In this document: positions 1 through 64,000 of the stretch, in pieces
Layout: each line of letters begins with the position of its first letter
How positions within the stretch are numbered: the first letter of the stretch is position 1
NCBI GenBank assembly: GCA_963818965.1
Contig: CAWFUG010000011.1
Coordinates: 352,001-416,000 of the forward strand
Origin: an uncultured Verrucomicrobiae bacterium
GTDB lineage: Bacteria > Chlamydiota > Chlamydiia > Chlamydiales > Rhabdochlamydiaceae
DNA: 64,000 bases
Direction of reading: 5' to 3'
Position numbers and translations under genes: made by a program
The notes under the pieces: model-generated
Told to the model about the DNA's origin: nothing
Databases searched by the model: none
Seen by the model: only the letters and a program-made list of their open reading frames with translations

Positions 1-2
1 CA

Positions 3-32
3 TTGACTTTTTCCTAAGAGGTTTCTTATAGT
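3..32 (+). promoter_or_regulatory. Putative sigma66/sigma70-type promoter of serS
   Basis: TTGACT(3-8)-18 bp-TATAGT(27-32); RBS AAGGAG at 63-68 before ATG 76. Confidence 0.55.
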
Positions 33-75
33 GGCTTGATATTTTATACATAGAGATGCCCTAAGGAGACAGAAA

Positions 76-1353
76 ATGCTCGACATCAAGCTCATTCGCA
101 CCCATCGTGAACAGATCGAAAAAAGGCTGCGCACCAAGGACCCTGAGATCGACCTCTCGTCGATCGTCGTTCTCGACGAGCGGATTCGGGTGATCAAGAT
201 CGCGGTCGAGGAGCTCAAGGCAGCGCGCAACCACCTCTCGAAAGAGATCGGGGAGAAGAAACGGCAGAAGCTCGATACGACAGCTCTCATGGAAGAGGTC
301 TCCGGATTTGGGGAAAAAATCGCCCTCCTGGACGAAGAGCTCACTCTGTTGGAAAAAGAGCTGCATTTCAAGCTCGCCTCGCTTCCTAACTTGCCCGAAG
401 AAGAGACCAAAATCTCGCTCGACCCGAAGGACAATGTCTGTATCAAGACAGTCGGCGAAAAGCGGGTGTTTTCCTTTACCTTTAAAAATCACGTCGAGCT
501 CAATGAAAGACTCGATCTCTTTGACTTCAAACGAGGCGCCAAAATATCGGGCAGCGGGTGGCCTGTTTACAAAGGGATGGGCGCGCGGCTCGAATGGGCG
601 CTTCTCAATTTCATGATCGATATCCACATCGAAAATGGGTTCGAGATGTGGATGCCCCCTCTCCTCGTCCGCCCTGAGACGATGTTCGGATCGGGTCAGC
701 TTCCTAAGTTCGAAAAGCAGCTCTTTAAGATTTCCGATGAAGACTATCAGCTCTATCTAATTCCCACCTCTGAGGTCCCCCTCAATGGACTCTACCACGA
801 TGAGATCTTCAAAGATGAGGATCTCCCGAAGAAGTTCATCGCCTATACCCCTTGTTTTCGCAGAGAGGCGGGAGCCGCCGGCTCTCAAGAGCGTGGGCTC
901 ATCCGGATGCACCAATTCAATAAAGTAGAGATGTTCTCATTTGCTACCCCCGATCAAAGCGATGCGATCTTCTCAGAGATGATGGCAAGTGCGGAGATGA
1001 TCCTCTCAGGATTGGGACTTCACTACCGGAACATGCTCCTCGTAACAGGCGATATGTCGTTTGCCGCAGCGAAGACTATCGACATCGAAGTGTGGCTCCC
1101 CGGACAAAACCGCTACTACGAGGTCTCCTCCGTCTCCCATTGCACCGATTACCAAGCGCGCAGATCCCAGATCCGCTACCGCCATAAAGAGGAAAAACCA
1201 GAATTCGTCCACACATTGAACGGATCGGGCTTGGCCACCTCGCGCCTCATGGTCGCGCTTTTGGAGAATTACCAAAATGAGGATGGCTCTGTAAGCCTCC
1301 CCGTGGTATTACATAAATATCTGGGTGGAATAAAAGAGTTGCGTCCCACTTAG
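76..1353 (+). CDS. serS: Serine--tRNA ligase
   Basis: 425 aa; MLDIKLIR N-terminus, PTSEVPL, FRREAG..RGLIRMHQFNKVE, EVSSVSHCTDYQARR, HTLNGSGLA motifs. Confidence 0.98.
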   Translation: MLDIKLIRTHREQIEKRLRTKDPEIDLSSIVVLDERIRVIKIAVEELKAARNHLSKEIGEKKRQKLDTTALMEEVSGFGEKIALLDEELTLLEKELHFKLASLPNLPEEETKISLDPKDNVCIKTVGEKRVFSFTFKNHVELNERLDLFDFKRGAKISGSGWPVYKGMGARLEWALLNFMIDIHIENGFEMWMPPLLVRPETMFGSGQLPKFEKQLFKISDEDYQLYLIPTSEVPLNGLYHDEIFKDEDLPKKFIAYTPCFRREAGAAGSQERGLIRMHQFNKVEMFSFATPDQSDAIFSEMMASAEMILSGLGLHYRNMLLVTGDMSFAAAKTIDIEVWLPGQNRYYEVSSVSHCTDYQARRSQIRYRHKEEKPEFVHTLNGSGLATSRLMVALLENYQNEDGSVSLPVVLHKYLGGIKELRPT

Positions 1354-1358
1354 TGTGG

Positions 1359-1484
1359 TATAAATTTTACCACAGAGAGGGGAAACCACAGAGAGGAAAT
1401 TTTTTAAATAACCTTTCAGAGCCAGAAAAGCTGTTTAAAAAATTTCCTCTCTGTGGTTTCCCCTCTCTGTGGTAAAATTGCATA
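1359..1484. repeat. Family A palindromic element (CCACAGAG-based, REP/MITE-like), copy 1
   Basis: 46-bp perfect inverted repeat 1363-1408/1434-1479 (AATTTTACCACAGAGAGGGGAAACCACAGAGAGGAAATTTTTTAAA), 25-bp spacer, TA at both ends. Confidence 0.9.
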
Positions 1485-1540
1485 TGTCAGAACAGGATGA
1501 TGGGGAACTCTATACCCCACCCACTTAAGTGAGGAGGAGC

Positions 1541-2827
1541 ATGTCACACGTTTTGTCAGATCTGAAGCGTTTTTTGGATGCTGCGCCGACGGCGTGGCAT
1601 GCGGTTAAGGAGATCGGCAATCGACTTGCCTCGAGAGATTTCATCCCTCTCTATGAAGAGGAGAAGTGGCATTTAGAACCGGGAAAGCGGTATTTCTTCT
1701 CGCGCGGAGGGGCTCTTGCGGCCTTCTGTCTGCCGCAAAAGAAGATCGAAAGAGCGCTTCTTCTCGCCTCACATACCGACAGTCCTGCGCTAAAGATCAA
1801 ACCATTGCCCACCTTCCAGTGCGAAAATATGATCCAGTTCGGGGTAGAGGTCTATGGGAGTCCTCTTCTCAATTCCTGGCTCAATCGGGACCTGGTCATG
1901 GCCGGTAGGGTCGTCATCACGAATGCGGAAGGAAAGGCTGAAGAGCGGCTCGTTCTGCTCGATGATGCGATCCTCTTCATTCCCCAACTGGCGATCCACC
2001 TCGATCGAGAAGTGAATGACAAGGGGCTTTTACTCAACAAGCAAGAACACCTGTGTCCCATCGTTGGTCTGAGTAAAGACTCCAGAGACCCACTGGATGC
2101 GATAGAAGTCCTTCTAAGACGTCATCTATCCTTCCACTCTCTGCTCTCCTTCGAGCTCTTCCTGGTCCCCCATGAGACCTCCCAGTTCGTCGGCATGAAT
2201 GCAGAGATGATCGCCTCCTACCGGATCGACAACCTCGCGAGTGCCCATGCGGCCCTTTCCGCCTTTGGCGCGGTCGAAAAACCTTCTCAAAACACATTAA
2301 ACATCGCTCTCTTCTGGGATCATGAAGAGATCGGCTCTCATACAAAAGAAGGCGCAGCTTCGCCGCTAGCAAATGATCTCTTTGAGAGGATCGGCCACTG
2401 TTTAAAAATCGATGAAGAAGAGAGAGTGTTGATCAAAAACCGCTCCCTCTGCATCTCTCTCGATATGGCCCATGCATTAAATCCCAACTATCCTAAAAAA
2501 CACGATCCTCAGCACAAACCCCTCTTAGGCGAAGGAATTGTGATCAAGCACAACGCCAACCAAAGATATGCCTCTAACGCCCTCTCAGCCGCTGTCATCG
2601 TTCACGCGTGTCAACACCTCAACCTCCCCTATCAATCCTATGTCTGTCGTTCTGATCTCCCCTGTGGGAGCACTGTCGGCCCTATCCTGGCTCAGACGCT
2701 CGGAATCAACACAGTCGATATCGGCTGTCCCCAGCTTTCGATGCACGCGATCCGCGAAGTGATGGCCTGTCAGGACTACCAGCAGATGCTCCAACTGCTC
2801 ATCTACTTACTCCAAGAGAGCACATGA
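1541..2827 (+). CDS. M18-family (aspartyl) aminopeptidase
   Basis: SHTDSP, RIDNLAS, DHEEIGS, DMAHALNPNY, PCGSTVGP, QLSMHAIRE motifs; RBS GAGGAGG before ATG 1541. Confidence 0.92.
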   Translation: MSHVLSDLKRFLDAAPTAWHAVKEIGNRLASRDFIPLYEEEKWHLEPGKRYFFSRGGALAAFCLPQKKIERALLLASHTDSPALKIKPLPTFQCENMIQFGVEVYGSPLLNSWLNRDLVMAGRVVITNAEGKAEERLVLLDDAILFIPQLAIHLDREVNDKGLLLNKQEHLCPIVGLSKDSRDPLDAIEVLLRRHLSFHSLLSFELFLVPHETSQFVGMNAEMIASYRIDNLASAHAALSAFGAVEKPSQNTLNIALFWDHEEIGSHTKEGAASPLANDLFERIGHCLKIDEEERVLIKNRSLCISLDMAHALNPNYPKKHDPQHKPLLGEGIVIKHNANQRYASNALSAAVIVHACQHLNLPYQSYVCRSDLPCGSTVGPILAQTLGINTVDIGCPQLSMHAIREVMACQDYQQMLQLLIYLLQEST

Positions 2828-3582
2828 ATCTACCCCCTCCTTCCGATCACTTCCAAGGCAAATCAGTCGTTGAACACTTAAGAGAAGCGCGCACCCGCGG
2901 GGCAACGCTTGCCGCTGAAGTCCACGGGGCAGAAATGCCCGGTTCTCTTTCTGCTCTATGCGATGCTTCTAAAGAGGTTGCCCTCGCCCTTCTGCTCTTG
3001 TGGATCCTCTTTCATAGCTTGGGAATAGCGGGGAAATTTTGGGCAGCAGCTCTGCTCTTTTCCTGTGGCTGGACGGTGTGGAAGACGGGAAGAAGCGCTC
3101 TTTTAGGATGGACCCGCATGGAGCGACTTCACCGTCTGATCGAAGAAGAGCGCTGGGAAATCGAACACCATAGAGAGCAAGAGAGAGAAGAGCTGACCGA
3201 GATGTACCGCGCCAAGGGATTTGAGGGTGAGCTGCTCGAAGCAGTGATAGATACCCTCATGGCTGACGATAATCGGCTTCTTCGCGTGATGCTCGAAGAA
3301 GAACTGGGATTGACACTAGAGGCCATTGAGCACCCGATCCGACAAGCACTGGGAGCCTTCATCGGAGCTTTGGGCGCAGCTCTGCTCTGTCTATTCGGTT
3401 TTTGGGTGGCCTCTTCTTGTGGATTGATCGTCACAACGGTTCTCATTCTCTTTTTCTCGACCCTTTTATCGATCCGGCTGGAGCGCAACCCTGTGCTGCA
3501 TCTCTTAACATGGAACTTAGCCGTGGCGGGCTTGAGCATCGCCGTGCTTTATTTTCTCATTCCCCTTACTGTATCACGATGA
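2824..3582 (+). CDS. VIT1/CCC1-family membrane protein (putative Fe/Mn transporter)
   Basis: TM helices flanking the acidic EREELTEMYRAKGF...MLEEELG cytoplasmic segment; ATGA overlap with the upstream gene. Confidence 0.75.
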   Translation: MNLPPPSDHFQGKSVVEHLREARTRGATLAAEVHGAEMPGSLSALCDASKEVALALLLLWILFHSLGIAGKFWAAALLFSCGWTVWKTGRSALLGWTRMERLHRLIEEERWEIEHHREQEREELTEMYRAKGFEGELLEAVIDTLMADDNRLLRVMLEEELGLTLEAIEHPIRQALGAFIGALGAALLCLFGFWVASSCGLIVTTVLILFFSTLLSIRLERNPVLHLLTWNLAVAGLSIAVLYFLIPLTVSR

Positions 3583-5561
3583 GCAACCCCTCGACCCCTT
3601 ATCTCTTCGATGAATTTTTCGCCTCGGGAAAAGAGGAGAGCATCAGTCCCTTTCTCACGCCTTCCTCTCGTCTTTTGGGAAAAAACCTCTCGTTAAAGTC
3701 CGCTCTCTTCGGCGGCTTTTTGTTAGCTCTAGCCTTTATCAGCTCCTTCTTCTCGGTCCCCCTCTCCCATCTTCTCTTATCCTTCGTCTACTTTTTGGTA
3801 GGGACCCCGGCCCTGATCGGCGCCATCGAAGATCTTAAAAACCTCCAGATCAACATCGACGTCCTGATGACCTTTGCTGCCCTGCTCTCTGTGCTCATCG
3901 GCAGCGAATTGGAGGGAGCTCTTTTGCTGGTGCTGTTTGAAATTTCCGCCGCGATGGAGAACATGGTCACAGAAAAGACGAAGGGAACTCTCCTCAGTCT
4001 CAATCAGCTCTCCCCGCGATTCGCCTATTGCATCGATGCAGCAGGGAGCGTCTTCCCTAAAGCTGTCAAGGAGATCAAAGTCGGCGCCCAATTGCTCATC
4101 AAAGCCGGAGAGATCATCCCCCTGGATGGGATCGTGTTGCATGGGGGCTCCTTTGTCAATCTCTTCCACCTGACGGGAGAGAGCCTACCCGTGTCTAAAA
4201 GAGAAAGGGATGAAGTGCAGGCTGGCTCTTACAATCTCGATGGGACTTTGACGATCGAGGTCACGCGCACGAGTGCCGATTCGACGTTGAGCCGGATCAT
4301 CCAACTGATCACTCAGGCACAAGAAGCAAAGCCTCGCCTGCAGAAATTCCTCGATCGATTCGGCAAGTGGTACGCTCTTACGATCATCTCGCTTGCCTTT
4401 CTACTCGCGCTTTTCCTCCCTCCCCTCTTTTCTATCCCCTATCTCGGAACGGAAGGGGGGATCTACCGCGCTTTAACTTTCCTCATCGCCGCCTCCCCCT
4501 GTGCGCTGATCTTAGCGACACCGACTGCTTATTTGAGTGCGATCAGCAGCTGTGCCAAACGGGGAATTTTACTCAAAGGGGGGATCATCCTCGACGCCAT
4601 CGCCAGCTGCAAAGCGATCGCCTTCGATAAGACGGGAACCTTAACGACAGGTAAGCTCTCTTGCGTCTCGATGCGACAAGTCTCAAAAACGGAGCCGATC
4701 TGCACAGAACAAGAGGCCCTCTCGATCGCCTATGCGCTCGAGAGAAATGCCGTGCATCCGATCGCCGATGCGCTCGTAGGGTTTGCAAAAGAGCGAGGCG
4801 TTTCTCCTTACGCGCTAGTCGATTTTAAGGCGATCCCCGGATTTGGTCTACAAGCGCAAGTTTCACTCCCTTCTGGTTCTTTTACCGCCTTTCTCGGCCA
4901 CCCAGAGTTTATCCATTCTAAGAGTCCCGATGCGCTCGCCAAAACATGGGCACTAGAAGACTTCAGAAAAGAGGGACACCTCGACACCCTCCTTCTGATC
5001 GATGAGACCCTGTTTCTCTTCCATTTTGTCGACACCCTACGCGAAGAGTCCCTCTCTCTGATCGAGCGCTTAAAGACGCGCCAGAACCTATCTCCTATCA
5101 TGCTGACAGGGGATCACCAGGAAAGCGCAGCCACTGTCGCGCGACAATTGGGAATCGACGCCTTTTTTGCCAATCTGCGCCCTGAAGATAAATTGAAAAA
5201 AGTCTCTGAAATCGCAGACAAAGAGGGGCTGATCATGGTGGGAGATGGGATTAACGATGCCCCTGCCCTCGCGCGGGCTACGGTGGGGATCTCTTTAGGC
5301 AAGATCGGCAGTGCCACTGCCATCGATGCCTCCGATGTCGTCTTTTTAAACGACGATTTGAGCACCCTCGACTGGCTCATCGCTAAATCGCATCAAACCC
5401 TGGCCATCGTGAAACAGAACATCACCCTCGCCCTCTCCGTTATCCTCTGCGCCACCCTCCCCGCCGTCCTAGGGATCGTCCCCCTGTGGATCGCGGTCGT
5501 CCTGCACGAAGGGGGTTCCGTTCTCGTAGGCCTCAATTCTCTGCGTTTATTGCGGAAATAG
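3579..5561 (+). CDS. zntA: Heavy-metal P1B-type ATPase (P1B-4-like)
   Basis: TGES, SPC, DKTGT, HP, TGD, GDGINDAPALA, HEGG motifs; start moved to ATG 3579 (ATGA overlap). Confidence 0.92.
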   Translation: MSNPSTPYLFDEFFASGKEESISPFLTPSSRLLGKNLSLKSALFGGFLLALAFISSFFSVPLSHLLLSFVYFLVGTPALIGAIEDLKNLQINIDVLMTFAALLSVLIGSELEGALLLVLFEISAAMENMVTEKTKGTLLSLNQLSPRFAYCIDAAGSVFPKAVKEIKVGAQLLIKAGEIIPLDGIVLHGGSFVNLFHLTGESLPVSKRERDEVQAGSYNLDGTLTIEVTRTSADSTLSRIIQLITQAQEAKPRLQKFLDRFGKWYALTIISLAFLLALFLPPLFSIPYLGTEGGIYRALTFLIAASPCALILATPTAYLSAISSCAKRGILLKGGIILDAIASCKAIAFDKTGTLTTGKLSCVSMRQVSKTEPICTEQEALSIAYALERNAVHPIADALVGFAKERGVSPYALVDFKAIPGFGLQAQVSLPSGSFTAFLGHPEFIHSKSPDALAKTWALEDFRKEGHLDTLLLIDETLFLFHFVDTLREESLSLIERLKTRQNLSPIMLTGDHQESAATVARQLGIDAFFANLRPEDKLKKVSEIADKEGLIMVGDGINDAPALARATVGISLGKIGSATAIDASDVVFLNDDLSTLDWLIAKSHQTLAIVKQNITLALSVILCATLPAVLGIVPLWIAVVLHEGGSVLVGLNSLRLLRK

Positions 5562-7862
5562 CCTTAAAGGGCGCAGTTCTCTGAATTTTTTGAGCCAGGT
5601 GGCGCGCATGAATCCATTGAAGTCTGCGATGAGGGTATTTGTCTCTCGGAGGCATTGCTGTGCATCTTCACTCCTCAAAAAGAGTTCGAGAGCTCCTTTA
5701 TTCTTACAACGGAGGCGGAGGAGCTCTGCTAGTTTTTGTGCATGCGCTCTGAAGCCTTCTGCAGAGGGCGTATAGACACCGACTGCTGCCATCTGTTCAT
5801 CCTGCCACGCAGATTCTCGAGGTTGAAGAGGGGGATAAGTATGCAAAAACCCATTCACACGCCCGATGATGCCCTGAAGGCGCAACCTCCAGTTGCCCAT
5901 AAAGAAAGAGCGCTCTTCGCCTTCTAAAAGCGCTGCATCTGGGATCTCCAATGGTTCAATCGAAAGAGAAAGCTCTTTAAAAATGCGTAAGGATTTCATC
6001 GATCGATCGCTTTCCAAGATGGGCTCGATCTTTGCTGCGACGTAATCCTGGTCAAAATTTAGGCCGAGAGCAGGGATGCAGAAAAGCTTTCCACTCCATT
6101 GAGACATCAATTTGCTGTAGAGCTCTTGCAACACCAGAGTTTTATCCCCGTATACAGAGGGAAAAGTTCCCTCGGGGGCATCTCCCATAAAATCGAAAAA
6201 ACAAAATGTGCGCCTGAGCCCTTCCGTATCCAAATTTGCGAGCCTAGGCTCTAATTTTGAACGGATCACATCGAATAAATGAGAGACGACCGCAGGTCCC
6301 ATTGTATCCCACAAAAAAGCCATTTTATGCCGATTCTCTTCATGAACCGCATGGATAAGCGCTTTAACGAGGACGAGATTTCTTACCCGTTCAATCACGG
6401 TAAAGGACGGCTCTTGAGAGCCGCTATAATGCAAAGAAAATGCCTTCAAAACAATCGAATATAAGGGTATCCGCGCTCCCAGCTCCTTCAAAGAGCGCCT
6501 ATCATTTCTCTCTAATGCAGAGCGCATCCCATTAAGGACCTCAAGAGTGGCGTTGAGTTTAGATTCCTGGAAACTGGACAAACAGGGAGCAGAAAAATTA
6601 CGAGCGGAAATCACTCCAGTATTCAATTTTCCTCCCCTCTCCGATAGATCCGCTGTATAGCTCAGACAGCCCATCATGCGCAATTGAAAACTATCTACAT
6701 ATATACTAACAGGATCCTGTCCTGAAGCATCCTTTCCTAAATTGACCTCAATTCCCTCTTCATCTTCCTCTATTTTGCACACACGCAAACGAGATCGACC
6801 CACCTCAGCCACATCTTCGTAGGTGTAATACAAAATGTTGTTTTCGATCTGGATCTCCTTAATCCTGCTCGTCTCAGAACAGCGAATGCAGTTCCCATAA
6901 CGGAGTTGGAGTCGACCGGTTAAATCGAGAATACAGCAACCCAGCTCATAGTAAATACCAGAATCTGTTGGGACAGGTCCGGCATTGTAAAAGAGGACTA
7001 AGCGATCCCCTTCGACTTTGAGCGCCACTAGCCTACAATTTATGTCGCTTCCTCCCCTATCAAAATAGGGGTCAAATGCGAGTTCAACGGCCTCCTTTTC
7101 TCCCTTTAAATCCTGGCTTAAGATTTGCTTGCGATCATCTAGATAGATGATTTGATCTTTATAGATGTCAAACCATCTCGATGCATCCAAGTTTAAAAGA
7201 TTCACGCCGTTTACAAGTTGCATTTTTTCTTGGCTGAGATCCCAAACTTCAATTATTGAAGATGTCCAGTCGAGACAGAAGAGCTCCTTATCTCGCACGC
7301 GCATTCCTGAGTAACGACTTGTAAAAGGAGTTACCTCATGCGTTTCTACATTTACGCAGCGCAAAACACCATCTAGAGAATGGATGAACATCCGGGGAAA
7401 GCAAAAATGAACTGCTCTTACTTGGGACCCCATGGGGTTCTCAAATGGGATGGTGATCTGCCGATTTTCAAATTTCTTCTGCACAGTGATCCCCGCATCA
7501 CCGACTAAATAAAAAACGTGCTCGCGTTCTCTAAAAAAACGACAGTTTACATTCGTGCGCTGCCGGAGAAGCCTGACATATCTCCGCGCTGGAATATTAT
7601 CGGGAATCTGCGCGTGGGCCTGCAGCATGATAGCCCGGAAAATCGCGTAAGGCGTTTCTCGTTTCAGATCAGGCTTGTAAGCAGCATAAAGACACGGTTG
7701 GAGCCTCTTGAGGTCAAACAACCAGTAAACAGAGTCATTCGCAGTGACCTCATAGAGCCGTTTGTCTGCGCCCATTAGACGCATCCGGGCATTTAAGGGT
7801 AACCAGCTGCAAATCGATTCTATAGAGTCGTCATGCATGTTTGTAAAGGGATTGATCGCCAT
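5547..7862 (-). CDS. F-box-like N-terminus + beta-rich (propeller-like) + helical C-terminal protein, paralog 1
   Basis: N-term PFTNMHDDSIESICSWLP..MRLMGADKRLYEV resembles an F-box; full-length similarity to the next two genes; start probably ATG 7862. Confidence 0.7.
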   Translation of the reverse strand: MAINPFTNMHDDSIESICSWLPLNARMRLMGADKRLYEVTANDSVYWLFDLKRLQPCLYAAYKPDLKRETPYAIFRAIMLQAHAQIPDNIPARRYVRLLRQRTNVNCRFFREREHVFYLVGDAGITVQKKFENRQITIPFENPMGSQVRAVHFCFPRMFIHSLDGVLRCVNVETHEVTPFTSRYSGMRVRDKELFCLDWTSSIIEVWDLSQEKMQLVNGVNLLNLDASRWFDIYKDQIIYLDDRKQILSQDLKGEKEAVELAFDPYFDRGGSDINCRLVALKVEGDRLVLFYNAGPVPTDSGIYYELGCCILDLTGRLQLRYGNCIRCSETSRIKEIQIENNILYYTYEDVAEVGRSRLRVCKIEEDEEGIEVNLGKDASGQDPVSIYVDSFQLRMMGCLSYTADLSERGGKLNTGVISARNFSAPCLSSFQESKLNATLEVLNGMRSALERNDRRSLKELGARIPLYSIVLKAFSLHYSGSQEPSFTVIERVRNLVLVKALIHAVHEENRHKMAFLWDTMGPAVVSHLFDVIRSKLEPRLANLDTEGLRRTFCFFDFMGDAPEGTFPSVYGDKTLVLQELYSKLMSQWSGKLFCIPALGLNFDQDYVAAKIEPILESDRSMKSLRIFKELSLSIEPLEIPDAALLEGEERSFFMGNWRLRLQGIIGRVNGFLHTYPPLQPRESAWQDEQMAAVGVYTPSAEGFRAHAQKLAELLRLRCKNKGALELFLRSEDAQQCLRETNTLIADFNGFMRATWLKKFRELRPLRLFPQ

Positions 7863-7987
7863 AATAAATAACCTTATTTTTTCGTTTTCATTCAAATATA
7901 AAACAAAACCAAAAATAAAATCAATTACTTAAACGATTAAATAAATATTAATTAACTGCGCAAAGGGCATTCCAGCAAGAAGGGATA

Positions 7988-8070
7988 TATGCAATTTCAC
8001 CACAGAGAGGAAATTCATATTAAAAAATTTCCTATCTGCGGTTTTCCATCTCTGTGGTGAAATTCAGCTA
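7988..8070. repeat. Family A element, copy 2 (degenerate)
   Basis: TATGCAATTTCACCACAGAGAGGAAATT ... AATTTCCTATCTGCGGTTTTCCATCTCTGTGGTGAAATT. Confidence 0.8.
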
Positions 8071-8088
8071 TTTATGCAACAAAGCCGA

Positions 8089-10485
8089 CTACTGAGCCGG
8101 CGGCTTTGTTGCTTCGCTCGCCTCTTTCCATTTTTTGAGGATCTCTTTTCGCATAAATGCCTTGAAATCCTTAATGAGCGTGTCTACTTCCTCTATCCAT
8201 TGCAGTCCTTCTGGGCTGCTTAAAAAGAGTTGCAACGTCTCTTCATTTTGAAAATGAAAGTCAAAGCTGTTTCGCAGTGTTTGCGCGTGAGATTTAAACC
8301 CTTCCCAAGAACTTGGGTAGACTCCGATTGCTTCAGATAGCATCTTATCTTGCCACCTCGATTCTAAAGACTCAATGAGGAGAGGGACATAGTCCAAGCT
8401 TTGCTCTATATGCTTATAATAGAGCAAAACCCTATCAGCATACGCGATGAGTAGAGGAAGATACCCCGCTGCGTTTTTAACTGAGAACTGCAAATCTTCT
8501 TGAGCCATCAACAGGGGTATATCCACTTTCCACAAGTCAATCGATTCTAAAAGATCTGCGAGGGGTTGGAACAGCTCCCTCGATCGAGTATCAGTGGCGA
8601 GGACTGGCTCGATCCCCGCAGCTTCGTAATCCTGTTCGCAATAAAGCCCCAGAGCTGGGACTGAGAAAAGGGGCCTCCCCCACTGAGAGATCAACTGAAT
8701 ATGCAACCGAGCTAAAGATAGGATCTTAGACTTGTAGGCAAATTCGAGAGGAACATTATGACTAAAATCAAAGGAGCAAAAAGCTTGTTTGATCACTTCC
8801 GCGTTAAAGGGGGCCTCCCTCCGGTAGGTTTTATGAATCAAGCTCCATAAATCAGAGACCACAGGTCCCATCGCGTCCAATAAAAAGGTCATTTCACTGC
8901 TATCTTCATTGTGGATCGCATGAAAAAGTGCCTGGATAAGACAGGAGACTTTCAATCTTTCAATCGCTTTGAGACAGGGCTCTGGAGAGCCACTATAGTG
9001 CAACGAAAAACCCTTCAATGAATTCTGAAACAGGGGTAACCGCTTCTCGAGCTCTTGCAACCATCCTCTTTGGTTTTTTCTCACAGCGATTTCCATCTCC
9101 TGGAGAATTTCAAGAGTCGCATCGATCTGGGATTTTGGCCACTCAGAGTGGCAAGAAGCACCCAAACTAAGTTCAGTGACTTTCCCGGTATTTAATTTGT
9201 TTCCAGCCCTATTTAAGTCTGCTCCATAATGGATAAGACAGGACAACCCTCGCAGTTGAAAGCTATCCGATTCAATTTTAGAGGAGGTTGTTAAATCGAC
9301 CTTAATCTCCTGATCTTCGCAGTCTATTTTGCAAACATGCAAAATAGACTTTCCATGATCTGCAACCCCCTCATAGATATAATAGAGAAGATCCCCTTGA
9401 ATCTGAATTTCCTTAATCCTACTCTGCTCAGTACAGGGGATACACGTTCCATAACGCACAGCGAGGTGTGGCATTTTTAAATCGACGACGCAACACCCCT
9501 GTTGATAAGTCGGGATAGGGGTTTTGTTAATAGGACCTGAATGGAAAAAGACGACCAAGCGATCCCCTTCCACTTTGAGCGCATTGATAGTAATATTTTC
9601 TGGAATCCAGTCGTTACTAAAACGGGCGGGGTAGAAAGGGAAGGCATTAATATTTTCCGACAGGGATTGTTCCGATCCTTCTTCTAAAGTTTGAATTACA
9701 ACACGGGCCTCATCATCCGCATAGAAAATCACATCTTCATAAACATCGAATAGCCCCGACAAACACTCGCGCAAAAGGTGCACTTCTCCCCTTTTTTCGA
9801 CTGTTTCTGTGCTTAAATCCCAAATTTCAAAATCATCAGTGGTAAAAAAGAAAAGCTCCCGATTGCGCACACGCATTCCTGAACAATCATTTGAGATCTC
9901 AGAAACGCTTCCCGTCGCCACATTCACGCAGCGCAAGAGGTCATCTGCAAAGTGAATGATCATGAGCGGAAAGCAACAGTGGGCCGCCTTTACCCGGGAA
10001 CCACTTTGATTCTGAAGATTTATCCTAGACCGGGTCTCTCCGCTAAGTCGGTTGCAAATGCAAATCTCAACATCCCCGATGAAATAAAGGGCATCCCCCT
10101 TCTGCTTGATAAAGCGGCAATTTCCCTGAAACGGTTGGATACTTACGGTCCGATGTCTCAACGTGCGAATATTATTGAGAAGCTTCTCTTGGATCTGGGC
10201 CGCTATAGCCTGGAAGACGGCATAGGGTGTTTCTAGTTTAAAATTGGGTCGATAAGCGGTAAAAAGGCAGGGATAGAACCTTTTAAGCGCGGGCAACCAA
10301 AGGAAGGGATCATTTGCAATCACTGCATAAAGGCGTTTGTCCGCACCCATGAGATGGGTGGTATCCCTTTTGTTCGGTAGCCACTGGCAAATGAGCGCCG
10401 TGAGATCCTCATGCAGCGCACCCAAATGATTAAAAGGAACCGGAGCTTGGGCAGCTCTTGGCAATCGCAATGGAGGTAAATGCAT
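8089..10485 (-). CDS. F-box-like protein, paralog 2
   Basis: LHEDLTALICQWLP..HLMGADKRLYAVIAND; shared motifs ETPYA, SGMRVR, ALKVEGDRLVVF, FSLHYSGS, PALGL, SWEGFKSHA. Confidence 0.7.
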   Translation of the reverse strand: MHLPPLRLPRAAQAPVPFNHLGALHEDLTALICQWLPNKRDTTHLMGADKRLYAVIANDPFLWLPALKRFYPCLFTAYRPNFKLETPYAVFQAIAAQIQEKLLNNIRTLRHRTVSIQPFQGNCRFIKQKGDALYFIGDVEICICNRLSGETRSRINLQNQSGSRVKAAHCCFPLMIIHFADDLLRCVNVATGSVSEISNDCSGMRVRNRELFFFTTDDFEIWDLSTETVEKRGEVHLLRECLSGLFDVYEDVIFYADDEARVVIQTLEEGSEQSLSENINAFPFYPARFSNDWIPENITINALKVEGDRLVVFFHSGPINKTPIPTYQQGCCVVDLKMPHLAVRYGTCIPCTEQSRIKEIQIQGDLLYYIYEGVADHGKSILHVCKIDCEDQEIKVDLTTSSKIESDSFQLRGLSCLIHYGADLNRAGNKLNTGKVTELSLGASCHSEWPKSQIDATLEILQEMEIAVRKNQRGWLQELEKRLPLFQNSLKGFSLHYSGSPEPCLKAIERLKVSCLIQALFHAIHNEDSSEMTFLLDAMGPVVSDLWSLIHKTYRREAPFNAEVIKQAFCSFDFSHNVPLEFAYKSKILSLARLHIQLISQWGRPLFSVPALGLYCEQDYEAAGIEPVLATDTRSRELFQPLADLLESIDLWKVDIPLLMAQEDLQFSVKNAAGYLPLLIAYADRVLLYYKHIEQSLDYVPLLIESLESRWQDKMLSEAIGVYPSSWEGFKSHAQTLRNSFDFHFQNEETLQLFLSSPEGLQWIEEVDTLIKDFKAFMRKEILKKWKEASEATKPPAQ

Positions 10486-10696
10486 AATAACAGGTTTATT
10501 TGTTGTTTCAAGCTATTAGTGGTTACTATTATGCAAAAATTGCAAATAAAATAGAATACTAATAATTATTTTAAAAAATTAGAGAACCCTCTTTTTTTGA
10601 TGGAAGGGGTATACACCGAACGCTTATACCAAACCTGGTAAAATTTTTCTTCAACTTTCGGGATTAGCTGCTAGGGCCTGTCGTCAATTGAAAGCC

Positions 10697-12970
10697 CTAA
10701 TCCCTCTCCAGTCTCCATTTTTTTAGGAGCTCTTTTCGTGTAAATGCATTGAAATCTGCGAGAAAGGCTTTTGCCTCGTCTACCCATTGGTAACCTTCTG
10801 GGCTCCTTAAAAAGAATTCTAGCATCTCTTCATTTTTAAAATGGGAAAGGAAGATCTCTTGCAGTTTTTCCGCATGAGCTTTAAATCCTTCCCAAGAAAC
10901 CGGGTAGATGCCTATTTTTTGAAATAGCCGATCCTGCCATCCCGATTCGAGGGGGTCAAGCGACGGGTAGGAGAATAACGCATTGTCAATAAGGTCGATG
11001 AGCGTCTCAAGGTCTTTTTGCACAACAAAACCATAAACCCGCCAACGCCCATAGGATGGTAGAAAATTTAGGTGAAAGAGCATTGAGCTAGAGCATGCAT
11101 GGACCTCCTTGGAGAGATCTACGAGAGGTTGGAACAGCTCCACCCATTCAGTATCGCTGGCGGATAGTGGCTCGATCCCTGCCTTTTCGTAATCCCATTC
11201 ACAATTGAGTCCAAGGGTTGGAATTGTGAAAATCTGACCACCCCATCGAGACATGAGGTCTTTGTAAAAATCGTGCACAGCGTTGAGCTTCGATAGATAA
11301 GAGATGGTGGCAAGATTCTCAAAATCAAAAGAGCAAAATGCTTCTTTTACCGTTGCCTCATGAAATGCATCGAAATGACTAAACTCCTCATGAACCCAGT
11401 GCAAAAAATCTGAGGCAACGGGGCCCATTTGATCGAGTAATGAGGCGAGTTCCTCTCCGTTCTCTTCATGAATCAGAGGCAGGAGTTTGCTGATATAAAC
11501 GGTGAGCTTCATCCTTTCAATCGTCGTGAGGCAGGGCCTTTCAGAGCCAGTATAGTGCAGGGAATAACTTCTTAACATCTGTTGCAACATAGGAGAGGGA
11601 ATCTGCTCTTCCAGAGCTTTTAAGTGCTGCATCTGTTTTTTCTTCGCAGCCGTTTGCATTTTTTCGAGAAGGGCTAGAGTCTCATCGAGAACTCCTTTTG
11701 GAAAGGAACCAGGATAGACAGCACCTAAATCAAAAACGCCGAGTGAACGCTTGCTCCCTTCCTCTGTTGGCTCTATTGTGTGGACAAAACAACGTGTTCC
11801 TTGTACTTGAAAACTCTCTATGTTTTCAAGATAACTAGCGTTAATTAAATCGACTCGAATTCCATTCCGACAATCCATTTTAGCAATAAATAAGTCACTA
11901 TAATGGTCATTCTCAGCAATGAAATACAAAAGATCGTTTCTGATTTGCATTTCCTTGATTTCCTCGTCTTCAGCACAGCTCATCGGGCTCCCATAACAGG
12001 TCTCGAGCTCTCCCTTTAAATCGACGATGCAGCAGCCATATTCAGCATTCTCCTCGCCCACCCATTTAAAAAAGACGACGAGTCGGTCGTCCTCGATTTG
12101 GAGTGCATCGATAGAAGTTTCCGTTTCTTTCCAGTCGTGACTAAACTGCGTCGGATCCAACGCGAGTGTCGAAAGGGATGGAGATTCTCCTAACTCTTGA
12201 ATCACGATCCCTTCATTAGACACATAGACAACGCTATTCTGATAAATATCGAAAAGCCCTCCTTGACATTCTTGCAGAAGAGGGGTCCTCGTCGACAGTT
12301 CGATCAAGTTACTGCTTAAGTTAAAACAAACGATCTCATTTGCTTCTTTGTCATAGAAAAAAAGCTTTCCATCACGTACGCGAGAGCCCTGACAAGACTT
12401 TGAAATGATAATCGCTTCACCCCTTTCCACATGGACGCAGTACAGCACATCATTCTCTAAATGGATGATCATCAAGGGAAAGTAAAACTGAACTGCTTTT
12501 ACCACTACAGCACCCGACTCGCTCTGAAAGGGAATGCGCTCAAGCATCTCAACTTTTGTAAGCTTCCGATTAGATGAGCAAACGGTAATGTCTGTGTTAT
12601 TGATCAAATAAAAGATCCCATTTCTCTCTTTGACAAAGCGGTAAGAGCGTTCCAAATCCAGCAGTGTTTTGGATCTGCATTTTCCACGGCAGACGCTATC
12701 TGGAATCCCCTTATAGACGTCTTTCATAACAGCTCGGTGGACAGCATACGGCGTTTCTCGCTTAAAATTAGGTGCGTAAGCGGCATAAAAGCTGGGATAC
12801 AAAACTTTAAGAGGCTCGAGCCAAGGAAAGGGATTATCCGCAATAGCTTCATAAAGGCGCTTGTCCGCCCCCATGAGACTCAGGACATCTCTTCTCGGTA
12901 GCCACTCGCAAATCAACCCTACTCCATCAGCGTGGAGATTGCTGAATGGGTTACTATTTAACGAAAACAT
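10697..12970 (-). CDS. F-box-like protein, paralog 3
   Basis: PFSNLHADGVGLICEWLPRRDVLSLMGADKRLYEAI; same shared motifs as paralogs 1 and 2. Confidence 0.7.
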   Translation of the reverse strand: MFSLNSNPFSNLHADGVGLICEWLPRRDVLSLMGADKRLYEAIADNPFPWLEPLKVLYPSFYAAYAPNFKRETPYAVHRAVMKDVYKGIPDSVCRGKCRSKTLLDLERSYRFVKERNGIFYLINNTDITVCSSNRKLTKVEMLERIPFQSESGAVVVKAVQFYFPLMIIHLENDVLYCVHVERGEAIIISKSCQGSRVRDGKLFFYDKEANEIVCFNLSSNLIELSTRTPLLQECQGGLFDIYQNSVVYVSNEGIVIQELGESPSLSTLALDPTQFSHDWKETETSIDALQIEDDRLVVFFKWVGEENAEYGCCIVDLKGELETCYGSPMSCAEDEEIKEMQIRNDLLYFIAENDHYSDLFIAKMDCRNGIRVDLINASYLENIESFQVQGTRCFVHTIEPTEEGSKRSLGVFDLGAVYPGSFPKGVLDETLALLEKMQTAAKKKQMQHLKALEEQIPSPMLQQMLRSYSLHYTGSERPCLTTIERMKLTVYISKLLPLIHEENGEELASLLDQMGPVASDFLHWVHEEFSHFDAFHEATVKEAFCSFDFENLATISYLSKLNAVHDFYKDLMSRWGGQIFTIPTLGLNCEWDYEKAGIEPLSASDTEWVELFQPLVDLSKEVHACSSSMLFHLNFLPSYGRWRVYGFVVQKDLETLIDLIDNALFSYPSLDPLESGWQDRLFQKIGIYPVSWEGFKAHAEKLQEIFLSHFKNEEMLEFFLRSPEGYQWVDEAKAFLADFNAFTRKELLKKWRLERD

Positions 12971-13146
12971 TATAACCTTTAATTTTTAAATTGATCATAT
13001 TTAAATAATACATTAAAATATAAATAAAATCAACTTATTTACTATTAAAAATTATTATCACCAAAAACCCTTTGTAAAACACAAAAACACTTATCCGATC
13101 GTATCTTAGGGATTGAAATAATTTTTAATATGGTGTCTATTGGATC

Positions 13147-13202
13147 TATACCCCGAGCGCTTGAGGATGGTGCCTTTGAGCGCGTCAAAGGCCCGGAGTA
13201 TA
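13147..13202. mobile_element. Family B mini-element (internally deleted) in the gdh leader
   Basis: TATACCCCGAGCGCTTGAGGATGGTGCCTTTGAGCGCGTCAAAG matches an arm of the 59773-59939 element; ends GGAGTATA. Confidence 0.85.
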
Positions 13203-13217
13203 CAAGAGGAGAGACTA

Positions 13218-16200
13218 ATGGACGGAAAACACCCCCCTGGAACACCTTCGAAAGAGAAGATGCAAGAGGCCATCGGAGAGGAGAGTAAGCGCTTTGAGGC
13301 ATGCTATCTTTGGATGGAAAAGCACATGCCACCGAGCTTTTTCGAAGAGATGGACAAAGAGAGCATTTCTCTAATCGTGCACAGCCTAATGAACTTTCCC
13401 CTTCACGATCTCTTTTCGACGATCCATTTGAAACACTCTGCATTTGCCCTTTGTTTGGACAGTCCAGAGGCAGATCTCACTGTGCTGAAACACTACCGAA
13501 GCTATGGCATCAAAAACTACCGTTCCTTCGTCTCCAATGAACCGCCCCCCTTTCCAGGGATGAGTAAGCCGCTCAGGGTCGCTCGCATCCTCTTCAACGA
13601 TTTCGTCGAGCCGACACACGAACCCCTCCTTTCCAAAGAAAAAGAGAGCGCGCTCTCTGAAGAGGTCAAGACGCGCAACCCCCTCGTCACAGAGGCGGAT
13701 ATCCATAAGCTCCTCTTACAGATGAGCCCGATGTTCGTCCGTTCGATGGCAACAGAGCGCCTAGGTGTTGCGCTCGATATGTTTTTCCGAGCGAAATCGC
13801 GAGATACCTGCCAGTATCAGGTGCGTTATAACCAGGATTGGCAAGATAAGGATACGCCCTCTCTACAGATCGTCTTCGCTTGGCGCAATGTGCCCAAATC
13901 TGATTTTCTCTATCGGATGGCGCGAATGATCTACCGCCATGGGCTTTCGATCAAACGGATCAACGCAACGCACATCGATCCCCACAGCCGCCACAATGTG
14001 CTCATCATGTCCCTCGCCCTCCACGGCAGCAAGGGGGGCGCTGCATGGGATGAGGCGGACCTGCCTGATTTCCTAAAAGAGCTCGTCACCCTGAAAAACT
14101 TCGAGGAGATGGAGCGGATCGAAAATACCTTCGTCGCAACGGGCTTGTTAACAGGAAACGAGGGAAATCTCGTCAAGGCGATGACCTACTTCGTCCATCA
14201 GGCACTCGTCCACGCCGATATCAACATGTACGCACACAACCTCATCGAAGAGGGGTTCGCAAGACACCCAGAGCTCATCGTCAAGCTCATCCAGATGTTC
14301 CATGCGAAGTTCGACCCGGAAAAGCTCGATCCACAAAAATACCAAAAGCTCCGCGAAGAATATCTCAAAGCAATAGACGCTTTAGATACTGGCCACGAGC
14401 TCAATGACACGCGCCGCAAGAACATCTTGAGACAAGCCCTATCGATGGTAGACTTCACTCTCAAGACCAACTTCTTCCGCAATAATAAGACTGCCTTTAG
14501 CTTCCGTCTCGATCCTCAGTATCTCGAGCACCTCCCCTACGATCGCAAGGAAAAATTCCCCGAGCTTCCCTTTGCCATCTTCTTCATGAAGGGACTCTAT
14601 TATATCGGATTCCACATCCGCTTTCGGGACCTCTCGCGCGGCGGATTGCGGACGGTCTTTCCTGAAAAGATGGAACAGATGCTCGTCGAAAGAAACAACG
14701 TCTTTGCAGAATGCTATAACCTCGCCTATACCCAAAATAAAAAGAACAAAGACATTCCAGAAGGGGGGGCCAAAGGGATCATCTTTCTAGAGCCTTATGA
14801 GCGGATGCGCATTGAAGAAAAGATCTACGAAAGAGAGCTTCAAGATGAGAAACTCTCCCCTGAAGAGATCGAAGAAAAACTCAGTTTATTTCACAAAGAA
14901 CAAAAGCTAGAATACCTCTACCAGACCCAGCGCTCCTACATCGAAGCACTCCTGACACTACTCAATTGCGAACCCGACGGGACGCTGCGCGCTAAGCACG
15001 TCGTCGACTACTGGAAAAAACCAGAGTATGTCTATTTGGGTCCCGATGAAAACATGCACAATGCGATGATCGAATGGATCGCCTCTTACAGCAAATACTA
15101 TCACTACAAACCCGGCGGCGCCTTTATCTCGAGCAAGCCAGGTGCAGGGATCAACCATAAAGAGTTCGGCGTGACCTCTTTGGGAGTGAATGTCTACATG
15201 GAAGAAGTGCTGAAATTTCTCGGCATCGATCCGCATAAAGACCCGTTCACGATTAAGATGACAGGGGGACCCGATGGAGATGTCGCGGGCAATGAGATGT
15301 TCAATCTCTATCAATTCTATCCCAAAACAGCCCGCCTGCTCGCGACGATCGACGTCTCAGGGACGATCTTCGATCCAGACGGGCTCGACTTAAAAATCAT
15401 CGAGACCCTCTTCCAGGAGGGCAAACCGATCCGCTTCTACCCTGCTGAAAAACTGCACGAAGGGGGATTTCTCCTCGATACGCAGAAAAAGCGGGAGGAA
15501 ACTGCCTATACACAACAGACACTCTGTGCGCGTAAAAAAGGGGGCAAAATCGTCGAGGAGTGGCTCTCTGGAAATGAGATGAACCACCTGCTGCGCCACA
15601 ATGTCCACCAAGTCAAAGCCGATGTGTTCGTGCCAGGAGGAGGACGTCCACGCACATTAAACGAAAACAACATCAGGGATTTCCTCGATGAAGCAGGAAA
15701 ACCGACAGCGCGCGCTATCGTAGAAGGGGCGAATCTCTACATCACCCCATGGGCCCGCAGATCGCTTGAAAAATTAGGCATCCTTCTCATCAAAGATAGC
15801 TCTGCAAATAAAGGCGGCGTCATCTGCTCCTCATTCGAGGTCCTCTCGAGCCTTGCCCTCTCTGAAGAGGAGTTTTTAAAAGAAAAGAAAGAGCTCGTCG
15901 CGGAGATCTTAACCATCATCCAAGATAGAGCGCGCGAAGAGGCTAAGCTACTACTCAAAACCCACAAAGAAACAGGCCACTTCCTCAGCGACATCTCAGA
16001 ATGGATCTCTGAGCGGATCAATCTCTATAAAGATCAACTCACAGCCTACCTAACTCCCTTAACCCTCTCCCACGATCCAACGGATCCTCTCATCCGGTGC
16101 CTGCTCAACTACTGCCCCCCTCTGCTCCGCACCAAATACCAAAAACGGATCCTCCTCGAGGTTCCTGACGTCCACAAAAAAGCGATCATTGCCTGCCATA

Positions 16201-16301
16201 TCGCCTCCCGCCTGGTCTACTACCGCGGCCTCTCTTGGTCCCCCTCCCTCATTGACGTTTTGCCCCTCATTACCCAAGATCCCCTCATCATAGGAGACTA
16301 G
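13218..16301 (+). CDS. Large NAD-specific glutamate dehydrogenase (GDH2-like)
   Basis: HIRFRDLSRGGLR, KNKDIPEGGAKG, LGPDENM, HKEFGVTS, TGGPDGDVAGN, VEGANLY, DSSANKGGV; start ATG 13218 after RBS GAGGAG. Confidence 0.9.
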   Translation: MDGKHPPGTPSKEKMQEAIGEESKRFEACYLWMEKHMPPSFFEEMDKESISLIVHSLMNFPLHDLFSTIHLKHSAFALCLDSPEADLTVLKHYRSYGIKNYRSFVSNEPPPFPGMSKPLRVARILFNDFVEPTHEPLLSKEKESALSEEVKTRNPLVTEADIHKLLLQMSPMFVRSMATERLGVALDMFFRAKSRDTCQYQVRYNQDWQDKDTPSLQIVFAWRNVPKSDFLYRMARMIYRHGLSIKRINATHIDPHSRHNVLIMSLALHGSKGGAAWDEADLPDFLKELVTLKNFEEMERIENTFVATGLLTGNEGNLVKAMTYFVHQALVHADINMYAHNLIEEGFARHPELIVKLIQMFHAKFDPEKLDPQKYQKLREEYLKAIDALDTGHELNDTRRKNILRQALSMVDFTLKTNFFRNNKTAFSFRLDPQYLEHLPYDRKEKFPELPFAIFFMKGLYYIGFHIRFRDLSRGGLRTVFPEKMEQMLVERNNVFAECYNLAYTQNKKNKDIPEGGAKGIIFLEPYERMRIEEKIYERELQDEKLSPEEIEEKLSLFHKEQKLEYLYQTQRSYIEALLTLLNCEPDGTLRAKHVVDYWKKPEYVYLGPDENMHNAMIEWIASYSKYYHYKPGGAFISSKPGAGINHKEFGVTSLGVNVYMEEVLKFLGIDPHKDPFTIKMTGGPDGDVAGNEMFNLYQFYPKTARLLATIDVSGTIFDPDGLDLKIIETLFQEGKPIRFYPAEKLHEGGFLLDTQKKREETAYTQQTLCARKKGGKIVEEWLSGNEMNHLLRHNVHQVKADVFVPGGGRPRTLNENNIRDFLDEAGKPTARAIVEGANLYITPWARRSLEKLGILLIKDSSANKGGVICSSFEVLSSLALSEEEFLKEKKELVAEILTIIQDRAREEAKLLLKTHKETGHFLSDISEWISERINLYKDQLTAYLTPLTLSHDPTDPLIRCLLNYCPPLLRTKYQKRILLEVPDVHKKAIIACHIASRLVYYRGLSWSPSLIDVLPLITQDPLIIGD

Positions 16302-16487
16302 GGAATAGGAGACTAGGAAAGCTAAGGAGACTGGGAAAGCTAAGGAGACTGGGAAAGCTAAGGAGACTGGGAAAGCTAAGGAGACTGGGAAAGCTAAGGA
16401 GACTGGGAAAGCTAAGGAGACTGGGAAAGCTAAGGAGACTGGGAAAGCTAAGGAGACTGGGAAAGCTAAGGAGACTGGGAAAGCTAA
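16293..16487 (+). repeat. 18-bp tandem repeat (GGAGACTGGGAAAGCTAA)n
   Basis: Nine perfect units 16326-16487, one single-mismatch unit 16308-16325, one degenerate unit overlapping the gdh stop. Confidence 0.97.
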
Positions 16488-16502
16488 TACCGCTAAGAAT
16501 AG

Positions 16503-16595
16503 TTCACCACAGAGAGGGAATTTTTTAAACAATCTTTTTGCCCCAAAAGCTGTTAAAAAAATTCCCTCTCTGTGGTTTCCCCTCTCTGTGGTGAA
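16503..16595. repeat. Family A element, copy 3
   Basis: TTCACCACAGAGAGGGAATTTTTTAAAC ... AAAAGCTGTTAAAAAAATTCCCTCTCTGTGGTTTCCCCTCTCTGTGGTGAA. Confidence 0.88.
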
Positions 16596-16658
16596 GTCAT
16601 TTACATTCACTCAGACCGATTTCTGCAAAACACTGATATCCAAAGACTTGTAAATAAT

Positions 16659-16685
16659 CTAGCACTTCGAGCTCCTAAGTGCTAA
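16659..16685 (+). promoter_or_regulatory. CIRCE operator (HrcA site)
   Basis: CTAGCACTT-N9-AAGTGCTAA vs consensus TTAGCACTC-N9-GAGTGCTAA, directly upstream of hrcA-grpE-dnaK. Confidence 0.9.
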
Positions 16686-16692
16686 ATTTTAC

Positions 16693-16721
16693 TTGTGGTT
16701 TTTTAGCTCCCTTGGTATAGT
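16693..16721 (+). promoter_or_regulatory. Putative hrcA-grpE-dnaK promoter
   Basis: TTGTGG-17 bp-TATAGT just downstream of CIRCE. Confidence 0.6.
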
Positions 16722-16749
16722 GATTTTATATATGACAAGAAGTCAAACT

Positions 16750-17892
16750 ATGAAATCTCTAACACCTAAGAAACCCTCTAAGGACCAACGAGAAAGGCTG
16801 ATTCTCTTTGGACTGGTCGAGCTCTACTTGCAAACGGGCAAGCCGATCGGGTCTAATACGCTGAAAGAGAATGGCTTCGATGCGCTGAGTTCTGCGACCA
16901 TCCGCAATTATTTCACTAAGCTCGAGGAGGAAGGCTATGTCCTCCAGCAACACTCCTCCGGGGGGCGGATCCCCTCAGCCCTCGCCTTTAAGGCTTATGC
17001 AGAAGCGCATCTCGAGCTTCCCCTCCTCTCCCCAGAGGCCAAACAGAACATCGAAAAGCAACTGTATCAAGAGACTCACGAGGTGGCAGCTTTCCTGCAC
17101 CGCGCCGCGAAGATCATCAGCGATCTCACTCAATGCGCTGTTTTCCTCTCCGCGCCTCGATTCGACCAAGACTTTATCTTAAGCATGAAGCTCGTTGCGA
17201 TTGATGAAACGCGCCTTCTCTGCGTCATCATTACCAATTTCGGGATGGTCCACTCAGAGATGCTCTATATCGATCAAAAGCGCTCTCCCACTGCCTTAAA
17301 AGGGGTCGAAGCCTATCTCCAGTACCGTTTAACGGGGATCGAAAAACCTAAACTCTCTACTGAAGAAGAGGCAACTGCCTGCTCTTTGTACAAAGAACTC
17401 CTCTTGCGTCACATCGTCAGCTACACCCACTTCAGCGCAGAGGATCTCTCCCAAGCGGGCTTCTCTAAATTACTCTCCTATCCCGACTTTAATGAAGCAG
17501 CAGCGCTCGCTGGAGGACTCTCCCTCTTTGAAGATCAACAGATGCTAAGACAGCTACTCAAGCACACCTGCGAGCGGGAAAAGCTCTCCTGTTGGATCGG
17601 AGAGGATATCAAGCGGTTGAATCCCGATGCAGCGCAGTGCTCAATCCTGACTGTCCCCTACCGGATCCACCAATCGATTTGCGGAGCGATCGGGATCTTA
17701 GGGCCTAACCGGATCCCCTATCGAGAGCTCTTCGGACAACTCGAACAGATCGCGCACACGCTTTCCCAGTCTCTGACTAAGAGTTTGTATAAATTTAAGA
17801 TCACCTACCGCACGGCTAAACCGACTGACTTGCAAATCGACGAGGAGCCACACACGTGTTTAGAAATAGAAGATAAAGGAAGAAAACTATGA
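16750..17892 (+). CDS. hrcA: Heat-inducible transcription repressor HrcA
   Basis: YLQTGKPIGS, SSATIRN, HSSGGRIPS, IGILGPNRIPY; start ATG 16750 (or 16732). Confidence 0.95.
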   Translation: MKSLTPKKPSKDQRERLILFGLVELYLQTGKPIGSNTLKENGFDALSSATIRNYFTKLEEEGYVLQQHSSGGRIPSALAFKAYAEAHLELPLLSPEAKQNIEKQLYQETHEVAAFLHRAAKIISDLTQCAVFLSAPRFDQDFILSMKLVAIDETRLLCVIITNFGMVHSEMLYIDQKRSPTALKGVEAYLQYRLTGIEKPKLSTEEEATACSLYKELLLRHIVSYTHFSAEDLSQAGFSKLLSYPDFNEAAALAGGLSLFEDQQMLRQLLKHTCEREKLSCWIGEDIKRLNPDAAQCSILTVPYRIHQSICGAIGILGPNRIPYRELFGQLEQIAHTLSQSLTKSLYKFKITYRTAKPTDLQIDEEPHTCLEIEDKGRKL

Positions 17893-18434
17893 CAGAACAA
17901 GAAATCGATGAAAAGCAAATACCCCTCACCCAAGAGGAGGAAATGCTGGAATATAAAGACAAGTACCTGCGCTTGCTCGCTGAACTCGATAACACCCGCA
18001 AGCGGATGCAGAAAGAAAAACAGGAAATGACCCGGTTTGCGATCGAGAATGCCCTCTCTGACATGTTGGATCCGATCGACAATCTAGAAAATGCCCTTAA
18101 GATGACAGAAAATCTCTCTACTGAGATGCGTAACTGGGCGCAAGGTTTTTCGATGATCTTATACCAATTTAAAGAGGCCTTGAGCAGCCAGGGGATCGTT
18201 CCCTTCCATTCGGAAGGTCAGCCTTTCGATCCACAAATGCACGACGCTATTGAAACGGAAGAATCGACGGAAAAGCCTGCTGGCACCATCTTAAAAGAAT
18301 ACGTCAAGGGATACCGCAGCGGGCTGCGCGCTGTGCGCCCGGCTCGGGTGAAGGTAGCTCACGCACCTGTAGTAAACGCTGACGCGCCTGTAACAGATGC
18401 TGAAGCGCCTGCAGTAACCCAGACAGAAAACTAA
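17889..18434 (+). CDS. grpE: Nucleotide exchange factor GrpE
   Basis: [33 protein letters not shown]. Confidence 0.96.
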
Positions 18435-18459
18435 CCTATTTTTTAAGGAGAACAACACT

Positions 18460-20361
18460 ATGACACAAAAGAAAAAAGGTAGAATCATTGGTATCGACTT
18501 AGGGACGACGAACTCCTGCGTCTCCATCATGGAGGGAGGAACACCTATCGTCATCGCCAACGCGGAAGGAGGACGTACGACGCCTTCTGTTGTCGGCTAC
18601 AAGAATGGAGAACGCCTCGTTGGAACGCCTGCGAAGAGACAAGCGGTAACCAACGCTGAGCGCACTGTCTTTTCTGCGAAGCGATTCATCGGACGCAAGT
18701 TCAAAGAGGTCGAATCGGAAGCGAAGCACATGCCCTTTAAAGTGCGTCAAAATGAAAATGGCGATGCGGTCTTCGAAATCGACGGTGAGCTCCTCTCCCC
18801 AGAAGAGGTCGGCGCACAAGTACTCATGAAGATGAAAGAGACAGCAGAAGCTTATCTCGGCGAAGAAGTCACAGAAGCGGTCATCACAGTTCCCGCTTAC
18901 TTCAACGACTCGCAACGTCAATCGACCAAAGATGCGGGACGGATCGCCGGCTTAGATGTCAAACGGATCATCCCAGAACCTACTGCCGCAGCGCTTGCCT
19001 ACGGCCTCGATAAACAGAGCGACAAGAAGATAGCCGTGTTCGACTTAGGGGGTGGAACCTTCGATATCTCCATCCTCGAAATCGGCGATGGCGTCTTCGA
19101 AGTTCTCTCTACGAACGGAGATACCCACCTCGGGGGAGATGATTTCGATAACGCGATCCTCCATTGGATGCTCGAAGAGTTTAAGAAAGAAAATGGAATC
19201 GACCTCGCCAAAGATAAGATGGCGCTCCAGCGCCTGCGCGATGCTGCGGAAAAGGCGAAGGTCGAACTCTCTGGAACCCAGACGACAGAGATCAACCAAC
19301 CGTTCATCACGATGGATGCCTCAGGGCCTAAGCACATGAGCTTGACGCTCACCCGCGCCAAATTGGAGATGCTCGTGCACGATCTCGTCGAGCGCACCAT
19401 CGAGCCTTGCGTGAAAGCTTTGAAAGATTCAGGTCTTTCCAAGGACAAAATCGACGAAGTGATCCTGGTCGGTGGAATGTCCCGTATGCCGATCGTCGAG
19501 CGCAAAGTGAAAGAGATCTTCGGCAGAGAACCTCATAAAGGGGTCAACCCAGACGAAGTCGTGGCTATCGGCGCGGCTATCCAAGGAGCTGTCCTCTCAG
19601 GAGACGTCAAAGACGTGCTTCTCCTCGACGTCATCCCCCTCACTCTCGGAATCGAGACATTGGGAGGAGTGCTTACGCCGATCGTAGAGCGTAACACTAC
19701 GATCCCGACTCAAAAGAAACAGGTCTTCTCGACAGCGAGCGATAACCAACCTGCAGTGACGATTGTCGTTCTGCAAGGGGAGCGCAAAATGGCGAAGGAC
19801 AACAAAGAGATCGGACGCTTTGATTTGACGGATATCCCCCCTGCACCGCGCGGCATGCCGCAGATCGAAGTCGCCTTCGACATCGATGCAGACGGAATCC
19901 TGCACGTCTCTGCAAAAGACGTACAGACGGGCAAAGAACAGAAGATCCGCATCGAAGCCAAGTCAGGGCTCTCAGAAAATGAGATCAAACGGATGCTCAA
20001 AGACGCAGAAGACCACATGGAAGAGGATAAGCAGCGCAAAGAGGAAATAGAGACACGCAACGAAGCGGATGCTCTTCTCTTCCGCGCCCAAAAAGCACTC
20101 GACGATTACAAAGAGAAATTGCCTGCAAACATCGTCGAAGAGATCCAATCCAAGATCGACGCCTTGAAAAAAGCGCTCGAGAGCACCGACAGCGCGACTA
20201 TCAAAGCAGCGACCAGTGCGCTCAACACGCACCTGCAAAAGATCGGAGAAGCGATGCAGCAACAAGCGGGTGCGCAAGCACAGACCCCACCGCCCTCTCC
20301 TTCTTCGCAGGATAAACCCGACATCGAAGAAGCCGATGTCGAAATCTTGGATGAAAAATAA
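18460..20361 (+). CDS. dnaK: Chaperone DnaK
   Basis: [39 protein letters not shown]. Confidence 0.99.
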
Positions 20362-20366
20362 GCCTA

Positions 20367-20403
20367 TATACCTACGGGCAACTTTTGAGTTCCCTTAGGT
20401 ATA
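20367..20403. mobile_element. 37-bp TATACC...GGTATA hairpin overlapping the nagZ 3' end
   Basis: TATACCTACGGGCAACTTTTGAGTTCCCTTAGGTATA; removal with one TA leaves nagZ ending GTGL-TAG. Confidence 0.6.
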
Positions 20404-22006
20404 ACCCTGTTCCCTTAGGGAAATGGGGTAAAATGCTGACGGGCAAGCGCCCTTTGGACTCCAGGCGGCCGCGGATAACCTCCGCGGCCGCTTCTTGTGC
20501 CTCCTTCTCATTTTCAAAAGCTACAACCAACCCATCGAATAGAGGAACCTCTGCCAAGCGATAAGGCGTTTCGAATAAAACACAAACGACACGTGCCGTG
20601 CGCTGTAAAAGCAGTTGCAGTGCTTCCCTTTCCTTCCCCACGTCTTTGCCACTGGCAAGCGATACAATGACGGGAACCCCTTCTTCAAACGCAGACAGCC
20701 ACTCCAAAGACTCTAAAGAATACCGGCTGACCATCCACTCGTTTTCAAGGGCCTCTCTGAACCAACAAGACTCTCCCGATTCGATCAAAATCACCCGAGT
20801 TCCCTGCAGAGGAAGCACCCCTTCGTTGCGTACGACAGTTACTGCTTCTTGAAATAATAGCCTCTTGAGGGCAATCCCCTCTTCAGAATGGATCTCTCCT
20901 TGAAACTCGCTCCTGTCAAACACACCGAGCTCTCGCTTAGCCGTTAGGATCTTATCCACCCGTCTGTCTAGCATCTCCTCCGTGATCTCTCCCCGCTCAA
21001 TCGCTCTTTTTATCCCCAAAAATGCCTGAGGCACATCCTCTCTTAAGATCTGATCGATATTCGGTGCGATGTGATCGCCATAGAGCAAAAGATCGTGACC
21101 TGCTAAAAAAGCCCGGACGGCGATCTCTTCCACAGAGTAGTAGCGAGAAAGAGCGCGCATGTTCAGCGCGTCGGTGATGATGAGCCCAGAGAATCCCAAC
21201 TTCTCTTGCAATACCTCCGTCACGATCCGATGGGAAAAGCTCACAGGAGACTCATCTAACTTTAAGGCTCTCAGATGAGCCGTCATCACGGCACCTACTC
21301 CCGCTTCGATGAGGCGCTGAAAAGGATACAATGCGCTACTCAATCCACTTAAAGGTTGCTCGTCGCTGCACAGTACAAATGGTAAATCGATGTGGGAATC
21401 GATCTCCGTACTCCCATGTCCCGGGAAGTGTTTGATGCAAGCCATGACCCCCATCTCTTCCATCCCCTCTTTGACTAAAAGCGCGCGGAGCGCCACCTCC
21501 TGCGGATCTTCTCCAAAAGAGCGCATGCCGATAATCGGATTGTGCGCTGTCACGTTCACATCGACGACAGGCGCTAAATTCACATGCGCTCCGACGAGCC
21601 GACACTGCCGGCCGATCTCCTTGCCCATCTCCTTGAGTAACGCCGTCTCTTGCACCGCTCCTAGCGTGAGATTTTTGGGAAAGGAGAGTGCATCGCTGAT
21701 CCGCATCCCCACTCCCCACTCTCCATCCTGCATACAGAGAAGTGGAATTTGAGAGAGCGGGTACACCCACTCAATCAGCGCGCGCTGGGTAGAGACCGTC
21801 CCCTGCTTGAATAACACCCCCCCGATATGGTATTTTTCAATTAAGACCCTCAAGTCCTCCCGATGCTCCTCTCCCCTAAAAGGACAGGCAGGGACGATGA
21901 ATAGCTGACCGATCTTCTCCTCCAAAGAGAGGGCTTCGAGCTCTCCCGTAGAGACCCAGAGAAAAAAAATAACGACAATATTTTTTTTTGAAAAAAAAGA
22001 GAACAC
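20372..22006 (-). CDS. nagZ: GH3 beta-N-acetylglucosaminidase (NagZ-like, two-domain, putative signal peptide)
   Basis: SLEEKIGQL, DGEWG, RSFGEDP, KHFPGHGxxxxDSH, ITDALNM. Confidence 0.88.
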   Translation of the reverse strand: MFSFFSKKNIVVIFFLWVSTGELEALSLEEKIGQLFIVPACPFRGEEHREDLRVLIEKYHIGGVLFKQGTVSTQRALIEWVYPLSQIPLLCMQDGEWGVGMRISDALSFPKNLTLGAVQETALLKEMGKEIGRQCRLVGAHVNLAPVVDVNVTAHNPIIGMRSFGEDPQEVALRALLVKEGMEEMGVMACIKHFPGHGSTEIDSHIDLPFVLCSDEQPLSGLSSALYPFQRLIEAGVGAVMTAHLRALKLDESPVSFSHRIVTEVLQEKLGFSGLIITDALNMRALSRYYSVEEIAVRAFLAGHDLLLYGDHIAPNIDQILREDVPQAFLGIKRAIERGEITEEMLDRRVDKILTAKRELGVFDRSEFQGEIHSEEGIALKRLLFQEAVTVVRNEGVLPLQGTRVILIESGESCWFREALENEWMVSRYSLESLEWLSAFEEGVPVIVSLASGKDVGKEREALQLLLQRTARVVCVLFETPYRLAEVPLFDGLVVAFENEKEAQEAAAEVIRGRLESKGRLPVSILPHFPKGTGLYLRELKSCP

Positions 22007-22235
22007 AGCGCCACTTCAAGATCATCCAAAAACGGATCTTAGCAAATCGCCCTAAACATAGTACTTAAAAATTTAAATCATGAAAAAAGCTGAAGACCCT
22101 ATTCTAGCAAGCAAAGGAAATTTTTTTAAATAAACAAAAACAACAAAAACTGGTACAATAAACACTAACAAAATCAATCCACGCTCTTAATTTAAAGAAG
22201 AGTGTAAAAAATAATTTTCTAAATGGAGCATACTT

Positions 22236-24887
22236 ATGTCATCTGACCTTTCTGTTTCTATACCCCGCCACCAGCTCATGCAATCTCATCTCTCTGCTGA
22301 TCAGATCCAAGAGCTAAAAATTTTGGAAGCGAGCGTTGTAGAGTTAGAAGAAGCACAGGAAGACTCTCCTATTTCAGATCAAGCCTTCTGTCTGGCCGTT
22401 GCAAAGATAGAAGCCATGCCGATCCTCAAAAAATTAGAGCAGTTGCCCCGTCTGCACAATGAAGAGTTCCCAGAGGGATATAACACGCTTCAAATACGCA
22501 AAAAAATTAAGAAATTCCAAGAGGTGGCTGGAGAGATACATCAAAAAGCACTGGCTCAATCATTCCATCAATTACAGGAGAGTAAAGAAAACAATCTGGA
22601 TACACTCCGAAAAGACAGAAGAAATAAACAAGCTCAACTCCGAGAGTCTATAAGAATCGAATTCCTCAATCCCGCTGCTGAGTTTTCCAAATCCCTGTTT
22701 TCCCAGGATTATCTCTTAAATGTAGATTTTGAAGACCTAAAAGTTTTGGAAGCGAGTGTTGTAGAGTTAGAAGAAGCACAGGAAGACTCTCCTCTTTCAG
22801 ATCTAGAGCTCTCTGCATCTGTTAGAAAGATGAAAAATATGCCGATCCTCAAAATAGTGGAGTCTTTGCCCAATTTATTAAATGAAGAGTGCCCAAGCGG
22901 AGATACTACCCACGAAATAATCCAAAAAGTCCACCAATTCGAAAAGCAAGTCCAAAACAACTTCGACAGAGATGTCGCTAGATTCGAGGACTTAATCGGT
23001 AAAGCAGAGAAGACAAATGACCTAGAAGAATTACAGGAGCTCATCCTCGAGATTCAAGAGCTCAATCTCGTCGCAAGAATGAAGGATTTTTCAGGAACAA
23101 AACAATTGGTACCTACCATCCAGGGTCTCGAAAAAAGAGTTTTCTCGAAAATGGAACGAATTTTAGATCGACCGGCTCCAGCTCCCTCCCCCGCCAAGCC
23201 CTTTTCCTACAAGCCAGTTAGGCCAGTACAAAACCGAACTCTCCCCCCTTCTTCTAACCCAATACGGGTTAAGCACAGCATACGAGACTCTGTGGTAGTC
23301 TCTCCCTCTTCTTCACCAGAAGAGGAAAAGACAACGGTTAGCAGCATATGGGACTACTTTTCTACCCCATCTACAAAAAAAACGAGCTCTATCTCCTCTT
23401 CTCGAAGAGTGCAAAAATCTGCCGCTTCTGAATTTGGAGTGGGTTTTCACAATAAAGGCAATAACTGCTGGGCAAATGTCCTGCTTCAAGCGATCGTACA
23501 CATCGACACCCTACGCGCTGTTTACAATACGATTGTCATTCATTATTCCGCCTCCGCTATTTCTGGTGCACGAAGGAATGCAAAGCGTCTGGGCGCTGCC
23601 TTAGAAGCCTATGATAATGCCTTACTCTTAAGAGAACCTGTTCCTCCTGAAGTCTCTCAAAATGTCCGCATAGCCTTCCACTTCTTCTCTGGAAAGCAGA
23701 TCAGTAAGTCTCATCGCGTACAGGAAGATGCGCATGAGGGTTTCACTCTATTGATGGCATTGTACGCAGGGATCATCGAAGAGCAAGGAGGAGACCTCAC
23801 TGCCAATTGCCCCCTCTATTTTACCGATGTCACGACACGATCGTGGATAAGAAAAGGCCCTAGGGAGCAAGCACGCTCTTACACATCGGATATCATAAAG
23901 ACGGGAGAAAAAACAGGGAAGACGCAACTTAACAATCCTCCCACTTACGAAATCGGCCTCAGCATGACCTCTTCCTCAAACAAACGCCCCTCATTCAATG
24001 ATCTGCTCGAAGATATATTTTGCGATAAAAATCAAACAGCACGGGCAACCTACGCCTATCCAGGCACGAATGACGCTTACGAATTCAAAATGATCAAAGA
24101 AGAAAGGACCTTTAAACAACAACCGATGGAACTCGTCGTAACCATGAAGCGTTTTTCCTATAACGAAAGAAGGGAGAGAACGCAGAAAATCACGACGAAA
24201 ATCCAAGTGCCCTTTGAACTTCAACTCCCTGGAGTCAATGAACCGCTTGAACTCGACTTTTTCTTTTCCCACAAAGGCCCCAGTGCTTCAGCGGGACATT
24301 ACATCTGCTTCTACAAAGACATTGCCGGGCGATGGATAAAATTCGACGACGAATCACCCAGCCTTCCCTCTGTGGAAGAGGTCACACAAGCGCTCCAAGA
24401 AAGCTACTGGCACCACTACAAGCGTAAAACAGAACAAGGTGCACGCCCCAACCAATTCTTCCTAGATTCAGAAGAAAATAGCTCTTCTGAGCCGGAACCT
24501 CAAGGATCCAAGCCAAACAACACGACTACGACAACACATATTCCCGCGCATCCGCAAGATGCTGCAAAAATTCTAGATGCAACCCAGCCAGACTGGAGCA
24601 CATTGCTCAGGGAAAGCACTGCGCAACTTAAAGAATCAGCTCGGCCATTCCTCAATAACGAACAAACTCCAAAAGAGGTAAAAAAAGCGGTGCAGATTAG
24701 ATTTATGCGATTGCTTTCACTGATCGGTGGTGACCCAGAAGAATCAGAAAAAAAACGGTTAACCGAGCTCAGCGATCAGTTAATTGCTGTAATTATGTCT
24801 ATGGTTCCTACAGATGATAACACCTTCCAGACTTTCGATGCTGAAATAGAAGCGCTCGGCAAAAGCATTAATTCTCGACGAGCTTGA
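22236..24887 (+). CDS. Array gene 1: duplicated N-terminal module + shared helical domain + USP (peptidase C19) deubiquitinase domain
   Basis: Cys box GFHNKGNNCWANVLLQ, QEDAHE, His box SHKGPSASAGHY..WIKFDD. Confidence 0.85.
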   Translation: MSSDLSVSIPRHQLMQSHLSADQIQELKILEASVVELEEAQEDSPISDQAFCLAVAKIEAMPILKKLEQLPRLHNEEFPEGYNTLQIRKKIKKFQEVAGEIHQKALAQSFHQLQESKENNLDTLRKDRRNKQAQLRESIRIEFLNPAAEFSKSLFSQDYLLNVDFEDLKVLEASVVELEEAQEDSPLSDLELSASVRKMKNMPILKIVESLPNLLNEECPSGDTTHEIIQKVHQFEKQVQNNFDRDVARFEDLIGKAEKTNDLEELQELILEIQELNLVARMKDFSGTKQLVPTIQGLEKRVFSKMERILDRPAPAPSPAKPFSYKPVRPVQNRTLPPSSNPIRVKHSIRDSVVVSPSSSPEEEKTTVSSIWDYFSTPSTKKTSSISSSRRVQKSAASEFGVGFHNKGNNCWANVLLQAIVHIDTLRAVYNTIVIHYSASAISGARRNAKRLGAALEAYDNALLLREPVPPEVSQNVRIAFHFFSGKQISKSHRVQEDAHEGFTLLMALYAGIIEEQGGDLTANCPLYFTDVTTRSWIRKGPREQARSYTSDIIKTGEKTGKTQLNNPPTYEIGLSMTSSSNKRPSFNDLLEDIFCDKNQTARATYAYPGTNDAYEFKMIKEERTFKQQPMELVVTMKRFSYNERRERTQKITTKIQVPFELQLPGVNEPLELDFFFSHKGPSASAGHYICFYKDIAGRWIKFDDESPSLPSVEEVTQALQESYWHHYKRKTEQGARPNQFFLDSEENSSSEPEPQGSKPNNTTTTTHIPAHPQDAAKILDATQPDWSTLLRESTAQLKESARPFLNNEQTPKEVKKAVQIRFMRLLSLIGGDPEESEKKRLTELSDQLIAVIMSMVPTDDNTFQTFDAEIEALGKSINSRRA

Positions 24888-24949
24888 TAAGAGCCAATCC
24901 CAGTAAAAAATTTACTGGGATTGGTTGAGAGATTGTAGATAGGCTCTTA
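24888..24949. repeat. Family C mini-element (TAA-GAGCC...GGCTC-TTA) with internal hairpin
   Basis: Hairpin CCAATCCCAGTAAA/TTTACTGGGATTGG; terminal 22 bp identical to 50350-50371. Confidence 0.65.
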
Positions 24950-25041
24950 GGATTTTCATTTTCAAAAATGAACGCCCTGTGCCATTCTGCCCGTCTCGTT
25001 TTCATCTTGTAGTAACTTTATTGAAAAATAGGAAAAAATAG

Positions 25042-26280
25042 ATGCAAGCTTTACCTATCTCAGGACCTTCTCCCTCCCCTACTCAATGCCCAGTATTCGA
25101 TAGACTCTATGACAGGGCAAAGACCTTAGAAACTAGCGACCCCCTTCTTTTCTGTAAATGCGTCAAGCAAATACATGACCTAAAGGTCCACCGTACATCA
25201 AAAGAAACCGATCTTCTAGAACGCTACCACGAGCTGCGAAATAAAGCGCAAATACTCATAGACCACGACATCGAAAAACTGGAGATGTGGAGCAATTGCG
25301 CAAGTCAGACAAATGATATTAATCAATTAGGAGATCTCGTTACAAAAATAAAAGATCTCAATCTCTCCGAAAAATTAAAACTCTTCAAGATGCCGGTAAA
25401 TCTCAGGGATGTCCCCAACCACATCCTAGATCAATTGAATGTAAAGCTCGTTGTACAATGGGAAAACCTCACCGCCATCCATTGGGTAACACTCGCTAAC
25501 GAACAATCCAATCCCAAGCGAAAAGCGATCTTGCATTCCGTTTTCGCTCAATGGGATGAAGCCTGGAGGAGAACTCCCTCTGCAGGCCCTCTCCAACAGC
25601 GTCTAGCAGATTTGACAATACGTGCCAATCAGTACCTCGCTGACAGCGGATCCGTTCCACCTGATTGCGATGATTTATTTAACGAAATCACTCGTGCCAT
25701 ACTAGAGGATCTAGCCGATATTCTCGAGGAGGACACCCTCTATCTCAACGATCTATGTAAAACACAAACAAACATCGACCTGCTTTTTATTCTCAACGAA
25801 GAGATGTCTCCCGCTGTAGCAAAAAAGTATATAGAAAAAATTTTGGCAAACCAGCTCGAAGGAGCAACCCAAAAGACCACTACCCCTCTTTTACTAGACT
25901 CCAACAAAAAGATGCCCCTCACTGAGACAGAAAAACACGCGACAAAAAAGAATATAGGAAACATTTTGGTAAAACAGCTCGAAGGAGCAACCCAAAAGAC
26001 CACTACCCCTCTTTTACTAGACTCCAACAAAAAGATGCCCCTCACTGAGACAGAGAAACACCTGGACAAACTTTCAATCAAAAATTTTCTTGAGATCCGA
26101 GATGCAGCCAAAGAAATTAATCGAAAAGCGCCTATAGAGGACCCTTCTTCTGTTTTACTAGAAACCTTAGAAATCCAAACGCAATTTTTCCACGCGATGT
26201 TTAAATTCACACAATCCGCTATCTCCTATGATGAATCACAACGACTGGATCAGCAGCCCCTTCGACGATTAAAAAAATAA
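25042..26280 (+). CDS. Array gene 2: hypothetical effector-like protein
   Basis: Shared domain IDHDIEKLE..TNDINQL..LSEKL; internal 123-bp (41 aa) duplication. Confidence 0.75.
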   Translation: MQALPISGPSPSPTQCPVFDRLYDRAKTLETSDPLLFCKCVKQIHDLKVHRTSKETDLLERYHELRNKAQILIDHDIEKLEMWSNCASQTNDINQLGDLVTKIKDLNLSEKLKLFKMPVNLRDVPNHILDQLNVKLVVQWENLTAIHWVTLANEQSNPKRKAILHSVFAQWDEAWRRTPSAGPLQQRLADLTIRANQYLADSGSVPPDCDDLFNEITRAILEDLADILEEDTLYLNDLCKTQTNIDLLFILNEEMSPAVAKKYIEKILANQLEGATQKTTTPLLLDSNKKMPLTETEKHATKKNIGNILVKQLEGATQKTTTPLLLDSNKKMPLTETEKHLDKLSIKNFLEIRDAAKEINRKAPIEDPSSVLLETLEIQTQFFHAMFKFTQSAISYDESQRLDQQPLRRLKK

Positions 26281-26322
26281 AAACTGTTTACAAACATAAA
26301 AAACCAACTAGGAACACCCGTT

Positions 26323-27822
26323 ATGTCCTCAACACCCATAAGTTCATCTACAGTGCGTTACTACCGATCAGTGGCCGATGCTGAATTGATCGATTTGCAA
26401 GTGTGCCGATCCTCCTGCGATAGCGCGAGTAAAGCTCTAACGGATATTGAGTTTTATCAAACAGCCCGAGTCATCCATCGCTACTGCCGCGGCCTATTAA
26501 AAAATCTCACACGATACTTGCCCGAAGAACTGACCCGGGTAGGATTCTATGAAGTTCTAGATAAAGCCAATGAGATCATCCGAGAAGCTCAAAGAAGGAT
26601 CGATCGAGATGTAACAAAATTCGAAGATCTGGCTACTCAGGGAAATGACACCGATGACATCTCAATCCTGCAAGACATCATCTCCCAAATCGAAGACCTC
26701 GACATTTCTGAAAAATTAGGTTACTTCAAGGCGAAAAAAGATCTTAAGGTAATGCCCGATCAGCTTCTAGAAAAATACCACGCAAGGATCACTGTCCTGC
26801 AGAGTCACGTCGGGTATATAATCGATCGATCACCCGCCGCACGACTACCCGACAACAAAACGAGAGAGGAGCGTCCTATAAGAGTTATCCCTCCAGAATT
26901 TCTCTTGAAAGACTCGGTAGAAAAAACGCTCGCTATCTCAAAACTGTGGCAACAGCTCTTGGATGAGACAGACGAGCCTGAAGTACGCCCTTCCATGCGG
27001 ATCGTTCAAGAGCTGTGGAATGGAGCATGGCAGAACTATCCGGAGATTCATGAAACATTGCAATCTTTGGCAATTGATTATTTCACAACTGTAGATAAGT
27101 GTGCAAAAGAAAAGGACTACAGCCCACTTAGGGAAGCTATAGACACAACACTAGAAACGCTATATGAATCTATCGATGTTGAGTTACACGGCCTCAATCA
27201 AGTAGCAATGGCTACATTAAAACTGAACCCTATTCGTGGGTTCCAGTTTTATAATTACTTCGATGTAATTGACTTTGAGAAATCTTGGAATAAAGCGCAA
27301 AGCTTAGATGATATAGAGAAATGGATACAAGTATGGCTAGCCGACGCAGAGGCCTTAAGTCCGCAAGAAGTCCGACAAAAAGTCCAAGAGAAACAACCAA
27401 GACTAAAACTTACCCTCGAAGCCACCTTAGTGGAGCTGCTAAAAATTCGGAACCTACAGTACGCACAGATCAAGGAGATGTTGGCAAAAGCAACCCAAAA
27501 GGCATCGCCCGCACCGGAACCTATTGCACAAGTAGCTTATCTGCCCGATCCACAAGCATTGAAAGCTGAATCTGAAGAGATCGAAGAGATGTTCCGAAAA
27601 ATCGCGGAAGACAACACTAAAACCTTAGAAGAACAAGCGAGAAAATTCGAAGAGCAAAGAAACCATAGGTCTGAGGAAAGCAAAACGAGGATTCAGAAGA
27701 CCCTGGAGCGCCAAAAAGAAGACCTACAGAACATAGTAGACACCCACAGAAAAACCTCCGAACTCTCTACCGAAGACACAGCAGCTACAGCAGGGTCTTC
27801 CTCTCTAAAGGACAAATCTTGA
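26323..27822 (+). CDS. Array gene 3: hypothetical effector-like protein with C-terminal coiled coil
   Basis: Shared domain IDRDVTKFEDLA..TDDISILQ..ISEKLGYFKAKKDLK; Ser-rich N-terminus. Confidence 0.78.
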   Translation: MSSTPISSSTVRYYRSVADAELIDLQVCRSSCDSASKALTDIEFYQTARVIHRYCRGLLKNLTRYLPEELTRVGFYEVLDKANEIIREAQRRIDRDVTKFEDLATQGNDTDDISILQDIISQIEDLDISEKLGYFKAKKDLKVMPDQLLEKYHARITVLQSHVGYIIDRSPAARLPDNKTREERPIRVIPPEFLLKDSVEKTLAISKLWQQLLDETDEPEVRPSMRIVQELWNGAWQNYPEIHETLQSLAIDYFTTVDKCAKEKDYSPLREAIDTTLETLYESIDVELHGLNQVAMATLKLNPIRGFQFYNYFDVIDFEKSWNKAQSLDDIEKWIQVWLADAEALSPQEVRQKVQEKQPRLKLTLEATLVELLKIRNLQYAQIKEMLAKATQKASPAPEPIAQVAYLPDPQALKAESEEIEEMFRKIAEDNTKTLEEQARKFEEQRNHRSEESKTRIQKTLERQKEDLQNIVDTHRKTSELSTEDTAATAGSSSLKDKS

Positions 27823-27890
27823 AGAGGGGGCTCCTTAAACTTTTTTTTTACAAAACAGGTAACTAAAAGAAATAATTACAAAAAACAAAA

Positions 27891-27919
27891 TCGCCTAAAA
27901 TCACATAAACAACTATAAT
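27891..27919 (+). promoter_or_regulatory. Putative promoter of array gene 4
   Basis: TCGCCT-17 bp-TATAAT preceded by an A-tract; same layout at 32362-32390. Confidence 0.55.
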
Positions 27920-27975
27920 AAAGCACAGAAAAACTAAAACCAATGCGTCTTTAAAGAAAATAGGAGACAACCGTT

Positions 27976-29928
27976 ATGTCAGGTGTACACAACTCTTCGC
28001 AAGTTTCATCTTATCCATCCTTTAATCTACAGGATCCAAAATACCTCGCAGGCTTGCAACGTTGTGCAGATTTGTGTGCCCAGGTATCCAGCAGTAAAAA
28101 TGAAAATGATGTTGATTTTTTTAAAGACGTCAAAGAAATCGATCGGTTCTCACGCAGCACATTAAAAGAACTTTACGAATGCGGCACGCCCCAAGAGCTC
28201 ATGGACTTGGGATTCTTTATGGTTCAAGGTCAAGTCAATAGAATCATCAAACAGGCTCAAAATATAATCGATCGAAATATAGCAACTCTCGAAGATCTAG
28301 CTGGTCGAGCAGAGGCTACAGATGACCTCGAGACTCTGCAGGAGATCGTCCGCCAAATCACAGCGCTTAAGATTTCTGAAAAATTACAGTACTCCAGAGC
28401 AAAAAAAGATCTGAAGACAGTGCCCGATCGCCTCCTAGAAAAATACAATGCGAAGATCACGACGCTTCAGAGTCAACAACCCGCGCCCGCAGTCCCCCTA
28501 GCTCTCCCACAAGTTCCCTTAGAGACAGCTCAACTCACTGCTTCCAAAACACAAGCGCTGCATCCTAAGCCCCGGCGAACTCTGCCTAAACACCCGGTCT
28601 CAGTACACCATCCCGTTCCAGTACAACACTCTATCCCAGGACACCACCCGGTCCCAGTACACCAAAAAGGCACAAACCTATTAGAGCCTCACCATTGGCA
28701 ACAAGTGCAGCAGCACCTGGATGCGATTACCGATCTGCCAGGAAAAATTAGATTTTTTCGGCAGGAAACAGATAAAGCTCTAAATTCAGCCAGCTTTACT
28801 GTTCTACAGGGATTAGCGATCGATCCACAATATCGTGATAGGGCTCAGTCCACTGACTTCACATTCGGAATATCCGGCGACCTATGCGTTCCTGGTGCTT
28901 TAACGATTATAAACCATTGTATGCAGCTGGCAAAAACCTGTGCTGAGCAACAGCTCCCCGGGAGCCCCGATTTCGAAATCTACATGAAGACGAAAATATT
29001 CGGCATCTTGGTGTCTATTTGCAGATCGGGGAATTTCGAAGCATCGTGTGGTCACAAAAGTCATGTCCTATATCCTCTCTTTGAGAAGATGTGGGTATTC
29101 CAAGAGTATAACCAACCGAGCATCTACGATACGATGTCGAAACTCGAGGGGCATGACCAACCGACAGCTTCCACAACCCACACACAACAGCCTGAACTAA
29201 AACCCGAAAAACCAACCCGAACAGATAAAAAAGTCCCTGACAGTGGAAGCATACTGGCTAACTGGACTCCAGACAACCAACCATCCGTTCCCATGATCGA
29301 GATGTGCTGGGATGCTCTCTCCAAAAAGATACCCCTAAATTCTCCTCAGCAGACCCTCTCCTATCAACTGAAAGGGTTTTGGCAAAAAGTGCAACTGCAA
29401 TCTAACTCTTATACAAAAAGTAACGCTTTAAAACTAATAGCTAAAGAGTACTTACTGGGCCTAGAGATCATCTTTGTAAAGAAAAGTAATGGTTTCTACT
29501 CATTTGACGATGCCGTTCATACTTTCCTAACGAATCTGAGCACTGAATTGAACTTTAGCATAACAGCATACTTCAGAGCATGTTCGTGTTATCACGACAA
29601 AGTAAAGACCTTTGTGAATTTGAATTTTCTATTCGAGGATACGCATCCTCTAGCGATTGCTACTGGTGATAAGTTCCTGAAAGAAATAAATTGTACTTAT
29701 CTCCCCTTCAAATGGAACGACGGTGCATTACAGCTCGAGTGGGAGAAGCATCGAGAAAGATTCCTTGCCGCTCAAGAGGACCTCGAAGAGGAAAATCCTT
29801 TAAACGCTGATCCAGCGGTTCAGATAGAAATGATAAAATGTCTAACGGAACGGTGCGCTCTCATCAGCAAAATCGTAAGGGGAGCTGGGATAGACCCATC
29901 TTTTTTGCATAAAAGAGGACTGGTTTAG
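27976..29928 (+). CDS. Array gene 4: hypothetical effector-like protein
   Basis: Shared N-terminal domain, HPV-repeat linker, unique middle domain, C-terminal WDALSKKIP module. Confidence 0.78.
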   Translation: MSGVHNSSQVSSYPSFNLQDPKYLAGLQRCADLCAQVSSSKNENDVDFFKDVKEIDRFSRSTLKELYECGTPQELMDLGFFMVQGQVNRIIKQAQNIIDRNIATLEDLAGRAEATDDLETLQEIVRQITALKISEKLQYSRAKKDLKTVPDRLLEKYNAKITTLQSQQPAPAVPLALPQVPLETAQLTASKTQALHPKPRRTLPKHPVSVHHPVPVQHSIPGHHPVPVHQKGTNLLEPHHWQQVQQHLDAITDLPGKIRFFRQETDKALNSASFTVLQGLAIDPQYRDRAQSTDFTFGISGDLCVPGALTIINHCMQLAKTCAEQQLPGSPDFEIYMKTKIFGILVSICRSGNFEASCGHKSHVLYPLFEKMWVFQEYNQPSIYDTMSKLEGHDQPTASTTHTQQPELKPEKPTRTDKKVPDSGSILANWTPDNQPSVPMIEMCWDALSKKIPLNSPQQTLSYQLKGFWQKVQLQSNSYTKSNALKLIAKEYLLGLEIIFVKKSNGFYSFDDAVHTFLTNLSTELNFSITAYFRACSCYHDKVKTFVNLNFLFEDTHPLAIATGDKFLKEINCTYLPFKWNDGALQLEWEKHRERFLAAQEDLEEENPLNADPAVQIEMIKCLTERCALISKIVRGAGIDPSFLHKRGLV

Positions 29929-29992
29929 GTTTTTAAAAAGAGCACAGACAAACTAAAACAAAAAAAATTAAAGAAATTAAGAGGTAATCTTC

Positions 29993-32137
29993 ATGTCATA
30001 TCGACACGACGCTATAAGTAAACCCATTGACCCCTTTGCTTCAAAATACCAGGAGGCATTGCAACGTTGCTTCGATTTGTTTAACGAAGCAGATGCTGCT
30101 GAAACGCAAAAGGATGACATTGGTTTTTATAGAGCGGCCAAAGAAATTAATCAGCTCGCCCACGGCCCGTTAGGTAAGATTGCCCAACGTGTCTCACGCT
30201 CCCAAGTCCGTCAGCTGGACGAAGATTTGACGACGCGGATGAACTTGGATTGGGATGACTTCTGCGAAAAAGCCGATAGCGTAGTCACACGCGCTCAAAA
30301 AAAAATCGATCGCGCTGTAGCAAAACTCCAAACACTGGCGAATCAGGCAGACGCCACAGATGACCTCGAGACCCTGCAGAAGATCGTCCACAAAATCACA
30401 ACTCTCAATACTTCTGAAAAATTAAGTTTCTTCAAGGCAAAAAAAGATCTCAAGGCAATGCCCGCGAACATTCTAGACAAATACAATGCAAAGATCGTCG
30501 TAATTAAAGGCCAACTACCCCACTCAGATCCCGCACAGACAGCGCCCTCCCCCTTTCCCCAAAATGCAATACAAGTGCCGCAGCAGATCCTCCCCCAACA
30601 CGTTGCGCCTTCAACGACACCCCCTGCATCAAAAAATACGCAAACGACGACGACAACAACAGCCCCGGCTGTTCATGAGGACCATGAGATCAAATCCACA
30701 CTTAATTCTTGGACAGAAACTGACCAACTATCCGTTCCCAATATAGAAAAGCTCTGGGATGCTCTATCCAAAAAGATACCCCACAACTCTCCTGAGCAAT
30801 TTTTCTCTTATACATTGAGAGGATCATGGAAAAAGGCAGTGCAAATTCGATTTGAATCTTCTCAAGAACTTGACGACTTGAAAAACATAGCTAAGGAATA
30901 CTTGACTGCGCTGGAGACTATCTTCATACAGAATAAACAGTGGTACGGATTTGACAGTTCCGCTTGCGAGTTACTAAAGAGCCTGAGCGACACTCTCGCC
31001 TCTGAATTACAGAACCGTGTGAACGGCTATAAAAACATGCAGAAACTCCACCCAAAAAAAATGGCGAAGCTTTACCTGTCCCGCATAAATTTTGTAAGTT
31101 CTAACTACTACCCAGAACAATCTGGTGCTGAACTGAAGCGCGAATGGGATAATGGCCTAAGGGACTCGTGGAATGCAAGTTTCAAAAGGTGCTATCAGGC
31201 CAGGACTAGCCTCAACAGGTTACAAAAAGAGGATAACATAGAGGCGTGGTTAGAATGGTTAAATTCTAAGAATGAACAATACACGCTCGTCAAAACACTT
31301 ATAGATTTAGCTATAGTCGACTTAAATGCAAACAGCGCTGCAGTACAGAGCCCATTACCCCCCGCAGGTCTCACACAGACAACACAAGTCCCTGTTTCCA
31401 ATAAAAAAACACAAGTGCCACAAACGATCCCAAGCGCGCCAGTATCTGACTTAAAAGATGCTCTGGCAGCTGACAAAAACCAGAACTTCAGAATACAATG
31501 CACACTCGCTAGCTGGACCAAAGTCACTCCACCAACATCTCGCGCAATAGAACTAGTCTGGGATGAGTTATCTGAAGAGTTGACACTCCGCCCTCCTGTT
31601 TCTGCTAATGGAGCTCGTTCAGATCAGCTTAAACTCCTATGGGGACAAGCACTTCAAGCTCATCCTTTCCCAGACAATTATGAGTTACAAGAGATGGCTA
31701 AGAAATATTTAAGTAACCTGCGTTTTATTGTATTTGAACAAAAGGACGATTCCGCATTTAATGATGCTGCTTGCTTCTTACTGGGGAACCTGCGCAGCAG
31801 TCTTACATCCAGCATAGACTCCTTGATCCAAGCATATAGACGCAAACGGATCACAGACCGACAAGTTGCCAATCTCAATTTCATGTGCGAGACTGAGGGG
31901 CTTAAGCCCGTGTCTGATCAATTCTGTCCAGAACGAGCTAGTCACCAACTAAAGCTCATGTGGGTCCAGGAGCTGAGATCTTCGTGGAATGCGAATCAAA
32001 ACAGGCTCATTGCAGCCAACGCACGCTTCAACAATAACTTGGATATCTTGGGTAATAATCCAGATAAGTTATTAGAAATGGTAAGCTGTCTCGCTGAACG
32101 GCACAAACTCATGGAGACACTCATAGCGTGGTGCTAA
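29993..32137 (+). CDS. Array gene 5: hypothetical effector-like protein
   Basis: Shared N-terminal domain plus two copies of the SWT..IE..WD.LS module separated by P/T/Q linkers. Confidence 0.78.
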   Translation: MSYRHDAISKPIDPFASKYQEALQRCFDLFNEADAAETQKDDIGFYRAAKEINQLAHGPLGKIAQRVSRSQVRQLDEDLTTRMNLDWDDFCEKADSVVTRAQKKIDRAVAKLQTLANQADATDDLETLQKIVHKITTLNTSEKLSFFKAKKDLKAMPANILDKYNAKIVVIKGQLPHSDPAQTAPSPFPQNAIQVPQQILPQHVAPSTTPPASKNTQTTTTTTAPAVHEDHEIKSTLNSWTETDQLSVPNIEKLWDALSKKIPHNSPEQFFSYTLRGSWKKAVQIRFESSQELDDLKNIAKEYLTALETIFIQNKQWYGFDSSACELLKSLSDTLASELQNRVNGYKNMQKLHPKKMAKLYLSRINFVSSNYYPEQSGAELKREWDNGLRDSWNASFKRCYQARTSLNRLQKEDNIEAWLEWLNSKNEQYTLVKTLIDLAIVDLNANSAAVQSPLPPAGLTQTTQVPVSNKKTQVPQTIPSAPVSDLKDALAADKNQNFRIQCTLASWTKVTPPTSRAIELVWDELSEELTLRPPVSANGARSDQLKLLWGQALQAHPFPDNYELQEMAKKYLSNLRFIVFEQKDDSAFNDAACFLLGNLRSSLTSSIDSLIQAYRRKRITDRQVANLNFMCETEGLKPVSDQFCPERASHQLKLMWVQELRSSWNANQNRLIAANARFNNNLDILGNNPDKLLEMVSCLAERHKLMETLIAWC

Positions 32138-32181
32138 GCTCGCGGGGTATTATAAAAGTCGCAGCTGCGGTCCTATAAGCC

Positions 32182-32222
32182 AAGGGCTGAAAGGCTAAAA
32201 ATAGCCTTTCAGCCCTTCTTTA
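32182..32222 (+). terminator. Rho-independent terminator
   Basis: 16-bp stem AAGGGCTGAAAGGCTA/TAGCCTTTCAGCCCTT followed by CTTTT. Confidence 0.75.
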
Positions 32223-32361
32223 TATCCAAATGATCCACATATCTCCCTCTCTTATTGTGCAAACATCACCCAAACGACCTGTCTATCCACCCACAAGCAC
32301 TTAAATTTCAGCTGGGTATAAAAACCCGTTAAAAATAAATTAAAACCCCAAAAAAACAAAA

Positions 32362-32390
32362 TCGCTTAAAAACACACAATCACCTATAAT
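32362..32390 (+). promoter_or_regulatory. Putative promoter of array gene 6
   Basis: TCGCTT-17 bp-TATAAT; homologous to 27891-27919. Confidence 0.55.
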
Positions 32391-32449
32391 AGAGCTCAGA
32401 CAAACTAAATCTTAGACGTTTTTAAAGAAAAAATTAGGAGATAATCTTC

Positions 32450-34561
32450 ATGGCATATCTATACGACAATGTTAGCGGACGTACATCTTTTGACCCCTAT
32501 GCTCGAAAATACCAGATAGCATTGCAAAGTTGCGCTAATTTTTGTGAAAGCGCAGACCGCGCTGAAAAGGAAAAGGATGACATTGGTTTTTATAGAATAG
32601 TCAAAGAAATCAATCGACTCGTCCGCGGACCATTAAATAATCTTCACGAGAACGCCACACCCCAACAACTCAACAAGCTGAAATTCGATGAAGTGAAGGA
32701 AAAAGCTGATAAAGTAATCGCACGCGCTCGAGACAAAATCGATTGCACTGTAGTAAAACTTCAAAAACTGGCGAATCGGGCAGATGCTACAGATGACCTC
32801 GAGACCCTGCAGAAGATCGTCCACAAAATCACAACCCTCAATACTTCTGAAAAATTAAGTTTCTTCAAGGCAAAAAAAGATCTCAAGGCAATGCCCGCGA
32901 ACATCCTAGAAAAATACAAGGCAAAGATCGTCGTACTTGAAAGCCAACTACCTGACTCAGGTGCCACACAGACAGCGCACCCCCCTTTTTCCAACAACCA
33001 AACGCAAGCGCCGCAGCAGATCCTCCCCCAACACGTTGCGCCTTCAACGACACCCCCTGCATCAAAAAATACGCAAACGACGACGACAACAACAGCATCA
33101 GTTGCTTACGAGGACCACGAGATCAGACAACTACTCAATTGTTGGACAAACATTAACCAACCGTCCGTTTCCAAGATAGAGGAGCTCTGGGATGCTCTAT
33201 CCCAAAAGATACCCGAGAATTCTACTGAGCGATCTCATTCTTATGAATTGAGAAAATTATGGAAAGAGATAGTGGAAATTCGATTGGAGCATTCTCAAGA
33301 ACTTAACGATTTGAATAACCTGGCTAAGACATACTTGAATGAGCTGGAGCATATTTTCTTACAGGAGAGTTCTTGGTACTCATTTGATGCGACCGCTTGC
33401 AATTTAATGAGGAGGCTGAGCTCAACTCTCTACAACAGCCCACAAGCTGCCGACTCTGAATTGATGCACTTACTAAAAACGGTTATGGAAATCGAAAAAT
33501 CCCGACCAGAACACACAGCTAGTTTTCAGTGCCTGTTCCCCCTAACAGTTCTCTCTGAGAACTACTACCCACAAAAATGTAGCGATCAACTGAGGTCCGA
33601 GTGGGACAGTGGCTTAAGATCTAAGTGGAATGAGAGTGTGCAAAGATGCCGTTTTGCCCAGAGGATCGTCGATAAATTACAAGGCAGCAATGATCGAGAA
33701 GCATTGTTAGAACACGTGGCGTCTTTGATTGAACAAAACAAGGTCTTCAAAACATTCTTAGAAGCAGCGGGGATAGATTTGAATGCAAATAGCGCTGCCC
33801 CACAGAGCCCACCACCTGCACACTCTGCACCAAAAAAGTCATCCAAAGCTGAAAAGAACTCTCCCTCTGCACAGACTGCTCCAGCCGCTCCTAGTGCCAA
33901 ACCAGTCGTCTCCATACCAGACTTTAAGACTGCTCTCAGTCAGCTGAAGAGCGCCCCGGATAAAGGAGCTAATGGAATCGGATCCCTCTGGTATGCGCTT
34001 GCCCAACAGGCGGCAAAGCGACTCAAGCTCCCCGATTGTATGGTCAGCGGTCTTTCTTTCCGAGCAGTGTTTGAAAACGTCGTAGCTGGCACAAAAACAC
34101 AGTGGACGGCTGCATGGGATCAAGCAGAAGATTCTCAAGAGCGCGAACAATTGTTAAACGATGCCCATGTGCACATCGAGAGTTTGATTGACGCGCTCTA
34201 TCTCGGTAGCTATGCCTCATTTCTTTCAAAGACACGGAAAATGATAGCGACTCAAAGTGCTACTCTTGAAGATAAGATCGAGAGGCTCACGAAAAAGCTC
34301 CAGAAAAAGAACTTTGTGTGGCCACAGCGCAATGCAGAAGTACAGCCAGGGAATTCAGAGATGCAACAACTAGCTCTTCTCGATAAGAGAGTGCAACGTC
34401 TCGATGAGGAAAAAGACCAACTGGGACAGCTCCACCTGAACTCAAGTCTCGCTGACATAATCGCCCGCGATTCCAACGACGTGCGCCAGATGCACCTTCG
34501 TTCAGAACAGTATAATATTCTGCGAAAAATCGCTGCAACATATGGGATCCAAACTCCTTAA
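32450..34561 (+). CDS. Array gene 6: hypothetical effector-like protein
   Basis: Shared N-terminal domain (locally near-identical DNA to gene 5), WDALS module, divergent C-terminus. Confidence 0.78.
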   Translation: MAYLYDNVSGRTSFDPYARKYQIALQSCANFCESADRAEKEKDDIGFYRIVKEINRLVRGPLNNLHENATPQQLNKLKFDEVKEKADKVIARARDKIDCTVVKLQKLANRADATDDLETLQKIVHKITTLNTSEKLSFFKAKKDLKAMPANILEKYKAKIVVLESQLPDSGATQTAHPPFSNNQTQAPQQILPQHVAPSTTPPASKNTQTTTTTTASVAYEDHEIRQLLNCWTNINQPSVSKIEELWDALSQKIPENSTERSHSYELRKLWKEIVEIRLEHSQELNDLNNLAKTYLNELEHIFLQESSWYSFDATACNLMRRLSSTLYNSPQAADSELMHLLKTVMEIEKSRPEHTASFQCLFPLTVLSENYYPQKCSDQLRSEWDSGLRSKWNESVQRCRFAQRIVDKLQGSNDREALLEHVASLIEQNKVFKTFLEAAGIDLNANSAAPQSPPPAHSAPKKSSKAEKNSPSAQTAPAAPSAKPVVSIPDFKTALSQLKSAPDKGANGIGSLWYALAQQAAKRLKLPDCMVSGLSFRAVFENVVAGTKTQWTAAWDQAEDSQEREQLLNDAHVHIESLIDALYLGSYASFLSKTRKMIATQSATLEDKIERLTKKLQKKNFVWPQRNAEVQPGNSEMQQLALLDKRVQRLDEEKDQLGQLHLNSSLADIIARDSNDVRQMHLRSEQYNILRKIAATYGIQTP

Positions 34562-34580
34562 AGACGAAAGTATATCCAAA

Positions 34581-34606
34581 AGGGGGGCTCTTGTAAGAGC
34601 CCCCCT
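34581..34606. terminator. Probable bidirectional terminator
   Basis: AGGGGGGCTCTT-GT-AAGAGCCCCCCT between convergent array gene 6 and rseP. Confidence 0.7.
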
Positions 34607-34611
34607 CTTCC

Positions 34612-36552
34612 CTAGAAGAACCTGCCGAAGAGGCGCATGAGGTCGTGGTAGGTGAGATAGATGAAAAGAGCCACGAGCAGGACGATGAAGGGGATGATGA
34701 GTCGCTCCATCGTTTTGGCGGGGATCGGTTTTTTGGTGATCCATTCCCAGAGGGAAAAGCAGATGTGGCCACCGTCTAGGACGGGAACGGGTAGGAGGTT
34801 CAAGACGCCGAGGTTCAGGCTGATCATGCCGAGCCAGAAGAGGGCTTCTTTAACACCGACACCCCAGCTGTGCTGCATCACTTGTACGATACCGACGGGG
34901 CCCTGCATGTACTTGGGGCTGACGTTGCCGGAAAAGAGGGCGATGAGCGTTCTCCACGTCTCTTTAAAGACATTGCCGAATAGGGCAAAGGGAGAGGGGT
35001 TGTAGACCACACGCCGATCGACTGGGGAGATCCCGAGCATCCACTGATGGTTAATCCCTTCGATGAGTTTTAAGGTCTCTTCTCTTTGTTCTGGATCTTC
35101 GATCTGTTCTGCGTTTTTTGTCTGTTGTTCAAAGTCTTTAGCGATCCGCTCTTTGACTGTTTCTGAATAGGGGTACTGGCTTCTCTGCACGGGGATGACG
35201 GGATTTAGGCGTCTTAAAGTGCCGCGTTCTTGGATCGGTTCAGGGGTGCCGATCGCGTGAATCATCTGGTGCAGTCCTTTCCAGTCGATGTCTGCGAGAA
35301 AGGCTTTATCTGCATCTTTCCAAAGGGCAGGTTTTTGCTCTCCCTCTTTTTTCACGATGATTTGGATGTGGCGGGTCTGCAGCTGGTGCAAAAGAGCAGA
35401 GGCGGAATCGATCGCGATCCCATCAACGGCTACGATCTGATCTCCCACTTGGAGAGGCATATCTAGAGGAGAGCGAACAGATTCTGTCGGTGTTTGTTCC
35501 AGCGTCTCTTCATTGAGATAGGTGAGGGAATTTTCGACGAAGCCAGAAGGGTTCAGGGTATAAGGGATGAAAAAGAGATCGGAGAGCTTGGACTTGGTCT
35601 CTGAGGCGTGTTGCCAGTCTTGGAGCTCTGCTCTTTGGCTATTATCTATTTTTAAATCGGAAATCTTGAGTCGGGGCACACGGACGAGGGAGAAGGCCTC
35701 CCCTCTTCGGATGGTCAGAAGCGCTTTAGATTGATTGACCAATGAGATGAGCTGTTCCTTGGAAAAGACGACGTCGCCATCGACCCAGAGGATCCGGTCG
35801 TTGGGCAGAATCCCACTTCCATACATGGGAGATCCCTTATTCGGCTTGCCTAACGGGTACTCGCGGTAAATGAGATAAGAAGCAGGACCGAATGCACTAA
35901 AGACGCTCGAGATGCGCTCTTCTGGCTTGGCGCGCGCATGGGAGGGAAATTGGAAGGTAAAGGGTTTTTTTTCTCCTGTAAAATAATCGACTTTTTCGCC
36001 TGAGATTTGAGGCGCAGTGTCTTCGAACACAGCGGCGTAGAGGAGATCTTGAAATTGATGAAACGGGTGGTGGTTCAACTGTTCGATCCAGTCTCCGGGG
36101 CGCACTTCTGCTTGATAGAGAGTGGAAGAGGAGTCGACCCAGCCGATGATCTTGGTGTATTCAGAGAAGGGTTTAAACCGGCCGCCTGCGATGAAGAGGA
36201 GTAAAAAAGCGAGGAAAGCAAAACCGATGTTGACGAAGGGTCCTGCGAGGGCGACTTTGATGCGCGCTAAAGGGCCTTTCCCATAAAAGCCATCGGGGAT
36301 TTGATGGGGCTCTAGCATTCCCTTCTTTTCCATCCCGGCGATCCGGACATACCCACCAAACGGGAGGACGCACAATTGCCATTTGACTCCTTGGTATTCC
36401 CAAGTGCGAAAGGGTTTTCCAAAGCCGATCGAAAAGATCTCGACGGTCATCCCCTCTCTTCTGGCGATCCAGTAATGACCGAGTTCGTGGATGAAGATGA
36501 GAAACCCTAAGCCAAGGGCTCCTAGGACGATATAGAGAAGGCTAAATAGCAT
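34612..36552 (-). CDS. rseP: M50 site-2 protease RseP with PDZ domains
   Basis: IFIHELGH, PFGGYV, AGPFVN, NLLPVPVLDGG; downstream of dxr. Confidence 0.93.
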   Translation of the reverse strand: MLFSLLYIVLGALGLGFLIFIHELGHYWIARREGMTVEIFSIGFGKPFRTWEYQGVKWQLCVLPFGGYVRIAGMEKKGMLEPHQIPDGFYGKGPLARIKVALAGPFVNIGFAFLAFLLLFIAGGRFKPFSEYTKIIGWVDSSSTLYQAEVRPGDWIEQLNHHPFHQFQDLLYAAVFEDTAPQISGEKVDYFTGEKKPFTFQFPSHARAKPEERISSVFSAFGPASYLIYREYPLGKPNKGSPMYGSGILPNDRILWVDGDVVFSKEQLISLVNQSKALLTIRRGEAFSLVRVPRLKISDLKIDNSQRAELQDWQHASETKSKLSDLFFIPYTLNPSGFVENSLTYLNEETLEQTPTESVRSPLDMPLQVGDQIVAVDGIAIDSASALLHQLQTRHIQIIVKKEGEQKPALWKDADKAFLADIDWKGLHQMIHAIGTPEPIQERGTLRRLNPVIPVQRSQYPYSETVKERIAKDFEQQTKNAEQIEDPEQREETLKLIEGINHQWMLGISPVDRRVVYNPSPFALFGNVFKETWRTLIALFSGNVSPKYMQGPVGIVQVMQHSWGVGVKEALFWLGMISLNLGVLNLLPVPVLDGGHICFSLWEWITKKPIPAKTMERLIIPFIVLLVALFIYLTYHDLMRLFGRFF

Positions 36553-36554
36553 GA

Positions 36555-37694
36555 TTATTCCTTAATAGCTTGCTCTCGTGCCATCTGGTCGGTCGCGAGA
36601 ATCTGTTCTAAATTTACCCCTTTCTGCGATTGAAAACGATGAAATAATCGCTCGAGTTTATGGGGAATGTCGATCCAGCGGATCTTTCCTTGAATGAATT
36701 GCTCGACGAGGACTTCATTGGCAGCGTTTAAATAACAGGGCGCATTGCCTCCGAGGTGAAGCGCTTCAAAGGCGAGGTCGAGACACAAAAAGCGGGAAGG
36801 GCGGGCGGGAAAGAAATCTAAGCGGGAAAAACGTTGGAAGTCAAAAGGAGCGAGAATTCCTTCTTCCCGTTTGGGATAGGTCAAGGCGTACTGGATGGGC
36901 AGGATCATATTCGGCTCAGACATCTGCGCTAGAATCGAGCCGTCGCGCATTTCGACCATGCTGTGGATTAGGCTCTGAGGGTGGAAGACGACATCGATCT
37001 TTTCTACGGGCATCTGGAAGAGGAAATGGGCTTCGATCACTTCGAGGCCTTTATTCATGAGGGTGGAAGAGTCGACGGTGATCTTTGGTCCCATGCTCCA
37101 GTTGGGATGAGCGAGGGCTTGGGCTAGAGTAACTTGTTCCAACTGCTCGGGAGAATGGTGGAGGAATGGGCCACCTGACGCTGTCACGATGAGACGGCGC
37201 ACTTCAGAGGGGTCTTTCCCTTCGAGGCATTGGAAGAGGGCGCTATGTTCGCTGTCGATAGGGAGGATGGAAACCCGGTTCACGCGTGCGCGCTCCATGA
37301 CGTACTCCCCTGCTGCGACTAAGACTTCCTTATTGGCGAGGGCGACGGTCTTCTTCGCCTCAATCGCAGCCAGCGTCGGGCTGATGCCGATACTGCCAGA
37401 GAGGGCGGAGACGACGCAATCGACGCCATCTAGCGCAGCGACTTCTCTGAGTCCCTCTTCTCCTGCGACGACGCGGATGTGAGGGAGCCGTTTCTGCAAT
37501 TCCAGGGCTTTTTTTTCCTCGTAGACGGCGATGAGGGTGGGATGAAATTCGTGAGCTTGGAGCTCTAGGAGATCGATGTTTGATTTAGCAGCGAGCGCTA
37601 AGACTTCAATAGATCCCTTGAGGTGGCGAACGACTTGTAATGTGCTCTTACCGATCGACCCCGTCGATCCCAATATGGAAATTCTTTTATTCAT
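36555..37694 (-). CDS. dxr: 1-deoxy-D-xylulose-5-phosphate reductoisomerase
   Basis: ILGSTGSIG, LANKE, PIDSEHSA, HPNWSMGPKITVDSSTLMNKGLE; start ATG 37694. Confidence 0.97.
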   Translation of the reverse strand: MNKRISILGSTGSIGKSTLQVVRHLKGSIEVLALAAKSNIDLLELQAHEFHPTLIAVYEEKKALELQKRLPHIRVVAGEEGLREVAALDGVDCVVSALSGSIGISPTLAAIEAKKTVALANKEVLVAAGEYVMERARVNRVSILPIDSEHSALFQCLEGKDPSEVRRLIVTASGGPFLHHSPEQLEQVTLAQALAHPNWSMGPKITVDSSTLMNKGLEVIEAHFLFQMPVEKIDVVFHPQSLIHSMVEMRDGSILAQMSEPNMILPIQYALTYPKREEGILAPFDFQRFSRLDFFPARPSRFLCLDLAFEALHLGGNAPCYLNAANEVLVEQFIQGKIRWIDIPHKLERLFHRFQSQKGVNLEQILATDQMAREQAIKE

Positions 37695-37745
37695 ATACCC
37701 CAAAACCCTTCAAACGTTAGACGTAGTTTGGCGCAAAGACGCGCG

Positions 37746-37897
37746 ACCACAAAGAGAGTCCTAATTTGAAAATCTCCTCTCTGTGGTGAGAATTTTTTAA
37801 CCACAGAGAGGGGAAACCACAGAGAGGAGATTTTCAAAACAGCTTTTCCAACCAAGAAATCTAATATGAATTTTCTCTCTGTGCTTTTCCGTTTCTC
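37746..37897. repeat. Family A composite element, copy 4
   Basis: 23-bp perfect IR TTTGAAAATCTCCTCTCTGTGGT/ACCACAGAGAGGAGATTTTCAAA plus extra arms; AACCAAGAAATCTAATATGAATTTTCTCTCTGTG segment shared with 44565. Confidence 0.85.
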
Positions 37898-37911
37898 ACA
37901 CAAATTTTGAG

Positions 37912-38889
37912 CTACCTTCGGTATAAAGTCAATCTCCTGGTCACTCTCTTGGACAAAAGCGTGAGAAAATACAAGGCTCCAAGGAGCGTGACCACGAGCC
38001 CTGCCGTAGAGACAGGGAACTGATGGATGGAGAGAAGGTGGCGTGCCAAAGCAACGCTCAAGAGGGAGATGAGCATCCCTAAGGCTGCTGCTAAAAAGAG
38101 CATGTGCTTGAGACGGTGGACGAGTAGGCGAGCCGTGAGAGCGGGGGCGGTGAGGAAGGTCAAAACGAGGAGGACGCCGACAGCGCGGAAGGCGCTGATG
38201 ACAGTAGCTGAGGTCAGGACCATCAGGAGGTAATTAAAAAAATGACTGGAAAACCCTTGAGAATCCCCAAAAGGTGCATCGAACACGGTCATCTTAAATT
38301 CTTTGTGAAAGAGGAGAATCAGGATGATGTTGATACAGGCAACGGGCAAGACGATCGAGAGGTCGTGCAGGTGCAAGGCATCGACGTTTCCCATGATCGC
38401 CTCTGTTCCGATGTGAGCGTTGCGGGTGAAGAGAGTCACGAGGACGATACCTAGGGCAAAGAGGGTCGTAAAGACCAGGCCGATACTCGCATCTTCTTGT
38501 AAGCGCAAAAAATGGGTTAAGGCATGGGTCAGTGTGGTGGTAATGAGAGCTGTAGCAAGAGAGGCTAGGAAGAGCACTTTGAGGCTGATTTGATACGCGT
38601 GCACCTCACTTGCAGGGAGAAAGGGGATGAGGATCAAGTAGGCGATGACGATTCCGATGAGTAAGGTATGAGAGAGTGAGTTAGCGAGCATGGTCATCTT
38701 CTTGAGGACCAATAAGGTTCCTGTCAGGGCAGAGGAGATAGCGACGAGGCAGAGAACAAAGATCTGGATTTCGTCTGAAGCCAAATTCTCGAGGGAAAGC
38801 TGCCCCGTACATAGGGCGAATACTCTCTGAAAAAAAATCAGGAAGAAACTGAAAAAATCTTGATTGAAGTAGGGATTGGCAGCGAACAT
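37912..38889 (-). CDS. ytgD: Metal ABC transporter permease YtgD
   Basis: ABC-3 permease motifs (MLANSLSH, EDASIGLVF, FRAVGVLLV); TGATG overlap with ytgCR. Confidence 0.9.
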   Translation of the reverse strand: MFAANPYFNQDFFSFFLIFFQRVFALCTGQLSLENLASDEIQIFVLCLVAISSALTGTLLVLKKMTMLANSLSHTLLIGIVIAYLILIPFLPASEVHAYQISLKVLFLASLATALITTTLTHALTHFLRLQEDASIGLVFTTLFALGIVLVTLFTRNAHIGTEAIMGNVDALHLHDLSIVLPVACINIILILLFHKEFKMTVFDAPFGDSQGFSSHFFNYLLMVLTSATVISAFRAVGVLLVLTFLTAPALTARLLVHRLKHMLFLAAALGMLISLLSVALARHLLSIHQFPVSTAGLVVTLLGALYFLTLLSKRVTRRLTLYRR

Positions 38890-40217
38890 CACAACGTCTC
38901 CTCCTTCGATGGAATCGGTTGAGCATGGGGGTCTCGTTTGGGATCGCCCAACTGTTCTGAGAGCATCTTCTCGAGCTCGGGGGAGATGATATGCTCCATC
39001 TCTTCTGCGCTGTGGTGCACTTTCTCTGCCCCCTGTCCTAGAAAGACGAGATAGGCTTCCCAGAGGCGATGGAGGCGGACGATCCGTGCTGCGCGTAGAG
39101 ACCCATCGCGCGTGAGGAGGATCCTCCCTTGAATACGTTCGATCCACCCTTGTCGTTTGAGTTTGCGCAGTAAAAACCATAGAGAGGTCTTGGAACAGAG
39201 TTGTCTCTCATAGAGTTTTTTAAAATTCACTCCTCTTTCGTCCCCTTCCCGCCAGAGGAGTTTCATCATGTTCTCCTGCAAACACTGTCTGCGAAAGCGC
39301 ATGACGCGCACACAGCGAGTGAGAAGTCCATTTTGAGGCGCAAATAAAAGGGAGAAGAGTGCGAAGCTCGCAGCCGAGAGCAAGATCAACGGACCTGTCG
39401 GTAGGATAAAGGACTCGCTCCACCCCAAGCGAGTCGCCCACAGGGGAATTTCGATAGAGAGGTAATTTCCAAAAAATCCACTTAAGGCGCCAATGCCCCC
39501 TGCCAAGATCAATACCCAAGAGAGTCGATGGGTCCACTGGCGTGCAGCCACTGCGGGAGCAATTAACATCCCTGCCATCAGAACGACGCCAACGCTCCGG
39601 ATGCCGATCACGATACTCAAGACGAGGAGAAAAAACAGGAGCGTATCGACTCCATGTGTTCTCACACCGACGCTTTTCGAAAAGTCTTTATCGAAAATCG
39701 CCATGGCGATTTGAGTCTGCAAGAGAAAAAGAGCTACGATGACAAAGAGAGCGAGAGCAGCGTAGAGAAAAATATGAATGGTCGTCATCGTCGCCGCTTG
39801 TCCGTACAAGAAAATCTGCACCGTCTTGTACCAAAGGGGGTGGGAAAACTGAACGCGGCTCGCGCAGAGGACACCGACGCCAAAGAAGAGGGAGAGGACA
39901 AAACAGAGCGCTGCATCATTTTTAACACGCCATTTTCCCTCCATCCGATCGACGAGCCAAAGACCTAAGAGCGCAGTTAAAAAAGCGCCGATCAAAACGG
40001 CGATCGGCAATAGATCCTGCCTTCCAGGAAAGAGAAAAGACAAACCTAATACACTTAAGACGACCCCAGGATAGGCGGCGTGAGAGAGTGTCTCACCGAG
40101 GAGAGAGCGCTTTTTTAAAAAGACGAGGACGCCGATGAGAGCAGAAGAGAGGCACATCAAGATGCTTCCGATCATTGGAGCTTGGAAAATGGGATCGGTA
40201 AAATAGCTAAGAAACAT
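38889..40217 (-). CDS. ytgC: YtgCR: ABC-3 permease fused to a DtxR-family repressor domain
   Basis: LSHAAYPG permease plus C-terminal LTRDG..RLHRLWE..HHSAEEMEH..DPHAQPIP. Confidence 0.92.
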   Translation of the reverse strand: MFLSYFTDPIFQAPMIGSILMCLSSALIGVLVFLKKRSLLGETLSHAAYPGVVLSVLGLSFLFPGRQDLLPIAVLIGAFLTALLGLWLVDRMEGKWRVKNDAALCFVLSLFFGVGVLCASRVQFSHPLWYKTVQIFLYGQAATMTTIHIFLYAALALFVIVALFLLQTQIAMAIFDKDFSKSVGVRTHGVDTLLFFLLVLSIVIGIRSVGVVLMAGMLIAPAVAARQWTHRLSWVLILAGGIGALSGFFGNYLSIEIPLWATRLGWSESFILPTGPLILLSAASFALFSLLFAPQNGLLTRCVRVMRFRRQCLQENMMKLLWREGDERGVNFKKLYERQLCSKTSLWFLLRKLKRQGWIERIQGRILLTRDGSLRAARIVRLHRLWEAYLVFLGQGAEKVHHSAEEMEHIISPELEKMLSEQLGDPKRDPHAQPIPSKEETL

Positions 40218-41000
40218 CTACTTGCGCCCTGAAGTTTTGTTTTGCGTCAGTTTTGTCGCCTCATCCAAAAGAGCACCCCCTTTTCCATAGGTGCGCAAAA
40301 TATTTTCCTGATGAAACACTTCTGAGACGGGGCCACTTGCGATCAAGCAAGTGTTAAGGAGGATGAGCCAATCGAAATAGGCAGCGACTGTCGTCAGGTC
40401 GTGGTGGACGACGAGCAGGGTTTTCCCTTGGGTTTTCAATTGATCCATTAACGTGATGATCGCTTTCTCTGTCGCCATATCGACTCCTGCAAAAGGCTCA
40501 TCCATTAAATAGAGATCGGCATCTTGTAGAAGAGCCCTTGCGATGAAGATACGCTGCTGCTGTCCGCCAGAGAGTTGGCTGATCTGCCGTTTGGCAAAGC
40601 CGGCCATCCCCACCATTTCAAGAGCTTGCATCGCCGCCTGCTTATCCGCGACTTTAGGCCATTTGAACCACCCTAATTTTCCATAGCGCCCCATGAGGAC
40701 CACTTCAAAAGCTGTGATCGGAAAATCCCAATCGACAGAATTTCTCTGGGGAACATAAGCCACCCTTTTTCTCACTCTCTTAAGCGGAGCCCCGAAAAAC
40801 TCCACTTTTCCCGAAAGGGTCTCTGTCATCCCCAAAATCGCCTTAAGCAAAGTGCTTTTTCCTGCGCCGTTGGGTCCGATGATCCCGACTAATTTACCGC
40901 AAGGGATCGTACAGTAGATATCCCAGAGCACCGATGTCTTGTCATAATTGACCGTGAGCTGTTCGATGTGGATTGCGGGTTCTTCTCTATCTGTCTTCAT
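40218..41000 (-). CDS. ytgB: Metal ABC transporter ATPase YtgB
   Basis: GPNGAGKST, LSGGQQQR, MDEPFAGVD. Confidence 0.94.
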   Translation of the reverse strand: MKTDREEPAIHIEQLTVNYDKTSVLWDIYCTIPCGKLVGIIGPNGAGKSTLLKAILGMTETLSGKVEFFGAPLKRVRKRVAYVPQRNSVDWDFPITAFEVVLMGRYGKLGWFKWPKVADKQAAMQALEMVGMAGFAKRQISQLSGGQQQRIFIARALLQDADLYLMDEPFAGVDMATEKAIITLMDQLKTQGKTLLVVHHDLTTVAAYFDWLILLNTCLIASGPVSEVFHQENILRTYGKGGALLDEATKLTQNKTSGRK

Positions 41001-41982
41001 GAGAGCTTCCCCAAGTTTGGATCAAAATAGCTGCATCGTGCCCGATCATCTTCAGATAGGTATCCGCATCGCTGCCAGGAGGACCCATCGCATCTCCGTA
41101 GAGGATTTCCTCAGAAATGGCGACTTTGAGTTTTTTTTGCGCGCATACCTGGATGATCTTATTCAAAGAATCGCGCGAGACATTGGACTCGGGGAAGACG
41201 GTGTGGATCTGATAAGCGATGAGATGATCGACGACGGAGCGGATGTTCGCAGCGCTGAGCTGTCCATCAGGAGAGAGTCCCTCTGGGGCATCGAACCTAG
41301 CCTCCCAGCGATTGTCTAAGATCTCTTGCTCTGTAGCGAGATAACTCCTCGCAAAGTAGTTAAACGCATCGTGGCTGGTCACCAAGTAGCGCCTTTGTTC
41401 AGGGATCTGATGCAACGCATCGAGAATGGCCGCATGGGTCTTTAACATCTCCTCTTTTAGGGATCTACCATTTGCAGCATAATACTCTTTTCCCTCCAGA
41501 TCTTTCTCTGTTAAAGCGGAGACGATTGGATCTACGATTTCCGCAAATAAAGAGATATCCATCCAAAAATGGGGATCGATCTCTAGCCCTTTGCGAATGA
41601 ACCGTTCCGGTGTGCTTTTAAGGACTGCATTTCCGAGACCTACTGCCTGAGAAGAGGTTTCTAATCGGTAGCGCAGACTCGCCCCGTGCTCGAGACCGAG
41701 ACCATTGTAAAAAATCAATTGCGCCAAAGACAATTTTTCATCATCTCCTTTTACTAGTTCATAGCTGTGTGGGTCCATCTCCCCCACGATCAATGGCAAG
41801 TGGACGATTCTGTCCCCACCGATCTGGGCGACGATGTCGTCTATCATCGCAGTTGTAGACAAAACTTTAAGCTTCTCTTCCTCACTCGCCCATTCTTGAA
41901 AGAGATTTATTTTTTTTTGAGATGAACATCCCCAGATCAAAAAAGAGCACAGGAATAACAACTGGATCAAATGGCGGCACAT
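40987..41982 (-). CDS. ytgA: Metal-binding lipoprotein YtgA (TroA-like)
   Basis: Lipobox IWGC, DPHSY, NGLGLE, DPHFW, SHDAFNYF. Confidence 0.92.
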   Translation of the reverse strand: MCRHLIQLLFLCSFLIWGCSSQKKINLFQEWASEEEKLKVLSTTAMIDDIVAQIGGDRIVHLPLIVGEMDPHSYELVKGDDEKLSLAQLIFYNGLGLEHGASLRYRLETSSQAVGLGNAVLKSTPERFIRKGLEIDPHFWMDISLFAEIVDPIVSALTEKDLEGKEYYAANGRSLKEEMLKTHAAILDALHQIPEQRRYLVTSHDAFNYFARSYLATEQEILDNRWEARFDAPEGLSPDGQLSAANIRSVVDHLIAYQIHTVFPESNVSRDSLNKIIQVCAQKKLKVAISEEILYGDAMGPPGSDADTYLKMIGHDAAILIQTWGSSHEDR

Positions 41983-42284
41983 AGAGGAACCTTACATAAA
42001 AAGAGAGATCAAAGAGAGATCTTAGCATCTATTCCTTCAATAGTAAAGTGGGTACTTTTCCAGAGAAAGAAGCGGGTTTTTACAACTATTATTGCAAAAA
42101 ATATCAACACTTCCTAAAATTGCAAGAAATGTAAACTGCCCGGAAAAACCGAGGATTAAATTCTGACAAAAACAGAACGGGGCAAAACGAAGATTGCAAA
42201 TTAAACAGAATTCTGTTAAACCAAACAAACACCTAACAAACATGTCAAACAAAGGACACTGAAATGAACCCAAGAGAAGAAACA

Positions 42285-42797
42285 ATGGAAGCAAAAACTA
42301 AAAACTTGAAAGAAATCGAAGAAATCATTGCAAAGGCGATAAAAAAAGTGAATGGACGGAAGGAAAATGACCTCTGTAAATACCTCCCCATGACCAGTGG
42401 CGGCTATATGCACCACTTCACACTCCGTAAAATGAAAAATCGAGCACCTAGCGAACTCGGCACACTCATTGAAAAATTTATTATCAACAATGAAAAACCC
42501 TCTGCCGTTACTCCAAAACAAAGAGCTGCTAGAGGTTCTCGCAAACGCCGAGATCAAATCACCTTTACTAGAATGCAACTCGAAAGAATGCTCAATATCG
42601 CACGCTTAGCTGGAGATAAAGAGATGATCTCTATCCTCGCCCCTAAGAAATCTCTCGCAATCTGCAAGCGAGAACTCATCTCCTCTATCCGCCATAGCCG
42701 TGTAGAACCAGAGCTCTGGAATGCATATGTCGAATCCCTAAATGCGCACCAGCAACTCGCAGCCCTCACCAGCGAAATGCTAGCGGCAAGTAAATAA
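42285..42797 (+). CDS. Conserved chlamydial hypothetical protein (syntenic with C. trachomatis CT066)
   Basis: Basic protein between ytgA and npt1; GGYMHHFTLRKMK; promoter-like TTGCAA-17-TAAAAT at 42092-42120. Confidence 0.75.
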   Translation: MEAKTKNLKEIEEIIAKAIKKVNGRKENDLCKYLPMTSGGYMHHFTLRKMKNRAPSELGTLIEKFIINNEKPSAVTPKQRAARGSRKRRDQITFTRMQLERMLNIARLAGDKEMISILAPKKSLAICKRELISSIRHSRVEPELWNAYVESLNAHQQLAALTSEMLAASK

Positions 42798-42810
42798 TTT
42801 ACTTCATCTT

Positions 42811-42843
42811 AGAGCCCGCTTGCACCGCAAGCGGGCTCTTCTT
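42811..42843 (+). terminator. Rho-independent terminator
   Basis: AGAGCCCGCTTGC-ACC-GCAAGCGGGCTCT followed by TCTT. Confidence 0.75.
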
Positions 42844-42927
42844 GAGATTTCCCTTGAAATCAAAGAAAAGTCAGCTATAATTCTCTTCTTCAGTAACAAT
42901 TCGATCTATCTAAGAGGAACAAAACCA

Positions 42928-44514
42928 ATGTCTGAAACTAAGAAACCTGAATTCGGTAGATGGAGGTCATTCTTTTGGCCCGTCCATACGTTCGAGCTCA
43001 AAAAGCTCCTGCCGATGTTTTTCCTATTCTTCTTCATCAACTTCAACTACACCATCTTAAGGGACACCAAAGACGCCCTCATCGTAACGGCTCCAGGATC
43101 TGGCGCGGAAGCGATCCCCTTCTTGAAGGTATGGGGGGTGCTGCCACTGGCCATCCTTTTCATGATCGTCTACTCAAAACTGAGTAACGTCTTCAGCAAA
43201 CAAAAACTGTTCTACACGACGATCTCCTTCTTCATCGCTTATTTTGCGGTCTTCGTCTTGGTGCTCTATCCGAATAAGGATATCCTTCACCCAACGACAG
43301 CAGCAGATGCCTTACAACAGTTTCTTCCTGCGGGATTCAGCGGTTTCATCGCCCTTATCCGTAACTGGACTTACGCCCTCTTCTACGTCATGTCTGAGCT
43401 CTGGGGAAGCGTCGCGATCTCTCTTCTCTTTTGGGGATTTGCCAACGACACGACAAAAATCTCTGAATCAAAGCGCTTCTACGCCCTTTTCGGTCTAGGT
43501 GCTAACGTCGCGATGCTCGTCTCAGGACCTGCGATCATCCACTTTTCCAATATCCGCAGCAAACTCGCTGCAGGAATCGACGCCTGGGGCGTCACGCTCA
43601 ACTGGATGGTGGCGATGGTCTTCTTATCAGGTCTCATCATCATGGGAATCTACTGGTGGATCGACAAAAACGTCTTGACAGATCCTCGATTCTACGATCC
43701 AGCGGAGCTCAAACGCGCTAAGAAAGAAAAACCGAAGATGTCTTTAAAAGAGAGCTTTGCCTACCTCGCGCGCTCTAAATACATCGGGTACCTGGCGATC
43801 CTCGTCATCGGTTACGGCATCGCGATCAACCTCGTCGAAGTCACCTGGAAAGGACAGCTCAAACTGCAATACCCCAATCCGAACGACTACCAGACCTTCA
43901 TGGGCTACTTCTCGACCGTCACCGGAGCGATTACGATCCTGATGATGCTCTTCGTCGGAGGAAATGTCATCCGCCGTTTTGGCTGGAAAACGGGAGCGCT
44001 TATTACGCCCATCGTCCTCCTCATTACGGGAGTCGGATTCTTCTCGTTTGTCATCTTTAGAGATTCTCTCACCGGGTTCATCGCGATGATGGGAACGACA
44101 CCACTCATGCTCGCTGTCCTCTTCGGAACTGCGCAGAATGTCATGAGCAAATCGGCCAAGTATTCCCTCTTCGATCCGACTAAAGAGATGGCCTATATCC
44201 CACTCGACCAAGAAGCGAAGGTCAAGGGGAAAGCGGCGATCGACGTCGTCGGCGCCCGCCTTGGCAAATCCGGTGGTTCTTTAGTCCAGCAAGGATTGAT
44301 CATCGCCTGTGGTTCGCTTGGAGCGATTACACCATTCGTCGGCATCATCCTATTCGCGATCATCTTCGCGTGGATCTTCGCCGCGAACGGCCTCAGCAAG
44401 CGCTTCCAAAAGCTCAATGCAGAGAAAGAGGAAGAGGCGAAACAACTCGCTCAAGCAGCTCCTGCTCCTATCGATGCAGAAGCAATGGCGAAAAGCACCG
44501 CACAGCCGAGCTAA
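42928..44514 (+). CDS. npt1: ATP/ADP translocase (NTT/TLC family)
   Basis: ELKKLLPM, LRDTKD, FYVMSELWGS, INLVEVTWK, YSLFDPTKEMAYIPLD, KGKAAIDV; TTGAAA-16-TATAAT at 42854-42881. Confidence 0.96.
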   Translation: MSETKKPEFGRWRSFFWPVHTFELKKLLPMFFLFFFINFNYTILRDTKDALIVTAPGSGAEAIPFLKVWGVLPLAILFMIVYSKLSNVFSKQKLFYTTISFFIAYFAVFVLVLYPNKDILHPTTAADALQQFLPAGFSGFIALIRNWTYALFYVMSELWGSVAISLLFWGFANDTTKISESKRFYALFGLGANVAMLVSGPAIIHFSNIRSKLAAGIDAWGVTLNWMVAMVFLSGLIIMGIYWWIDKNVLTDPRFYDPAELKRAKKEKPKMSLKESFAYLARSKYIGYLAILVIGYGIAINLVEVTWKGQLKLQYPNPNDYQTFMGYFSTVTGAITILMMLFVGGNVIRRFGWKTGALITPIVLLITGVGFFSFVIFRDSLTGFIAMMGTTPLMLAVLFGTAQNVMSKSAKYSLFDPTKEMAYIPLDQEAKVKGKAAIDVVGARLGKSGGSLVQQGLIIACGSLGAITPFVGIILFAIIFAWIFAANGLSKRFQKLNAEKEEEAKQLAQAAPAPIDAEAMAKSTAQPS

Positions 44515-44564
44515 TTTCCAGCTCAAAACCTAAGTAGGAGAGAAATCTCCTACTCGGTCTATCT

Positions 44565-44698
44565 AACCAAGAGATCTAATATAAATTTTCTCTCTGTGGT
44601 TTTCCGTCTCTGTGGTAAAAAAGATAAAAACCACAGAGATGGGAAACCACAGAGAGAGATTTTTAATAGGAATTTTCTCTCTGTGGTAAAGTTGCATA
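44565..44698. repeat. Family A composite element, copy 5
   Basis: Five alternating TCTGTGG/CCACAGA arms; ends GGTAAAGTTGCATA; preceded by the hairpin AGTAGGAGA-GAAA-TCTCCTACT (44533-44554). Confidence 0.85.
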
Positions 44699-44744
44699 GG
44701 CAACAACGTCGTTCCTAACCCCTTTTACCCCCCTCTTCAAGATC

Positions 44745-46553
44745 ATGTTTCACTACGATCGCAAGTTCATCCGCAACTTCTCCATCATCGCACACATCGA
44801 TCACGGCAAATCGACAATCGCCGATCGGCTGCTGGAACTAACAGAGACGATCGCAAAGCGAGACATGCAGGAACAAGTACTCGATGCGATGGACTTAGAA
44901 AGAGAAAGGGGCATTACCATTAAAGCCCATCCCGTGACGATGTACTATAAGGCCGGAGATGGACACACCTACCAAATCAATTTCATCGACACTCCCGGAC
45001 ACGTCGACTTCACCTATGAGGTCTCCCGATCTCTTTCCGCTTGTGAAGGAGCACTCCTGGTCGTCGACGCCGTTCAAGGCGTCCAGGCACAGAGCCTGGC
45101 TAACGTCCACCTAGCGATCGAGCGCAACCTCGAAATTTTACCCGTCATCAATAAAATCGATCTCCCTTCCGCAGATGTCGAAAGCGTCAAACAGCAGATC
45201 GAAGATGTGATCGGACTCGATACCTCCCATGCGATCCTTTGCTCAGCAAAAACAGGAGTCGGCATCTCAGACATCCTCGAACAGATTCTCCTCACCGTCC
45301 CCCCTCCGAAAGACCCTGAAGATGACATTTTGCGCGCCCTCCTCTTCGATTCCCACTACGACCCCTACCGCGGTGTCATGGTCTACGTCCGCGTGATCAG
45401 CGGTGAGATCAGTAAAAAATCGCTTATCAAGATGATGGCGACAGACAAGACGTTCGAAGTCTTGGAAGTGGGCATTTTCTCCCCCACTCAAAAACCGGTC
45501 GAGAGTTTAAGACCAGGAGAAGTCGGCTACCTCCTCGCCAATATCAAAAATACCACTGATGTCAAGATCGGCGATACCATTACGACCGTACGCCACCCCG
45601 CCTCCAAAGCGCTCCCCGGTTTTCGCCTCATCTCCCCTGTCGTCTACGCCGGGATCTACCCGGTCGATTCTTCCGACTTCGAAACCCTCCGCGATGCCCT
45701 CGTCAAATTGCAACTCAACGATTCTGCCCTCCACGTCGAGCAAGAAAGCAGCATGGCCCTTGGCTTCGGATTCCGCTGCGGATTCCTCGGCCTGCTCCAC
45801 CTCGAAATCGTCTTCGAAAGACTCCAACGGGAATTCAATTTAGATATCATCACGACAGCGCCAAGCGTCATCTACAAAATCACCCTGACCGATGGCAAAT
45901 TGATCCACATCGACAACGTGGCACACTACCCCGATCCGACGTTCATCGAATTCATCGAAGAGCCTTGGGTGCAAAGCCACATCATGGTGCCCGCAGAATA
46001 CTTAGGTGCCCTGATGAGCCTCGGCATGGACAAACGGGGTGAGCTGCTCAAAACAGAGACGATGGATGCGAAGCGACTCCTCCTCACCTACCGCTTTCCC
46101 CTCAATGAGATCATCACCGACTTCAACGACAAGCTCAAATCGGTCACTCGCGGCTACGGCTCGTTCGACTACGAATTCGAGCGCTACGAGATCGGCGACA
46201 TCGTCAAGCTTGAAATCCGCGTTAATGAAGAGCCCGTCGACGCCTTCTCCTGCCTCGTCCACCGGACAAAGGCGGAGGGAAGAGGCCGTGCGATCTGTAA
46301 AAAACTCGTCGAAGTGATCCCGATGCAGCAATTTAAAGTCCCGGTCCAAGCAGCGATCGGCGGCAAAGTAATCGCCCGCGAAACGATCCGCGCCCTCACC
46401 AAAAACGTCACCGCGAAATGCTACGGCGGCGACATCACCCGCAAACGCAAACTCTGGGAAAAACAAAAAGAAGGAAAAAAACGGATGAAGGAGATCGGGA
46501 AAGTCAACATCCCCCAATCCGCCTTCATGGAAGTGCTTAAAGCCAGTGAATAG
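44745..46553 (+). CDS. lepA: Elongation factor 4 (LepA)
   Basis: [44 protein letters not shown]. Confidence 0.99.
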
Positions 46554-46556
46554 AGC

Positions 46557-47822
46557 CTAGAGAGTGTTAACAAACCACTGTTTGAACGAAGAGATTTCTC
46601 GCCGTCCCCATTCCTCGGTAGCTGTTATGATTGGATTCGCCATCTGGACCTCATGCGTCTGACTCCACGTAACCCAGCTTAATTGAGGAAAATTCAGAGG
46701 CAAGAAACCAACGACAGAACCCTGAAGAACAGCTCCTGTTAACAAGGGTGAATTACCCATAAGAACTAACGTACCAAGATGAGCCAAATATAGGCCGCGT
46801 GGAAAACTCTGAATCGTGAGATTGTTATATCCCAGACCTAGGGTTTCTAGATTGGGCGGCATCTGTTCAGGTAACTGAGTGAGTTGATTTCTACCCAACC
46901 AAAGGTCTCTGAGTTTGGGCAGATTTCCCATATCGCGAGGCAGATGAGTGATTTGATTTCCCACAAGGACTAATTCCTCGAGATGGGGTAGGTCCAAATA
47001 AGGGAGCCCTCTGATTTTATTTTCTCTCAGATCTAAGCATTGCAGGCGCGTAAAGTAATTGATCTGAGGCGGAATGTATTCCAGCTCTCCATCGATGATT
47101 TCGATTCGTGTGACATGACTTAGGAGCGCTTCGACTCCTTTTGTTTCGAAAAAGCTAAGAATCTCTTGGCAGGACGCATCCTCGCCGGGGATGACGATCC
47201 CCTCAGGATTATTTGGAGGTGTATTTTGTTTCGCAATCGCATCTTGTAACCCACCCTGCCAGGCACTACATAACGCCCGAGACAGCGCATCCTTTTCCTC
47301 TTCTCCCCTGACTTCAAACGAAGAATACAAACAAATGCTGCTAGAGCAAGAATCTCTTCCTATGATTTCGTAATTTTGCCGTATCGCATTATTGAGCTCA
47401 ACGAAATGCTCAAATGCATCTGCCTGAAGGGACGATTCCCCACTGCTAAGGGATTTAAGAACGTTCAAACAATACATCTCTAACAAATGCTGGCTTTGTT
47501 CAAAGGCACTGATCTCTCTTCCAGCAGTTCTGGACAGCATACTCTCTTGTACCCTTAAATTTCTTTCCTTATCCGATAAGCGAACAAATTCCGGTCCCAA
47601 GATCCCTAGCGCCAAATTGCGCATTACATCGGGAAAAAAGTCATTCCACGCCTTACAGACCAACCTAAAGCTCAAGGTATCGATGAGCTCAGGGGCTTGC
47701 TCGAGAACGAGCCATTGGATTTCTTTCGGAAATTCAGAAAACCGAGGCATTGCGGCCAGGGGAGTTGTGGTAGTTGTGGGAGTAAGATTACCCCTACTAA
47801 ATAGACTGCCTAAAAAGCTCAT
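46557..47822 (-). CDS. F-box + leucine-rich-repeat protein (putative effector)
   Basis: FSEFPKEIQWLVLEQ..SFRLVCKAWN; LxxLxLxxNxI/L repeats in the C-terminal half. Confidence 0.82.
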   Translation of the reverse strand: MSFLGSLFSRGNLTPTTTTTPLAAMPRFSEFPKEIQWLVLEQAPELIDTLSFRLVCKAWNDFFPDVMRNLALGILGPEFVRLSDKERNLRVQESMLSRTAGREISAFEQSQHLLEMYCLNVLKSLSSGESSLQADAFEHFVELNNAIRQNYEIIGRDSCSSSICLYSSFEVRGEEEKDALSRALCSAWQGGLQDAIAKQNTPPNNPEGIVIPGEDASCQEILSFFETKGVEALLSHVTRIEIIDGELEYIPPQINYFTRLQCLDLRENKIRGLPYLDLPHLEELVLVGNQITHLPRDMGNLPKLRDLWLGRNQLTQLPEQMPPNLETLGLGYNNLTIQSFPRGLYLAHLGTLVLMGNSPLLTGAVLQGSVVGFLPLNFPQLSWVTWSQTHEVQMANPIITATEEWGRREISSFKQWFVNTL

Positions 47823-48009
47823 TTTAAACCCTCATTTAATTACGTTTTTTTTACTTATAGTTATATTAATATACTAATAATAGTATTAAAATAAAATATA
47901 ATTAATTTTTTAATAGAAAATAGCCAGGTTAACCTGGTTTGCCCGAAATAAACATAGAAATTATTTTAACTCAGAGGTAGGGTAGAACGCTTGAGCTTGC
48001 ACATTCAGC

Positions 48010-49464
48010 TCAGGCATTATAAGAGGTCGAGGTCACATCGCCCCCTGTGCCCGTCCAGTTGGTATGGAAGAATTGGCCGCGGGGTTTGTCGACGCGCTCA
48101 TAGGTGTGCGCACCGAAAAAGTCCCGTTGCGCTTGGATGAGGTTTGCGGAGAGATTTGCCGTGCAGTAGCCGTCGAAAAAGGAAAGGGCAGTGCTGAAAC
48201 AGGGGATCGGGACGGCGTGTTCAGCAGCTTTACTGATGACGCGTCTCCAGGAATCTTCCGCCTGTAAAATTTCGTGACGAAAGAAGGAGTCTAGCAGGAG
48301 ATTGGGGAGCTCAGGCGCTTGGGCATAGGCCTTTTTGATGTCGTTTAAGAATTTGCTGCGGATGATGCAGCCAGCGCGCCAAATGAGTGCAATTGCCCCG
48401 TAGTTGAGCTTCCATTTCATCTCCGTCGCTGCTGCTTTCATCAACATGAAGCCTTGGGAGTAGCTGATGATTTTAGAAGCGTAGAGCGCTTGGCGAATGT
48501 CTTCGATAAACTGCTTCTTATCTCCCTTAAAGGGAATCTCTTTTTTAGGAAATGCCTTAGCCGCTTCGACGCGCTCTTCTTTAAGGGATGAGAGACAGCG
48601 CGCGAATACCGCTTCTGCAATCAAGGTCACGGGGATCCCTAAATCGAGTGCACTGATTCCCGTCCACTTTCCCGTCCCCTTCTGTCCTGCGACGTCGAGG
48701 ATCTTATCCAAGAGCGGTTTTCCATCTGTATCCTTATGCCCAAAAATATTCGCCGTGATTTCGATGAGAAAACTATCTAGGGGTCCTCGGTTCCAGGTAT
48801 GAAAAATCTCCTGCATCTCCTCTGTCGAACACTTCAGAACGTGTTTGAGAAGAAAATACGCCTCTGAGATGAGTTGCATGTCGCCGTATTCGATTCCATT
48901 GTGCACCATTTTGACGTAGTGCCCCGCTCCCCCCTCTCCGATCCAATCGCAGCAAGCGAGCCCATCTTCTTTGGCCTTAGCAGAAATCCCTTGAAAGATC
49001 GGCTGGATCAAGGGCCAAGCTTGAGGGTTACCTCCCGGCATGATCGAAGGGCCATGACGTGCTCCCTCTTCTCCTCCTGAGATTCCCGCTCCGATGAACA
49101 AGATTCCCTTGGCTTGGAGCTCTTTGACGCGCCTCTCTGTGTCGGGGTAATGGCTATTTCCGCCGTCGATTATGATATCCCCTTTTTCCAAAAAGGGGAG
49201 GCACTCTTCGATCAACTCATCCACCGCAGCACCTGCTTTGACCATGAACATCAACTTGCGCGGTTTTTTTAGAGATTGGATAAATTCTTTTAATGAATGA
49301 GTTCCGATCACCTGCGTGTTTTTCGCAGGTCCTTTTAAAAAATCATCTACGCGCGAGACAGTGCGGTTAAACACCGCTACGGTAAAGCCGTGGTCATTCA
49401 TATTTAAAACGAGATTTTGCCCCATCACCGCAAGGCCGATAAGTCCGATGTCTGCTTGTGCCAT
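48010..49464 (-). CDS. gnd: 6-phosphogluconate dehydrogenase, decarboxylating
   Basis: IGLAVMG, GISGGEEGA, VKMVHNGIEYGDMQ, QRDFFGAHTY. Confidence 0.98.
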   Translation of the reverse strand: MAQADIGLIGLAVMGQNLVLNMNDHGFTVAVFNRTVSRVDDFLKGPAKNTQVIGTHSLKEFIQSLKKPRKLMFMVKAGAAVDELIEECLPFLEKGDIIIDGGNSHYPDTERRVKELQAKGILFIGAGISGGEEGARHGPSIMPGGNPQAWPLIQPIFQGISAKAKEDGLACCDWIGEGGAGHYVKMVHNGIEYGDMQLISEAYFLLKHVLKCSTEEMQEIFHTWNRGPLDSFLIEITANIFGHKDTDGKPLLDKILDVAGQKGTGKWTGISALDLGIPVTLIAEAVFARCLSSLKEERVEAAKAFPKKEIPFKGDKKQFIEDIRQALYASKIISYSQGFMLMKAAATEMKWKLNYGAIALIWRAGCIIRSKFLNDIKKAYAQAPELPNLLLDSFFRHEILQAEDSWRRVISKAAEHAVPIPCFSTALSFFDGYCTANLSANLIQAQRDFFGAHTYERVDKPRGQFFHTNWTGTGGDVTSTSYNA

Positions 49465-49524
49465 TGTAAAACCTCTTTTTTTTGTTGATCAAAGGGGTCC
49501 TGCTCCCTATACTCTCCCCCTCTT

Positions 49525-49598
49525 GTTCTCGTAGCTCAGGTGGATAGAGCGGTCGCCTCCTAAGCGACAGGTCGCGCGTTCAACTCGCGCCGAGGACA
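49525..49598 (+). tRNA. tRNA-Arg(CCT)
   Basis: Acceptor GTTCTCG/CGAGGAC, D-arm GCTC..GAGC, anticodon arm GTCGC-CTCCTAA-GCGAC, T-arm GCGCG-TTCAACT-CGCGC; CCA not encoded. Confidence 0.95.
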
Positions 49599-49602
49599 TT
49601 TC

Positions 49603-50289
49603 CTACATTTTCATATATTTGTCGATCCCTTCGGCAATCCCCAAAGCGATCTTATCCAGATAAGAGCGATCACGCAGTTTGATCCGTTCTTCTTTATTCG
49701 TAATAAATCCCCCTTCGACCAGAATAGCGGGCATCGATGTCTCGCGAATCACGTGAAAATTACCCTGCTTTACGCCACGAGAGCGTGCTCCTGTCTCATC
49801 GATCATCCCTCCCAGTACACAACTCGCTAGCCGCTTGGACGCCCGCGAGCGCCAGAGCTCCTTAGAATTGTAATAAAAGACTTCGATCCCCTTCGCTTCC
49901 GGACTCGGGGCTGAGTTAAAATGGATGCTTACGAATAGAGATCCTTGCGCCTTATTCGCAAGCGAAACGCGGCGCGGCAGCGACACAAAGACATCGCGGC
50001 TCCGCGTCAAAACCACCTGATACCCTAACTCTTCCAAACGCGTCTTTGTGAGCAGAGTCGCAACCAAAGCGACTCGCTTTTCCAGTACGGCATTGACCTT
50101 TGTCCCCTCATCCGTTCCCCCATGCCCCGGATCGAGGATGATCACAGGCTTGGTGCTCGTCGAAACGACAGGAGCTGCCACCTCGTAGCTCCCCTTTACC
50201 CCATGGGTATGCGTAGGTTTCCCAGAAGAGCAGAGAACGAAAAGGGCAAATGCGTAAAATGCAAATGATAAAACGCGCAGATAGCGCAT
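49603..50289 (-). CDS. amiA: N-acetylmuramoyl-L-alanine amidase (Amidase_3)
   Basis: Signal peptide; ILDPGHGG, EK, LTRSRD, FVSIHFNS, PAILVEGGF. Confidence 0.93.
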   Translation of the reverse strand: MRYLRVLSFAFYAFALFVLCSSGKPTHTHGVKGSYEVAAPVVSTSTKPVIILDPGHGGTDEGTKVNAVLEKRVALVATLLTKTRLEELGYQVVLTRSRDVFVSLPRRVSLANKAQGSLFVSIHFNSAPSPEAKGIEVFYYNSKELWRSRASKRLASCVLGGMIDETGARSRGVKQGNFHVIRETSMPAILVEGGFITNKEERIKLRDRSYLDKIALGIAEGIDKYMKM

Positions 50290-50332
50290 GGGCCTCTCTA
50301 TTCCAATCCCACAACTTTAAAGTCTTGAGAAA

Positions 50333-50371
50333 TTAGAGTCAATCCCACAAGAGATTGTAGATAGGCTCTTA
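50333..50371. repeat. Family C mini-element, copy 2
   Basis: TTAGAGTCAATCCCACAAGAGATTGTAGATAGGCTCTTA; 22 bp identical to 24928-24949. Confidence 0.6.
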
Positions 50372-50792
50372 CTGACTGAGCTGTTCAATAGTAATCATCG
50401 CTGTCGTTCCTGAGGCAAGGGTAACAGCGAGCCCAGAGATCGCGACCTGTAAGCTCGCTGGCAAACTTCCTGAAGCCACAGTTAATACCGCTTCCAATAC
50501 AAAAGGAACCCCTCCCGTTGTAATGGCGTAGGCAGGCCCCACTGCAGTCCCATTCAATTCCAATTGCATCGTCCCCAAAAGACTCAAAGTAGTCGTTCGA
50601 GCGACTACCCGCACACAGTAGTTACCTGATTGACTGATTGTAAATGTATCGCTTGCAGATTGCGTGATCGCAGTGCCATAAGACACCGCCGTTTGGTTGA
50701 AAGAAACCGTTCCCCCTGCGACTACAGTGATATTGGAAGCACTGGTAAGGAACCACGCGCCGGAACCCGTGGCTTTCGCATGGGGTTACCAT
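50369..50792 (-). pseudogene. BclA C-terminal-domain-like (C1q/TNF-like) ORF lacking an in-frame start for the full domain
   Basis: Frame open 50785-50369: GAWFLTSASNITVVAGGTVSFNQTAVSYGTAITQSASDTFTISQSGNY...GTTAMITIEQLSQ; ATG at 50792 is one base out of frame. Confidence 0.6.
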
Positions 50793-50830
50793 GCCGGCTG
50801 TGGTATACGAGTAATGGATATTTTACAAGA

Positions 50831-52306
50831 CTACTCTGCCGCAGCTTGAGCAATACAGCGATCATCAAAAGCGATTCTGCGCTGAGAGAAGATTTGATAG
50901 GTCTCGTGGCCTTTACCGGCGATCAGGACGATGTCTTCTGGTGCGGCGAGTTGGATGGCTCGATGGATCGCTTCCTCTCGATCGGGGAGGACGAGGACAC
51001 GGCTTAAGTCCTGGATTCCCGATAAGATGCCGCGGATGATGGCATCGGGATCTTCCTGGCGCGGGTTGTCGTTGGTGACGATGATGAGATCGGAGAGTTT
51101 CTCTGCGACGGCTCCCATCTTCGGGCGCTTGGTCTGGTCGCGATCTCCGCCACAACCAAAGAGGGTGATCAAGCGCTTAGGGTTGAGTTCTCTGAGGGTG
51201 ATAAGCACGTTGTGGAGGGCATCTTCTGTGTGTGCGTAGTCGACGAAGAGATTTAAGTTTTTTTTGTTTTTGACGCGCTCTAATCGCCCAGAGGTCGTGT
51301 GAAAGGTCTCTAGGGCGGGGAGGATTTTTTCTAAAGAGTAGCCGCGGGTGAGGAGGGCGCCGATTGCAGCGAGGAGATTATAGACATTGTATCTCCCGAT
51401 GAGGGAGGTAGAGAAGGGATATTTTCTCTCTGCATAGTGGATGGTGAAAGAGAGGCCAGAGGCGCTTAAAGATAGGTCGGTAGCATAGAGATCGGCTGAG
51501 GGGTCGAGGCCATAACGGATGATTTTAGCGCTACAGTGCGTTAAAATCTGTTTTTCATAAGGATCATCGCCGTTGACAACAGCGGTTTTTATAAAGGGTT
51601 TGCTCCCTTGGGGGGAAAGCATGGTGAAGAGCTGCGCCTTGGCTTCGGCGTACTGGTCCATGTTCCCGTGGTAATCGAGGTGGTCTTGAGTGAGGTTGGT
51701 AAAGACTGCTGTGTCGAATTCGATCGGGGCCACTCTACCTTGATCGAGCGCATGGGAAGAGACTTCCATCACGCAGCTCTTACAGCCTAAAGAGACCATC
51801 TCGTGGAAGAATTTGTAATTGGTCAGAATGTCGGGGGTCGTGTGTTCTGAGGGGATGGCGCGTCCTCCGCCTAAGAGGCATTCGATCGTGCCGATGAGAC
51901 CTGTTTCCCCTTCGAGTTGTCGCAGCGCGTGGTAGATCATCTGGGTGGTGGTCGTCTTTCCATTGGTCCCTGTGACGCCGATCAAAAAAAGGCGCTGGTC
52001 GGCGTGATCGTAGTATTCTCGAGCGAGGAGTGCTTCGATTTTGGAGACGTCAGGGTGGATGATTTGAACAATGTCAGGATGAAAGGGATCATACAAGTCA
52101 GTGAGGATTGCGACGGCGCCACTTGCTACTGCATCGGGAATAAAGCGCGCTGCATGGTGGGTCTTGCCCTGCTTTGCGATGAAGAGATCTCCGGGAGCAA
52201 CCCTTCTAGAATCGGAAGAGAGTCCTTTGATCTCGATCTCTTTCGATCCCTTCACGGTATCGATGGGGAGATTTTTAAGTAATTTTTTTAACTTGATTGG
52301 TTCCAT
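50831..52306 (-). CDS. murE: UDP-MurNAc-tripeptide ligase MurE (mDAP type)
   Basis: GVTGTNGKTT, MEVSSH, TNLTQDHLDYH, VDYAHT, FGCGGDRD, DNPR, AGKGHE. Confidence 0.97.
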   Translation of the reverse strand: MEPIKLKKLLKNLPIDTVKGSKEIEIKGLSSDSRRVAPGDLFIAKQGKTHHAARFIPDAVASGAVAILTDLYDPFHPDIVQIIHPDVSKIEALLAREYYDHADQRLFLIGVTGTNGKTTTTQMIYHALRQLEGETGLIGTIECLLGGGRAIPSEHTTPDILTNYKFFHEMVSLGCKSCVMEVSSHALDQGRVAPIEFDTAVFTNLTQDHLDYHGNMDQYAEAKAQLFTMLSPQGSKPFIKTAVVNGDDPYEKQILTHCSAKIIRYGLDPSADLYATDLSLSASGLSFTIHYAERKYPFSTSLIGRYNVYNLLAAIGALLTRGYSLEKILPALETFHTTSGRLERVKNKKNLNLFVDYAHTEDALHNVLITLRELNPKRLITLFGCGGDRDQTKRPKMGAVAEKLSDLIIVTNDNPRQEDPDAIIRGILSGIQDLSRVLVLPDREEAIHRAIQLAAPEDIVLIAGKGHETYQIFSQRRIAFDDRCIAQAAAE

Positions 52307-54297
52307 TGTCTATAGAGTTCCCCTAACTGCTTTGTCTCTTTTAACCAATTGGCTTTTTCCTCGTCACGTCTCGGATCGCCAATAGGATAACCGAATGGGT
52401 CATCGGGTTCCACTCCTAAATACTGCAATGTACGCAAAGCGATTTCTTGGAAGGCGGGGGCACAACACCTTCCTCCCAACTGGTTTCTCCCAAAGCCTGC
52501 GATGTACTTAAACTCTGGATCATCGATGGCGACGAGGAGGACAAAGCGGGGCTGATCCGCGGGGGCAAATCCGATGAACGTCGAAAAGTGGTCTTTTTTG
52601 GAGTATTTTCCATGGACGATTTTTTCCGCTGTTCCCGTCTTTCCCACTTCTGTATAACCCGGGAGCTCTCCTTTCTCGGCACTTCCGCCCGGTTTTGGCG
52701 CATACTTCATCGCTTGCACGACTTCTTTGATGATGTCTGGTTCGAGAAGGCGTCGAAAGCTCTCGATTCTCTCTTGAGAGGTGTTGTCTAACAACACCTC
52801 TTGGCGCCCATCGCGCGTTTCACGGACGATTTTGCGCACGAGTGTCGGCTGGACGTCGAATCCCCCATTGGCCAAAATGCCGTAGTTGCGCACCATTTGA
52901 AGGCTGGTGACGAGGATATTGTGCCCAAAGGCGATAGAAAAAGGGGTGGGCTTCGACCATTCCAGAGTGCCATTGGGATTGAGTTTCCCGGGAGTGGGCA
53001 ATAACCCATTTGATTCAGAAGGAAGCTCGATCCCACATTTGGTTCCAAAGCCGAAGATCTCCTTCAGTTGGTTCCGATACCAAGCCTCTCCTAAAGTATC
53101 GACGATTCTCTGGGCAAGTCTGGCCATGTAGATGTTAGAGGATTTTTGCACGGCCATCTGCATGTTGAGATAATGGTGCAGGCTCATGTCTCGTATCGGC
53201 TTCGAGCGTCCCGGAAACCGCCCATCGCTCGTCGCGATCTTTTCAGCGGGAGAGAAAAGGGGCTTTCTCCCTTGTTTTTTCAATTCGCAATTGGCCTTTA
53301 AGGCAAGCGCTACCGTCAACGGCTTCATCGTCGAGCCCGGTTCATAAGCGTCAGTGATCGCTTTGACTTTCGCATGTTCATTGAGTGCTGGATCGTTGAA
53401 ATACTTGCGGTACTCTTTTGGTTCGAAAGCAGGGTACTGCGCGAGCGCCCAGATCTCCCCGGTGCGCGGCTCCATCAGAACAGCCCAACCTGCTTTGGCG
53501 TTTGCTTTTTTAACAGCTTTGTAGATCTCTTCTTCTGCAATCGCCTGGAGGTAGGGATTGATCGTCAGATAGACATCGGCTCCATCTTCTGGTGAAGAGA
53601 GCACCTGCCCTGTTTCCATGGGATGGCGAGGAGAGCGCAACAAGAGGCGTTTCCCTTCTTTCCCGCGTAATAAGTCGTCGAAGATGAGCTCTAATCCCCC
53701 CGTAGGGATCGCGCGCTGGGTGGCGCCGTCTTTTTCCTCTCTCACTGTATGTAAGACCTGACCTAAGAGTTTGCCGAAGGGATAGGAGCGCTGATAGTCT
53801 TGTACAAGAAAAAGGGCATTGCGCGCGATCTTGTGTGCTTTAGCAAACGGATGCCACCAGCGGTGGAGCTCTTCTACTTGTGCTTTGTCGAGCCAAGAGA
53901 GGAGCTTGCGCGAGCGACTCTCTTTTTTCAATTGGACAAAGAGTTTTTGCGCATCCTCTTTTTCAAGTGAAAAAAGGGTCGTGAGTTTTTGGGAAATCTC
54001 TTGCCGGTGGGGTTCTGGGATGCTCTTGGGATCGGCATAGAGATGGAATTTAGGAACGTCAATGACGAGCGCTTGGAGCTGCTCGGGATGGCCGCGTTGG
54101 ATGGCATCATTGCCATAAAACACGCCGCGTCTACAGGGTTCTGTCACTGCAATTTGGTGCTGCGCCTGAGCGCGCTTCGCCCATTTTTCCCCTTCGAGGA
54201 TCTGAATTTTAAAAAAATGGACGATGAGAGCACAAAATAGGAGAAAGACGAAGAGAGCGACAAAGAGAAGCGGTTTGCGAGCGGAGTGTAAACTCAT
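52288..54297 (-). CDS. ftsI: Penicillin-binding protein 3 (FtsI)
   Basis: N-terminal TM; EPGSTMK (SxxK), KSSN (SxN), KTGT. Confidence 0.93.
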   Translation of the reverse strand: MSLHSARKPLLFVALFVFLLFCALIVHFFKIQILEGEKWAKRAQAQHQIAVTEPCRRGVFYGNDAIQRGHPEQLQALVIDVPKFHLYADPKSIPEPHRQEISQKLTTLFSLEKEDAQKLFVQLKKESRSRKLLSWLDKAQVEELHRWWHPFAKAHKIARNALFLVQDYQRSYPFGKLLGQVLHTVREEKDGATQRAIPTGGLELIFDDLLRGKEGKRLLLRSPRHPMETGQVLSSPEDGADVYLTINPYLQAIAEEEIYKAVKKANAKAGWAVLMEPRTGEIWALAQYPAFEPKEYRKYFNDPALNEHAKVKAITDAYEPGSTMKPLTVALALKANCELKKQGRKPLFSPAEKIATSDGRFPGRSKPIRDMSLHHYLNMQMAVQKSSNIYMARLAQRIVDTLGEAWYRNQLKEIFGFGTKCGIELPSESNGLLPTPGKLNPNGTLEWSKPTPFSIAFGHNILVTSLQMVRNYGILANGGFDVQPTLVRKIVRETRDGRQEVLLDNTSQERIESFRRLLEPDIIKEVVQAMKYAPKPGGSAEKGELPGYTEVGKTGTAEKIVHGKYSKKDHFSTFIGFAPADQPRFVLLVAIDDPEFKYIAGFGRNQLGGRCCAPAFQEIALRTLQYLGVEPDDPFGYPIGDPRRDEEKANWLKETKQLGELYRQWNQSS

Positions 54298-54314
54298 TAG
54301 ATTACCAATACAGG

Positions 54315-54478
54315 TTTACCACAGAGAGGGGAAACCACAGAGAGAAATTTTCATCTTATACCCCAGTCAGCCTCAAACTTGGAATTTGGCGGGAGCTTTC
54401 GCGCCGGCCAAATTCCAAGTTTGAGGCCGACTGGGGTATAAAAAATCCCTCTCTGTGGTTTCCCCTCTCTGTGGTAAA
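54315..54478. repeat. Family A element, copy 6 (hosts a nested element)
   Basis: TTTACCACAGAGAGGGGAAACCACAGAGAG ... CTCTCTGTGGTTTCCCCTCTCTGTGGTAAA. Confidence 0.9.
54357..54440. mobile_element. 84-bp TATACCCC...GGGGTATA palindromic element nested in family A copy 6
   Basis: TATACCCCAGTCAGCCTCAAACTTGGAATTTGGC / GCCAAATTCCAAGTTTGAGGCCGACTGGGGTATA, one mismatch. Confidence 0.85.
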
Positions 54479-54492
54479 ATTCGACCCCATGC

Positions 54493-54541
54493 TAATACCT
54501 CGCGCGCTTGAGGATGGTGCATTTGAGCGCGCGGGGTATTA
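54493..54541. mobile_element. Family B short derivative abutting the ftsL stop
   Basis: TAATACCTCGCGCGCTTGAGGATGGTGCATTTGAGCGCGCGGGGTATTA; core GCGCTTGAGGATGGTGCATTTGAGC shared with 59773. Confidence 0.82.
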
Positions 54542-54883
54542 ATGAGCGCTTGCGATGAAAGTTGCTTTGGGAGGGACGGCGACTTCTTTTCGTTTTTCAG
54601 AAGAGAGGTCTAGGGCGATTCCCTCGTGTATTTTTAGAACTTGCTTGGCAATGGGGTACTTGAGGTGACTGAATTCGACAGTGCGCGCTAACTGGATCAA
54701 GTGTTCGGGGCTCTCAAAGAGATCGATCTCATACTGGAGCTGCGTATTTTTTTCCTTGAGATCTTTGATATGTCCAGCGATGAGGGGTATTTCTAAGCGC
54801 AGACGTGTCACCGCATTTTGTGTATCGATATAGGAATAAAGGCAAAAAGCCACAAACCCGATACAGAGAAAAATGCGGAGCAT
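54539..54883 (-). CDS. ftsL: FtsL-like cell division protein
   Basis: Short bitopic protein with coiled coil and ESPEHL motif, between rsmH and ftsI. Confidence 0.75.
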   Translation of the reverse strand: MLRIFLCIGFVAFCLYSYIDTQNAVTRLRLEIPLIAGHIKDLKEKNTQLQYEIDLFESPEHLIQLARTVEFSHLKYPIAKQVLKIHEGIALDLSSEKRKEVAVPPKATFIASAH

Positions 54884-54891
54884 GGAATCAC

Positions 54892-55814
54892 CTATGTTTT
54901 CATGGCAAATCGCAACTTCGCGCTGCGTGCGCGTGGGTTCATTTTTATTTCCTTAAACGTCGGAACGATTGGCTTTTTCGTGAGCAGTTTCAAAAGAGGG
55001 ATCATCCCCGCTTGGATCGCCTTTTTAGGAGCAAAAGAGGCTTCTTTGAAAATGTTCTTCACGATCCGATCTTCTAAACTATGAAAGCTAATCACGCCGA
55101 GTTTCCCCGAAGAAGAAAGGAAGCGGATCGCCTTCGAAATTCCCTCTGCGATCGCATCTAACTCTCGGTTCACACAAATCCGCAGCGCTTGAAAAACTAA
55201 AGTTGCAGGATGCCACTTTCCCTTAAGAGGGCTCTTTAAGCTCTCAGAGATGATCGCAGCGAGCTCTGTCGTCGTCTTAATGGGGTGTTTTTTGCGCGCT
55301 TCGACGATCGCTTTTGCCGCTCTTTTATATCTCGGCTCTTCCCCTAGATCTCGAAAAAGCGTCTCTAAATCTTTTTCCGTCCAACGATTCACAATCTCTT
55401 CCGCTGTGAGATCTGTTGTAGGGTCCATGCGCATATCGAGTGGGCCTTCTCTTAAAAAACTAAACCCTTTTTCGCCTTTATCTAGTTGCATAGATGACAC
55501 TCCGAGGTCAAAAAAAAACCGTCTACTTGATCGAGATTTCTCTCTTTTAAAATGAGATCGAGTGAGGCAAAATCCCCATGCACGAACTCGACTTTATCTT
55601 TCCAAGGAGCTAGCGTCTCTTTCGCGATCGCCAACGCCTCGGGGTCTTTATCACATCCGATATAACGCTTAATCTCAGGATGTGCTTCTAAAATTGCCTT
55701 CGCGTGCCCGCCCGCACCCAGAGTCCCTTCGAAAAATGTGGTCAAGGTCGTCTCTTCAAAAAAAGCGATCACTTCATCGCGCAAAATCGGGATATGCGGC
55801 TCATTCTTCTTCAT
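54892..55814 (-). CDS. rsmH: 16S rRNA m4C1402 methyltransferase RsmH, split by a frameshift at a T9 run
   Basis: 5' part HIPIL..TLGAGGHA..DKD..VDGFF; 3' part DLGVSSMQLD..GFSF..PLDMRM..ISFHSLEDRIVK..NPRARSAKLR in the -1 frame; junction A9 at 55510-55518. Confidence 0.9.
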
Positions 55815-56304
55815 CACAACCTGCTGTTTCAGTCTCATCGAGAAGGGCAAACGCCTCTTCAGTTAATTTCGCCAAATTCATCTCAGGATCTTTGCCACTC
55901 AAAACGGCTTCTAGCTGTTTCTCATAGTGCTCTTTTGGCCAGAGCTCGATCTTGTTAAGGACACCTGCGATGATGATTTCATTCTTAATTCCCACCGCTT
56001 TCTTCAAAATCGGCGGGATGATCACTCGCCCTACTTTGTCGCAGCTCGTCTGGTGGAGTGTCGAAAAAAAGAGGGTAAAAAACTTTTGGTACTTGCCGAG
56101 GTGTTGCTTCGCTTGGAACTTCGCTACGATCTTCTGGATGTCACTCTGACGGTAGATCGTCAAACAGCCACCGAGACCTAAGCCTAAACTAAACTCTAAA
56201 ACACCTTCTTCCACGAGGCCAAAGCGCATCCCTTGAGGGAGGACAAACCGTCCCTTCTCGTCGAGCCTCGCTGCAGTAGAGCCACTGAAGAAGAACTTTC
56301 CCAT
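55801..56304 (-). CDS. mraZ: Transcriptional regulator MraZ
   Basis: Two SpoVT/AbrB repeats (LDEKGRFVLP, CDKVGRVIIP), IAGVLNKIELW; start ATG 56304. Confidence 0.92.
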   Translation of the reverse strand: MGKFFFSGSTAARLDEKGRFVLPQGMRFGLVEEGVLEFSLGLGLGGCLTIYRQSDIQKIVAKFQAKQHLGKYQKFFTLFFSTLHQTSCDKVGRVIIPPILKKAVGIKNEIIIAGVLNKIELWPKEHYEKQLEAVLSGKDPEMNLAKLTEEAFALLDETETAGCDEEE

Positions 56305-56330
56305 AATCTTAAATGTAAATCCCGGGGGTC

Positions 56331-56400
56331 TTTCCCACCTTTTCCCACAATTTAACACCAAAGCCTCAAATCGGCAATCTTTTTTCCACAACCCCCCACT
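56331..56400 (-). promoter_or_regulatory. MraZ-binding GTGG(G) direct repeats
   Basis: Minus strand TTGTGGGAAAAGGTGGGAAA (10-bp period) and AGTGGGGGGTTGTGGAAA upstream of mraZ. Confidence 0.65.
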
Positions 56401-56590
56401 TCACACCTCCAAAACGCCGTGTTCAACTCCTTTAAGACCAATCCTTTTAGAGGAAAAATAAAAAAGTGGGAATTGGTGGGAATTGATAACACAAAACCAT
56501 CTAGTGGAGAAATATTTGAATCCTCCTGTTGATTATTTTTTGAAACCCTGGCAAATGATCTTTTATTCTCTCTTTTAACAGGAGGTGGAG

Positions 56591-57100
56591 ATGCCCCCGA
56601 TCACGATCGATAATCTAGGACCTGGACCCTCGGAACGTTATGCTAAGGATCAAGAGACACTGCAAGAAGGCGCTGCCCTTATTAAAGGCTCGCAACGCAT
56701 GCCTGCAACGGAAATTCTCGTTACAAGTCCCGCTCCATCTGATGCGGAAAACCTCCTCGGCCTTAGCGGTAAGGCACTGGGGATTGCCATTTTCAGGGCT
56801 CCCGCCCTTTTCCTTACCCATAGTAAGGCGGGGACGCGTGTTTTTACTGAGGAGCTCATCCCCTCGCTGCGCATAGACGACAAAAAGGAAGAGCTCTCCC
56901 GAAAGCTCTCGGCACAAATCGAACGTAGGCTTAGCTCTGCAGCGACTTTAGGCAAAAAAGAGCAGTATGAAAAAAGCCGCTCTCAAGAAAAAGATGAGAG
57001 GGAAAAGAAAATTTTAGACAAGTTGCTCGACCAACTTGACCATTGCAATAAAATGCTCCGGCAGGCGTACAATGGAAGAGTACAGTTCGTTAAGGAGTGA
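56591..57100 (+). CDS. Chlamydial hypothetical protein (syntenic with CT273)
   Basis: ITIDN..RYA N-terminus, charged helical C-terminus; RBS AGGAGG; lies between the dcw cluster and TPR-dnaA. Confidence 0.65.
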   Translation: MPPITIDNLGPGPSERYAKDQETLQEGAALIKGSQRMPATEILVTSPAPSDAENLLGLSGKALGIAIFRAPALFLTHSKAGTRVFTEELIPSLRIDDKKEELSRKLSAQIERRLSSAATLGKKEQYEKSRSQEKDEREKKILDKLLDQLDHCNKMLRQAYNGRVQFVKE

Positions 57101-57101
57101 G

Positions 57102-57497
57102 ATGGATCAGATCGATTGGATTTCAATTTTAGGGTGGGGGAAAGAGGAGCTCGAGGATTTGCGCTTCGTCGGTTACTCCTATATTAAGCAAGGCAAGTAC
57201 GACATCGCGCTCACGTTTTTCGAAGCGCTCGTCGTCCTCGACCCTGAATCGCTCTACGACATCCAAACGCTCGGGGCCCTCTACCTGCAGAAGGGAAATA
57301 ACCTGATGGCCCTCAATTATATCGAAAAGGCGCTAAAAATCGACCCGACCCATTTCCCCACTCTGCTCAATCGGGTCAAAGCCCTTTTCGCCCTCGGATA
57401 TAAAAGACAAGCACTCGACCAAGCGCACCAACTACAGACCTGCGACCAAGAAACCATCGCCAATCAAGCCCAAGCTCTGATCCTGGCCTACACCTAG
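57102..57497 (+). CDS. TPR protein, type III secretion chaperone-like (syntenic with CT274)
   Basis: GYSYIKQGKYDIALTFFEALVVLDP, LGALYLQKGNNLMALNYIEKALKIDP; RBS AAGGAG. Confidence 0.8.
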   Translation: MDQIDWISILGWGKEELEDLRFVGYSYIKQGKYDIALTFFEALVVLDPESLYDIQTLGALYLQKGNNLMALNYIEKALKIDPTHFPTLLNRVKALFALGYKRQALDQAHQLQTCDQETIANQAQALILAYT

Positions 57498-57518
57498 TGT
57501 TATATATTAAGGGGACCC

Positions 57519-58868
57519 ATGCTCACGAAGACACCTGCAGAGACTTGGTCTCATTTTTTAGACCACATCGAAGAGCGCTGTTCGGCCGCAGAGTTTCAAA
57601 ATTGGTTTGCGCCCATCCAGATTAAAGAGGGCTTAGAAGGCAAGATTTGCCTCGAGGTCCCCAATATCTTCGTCCAAGAATACCTCCTGGACAACTATAA
57701 AAAGGACCTCCTCCTCTTTTTCCCCCCCTCTTCTTCTGGGGAACCCACCTTCTCTTTCGCCATCGCAGAAACTAAAAAAATAGCCAAAACTCCGACACAA
57801 CACGCGGCAGACCCCTCTCCAAGCGAGGCCCCGACCAAAGAAGCCTCCGATCTCAAACTCAACCCCTTTTACACCTTCGAGAATTTCATCGAAGGTCCAG
57901 CGAATCAATTTGTCAAATCAGCAGCGCTCGGTGTCGCAAACCGTCCCTCGAAATCCTATAATCCCCTCTTCATCCACGGAGGAGTCGGCCTCGGTAAAAC
58001 ACACCTGCTGCACGCTATCGGCCACTACATCCGCGCGCACCACAAAAAGATGCGGATCCACTGCATCACGACAGAAGAATTCATCAATGATCTCGTCGAT
58101 AACTTGCGCAACAAATCAACCGAGCGGATGAAGCGCTTTTACCGCTCTCTCGATGTCTTGCTCGTCGACGACATTCAGTTTTTGCAGAGCCGATTGAACT
58201 TCGAAGACGAATTCTGCAACACTTTTGAGAGTCTGATCAATCAGAATAAGCAGATCATCATCACAAGCGACAAACCGCCGAGCCAGTTAAAACTCTCCGA
58301 GCGGCTCGTCGCGCGTATGGAATGGGGTCTCGTCGCTCATGTCGATGTCCCCGATCTCGAAACGCGCGTCGCCATTTTACAACACAAAGCGGAGCAAAAT
58401 GGGTTTCGCCTCCCACAAAAGATCGCTTTCTTCATCGCTGAGCACATCTTCCACAACGTGCGCCAACTCGAAGGGGCTGTCAATCGCCTGAGCGCCTACT
58501 GCCGTTTGATGGGACTCGACGTCACAGAAGACGTCGTCGAAAAAACTTTAAGCGAACTGTTCCAATACACACCCCATCGCAAGATTTCCGTCGAAAACAT
58601 CTTAAAGAGCGTAGCGATTATTTTCGGCGTCCGCGTCAGCGATTTAAAAGGGGGCGGACGGACGAAAGACGTCGCCTTTCCCCGTCAGGTCGCCATGTAT
58701 TTAGCAAAAGAGATGATCAACGATTCCCTCATGCGCCTCTCCTCTGCATTTGGTGGAAAAACACACTCGACACTGCTTCACGCTTGGAAAAAAATCTCTG
58801 GACAATTAGAAAAGGATGAAACGCTGCGTCGTCAGATCGACATGGCCAAACGAAACCTAGAAGCATAA
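57519..58868 (+). CDS. dnaA: Chromosomal replication initiator DnaA (probably the second chlamydial paralog)
   Basis: [49 protein letters not shown]. Confidence 0.96.
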
Positions 58869-58876
58869 AAACAGGT

Positions 58877-58906
58877 TATACCGATTCTTGAGTCACGTTC
58901 GGTATA
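58877..58906. repeat. 30-bp TATACCGA...TCGGTATA hairpin after dnaA
   Basis: TATACCGATTCTTGAGTCACGTTCGGTATA. Confidence 0.45.
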
Positions 58907-58922
58907 AAAAGGAGGTTTAAAA

Positions 58923-59108
58923 ATGACCCCGAAAGATCCCCCCTCCTTCGAAAATCAAGAGCGCACCCACTCCTCTCCCCTCTCTGAAGATCTGGCCGAG
59001 CGCCCACCCCACCCTTTCTCCACAGACTACATGAACGCGCATCCCGCCTCAAAACCTCTCGATACAGAGATCTCAGGGGGCAAAGAGAGCGAGACACCAC
59101 TGTCTTAA
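58923..59108 (+). CDS. Small Pro/Ser/Glu-rich hypothetical protein (61 aa)
   Basis: Strong RBS AAGGAGG before ATG; fills the gap after dnaA. Confidence 0.5.
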   Translation: MTPKDPPSFENQERTHSSPLSEDLAERPPHPFSTDYMNAHPASKPLDTEISGGKESETPLS

Positions 59109-59128
59109 AAAACTAGATCAAGAGAGCA

Positions 59129-60139
59129 CTAGTCTTTCTCAATAATTTCTACAGCTACCTGTTCGTGATAAATATTGTAGGCCAAATAGCGTGCTCCTAA
59201 ACCCGCTCTGTCCAGGAATTCTTGGAACGCTTTAAATTCATGATTTTCACAGCCGGGATAATTGTATAATTCATCAAAAACCAGGATGGTTCCTGGGCCT
59301 ATTTTAGACCCGAGGATTTGAAAAGCTGTTACTGCAGAGGAATAAATATCGCTATCGATATGCAGAAAAGCGATAGGATCTTCTGAGTCGCATCCTTTTA
59401 TGAAATCCGTTAAGGTTTGATCGAACCAGCCTTTGATGAGCTCTACATTGTGTAGAACCGGAGGCAGGAGATCGGGATTTTTAAATCCAAACGTCCCCGC
59501 CGAAATGGTTTTGTCATTCCTCACCCAATCTTCTGGCAAACCTTCAAAAGAATCAAATCCATAGATTTTTTGATGGGGATTCAAGGCGGCAATAAAGTTG
59601 ATTGTTTTTCCCGTGCAGACGCCTAGCTCAATGAAAAGCCCTTTGAGCTTTACATGATCCGATCCGTATCGCAACACTTCCGCATCTGATGAAACAGGCT
59701 CCGCACAACCTAAGTATTTTTCTACAAAAAGGTGCGCTTGCTCATTTTCCCAATAAGGCTTGTTCTGGGATTTATACCCCGAGCGCTTGAGGATGGTGCA
59801 TTTGAGCCGCGTGAAAGCTCCCGCGATTCCACGATCGAAGAGGGGGCCTGTATTTCTTCAATACTGGCCCCCTCTTCGATCGTGGAATCCCGGGGCTTTG
59901 ACGCGCTCAAATGCACCATCCTCAAGCGCTCGGGGTATAAAATGCAGAATTTGGTTGCCCGTTATTTGATGTGTTCCTGGAGGAATGGCAAGAACTGTGC
60001 TCCAATCAAATTTTTCAACTGCCCATCCAGGAACGTGACAAAGGACACCCACAAAAAGGGCAATAGACCAGCACCCAACCCAAAGAACCTTTAAGCGTTG
60101 GAATTTCAATAGAAATAAGGGCATTTCAATGGATTTCAT
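59129..60139 (-). pseudogene. TylF/MycF-like class I SAM methyltransferase interrupted by a palindromic element
   Basis: ELGVCTG, YGFDSFEGLP, IKGWF, FLHIDSDIYSS, VFDE; ORFs 59858-60139 and 59129-59677 share one frame, separated only by a TGA inside the insertion. Confidence 0.82.
59773..59939. mobile_element. Family B full-length MITE-like element (167 bp including both TA)
   Basis: Near-perfect palindrome TATACCCCGAGCGCTTGAGGATGGTGCATTTGAGC ... GCTCAAATGCACCATCCTCAAGCGCTCGGGGTATA; removal with one TA restores the host ORF. Confidence 0.92.
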
Positions 60140-60143
60140 TTTC

Positions 60144-61592
60144 TTAACCCACCCAGTCGTCAGGGTCTTGTTCTCTATACACCATGCAGCCTGGAGAAAT
60201 CTCTAACAGCTCTTGTGTTTCATCGAGGCAAAGCTTTCGTAGAGCAGGTAATTTTCCAAGCACACCAGGAAGTGGGTTCGGTAGCTGATTGTGCCAAATA
60301 TAGAGACTTGTCAGGGCAGAGAGTTGGCTTAGCGTCGTTGGAAGAGACTTCAGATCGTTATAGCCAATATTCAACACTTTTAAATGGGATAAATTTCCAA
60401 TGGCATCGGGTAGAGAAGAAAGAGCGCACTCAGCAAGGTAGAGGTTAGACAAATTTGAGAGTTTACCGATGTCTGGTGGGAGCTCTTTTACCCTGTTGCC
60501 TGAAAAATTAAGCTGTCGCAAAGAGGTTACAGTGCAGAGGGGCTTTGGGAAAGCGGTAAAAGCATTCTCATTTAGGCTAAGTTCCCTTAAGGTTAATTCA
60601 CTAATGTCTTCAGGAAGGGAGGAGAGCTGGTTCTTCCAAAGGCATAGGTCTGTCAGGGATGTTATTTTTTGCAGATTACAGGGAAACTGAGAAAATCGGT
60701 CCTGGCCTAGGTTGAGAATTTTCAATTTTGTTAGATTCTCAATAGATCTTGAAAGAAAACAGACATGATTCGCAGTCAGATAGAGAACTTCAAGTTGAGA
60801 AAGAGAGCAAATTTCTTCAGGAAATCTCGTGAAAGATTTGCCGAATAGGCTGAGGTTATCATCTTCTCGATACACCGATATACATCCTTCCGAGCGGAGG
60901 AAATCAGCTACTAATGAAATCCTCGTGACAATGTCGGGCCCAGCGTCCCAGACAACGTCTAGCGCACTGTCTACGACAGCATTTAGCTTCTTATCCCTTT
61001 CCGTTTCTGGCTCCTTTTCCCTATCTGTCTTTGGCGTATCCTCTGTGTAAGTGCCTGGCAGCCCAGCTTCGGCAATGATCAGCGGATCGTATTCAGGCAT
61101 ACAGAGAATACATAAGTGAATATCCTCAATTAGCTGATCCATTTTGCGATAAGTAGAAAGATCGTGTACATCAAGCGTAAAAGAGGCAGAAGCATACTCG
61201 GGGCTTTCCCCGTTCTGTACACCCACGGGATTTATAATAAACGACTGGAGTTCCTTGCGAAGTTTTGTAGATGCTGCGTGGAATATTTGCGAGATGGAGG
61301 GATGGGGATTGAGACAGCCGCGCAGGTAAGCTTGAAGGCTTTCAGAAAACAGCTGTAAAAGGGGTTCTCTAGATTCAAGAGGTGTGTGGGCTATTTTGTA
61401 AAATGAGGAAGATACAGAAGCTAGCCTCAGAGGGTTGCAGCATTTTACAAATAGACCATACAGAATAATCTCCTTGGGTACGCCGTAAAATTCACTTTTT
61501 AAAAGATCATCCTTACCCTCTCTTGCCAAAACCGATTCTACAGGAATAATAGGAATAAATGAGCCTTGTGAAGCTACAGGAGCAAGCGCCAT
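60144..61592 (-). CDS. LRR protein with a degenerate F-box-like N-terminal segment
   Basis: Regular 23-aa LRRs (LPxDIGxLSxLxxLxLxxN); FYGVPKEIILYGLF..LASVSSSFYKIA; RBS AGGAGG before ATG 61592. Confidence 0.82.
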   Translation of the reverse strand: MALAPVASQGSFIPIIPVESVLAREGKDDLLKSEFYGVPKEIILYGLFVKCCNPLRLASVSSSFYKIAHTPLESREPLLQLFSESLQAYLRGCLNPHPSISQIFHAASTKLRKELQSFIINPVGVQNGESPEYASASFTLDVHDLSTYRKMDQLIEDIHLCILCMPEYDPLIIAEAGLPGTYTEDTPKTDREKEPETERDKKLNAVVDSALDVVWDAGPDIVTRISLVADFLRSEGCISVYREDDNLSLFGKSFTRFPEEICSLSQLEVLYLTANHVCFLSRSIENLTKLKILNLGQDRFSQFPCNLQKITSLTDLCLWKNQLSSLPEDISELTLRELSLNENAFTAFPKPLCTVTSLRQLNFSGNRVKELPPDIGKLSNLSNLYLAECALSSLPDAIGNLSHLKVLNIGYNDLKSLPTTLSQLSALTSLYIWHNQLPNPLPGVLGKLPALRKLCLDETQELLEISPGCMVYREQDPDDWVG

Positions 61593-61713
61593 AAGATACC
61601 TCCTTTTTTCTAGGATTGGTCGCGATCGAGGGGGAGATTCTATTTCAGCCGGCGGATTGGTTTCTACCGAAAAAGAAATTATACCACTTGAGTATGAGTG
61701 TTTGGCAATAACC

Positions 61714-62412
61714 TCAGAGATCTTCCACACAGAGAGCAAGCGCGTCGATACTAGCGGGTCCTCCGACTAAGAGCGCGATTCCCGCCTCTCTGAGCAACTG
61801 ATCCTCGAGTGTCGGCGCTACCAACAACAACCTTTGGTCGGCAAATCCTTTTGCCAAACGAGAGCGCAGGGTAAAGGTGTAGTGCATGGGCTCTCCTCGG
61901 ATGAACTGCGCGTGGGCATAAGACGCTTTTAATGGCACAAACAAAGGCACATCGAGTAATTTTGCTACAGCTGCTGCAAGGGAGCGATGGGGATCACCCT
62001 CGGCGCCTAATCTCTTTATCCAGGGTAAAGGAAGAGGGACCACGCCATCGGGCAAAGGTCGTTCTCGTTTTAACCACTGATAGACCATGAGAGACGCCGC
62101 TGCTGCAACTGCTTTTCTCTCCCCTTTTTGTACCTCCCTCAGCAAACTCCGCGCGGGGCCTACGGCCTCGAGCGCTGCCATCTGCTCGCCGATGACCCGT
62201 CTACGGGAGCGGCACCGCTGACAACCCCCTTTTCCCAGCTCAAAAAAGCAGCGCGCACACCGCTTTCGCTCCTCGCTCAACGGCAAATTCTCTAAACAAA
62301 CAGAACAGAAAAGCGGGCCTAGGACGAAAAGGCTACGGCCACAACAAAGACAGAGCGAAGGATAGATCCACTGAACGCATTCGGAAAGGATCTTTTTAAA
62401 ACTGAATGCCAT
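61714..62412 (-). CDS. ComF-like protein (double zinc ribbon + degenerate PRTase fold)
   Basis: YPSLCLCC..CSVC..CARC..CQRC, VVPLPL; PRPP-binding DD motif degenerate (LLLVAPT). Confidence 0.72.
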   Translation of the reverse strand: MAFSFKKILSECVQWIYPSLCLCCGRSLFVLGPLFCSVCLENLPLSEERKRCARCFFELGKGGCQRCRSRRRVIGEQMAALEAVGPARSLLREVQKGERKAVAAAASLMVYQWLKRERPLPDGVVPLPLPWIKRLGAEGDPHRSLAAAVAKLLDVPLFVPLKASYAHAQFIRGEPMHYTFTLRSRLAKGFADQRLLLVAPTLEDQLLREAGIALLVGGPASIDALALCVEDL

Positions 62413-64000
62413 AGCGCAGCTTGTCGAGCGTGCCACGGACTGTCAGCGTGAAAGGCTCTGCCAATTTCAGCAGTGCCTCTTGCTCTACTTTGAGGTTGAT
62501 GTGGACATTGCCTGAGAGATCGATGTAGGAGAGTTCTGAAGTGGGAGCGAGGTAGAACTCTGAGCGGTTCCCTTCACTGAAGGCGTTTTTTAAGGAGAGA
62601 AGGTAGCACTTATCTCCGCGTAGCTCGAGATCGACTTCCCCTTCTGCTGGGGTGAAGATGCTCGGATCGAGTCCGATGTCTTTAAAAAGCCCAATCGGTA
62701 AATCGAAAATCGAGGATTCTTTCTTCCACTGGTTGGTGAAGGTCAAGTGTCCCGACGCCTCGAAACTCGAGAAATCGTCCAACTTGCCGTGCATGTCTTT
62801 AAGGAGGAGATTTCTAATCGAGAAAGGACGCATGGATGGAGTCGAGCCGTCGATTTTACGAAAGAGGCTCGGTCGCATCTCGCGCACCAAGATCTGCGGG
62901 ATGAACACATCCCAATCTACCTCTTTTTTGAGGGCGATTCTTTTGACGCCGACGACACCGGAAGGATCTTCGATTCTCAAATTGGAAAGATAGAGACGAT
63001 CGGTTGCTGCTTCGAGATGGGATTCGAAGTGCTCGAGACGGAGGCCCAACAGCTCAAAATCATCGCCAGAGAGCTGGCCGCTGACTTGAAATTGGCGGGG
63101 GTCGGCTTTCCACAGGGTCAGATCCCCTTGCCATTTGTATCCCGAGCCGACTTGGAAGCGCTCAAAAGCGTTGCGTACGGTGGAGGGAAGAAGAGGTGCG
63201 AGCGTAGTTGCATCGCATGTGATCTTTCCTGTTAGGATACTAGATCCTAAGAGAGTGCGTTTAGGGTGTTTTTCCAGCTGACAAGAGACTCCGTAGCAAC
63301 TGCCGCGCATGCTGTCCCAACAAAATCCTTCCTCTGTCGTCGAAAAGAAGAGCATGAGTCCTTCCTTGCTTGGATCATCGAATAGGCGAATGACGCCCAA
63401 AGGCGTTTTAGAAAGATTCATCTGGACACTGAAATAGAGCGGAGATTCTTGTACTGTAGTTTTCGCTTTGAGCAGCATTTGCTGCTTTTCATAACGCAAT
63501 TGGAGCGTCTCGCAAGCGAGGGTGTGGGTATCGATGCCGTAATCGCCCGAGGGAAGATGTCCCAAAAATCTAGGACCTTCTGTCGTGAAGGTCACGTCGC
63601 CTTGTAATTGGAGAGTATCTGCAAAGCTCATACGGGAAGCGAAAGTGGGAAGGATCTTCTGTTTAGTGAGATGGTATAAAAAGTCAGGGGTAAGGGAGAG
63701 CTGGAAATCCTTTAAGCAAAATTCTCCTGTCTCTTCTTTTTCCAATTTTTCTGCGGTTAAGCGGAGCATCGGTGCAGTATGATCGGGTTGTTGACAGACA
63801 AAATCGATTCCCTGATATTTCCATCCGTCTTCCATCGAAAAAGCGAGTTTGAGAGGTTTTTGGGAATGCAGCGTCAGATGTAACGACTCTTCCGCATCGA
63901 GGATTAAGGACACTTCAGCTTGTAGTTGTAGAGCTCGGGAATAATCGGCGTGGAGCAACCCACTTGCGAGTGCTTTGCCCTGAGGTAACGAGAGGTTTTT
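62396..64000 (-). CDS. Large beta-rich hypothetical protein (possibly AsmA-like), 5' end outside the window
   Basis: Frame is open to the window edge; C-terminal beta-rich PFTLTVRGTLDKL. Confidence 0.6.
   Translation of the reverse strand, partial: KNLSLPQGKALASGLLHADYSRALQLQAEVSLILDAEESLHLTLHSQKPLKLAFSMEDGWKYQGIDFVCQQPDHTAPMLRLTAEKLEKEETGEFCLKDFQLSLTPDFLYHLTKQKILPTFASRMSFADTLQLQGDVTFTTEGPRFLGHLPSGDYGIDTHTLACETLQLRYEKQQMLLKAKTTVQESPLYFSVQMNLSKTPLGVIRLFDDPSKEGLMLFFSTTEEGFCWDSMRGSCYGVSCQLEKHPKRTLLGSSILTGKITCDATTLAPLLPSTVRNAFERFQVGSGYKWQGDLTLWKADPRQFQVSGQLSGDDFELLGLRLEHFESHLEAATDRLYLSNLRIEDPSGVVGVKRIALKKEVDWDVFIPQILVREMRPSLFRKIDGSTPSMRPFSIRNLLLKDMHGKLDDFSSFEASGHLTFTNQWKKESSIFDLPIGLFKDIGLDPSIFTPAEGEVDLELRGDKCYLLSLKNAFSEGNRSEFYLAPTSELSYIDLSGNVHINLKVEQEALLKLAEPFTLTVRGTLDKLRYGIQF

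Follow-up and report, generated by a model that had tools for sequence, protein, structure and literature searches.

Six adjacent genes in the window, the 64,000-nucleotide stretch of chlamydial DNA analysed here, carry a common domain of about 150 aa that is real, lineage-restricted and previously undescribed in the literature searched; that search, which took in few subscription papers, returned no published description of it, and its design principle is already known. The whole domain is found in 11 genes of the source genome at five loci (the six of this array and five elsewhere). Its history very probably runs from an old USP gene that served as anchor, through tandem growth of genes 2-6 beside it, to N-terminal (terminal) reassortment onto genes elsewhere.

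The array comprises six plus-strand ORFs of 883, 412, 499, 650, 714 and 703 aa (Table 1), flanked by a minus-strand GH3 gene, nagZ, on one side and a minus-strand M50-PDZ gene, rseP, on the other. All six reading frames are intact, and GC content is 39-47% per kb in the array vs 50-54% in the flanks. These ORFs bear out the six co-oriented genes between nagZ and rseP that a first-pass annotation had described at these positions. The linkers behind the domain, which it had called low-complexity and P/T/Q/H-rich, are so in genes 1, 4, 5 and 6 (44-66% P/T/Q/H/S) but not in genes 2-3 (23-30%). Because stem-loops stand 3' of genes 1, 5 and 6, and a promoter-like 5' region is duplicated in front of genes 4 and 6, the six genes are probably not a single operon, although the promoter and terminator scan taken overall performed at chance level. 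Four DNA runs contained scattered short pieces of the array, many of them 99-100% identical, and an array-spanning piece was present in none; a metagenome DNA-pattern scan gave 303 candidates, none of them confirmed, and a tblastn search of plasmids found no match.

Table 1. Features of the array (coordinates in the window) and, in the last four rows, genes elsewhere in the source genome that carry the whole domain.
Feature	Position	Strand	Details
Gene 1	22236..24887	+	883 aa; bundle-1 duplicate, shared domain, linker, USP deubiquitinase, helical tail
Gene 1, internal bundle-1 duplicate	22299..22535	+	aa 22-100; 74% DNA identity, dS 0.45
Gene 1, shared two-bundle domain	22722..23174	+	aa 163-313; most divergent copy of the array
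Gene 1, predicted USP (PF00443) catalytic domain	23439..24377	+	Cys411, His688, Asp704
Terminator-like inverted repeat 3' of gene 1	24894..24924		spotted by eye, unflagged by scan
Gene 2	25042..26280	+	412 aa; shared domain, helical segment resembling gene 3 middle, 41-aa tandem duplication
Gene 2, shared domain	25075..25470	+	bundle 1 shortened
Gene 3	26323..27822	+	499 aa; shared domain, charged helix at the C-terminus and, between them (aa ~203-310), a probable divergent half of module M
Gene 3, shared domain	26374..26814	+	
Promoter-like element 5' of gene 4	27891..27919	+	TATAAT, 17-nt spacer; duplicated 5' of gene 6
Gene 4	27976..29928	+	650 aa; shared domain, H/P-rich linker, unique middle, module M
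Gene 4, shared domain	28030..28479	+	modelled copy; predicted two three-helix bundles with common long helix; pLDDT 91.8
Gene 4, module M	29236..29910	+	
Gene 5	29993..32137	+	714 aa; shared domain, T-rich linker, two copies of module M
Gene 5, shared domain	30035..30517	+	
Gene 5, module M copy a	30677..31327	+	all-helical model, pLDDT 66
Gene 5, module M copy b	31478..32134	+	
Terminator-like 16-bp stem 3' of gene 5	32182..32217	+	
Promoter-like element 5' of gene 6	32362..32390	+	
Gene 6	32450..34561	+	703 aa; shared domain, linker, module M, unique helical C-terminal region
Gene 6, shared domain	32498..32950	+	
Gene 6, module M	33110..33784	+	
Terminator-like inverted repeat between convergent gene 6 and rseP	34581..34606		spotted by eye
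Whole domain + LRR cargo	C9:107414		
Whole domain + orphan cargo	C2:167439		no Pfam match for cargo
Whole domain + F-box-TPR cargo	C8:74177		
One and a half to two domain copies, then F-box and WD-like	C9:406366 and C9:408992		

Pairs of the shared domain among the six genes aligned with BLASTP E values of 1e-6 to 1e-38. A profile of the six domains, run against 13,355 ORFs of the genome, retrieved independent copies at E 4.5e-36, 5.8e-25, 4.3e-16, 5.3e-12 and 2.4e-10, and the likeness is therefore beyond chance. The homologous helical domain of roughly 150 aa reported for all six genes, and its core motif, thus stand as first given, and these E values rule out the objection that the alignment might not be significant. 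One D and one L are invariant in the domain, A, L, K, L and F are nearly so, and the motif positions are retained even in copies whose synonymous sites are saturated. The placement described as N-terminal was found in 10 of the 11 full-domain genes, where the domain lies directly behind a short leader, but not in gene 1, where it is internal (aa 163-313) and preceded by a duplicate of its own first half.

An AlphaFold2 model of the gene 4 domain, computed from a 13-sequence alignment (pLDDT 91.8, pTM 0.80), is all-helical with no beta strand and has long helices at residues 3-21, 27-51, 62-96, 100-113 and 131-149. The domain is thereby predicted to be a compact fold of two three-helix bundles with a common long middle helix, and this architecture is consistent with the structural matches, which span either residues 1-81 or residues 78-150. 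Pfam and NCBIfam gave nothing above cut-off for the shared domain or for the second module of the array (module M, below). With the shared domain, a PDB sequence search returned nothing significant (best E 0.02-0.03), Foldseek found no match at E<=0.001 in the PDB or a viral library, and a protein atlas search yielded no usable match, in keeping with the earlier failure to recognise it. Scores from a structural aligner reached Z 10.3 at most, which lies in the generic range for helical bundles: the top row was the GGA1 GAT domain (Z 10.3, rmsd 2.3, 79 aligned, 9% identity), CNOT3 was tied with it (Z 10.2), and MIT rows comprised Spartin MIT (Z 7.5, rmsd 3.2, 81 aligned) and LIP5 (Z 7.6, rmsd 2.5, 70 aligned). 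Neither the GAT profile PF03127 nor the MIT profile PF04212 matched the source genome at E<=10. Net charge of the domain runs from strongly acidic (gene 1) through to basic (gene 6), so a common lipid-binding charge is lacking. An origin of bundles 1 and 2 as ancient repeats was unsupported (profile probability 6%).

A profile search of the genome located module M (~220 aa) only in genes 4-6, with two copies in gene 5 and a single copy in each of the others, in agreement with the one or two copies per gene that had been reported; a search among longer proteins returned gene 5 only. Its model is all-helical (pLDDT 66), with no Foldseek match at E<=0.001 in the PDB or the viral library and a generic aligner Z of at most 8.8. 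The middle of gene 3 aligned with the first half of module M over 105 columns at a score of 24.8, compared with a maximum of 21.0 among 250 control segments, and the C-terminal helix of gene 3 is 45% charged, its heptads being weak (a/d hydrophobic fraction 0.29 at best). What had been read as a coiled coil in gene 3 is therefore better described as chiefly a probable divergent half of module M, joined to that charged helix. The middle of gene 2 resembles the middle of gene 3 (z 5.6), but not module M directly, and a profile test did not support module M in the gene 6 C-terminus, the gene 2 middle or the C2 middle. With gene 3 resembling half of M, and gene 2 resembling gene 3, the payloads of the array are less varied than first held. 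Judged from sequence, its one recognisable activity is the USP of gene 1, and genes 2-6 appear to be mostly versions of one helical module; unrelated cargo on one domain, the interchangeable payloads of the first-pass annotation, does occur, mainly outside the array.

The USP deubiquitinase annotated in gene 1 was confirmed as a predicted catalytic domain (PF00443, E 3e-22, above cut-off, aa 402-714) with C411, QED 496, H688 and D704 in place; over stretches of 19 residues the hydropathy of the protein does not exceed 1.2, and a hydrophobic segment is thus lacking. We compared 21 chlamydial rseP loci, leaving out three distant non-chlamydial matches, and a homolog of this USP adjoins rseP in 13 of the 21, lying between rseP and nagZ in 11 of these 13. 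The shared domain and module M were absent from all 21 loci. Records of Ca. Rhabdochlamydia and Ca. Acheromyda are among the nearest rseP relatives, which makes the source bacterium a probable member of the Rhabdochlamydiaceae. Among 128 family genomes, 78 matched the gene 1 USP at E<=0.001, 28 of them below 1e-30, and gene 1 is the positional ortholog of a USP gene widespread in the family. Since a USP stands beside rseP in related loci, gene 1 is the old anchor and genes 2-6 are lineage-specific growth; the term "inserted", once applied to the whole array, suits genes 2-6 and not gene 1.

The USP orthologs carry an N-terminal region of ~100 aa, and a derivation of bundle 2 from this region is suggestive only, with odds that we place near even. 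We used 20 of 29 ortholog N-termini for a profile-profile comparison (nine were left out as redundant or of a different N-terminal type), and bundle 2 matched them with a probability of 48% (E 1.8e-4, 34 columns), which 0 of 100 block shuffles reached. The reverse profile search did not retrieve the domain, and pairwise comparisons gave z of at most 2.7 in 29 tests.

Parts of the domain are more widespread in the genome than the whole. Bundle 1 alone is present in at least four further ORFs, heading three F-box-TPR genes and forming a stand-alone 97-aa ORF (C8:78286), and a profile seeded only with these four ORFs, an independent seed, converged on the array family. Weaker copies of bundle 1 lie on C10 (two), and bundle-2 pieces lie in C11:26056. 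The domain is doubled within three genes, and 5 of the 23 F-box ORFs of the source genome contain some part of it. The genome-wide profile search proposed in the first-pass annotation thus found copies beyond the array. Outside this genome, we found no match at E<=0.001 in 40 relatives (including one same-genus genome, 89% complete), in 128 family genomes or in 399 order genomes (one unscored); a few matches at E 0.004-0.009 in related genomes are chance-like. Among 1.84 billion representative proteins there were 14 matches, of which 11 come from the source genome or are at least 82% identical to it and three lie outside (P0013, P0014 and P0016); in one of these distant proteins the domain precedes an F-box-like stretch, recognised by eye only. 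Shortened variants in related assemblies (P0007-P0009, P0012) may be assembly errors. The domain therefore appears nearly confined to this chlamydial lineage. It also evolves fast.

The dispersed genes show how the domain is joined to its cargo. In C9:107414, the match to the closest LRR paralogs starts only past the domain and linker, at residue 7 of those paralogs, and F-box-WD-like paralogs that lack the domain start directly at the F-box. A homologous N-terminus on non-homologous C-termini, with cargo relatives that lack it, is the pattern by which terminal reassortment is recognised. In terminal reassortment, promoters reportedly travel along with the N-terminus. Here, genes 4 and 6 have common promoter-like 5' regions (z 22.9), and 5' untranslated DNA is common to genes 4, 5 and 6 and, more weakly, to the C2 orphan (C2:167439); such copying of a 5' block would fit the same pattern. 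In a tree of the domain, genes 2-6 and three dispersed copies form a group that excludes gene 1 (support 95/93), and a single clade for the array was marginally rejected (AU p 0.040), with long branches present. The C2 orphan and genes 5-6 have 46 of 53 codons identical at the synonymous level, vs 20.7 expected, at unsaturated sites; their dS is about 0.5, and that of genes 5-6 vs genes 1-2 ranges from 1.7 to saturated. Genes 5 and 6 are recent paralogs whose DNA is 77% identical over ~1 kb, and much of the likeness among genes 3-6 is recent duplication. Gene conversion that homogenises bundle 2 was considered, and while the dip between genes 5 and 6 is suggestive, the pooled test was not significant (p 0.10). 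Very probably, the family's USP gene beside rseP was the starting anchor, genes 2-6 arose beside it through tandem duplication with gain or loss of modules, and copies of the 5' block of leader, domain and linker were also joined to LRR, F-box-TPR, F-box-WD-like and orphan genes that already existed elsewhere.

Both the array proteins and the dispersed full-domain proteins are likely to be secreted type III effectors. The source genome encodes a non-flagellar T3SS (SctV above the TIGR01399 cut-off, a YscJ family member and three CesT-family chaperones), and its genes include what we take to be Slc1, Scc1, Scc4 and CopN. Compared with 848 crude genes, the 11 full-domain proteins begin with 19 residues that are enriched in S/T/P and depleted in hydrophobic residues (p about 0.001 and 0.0002), a composition that serves as a proxy for a secretion signal, and five of the 11 fall individually below the 70th percentile. 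These leaders lie outside the conserved domain, and the eukaryote-type cargo is further support for a role as effectors. For related chlamydial F-box families, the accessible text describes the first 20 codons as enough for secretion (PMC4209131). Given leaders outside the domain, this precedent and the eukaryote-type cargo, we therefore take the leader as the probable signal and the module as a possible host-side unit. The unstructured, S/T/P-rich first ~15-20 residues would direct secretion, and the folded two-bundle module would act after delivery as an address or adaptor on a host membrane or protein surface, where it would place USP (ubiquitin-removing), F-box (ubiquitin-ligase-recruiting) or helical cargo.

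We give this targeting or adaptor role an even chance. The compact fold predicted for the module supports the role, as does the fact that cargo of one kind may come with or without it (5 of 23 F-box ORFs have some part). In addition, two close variants of the C2 protein differ at 19 of the 40 residues in a patch of bundle 1, vs 1-6 elsewhere; host-contact surfaces often vary in this way, and the patch may by analogy resemble them. The role is weakened by the lack of a sequence or specific fold match to known targeting domains. The first-pass annotation had proposed a common chaperone-binding or targeting domain. In the first of these two readings, the module would work on the bacterial side, as a chaperone-binding or translocation-timing domain that aids secretion. 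We consider this unlikely, and less likely than targeting, even though the domain has the position and length of a chaperone-binding region, directly behind the leader in 10 of 11 genes, and the source genome encodes a Slc1-like chaperone that 58 of 60 family genomes conserve. The available portions of two papers also describe a folded client beside its chaperone, VecA:VepA (PMC13466201), and a Salmonella precedent in the N-terminal ~140 aa of SseJ, SspH, SlrP, SifA, SifB and SseI (PMC2885629). However, class I chaperone-binding regions usually adopt an extended, wrapping form, as far as the first of these papers could be consulted (PMC13466201), and the model of the free domain, from which a bound form may differ, is all-helical without a beta strand. 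Moreover, the chaperone is 83-92% identical across the family, whereas a search of 128 family genomes did not find the domain; the majority of F-box and LRR paralogs do without it, three genes carry it in doubled form, and gene 1 has it at an internal position. A complex prediction for the Slc1-like dimer with gene 4 aa 1-168 (score 0.11, mark 0.32) gave no evidence either way.

Rates of change in the domain allow a neutral account as well. A crude estimate of dN/dS is 0.58-1.25 in the 11 of 36 pairs whose dS is below 1, a range that weak constraint fits as well as diversifying selection. The module might then be a stable helical block that hitch-hikes with promoter, ribosome site and leader as a mere spacer, the array being a product of birth-and-death drift. 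These dN/dS values, the lineage restriction, the 5' untranslated DNA common to genes 4, 5, 6 and more weakly the C2 orphan, and the shortened variants, if they are not assembly errors, agree with such drift, and a non-adaptive expansion has been suggested for chlamydial F-box families in the part of the study at hand (PMC4209131). Nevertheless, the six intact frames, the motif positions retained where synonymous sites are saturated, the duplication of the domain within three genes and its retention in three distant outside proteins, one of them with the F-box-like stretch seen by eye, make neutral drift fairly improbable.

A bolder version of host-side targeting, and to us a long shot, is that the module is a new GAT/MIT-like mimic, made within one lineage from the N-terminal helical region of the family's USP and a second bundle, that acts as a label reading ubiquitin or an ESCRT-type host surface. 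Were this true, ubiquitin-removing and ubiquitin-adding effectors would be aimed at one compartment, and one genome would have captured a new effector-targeting domain as it arose and spread. That each protein is bipartite, its module being an effector domain that acts on a separate host target in the manner of AvrRps4-N/HopK1-N, is very improbable: the stand-alone ORF C8:78286 (97 aa, bundle 1 only) and the partly accessible precedent of a common 133-aa N-terminal part acting as an effector (PMC5895054) speak for it, but this ORF may be a relic and the invariant residues form no visible catalytic pattern.

The module offers natural controls, since cargo of one kind occurs both fused to it and free of it, forms with one bundle exist beside forms with two, and one copy stands alone; its role is therefore directly testable. 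To our knowledge, the targeting determinants of environmental-chlamydia effectors are almost unknown. While its reach is limited by restriction to one uncultured lineage, the module provides a compact case of N-terminal reshuffling within Chlamydiota, and the USP gene kept beside rseP in many Rhabdochlamydiaceae extends bacterial USPs past the few that have been characterised.

Several known systems resemble this one, as far as the accessible parts of the papers cited here describe them. In terminal reassortment (Stavrinides et al., 2006, as cited in PMC6460904, PMC7406222 and PMC5895054), the 5' end of an effector gene is fused to new coding sequence. As there, an N-terminal part is common to otherwise unrelated effectors; unlike the short signal of that process, the part copied here would be a folded two-bundle domain of ~150 aa that is nearly confined to one chlamydial lineage, forms a tandem array and is shuffled at the level of bundles. 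Salmonella SseJ, SspH1/2, SlrP, SifA/B and SseI have a common N-terminal translocation domain of ~140 aa, which in SspH2 and SseI also serves in membrane targeting (PMC2885629, PMC3417404). It is similar in size, N-terminal position and diversity of cargo, including LRR and ubiquitin-system proteins, although the genes described here are clustered; compared via the Pfam, NCBIfam, PDB-sequence and 1.84-billion-protein searches, the two domains gave no match, and the structure searches returned none by fold. Like 4HBM (PF11647) and BteA-like targeting domains, the module would be a small helical bundle on unrelated catalytic domains (PMC3417404). Unlike 4HBM, it is predicted to form three-helix bundles and is not consistently basic; PF11647 matched none of the domain members, its sole match in the source genome (E 0.35) being an unrelated gene, and the 4HBM fold is absent from the structural rows listed for the domain. 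By analogy, the module may work like these Salmonella and 4HBM/BteA-like domains or like AvrRps4-N/HopK1-N, its place among them being one of likeness only.

The closest parallels within the phylum are in other chlamydiae. The NEX and PEX families of Neochlamydia and Protochlamydia show the same lineage-specific birth and death, tandem arrays and F-box, LRR or TPR cargo, and have type III signals in their first 20 codons, according to the text available (PMC4209131). Their common N-terminal module is itself a eukaryote-like F-box, U-box or BTB, whereas an unnamed bacterial module here precedes the F-box and also a USP. Simkania negevensis SnUSP1-3, as reported in the accessible text, are active USP-family deubiquitinases, two of which cleave chains without linkage preference (PMC10643670). 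Gene 1 likewise appears to be a chlamydial member of the USP family with intact catalytic residues, and differs from SnUSP1-3 in having no hydrophobic segment and in carrying the new module.

The surroundings of nagZ are an insertion hotspot: in relatives, different effector-like genes gather on both sides of this gene. Across the three relatives' loci examined, these flanking genes comprise a USP gene with an F-box-WD40 gene, three ORFs that are LRR-like by eye, and a paralog pair.

Within the window, a trio of neighbouring low-GC ORFs probably constitutes a second effector array. None of the three matched Pfam. Two of them are distantly paralogous to the F-box-WD-like cargo proteins; both start with an F-box-like stretch and lack the shared domain. 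Two LRR proteins, one with a weak F-box-like match, are probably additional effectors. Elsewhere in the source genome (G000), the LRR cargo that carries the domain has its closest paralogs in a pair of near-identical LRR genes on contig C2, each apparently split across two overlapping or neighbouring frames.

USP relatives of one genus (L075, L076, L087, L088, L092, L095) begin with ~175 aa of unrelated N-terminal sequence; other members of the family have therefore also exchanged the front end of the USP. In gene 2, a 123-bp tandem duplication, with copies 95% identical, adds a 41-aa repeat to the protein. Between the orphan-cargo gene on C2 and its close variant P0010, 19 of 40 residues differ in a hypervariable patch of bundle 1 (aa 41-80), against 1-6 elsewhere. 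Among the clustered F-box-TPR genes on contig C8, one of three has the two-bundle domain and the other two have bundle 1 only.

Coordinates of the features discussed
Feature	Location	Strand
Low-GC ORFs (782, 798, 757 aa)	window 5547-12970	-
Gene 2 tandem duplication	window 25820-26061	
LRR protein, weak F-box-like match	window 46557-47822	-
LRR protein	window 60144-61739	-
LRR gene pair	G000:C2:22665-25276	
Orphan-cargo gene	G000:C2:167439-169475	
Three F-box-TPR genes, stand-alone 97-aa bundle-1 ORF (L017)	G000:C8:68453-78603	
nagZ-flanking genes, relatives	L022 3472-7540; L023 2540-7846; L044 12313-17256
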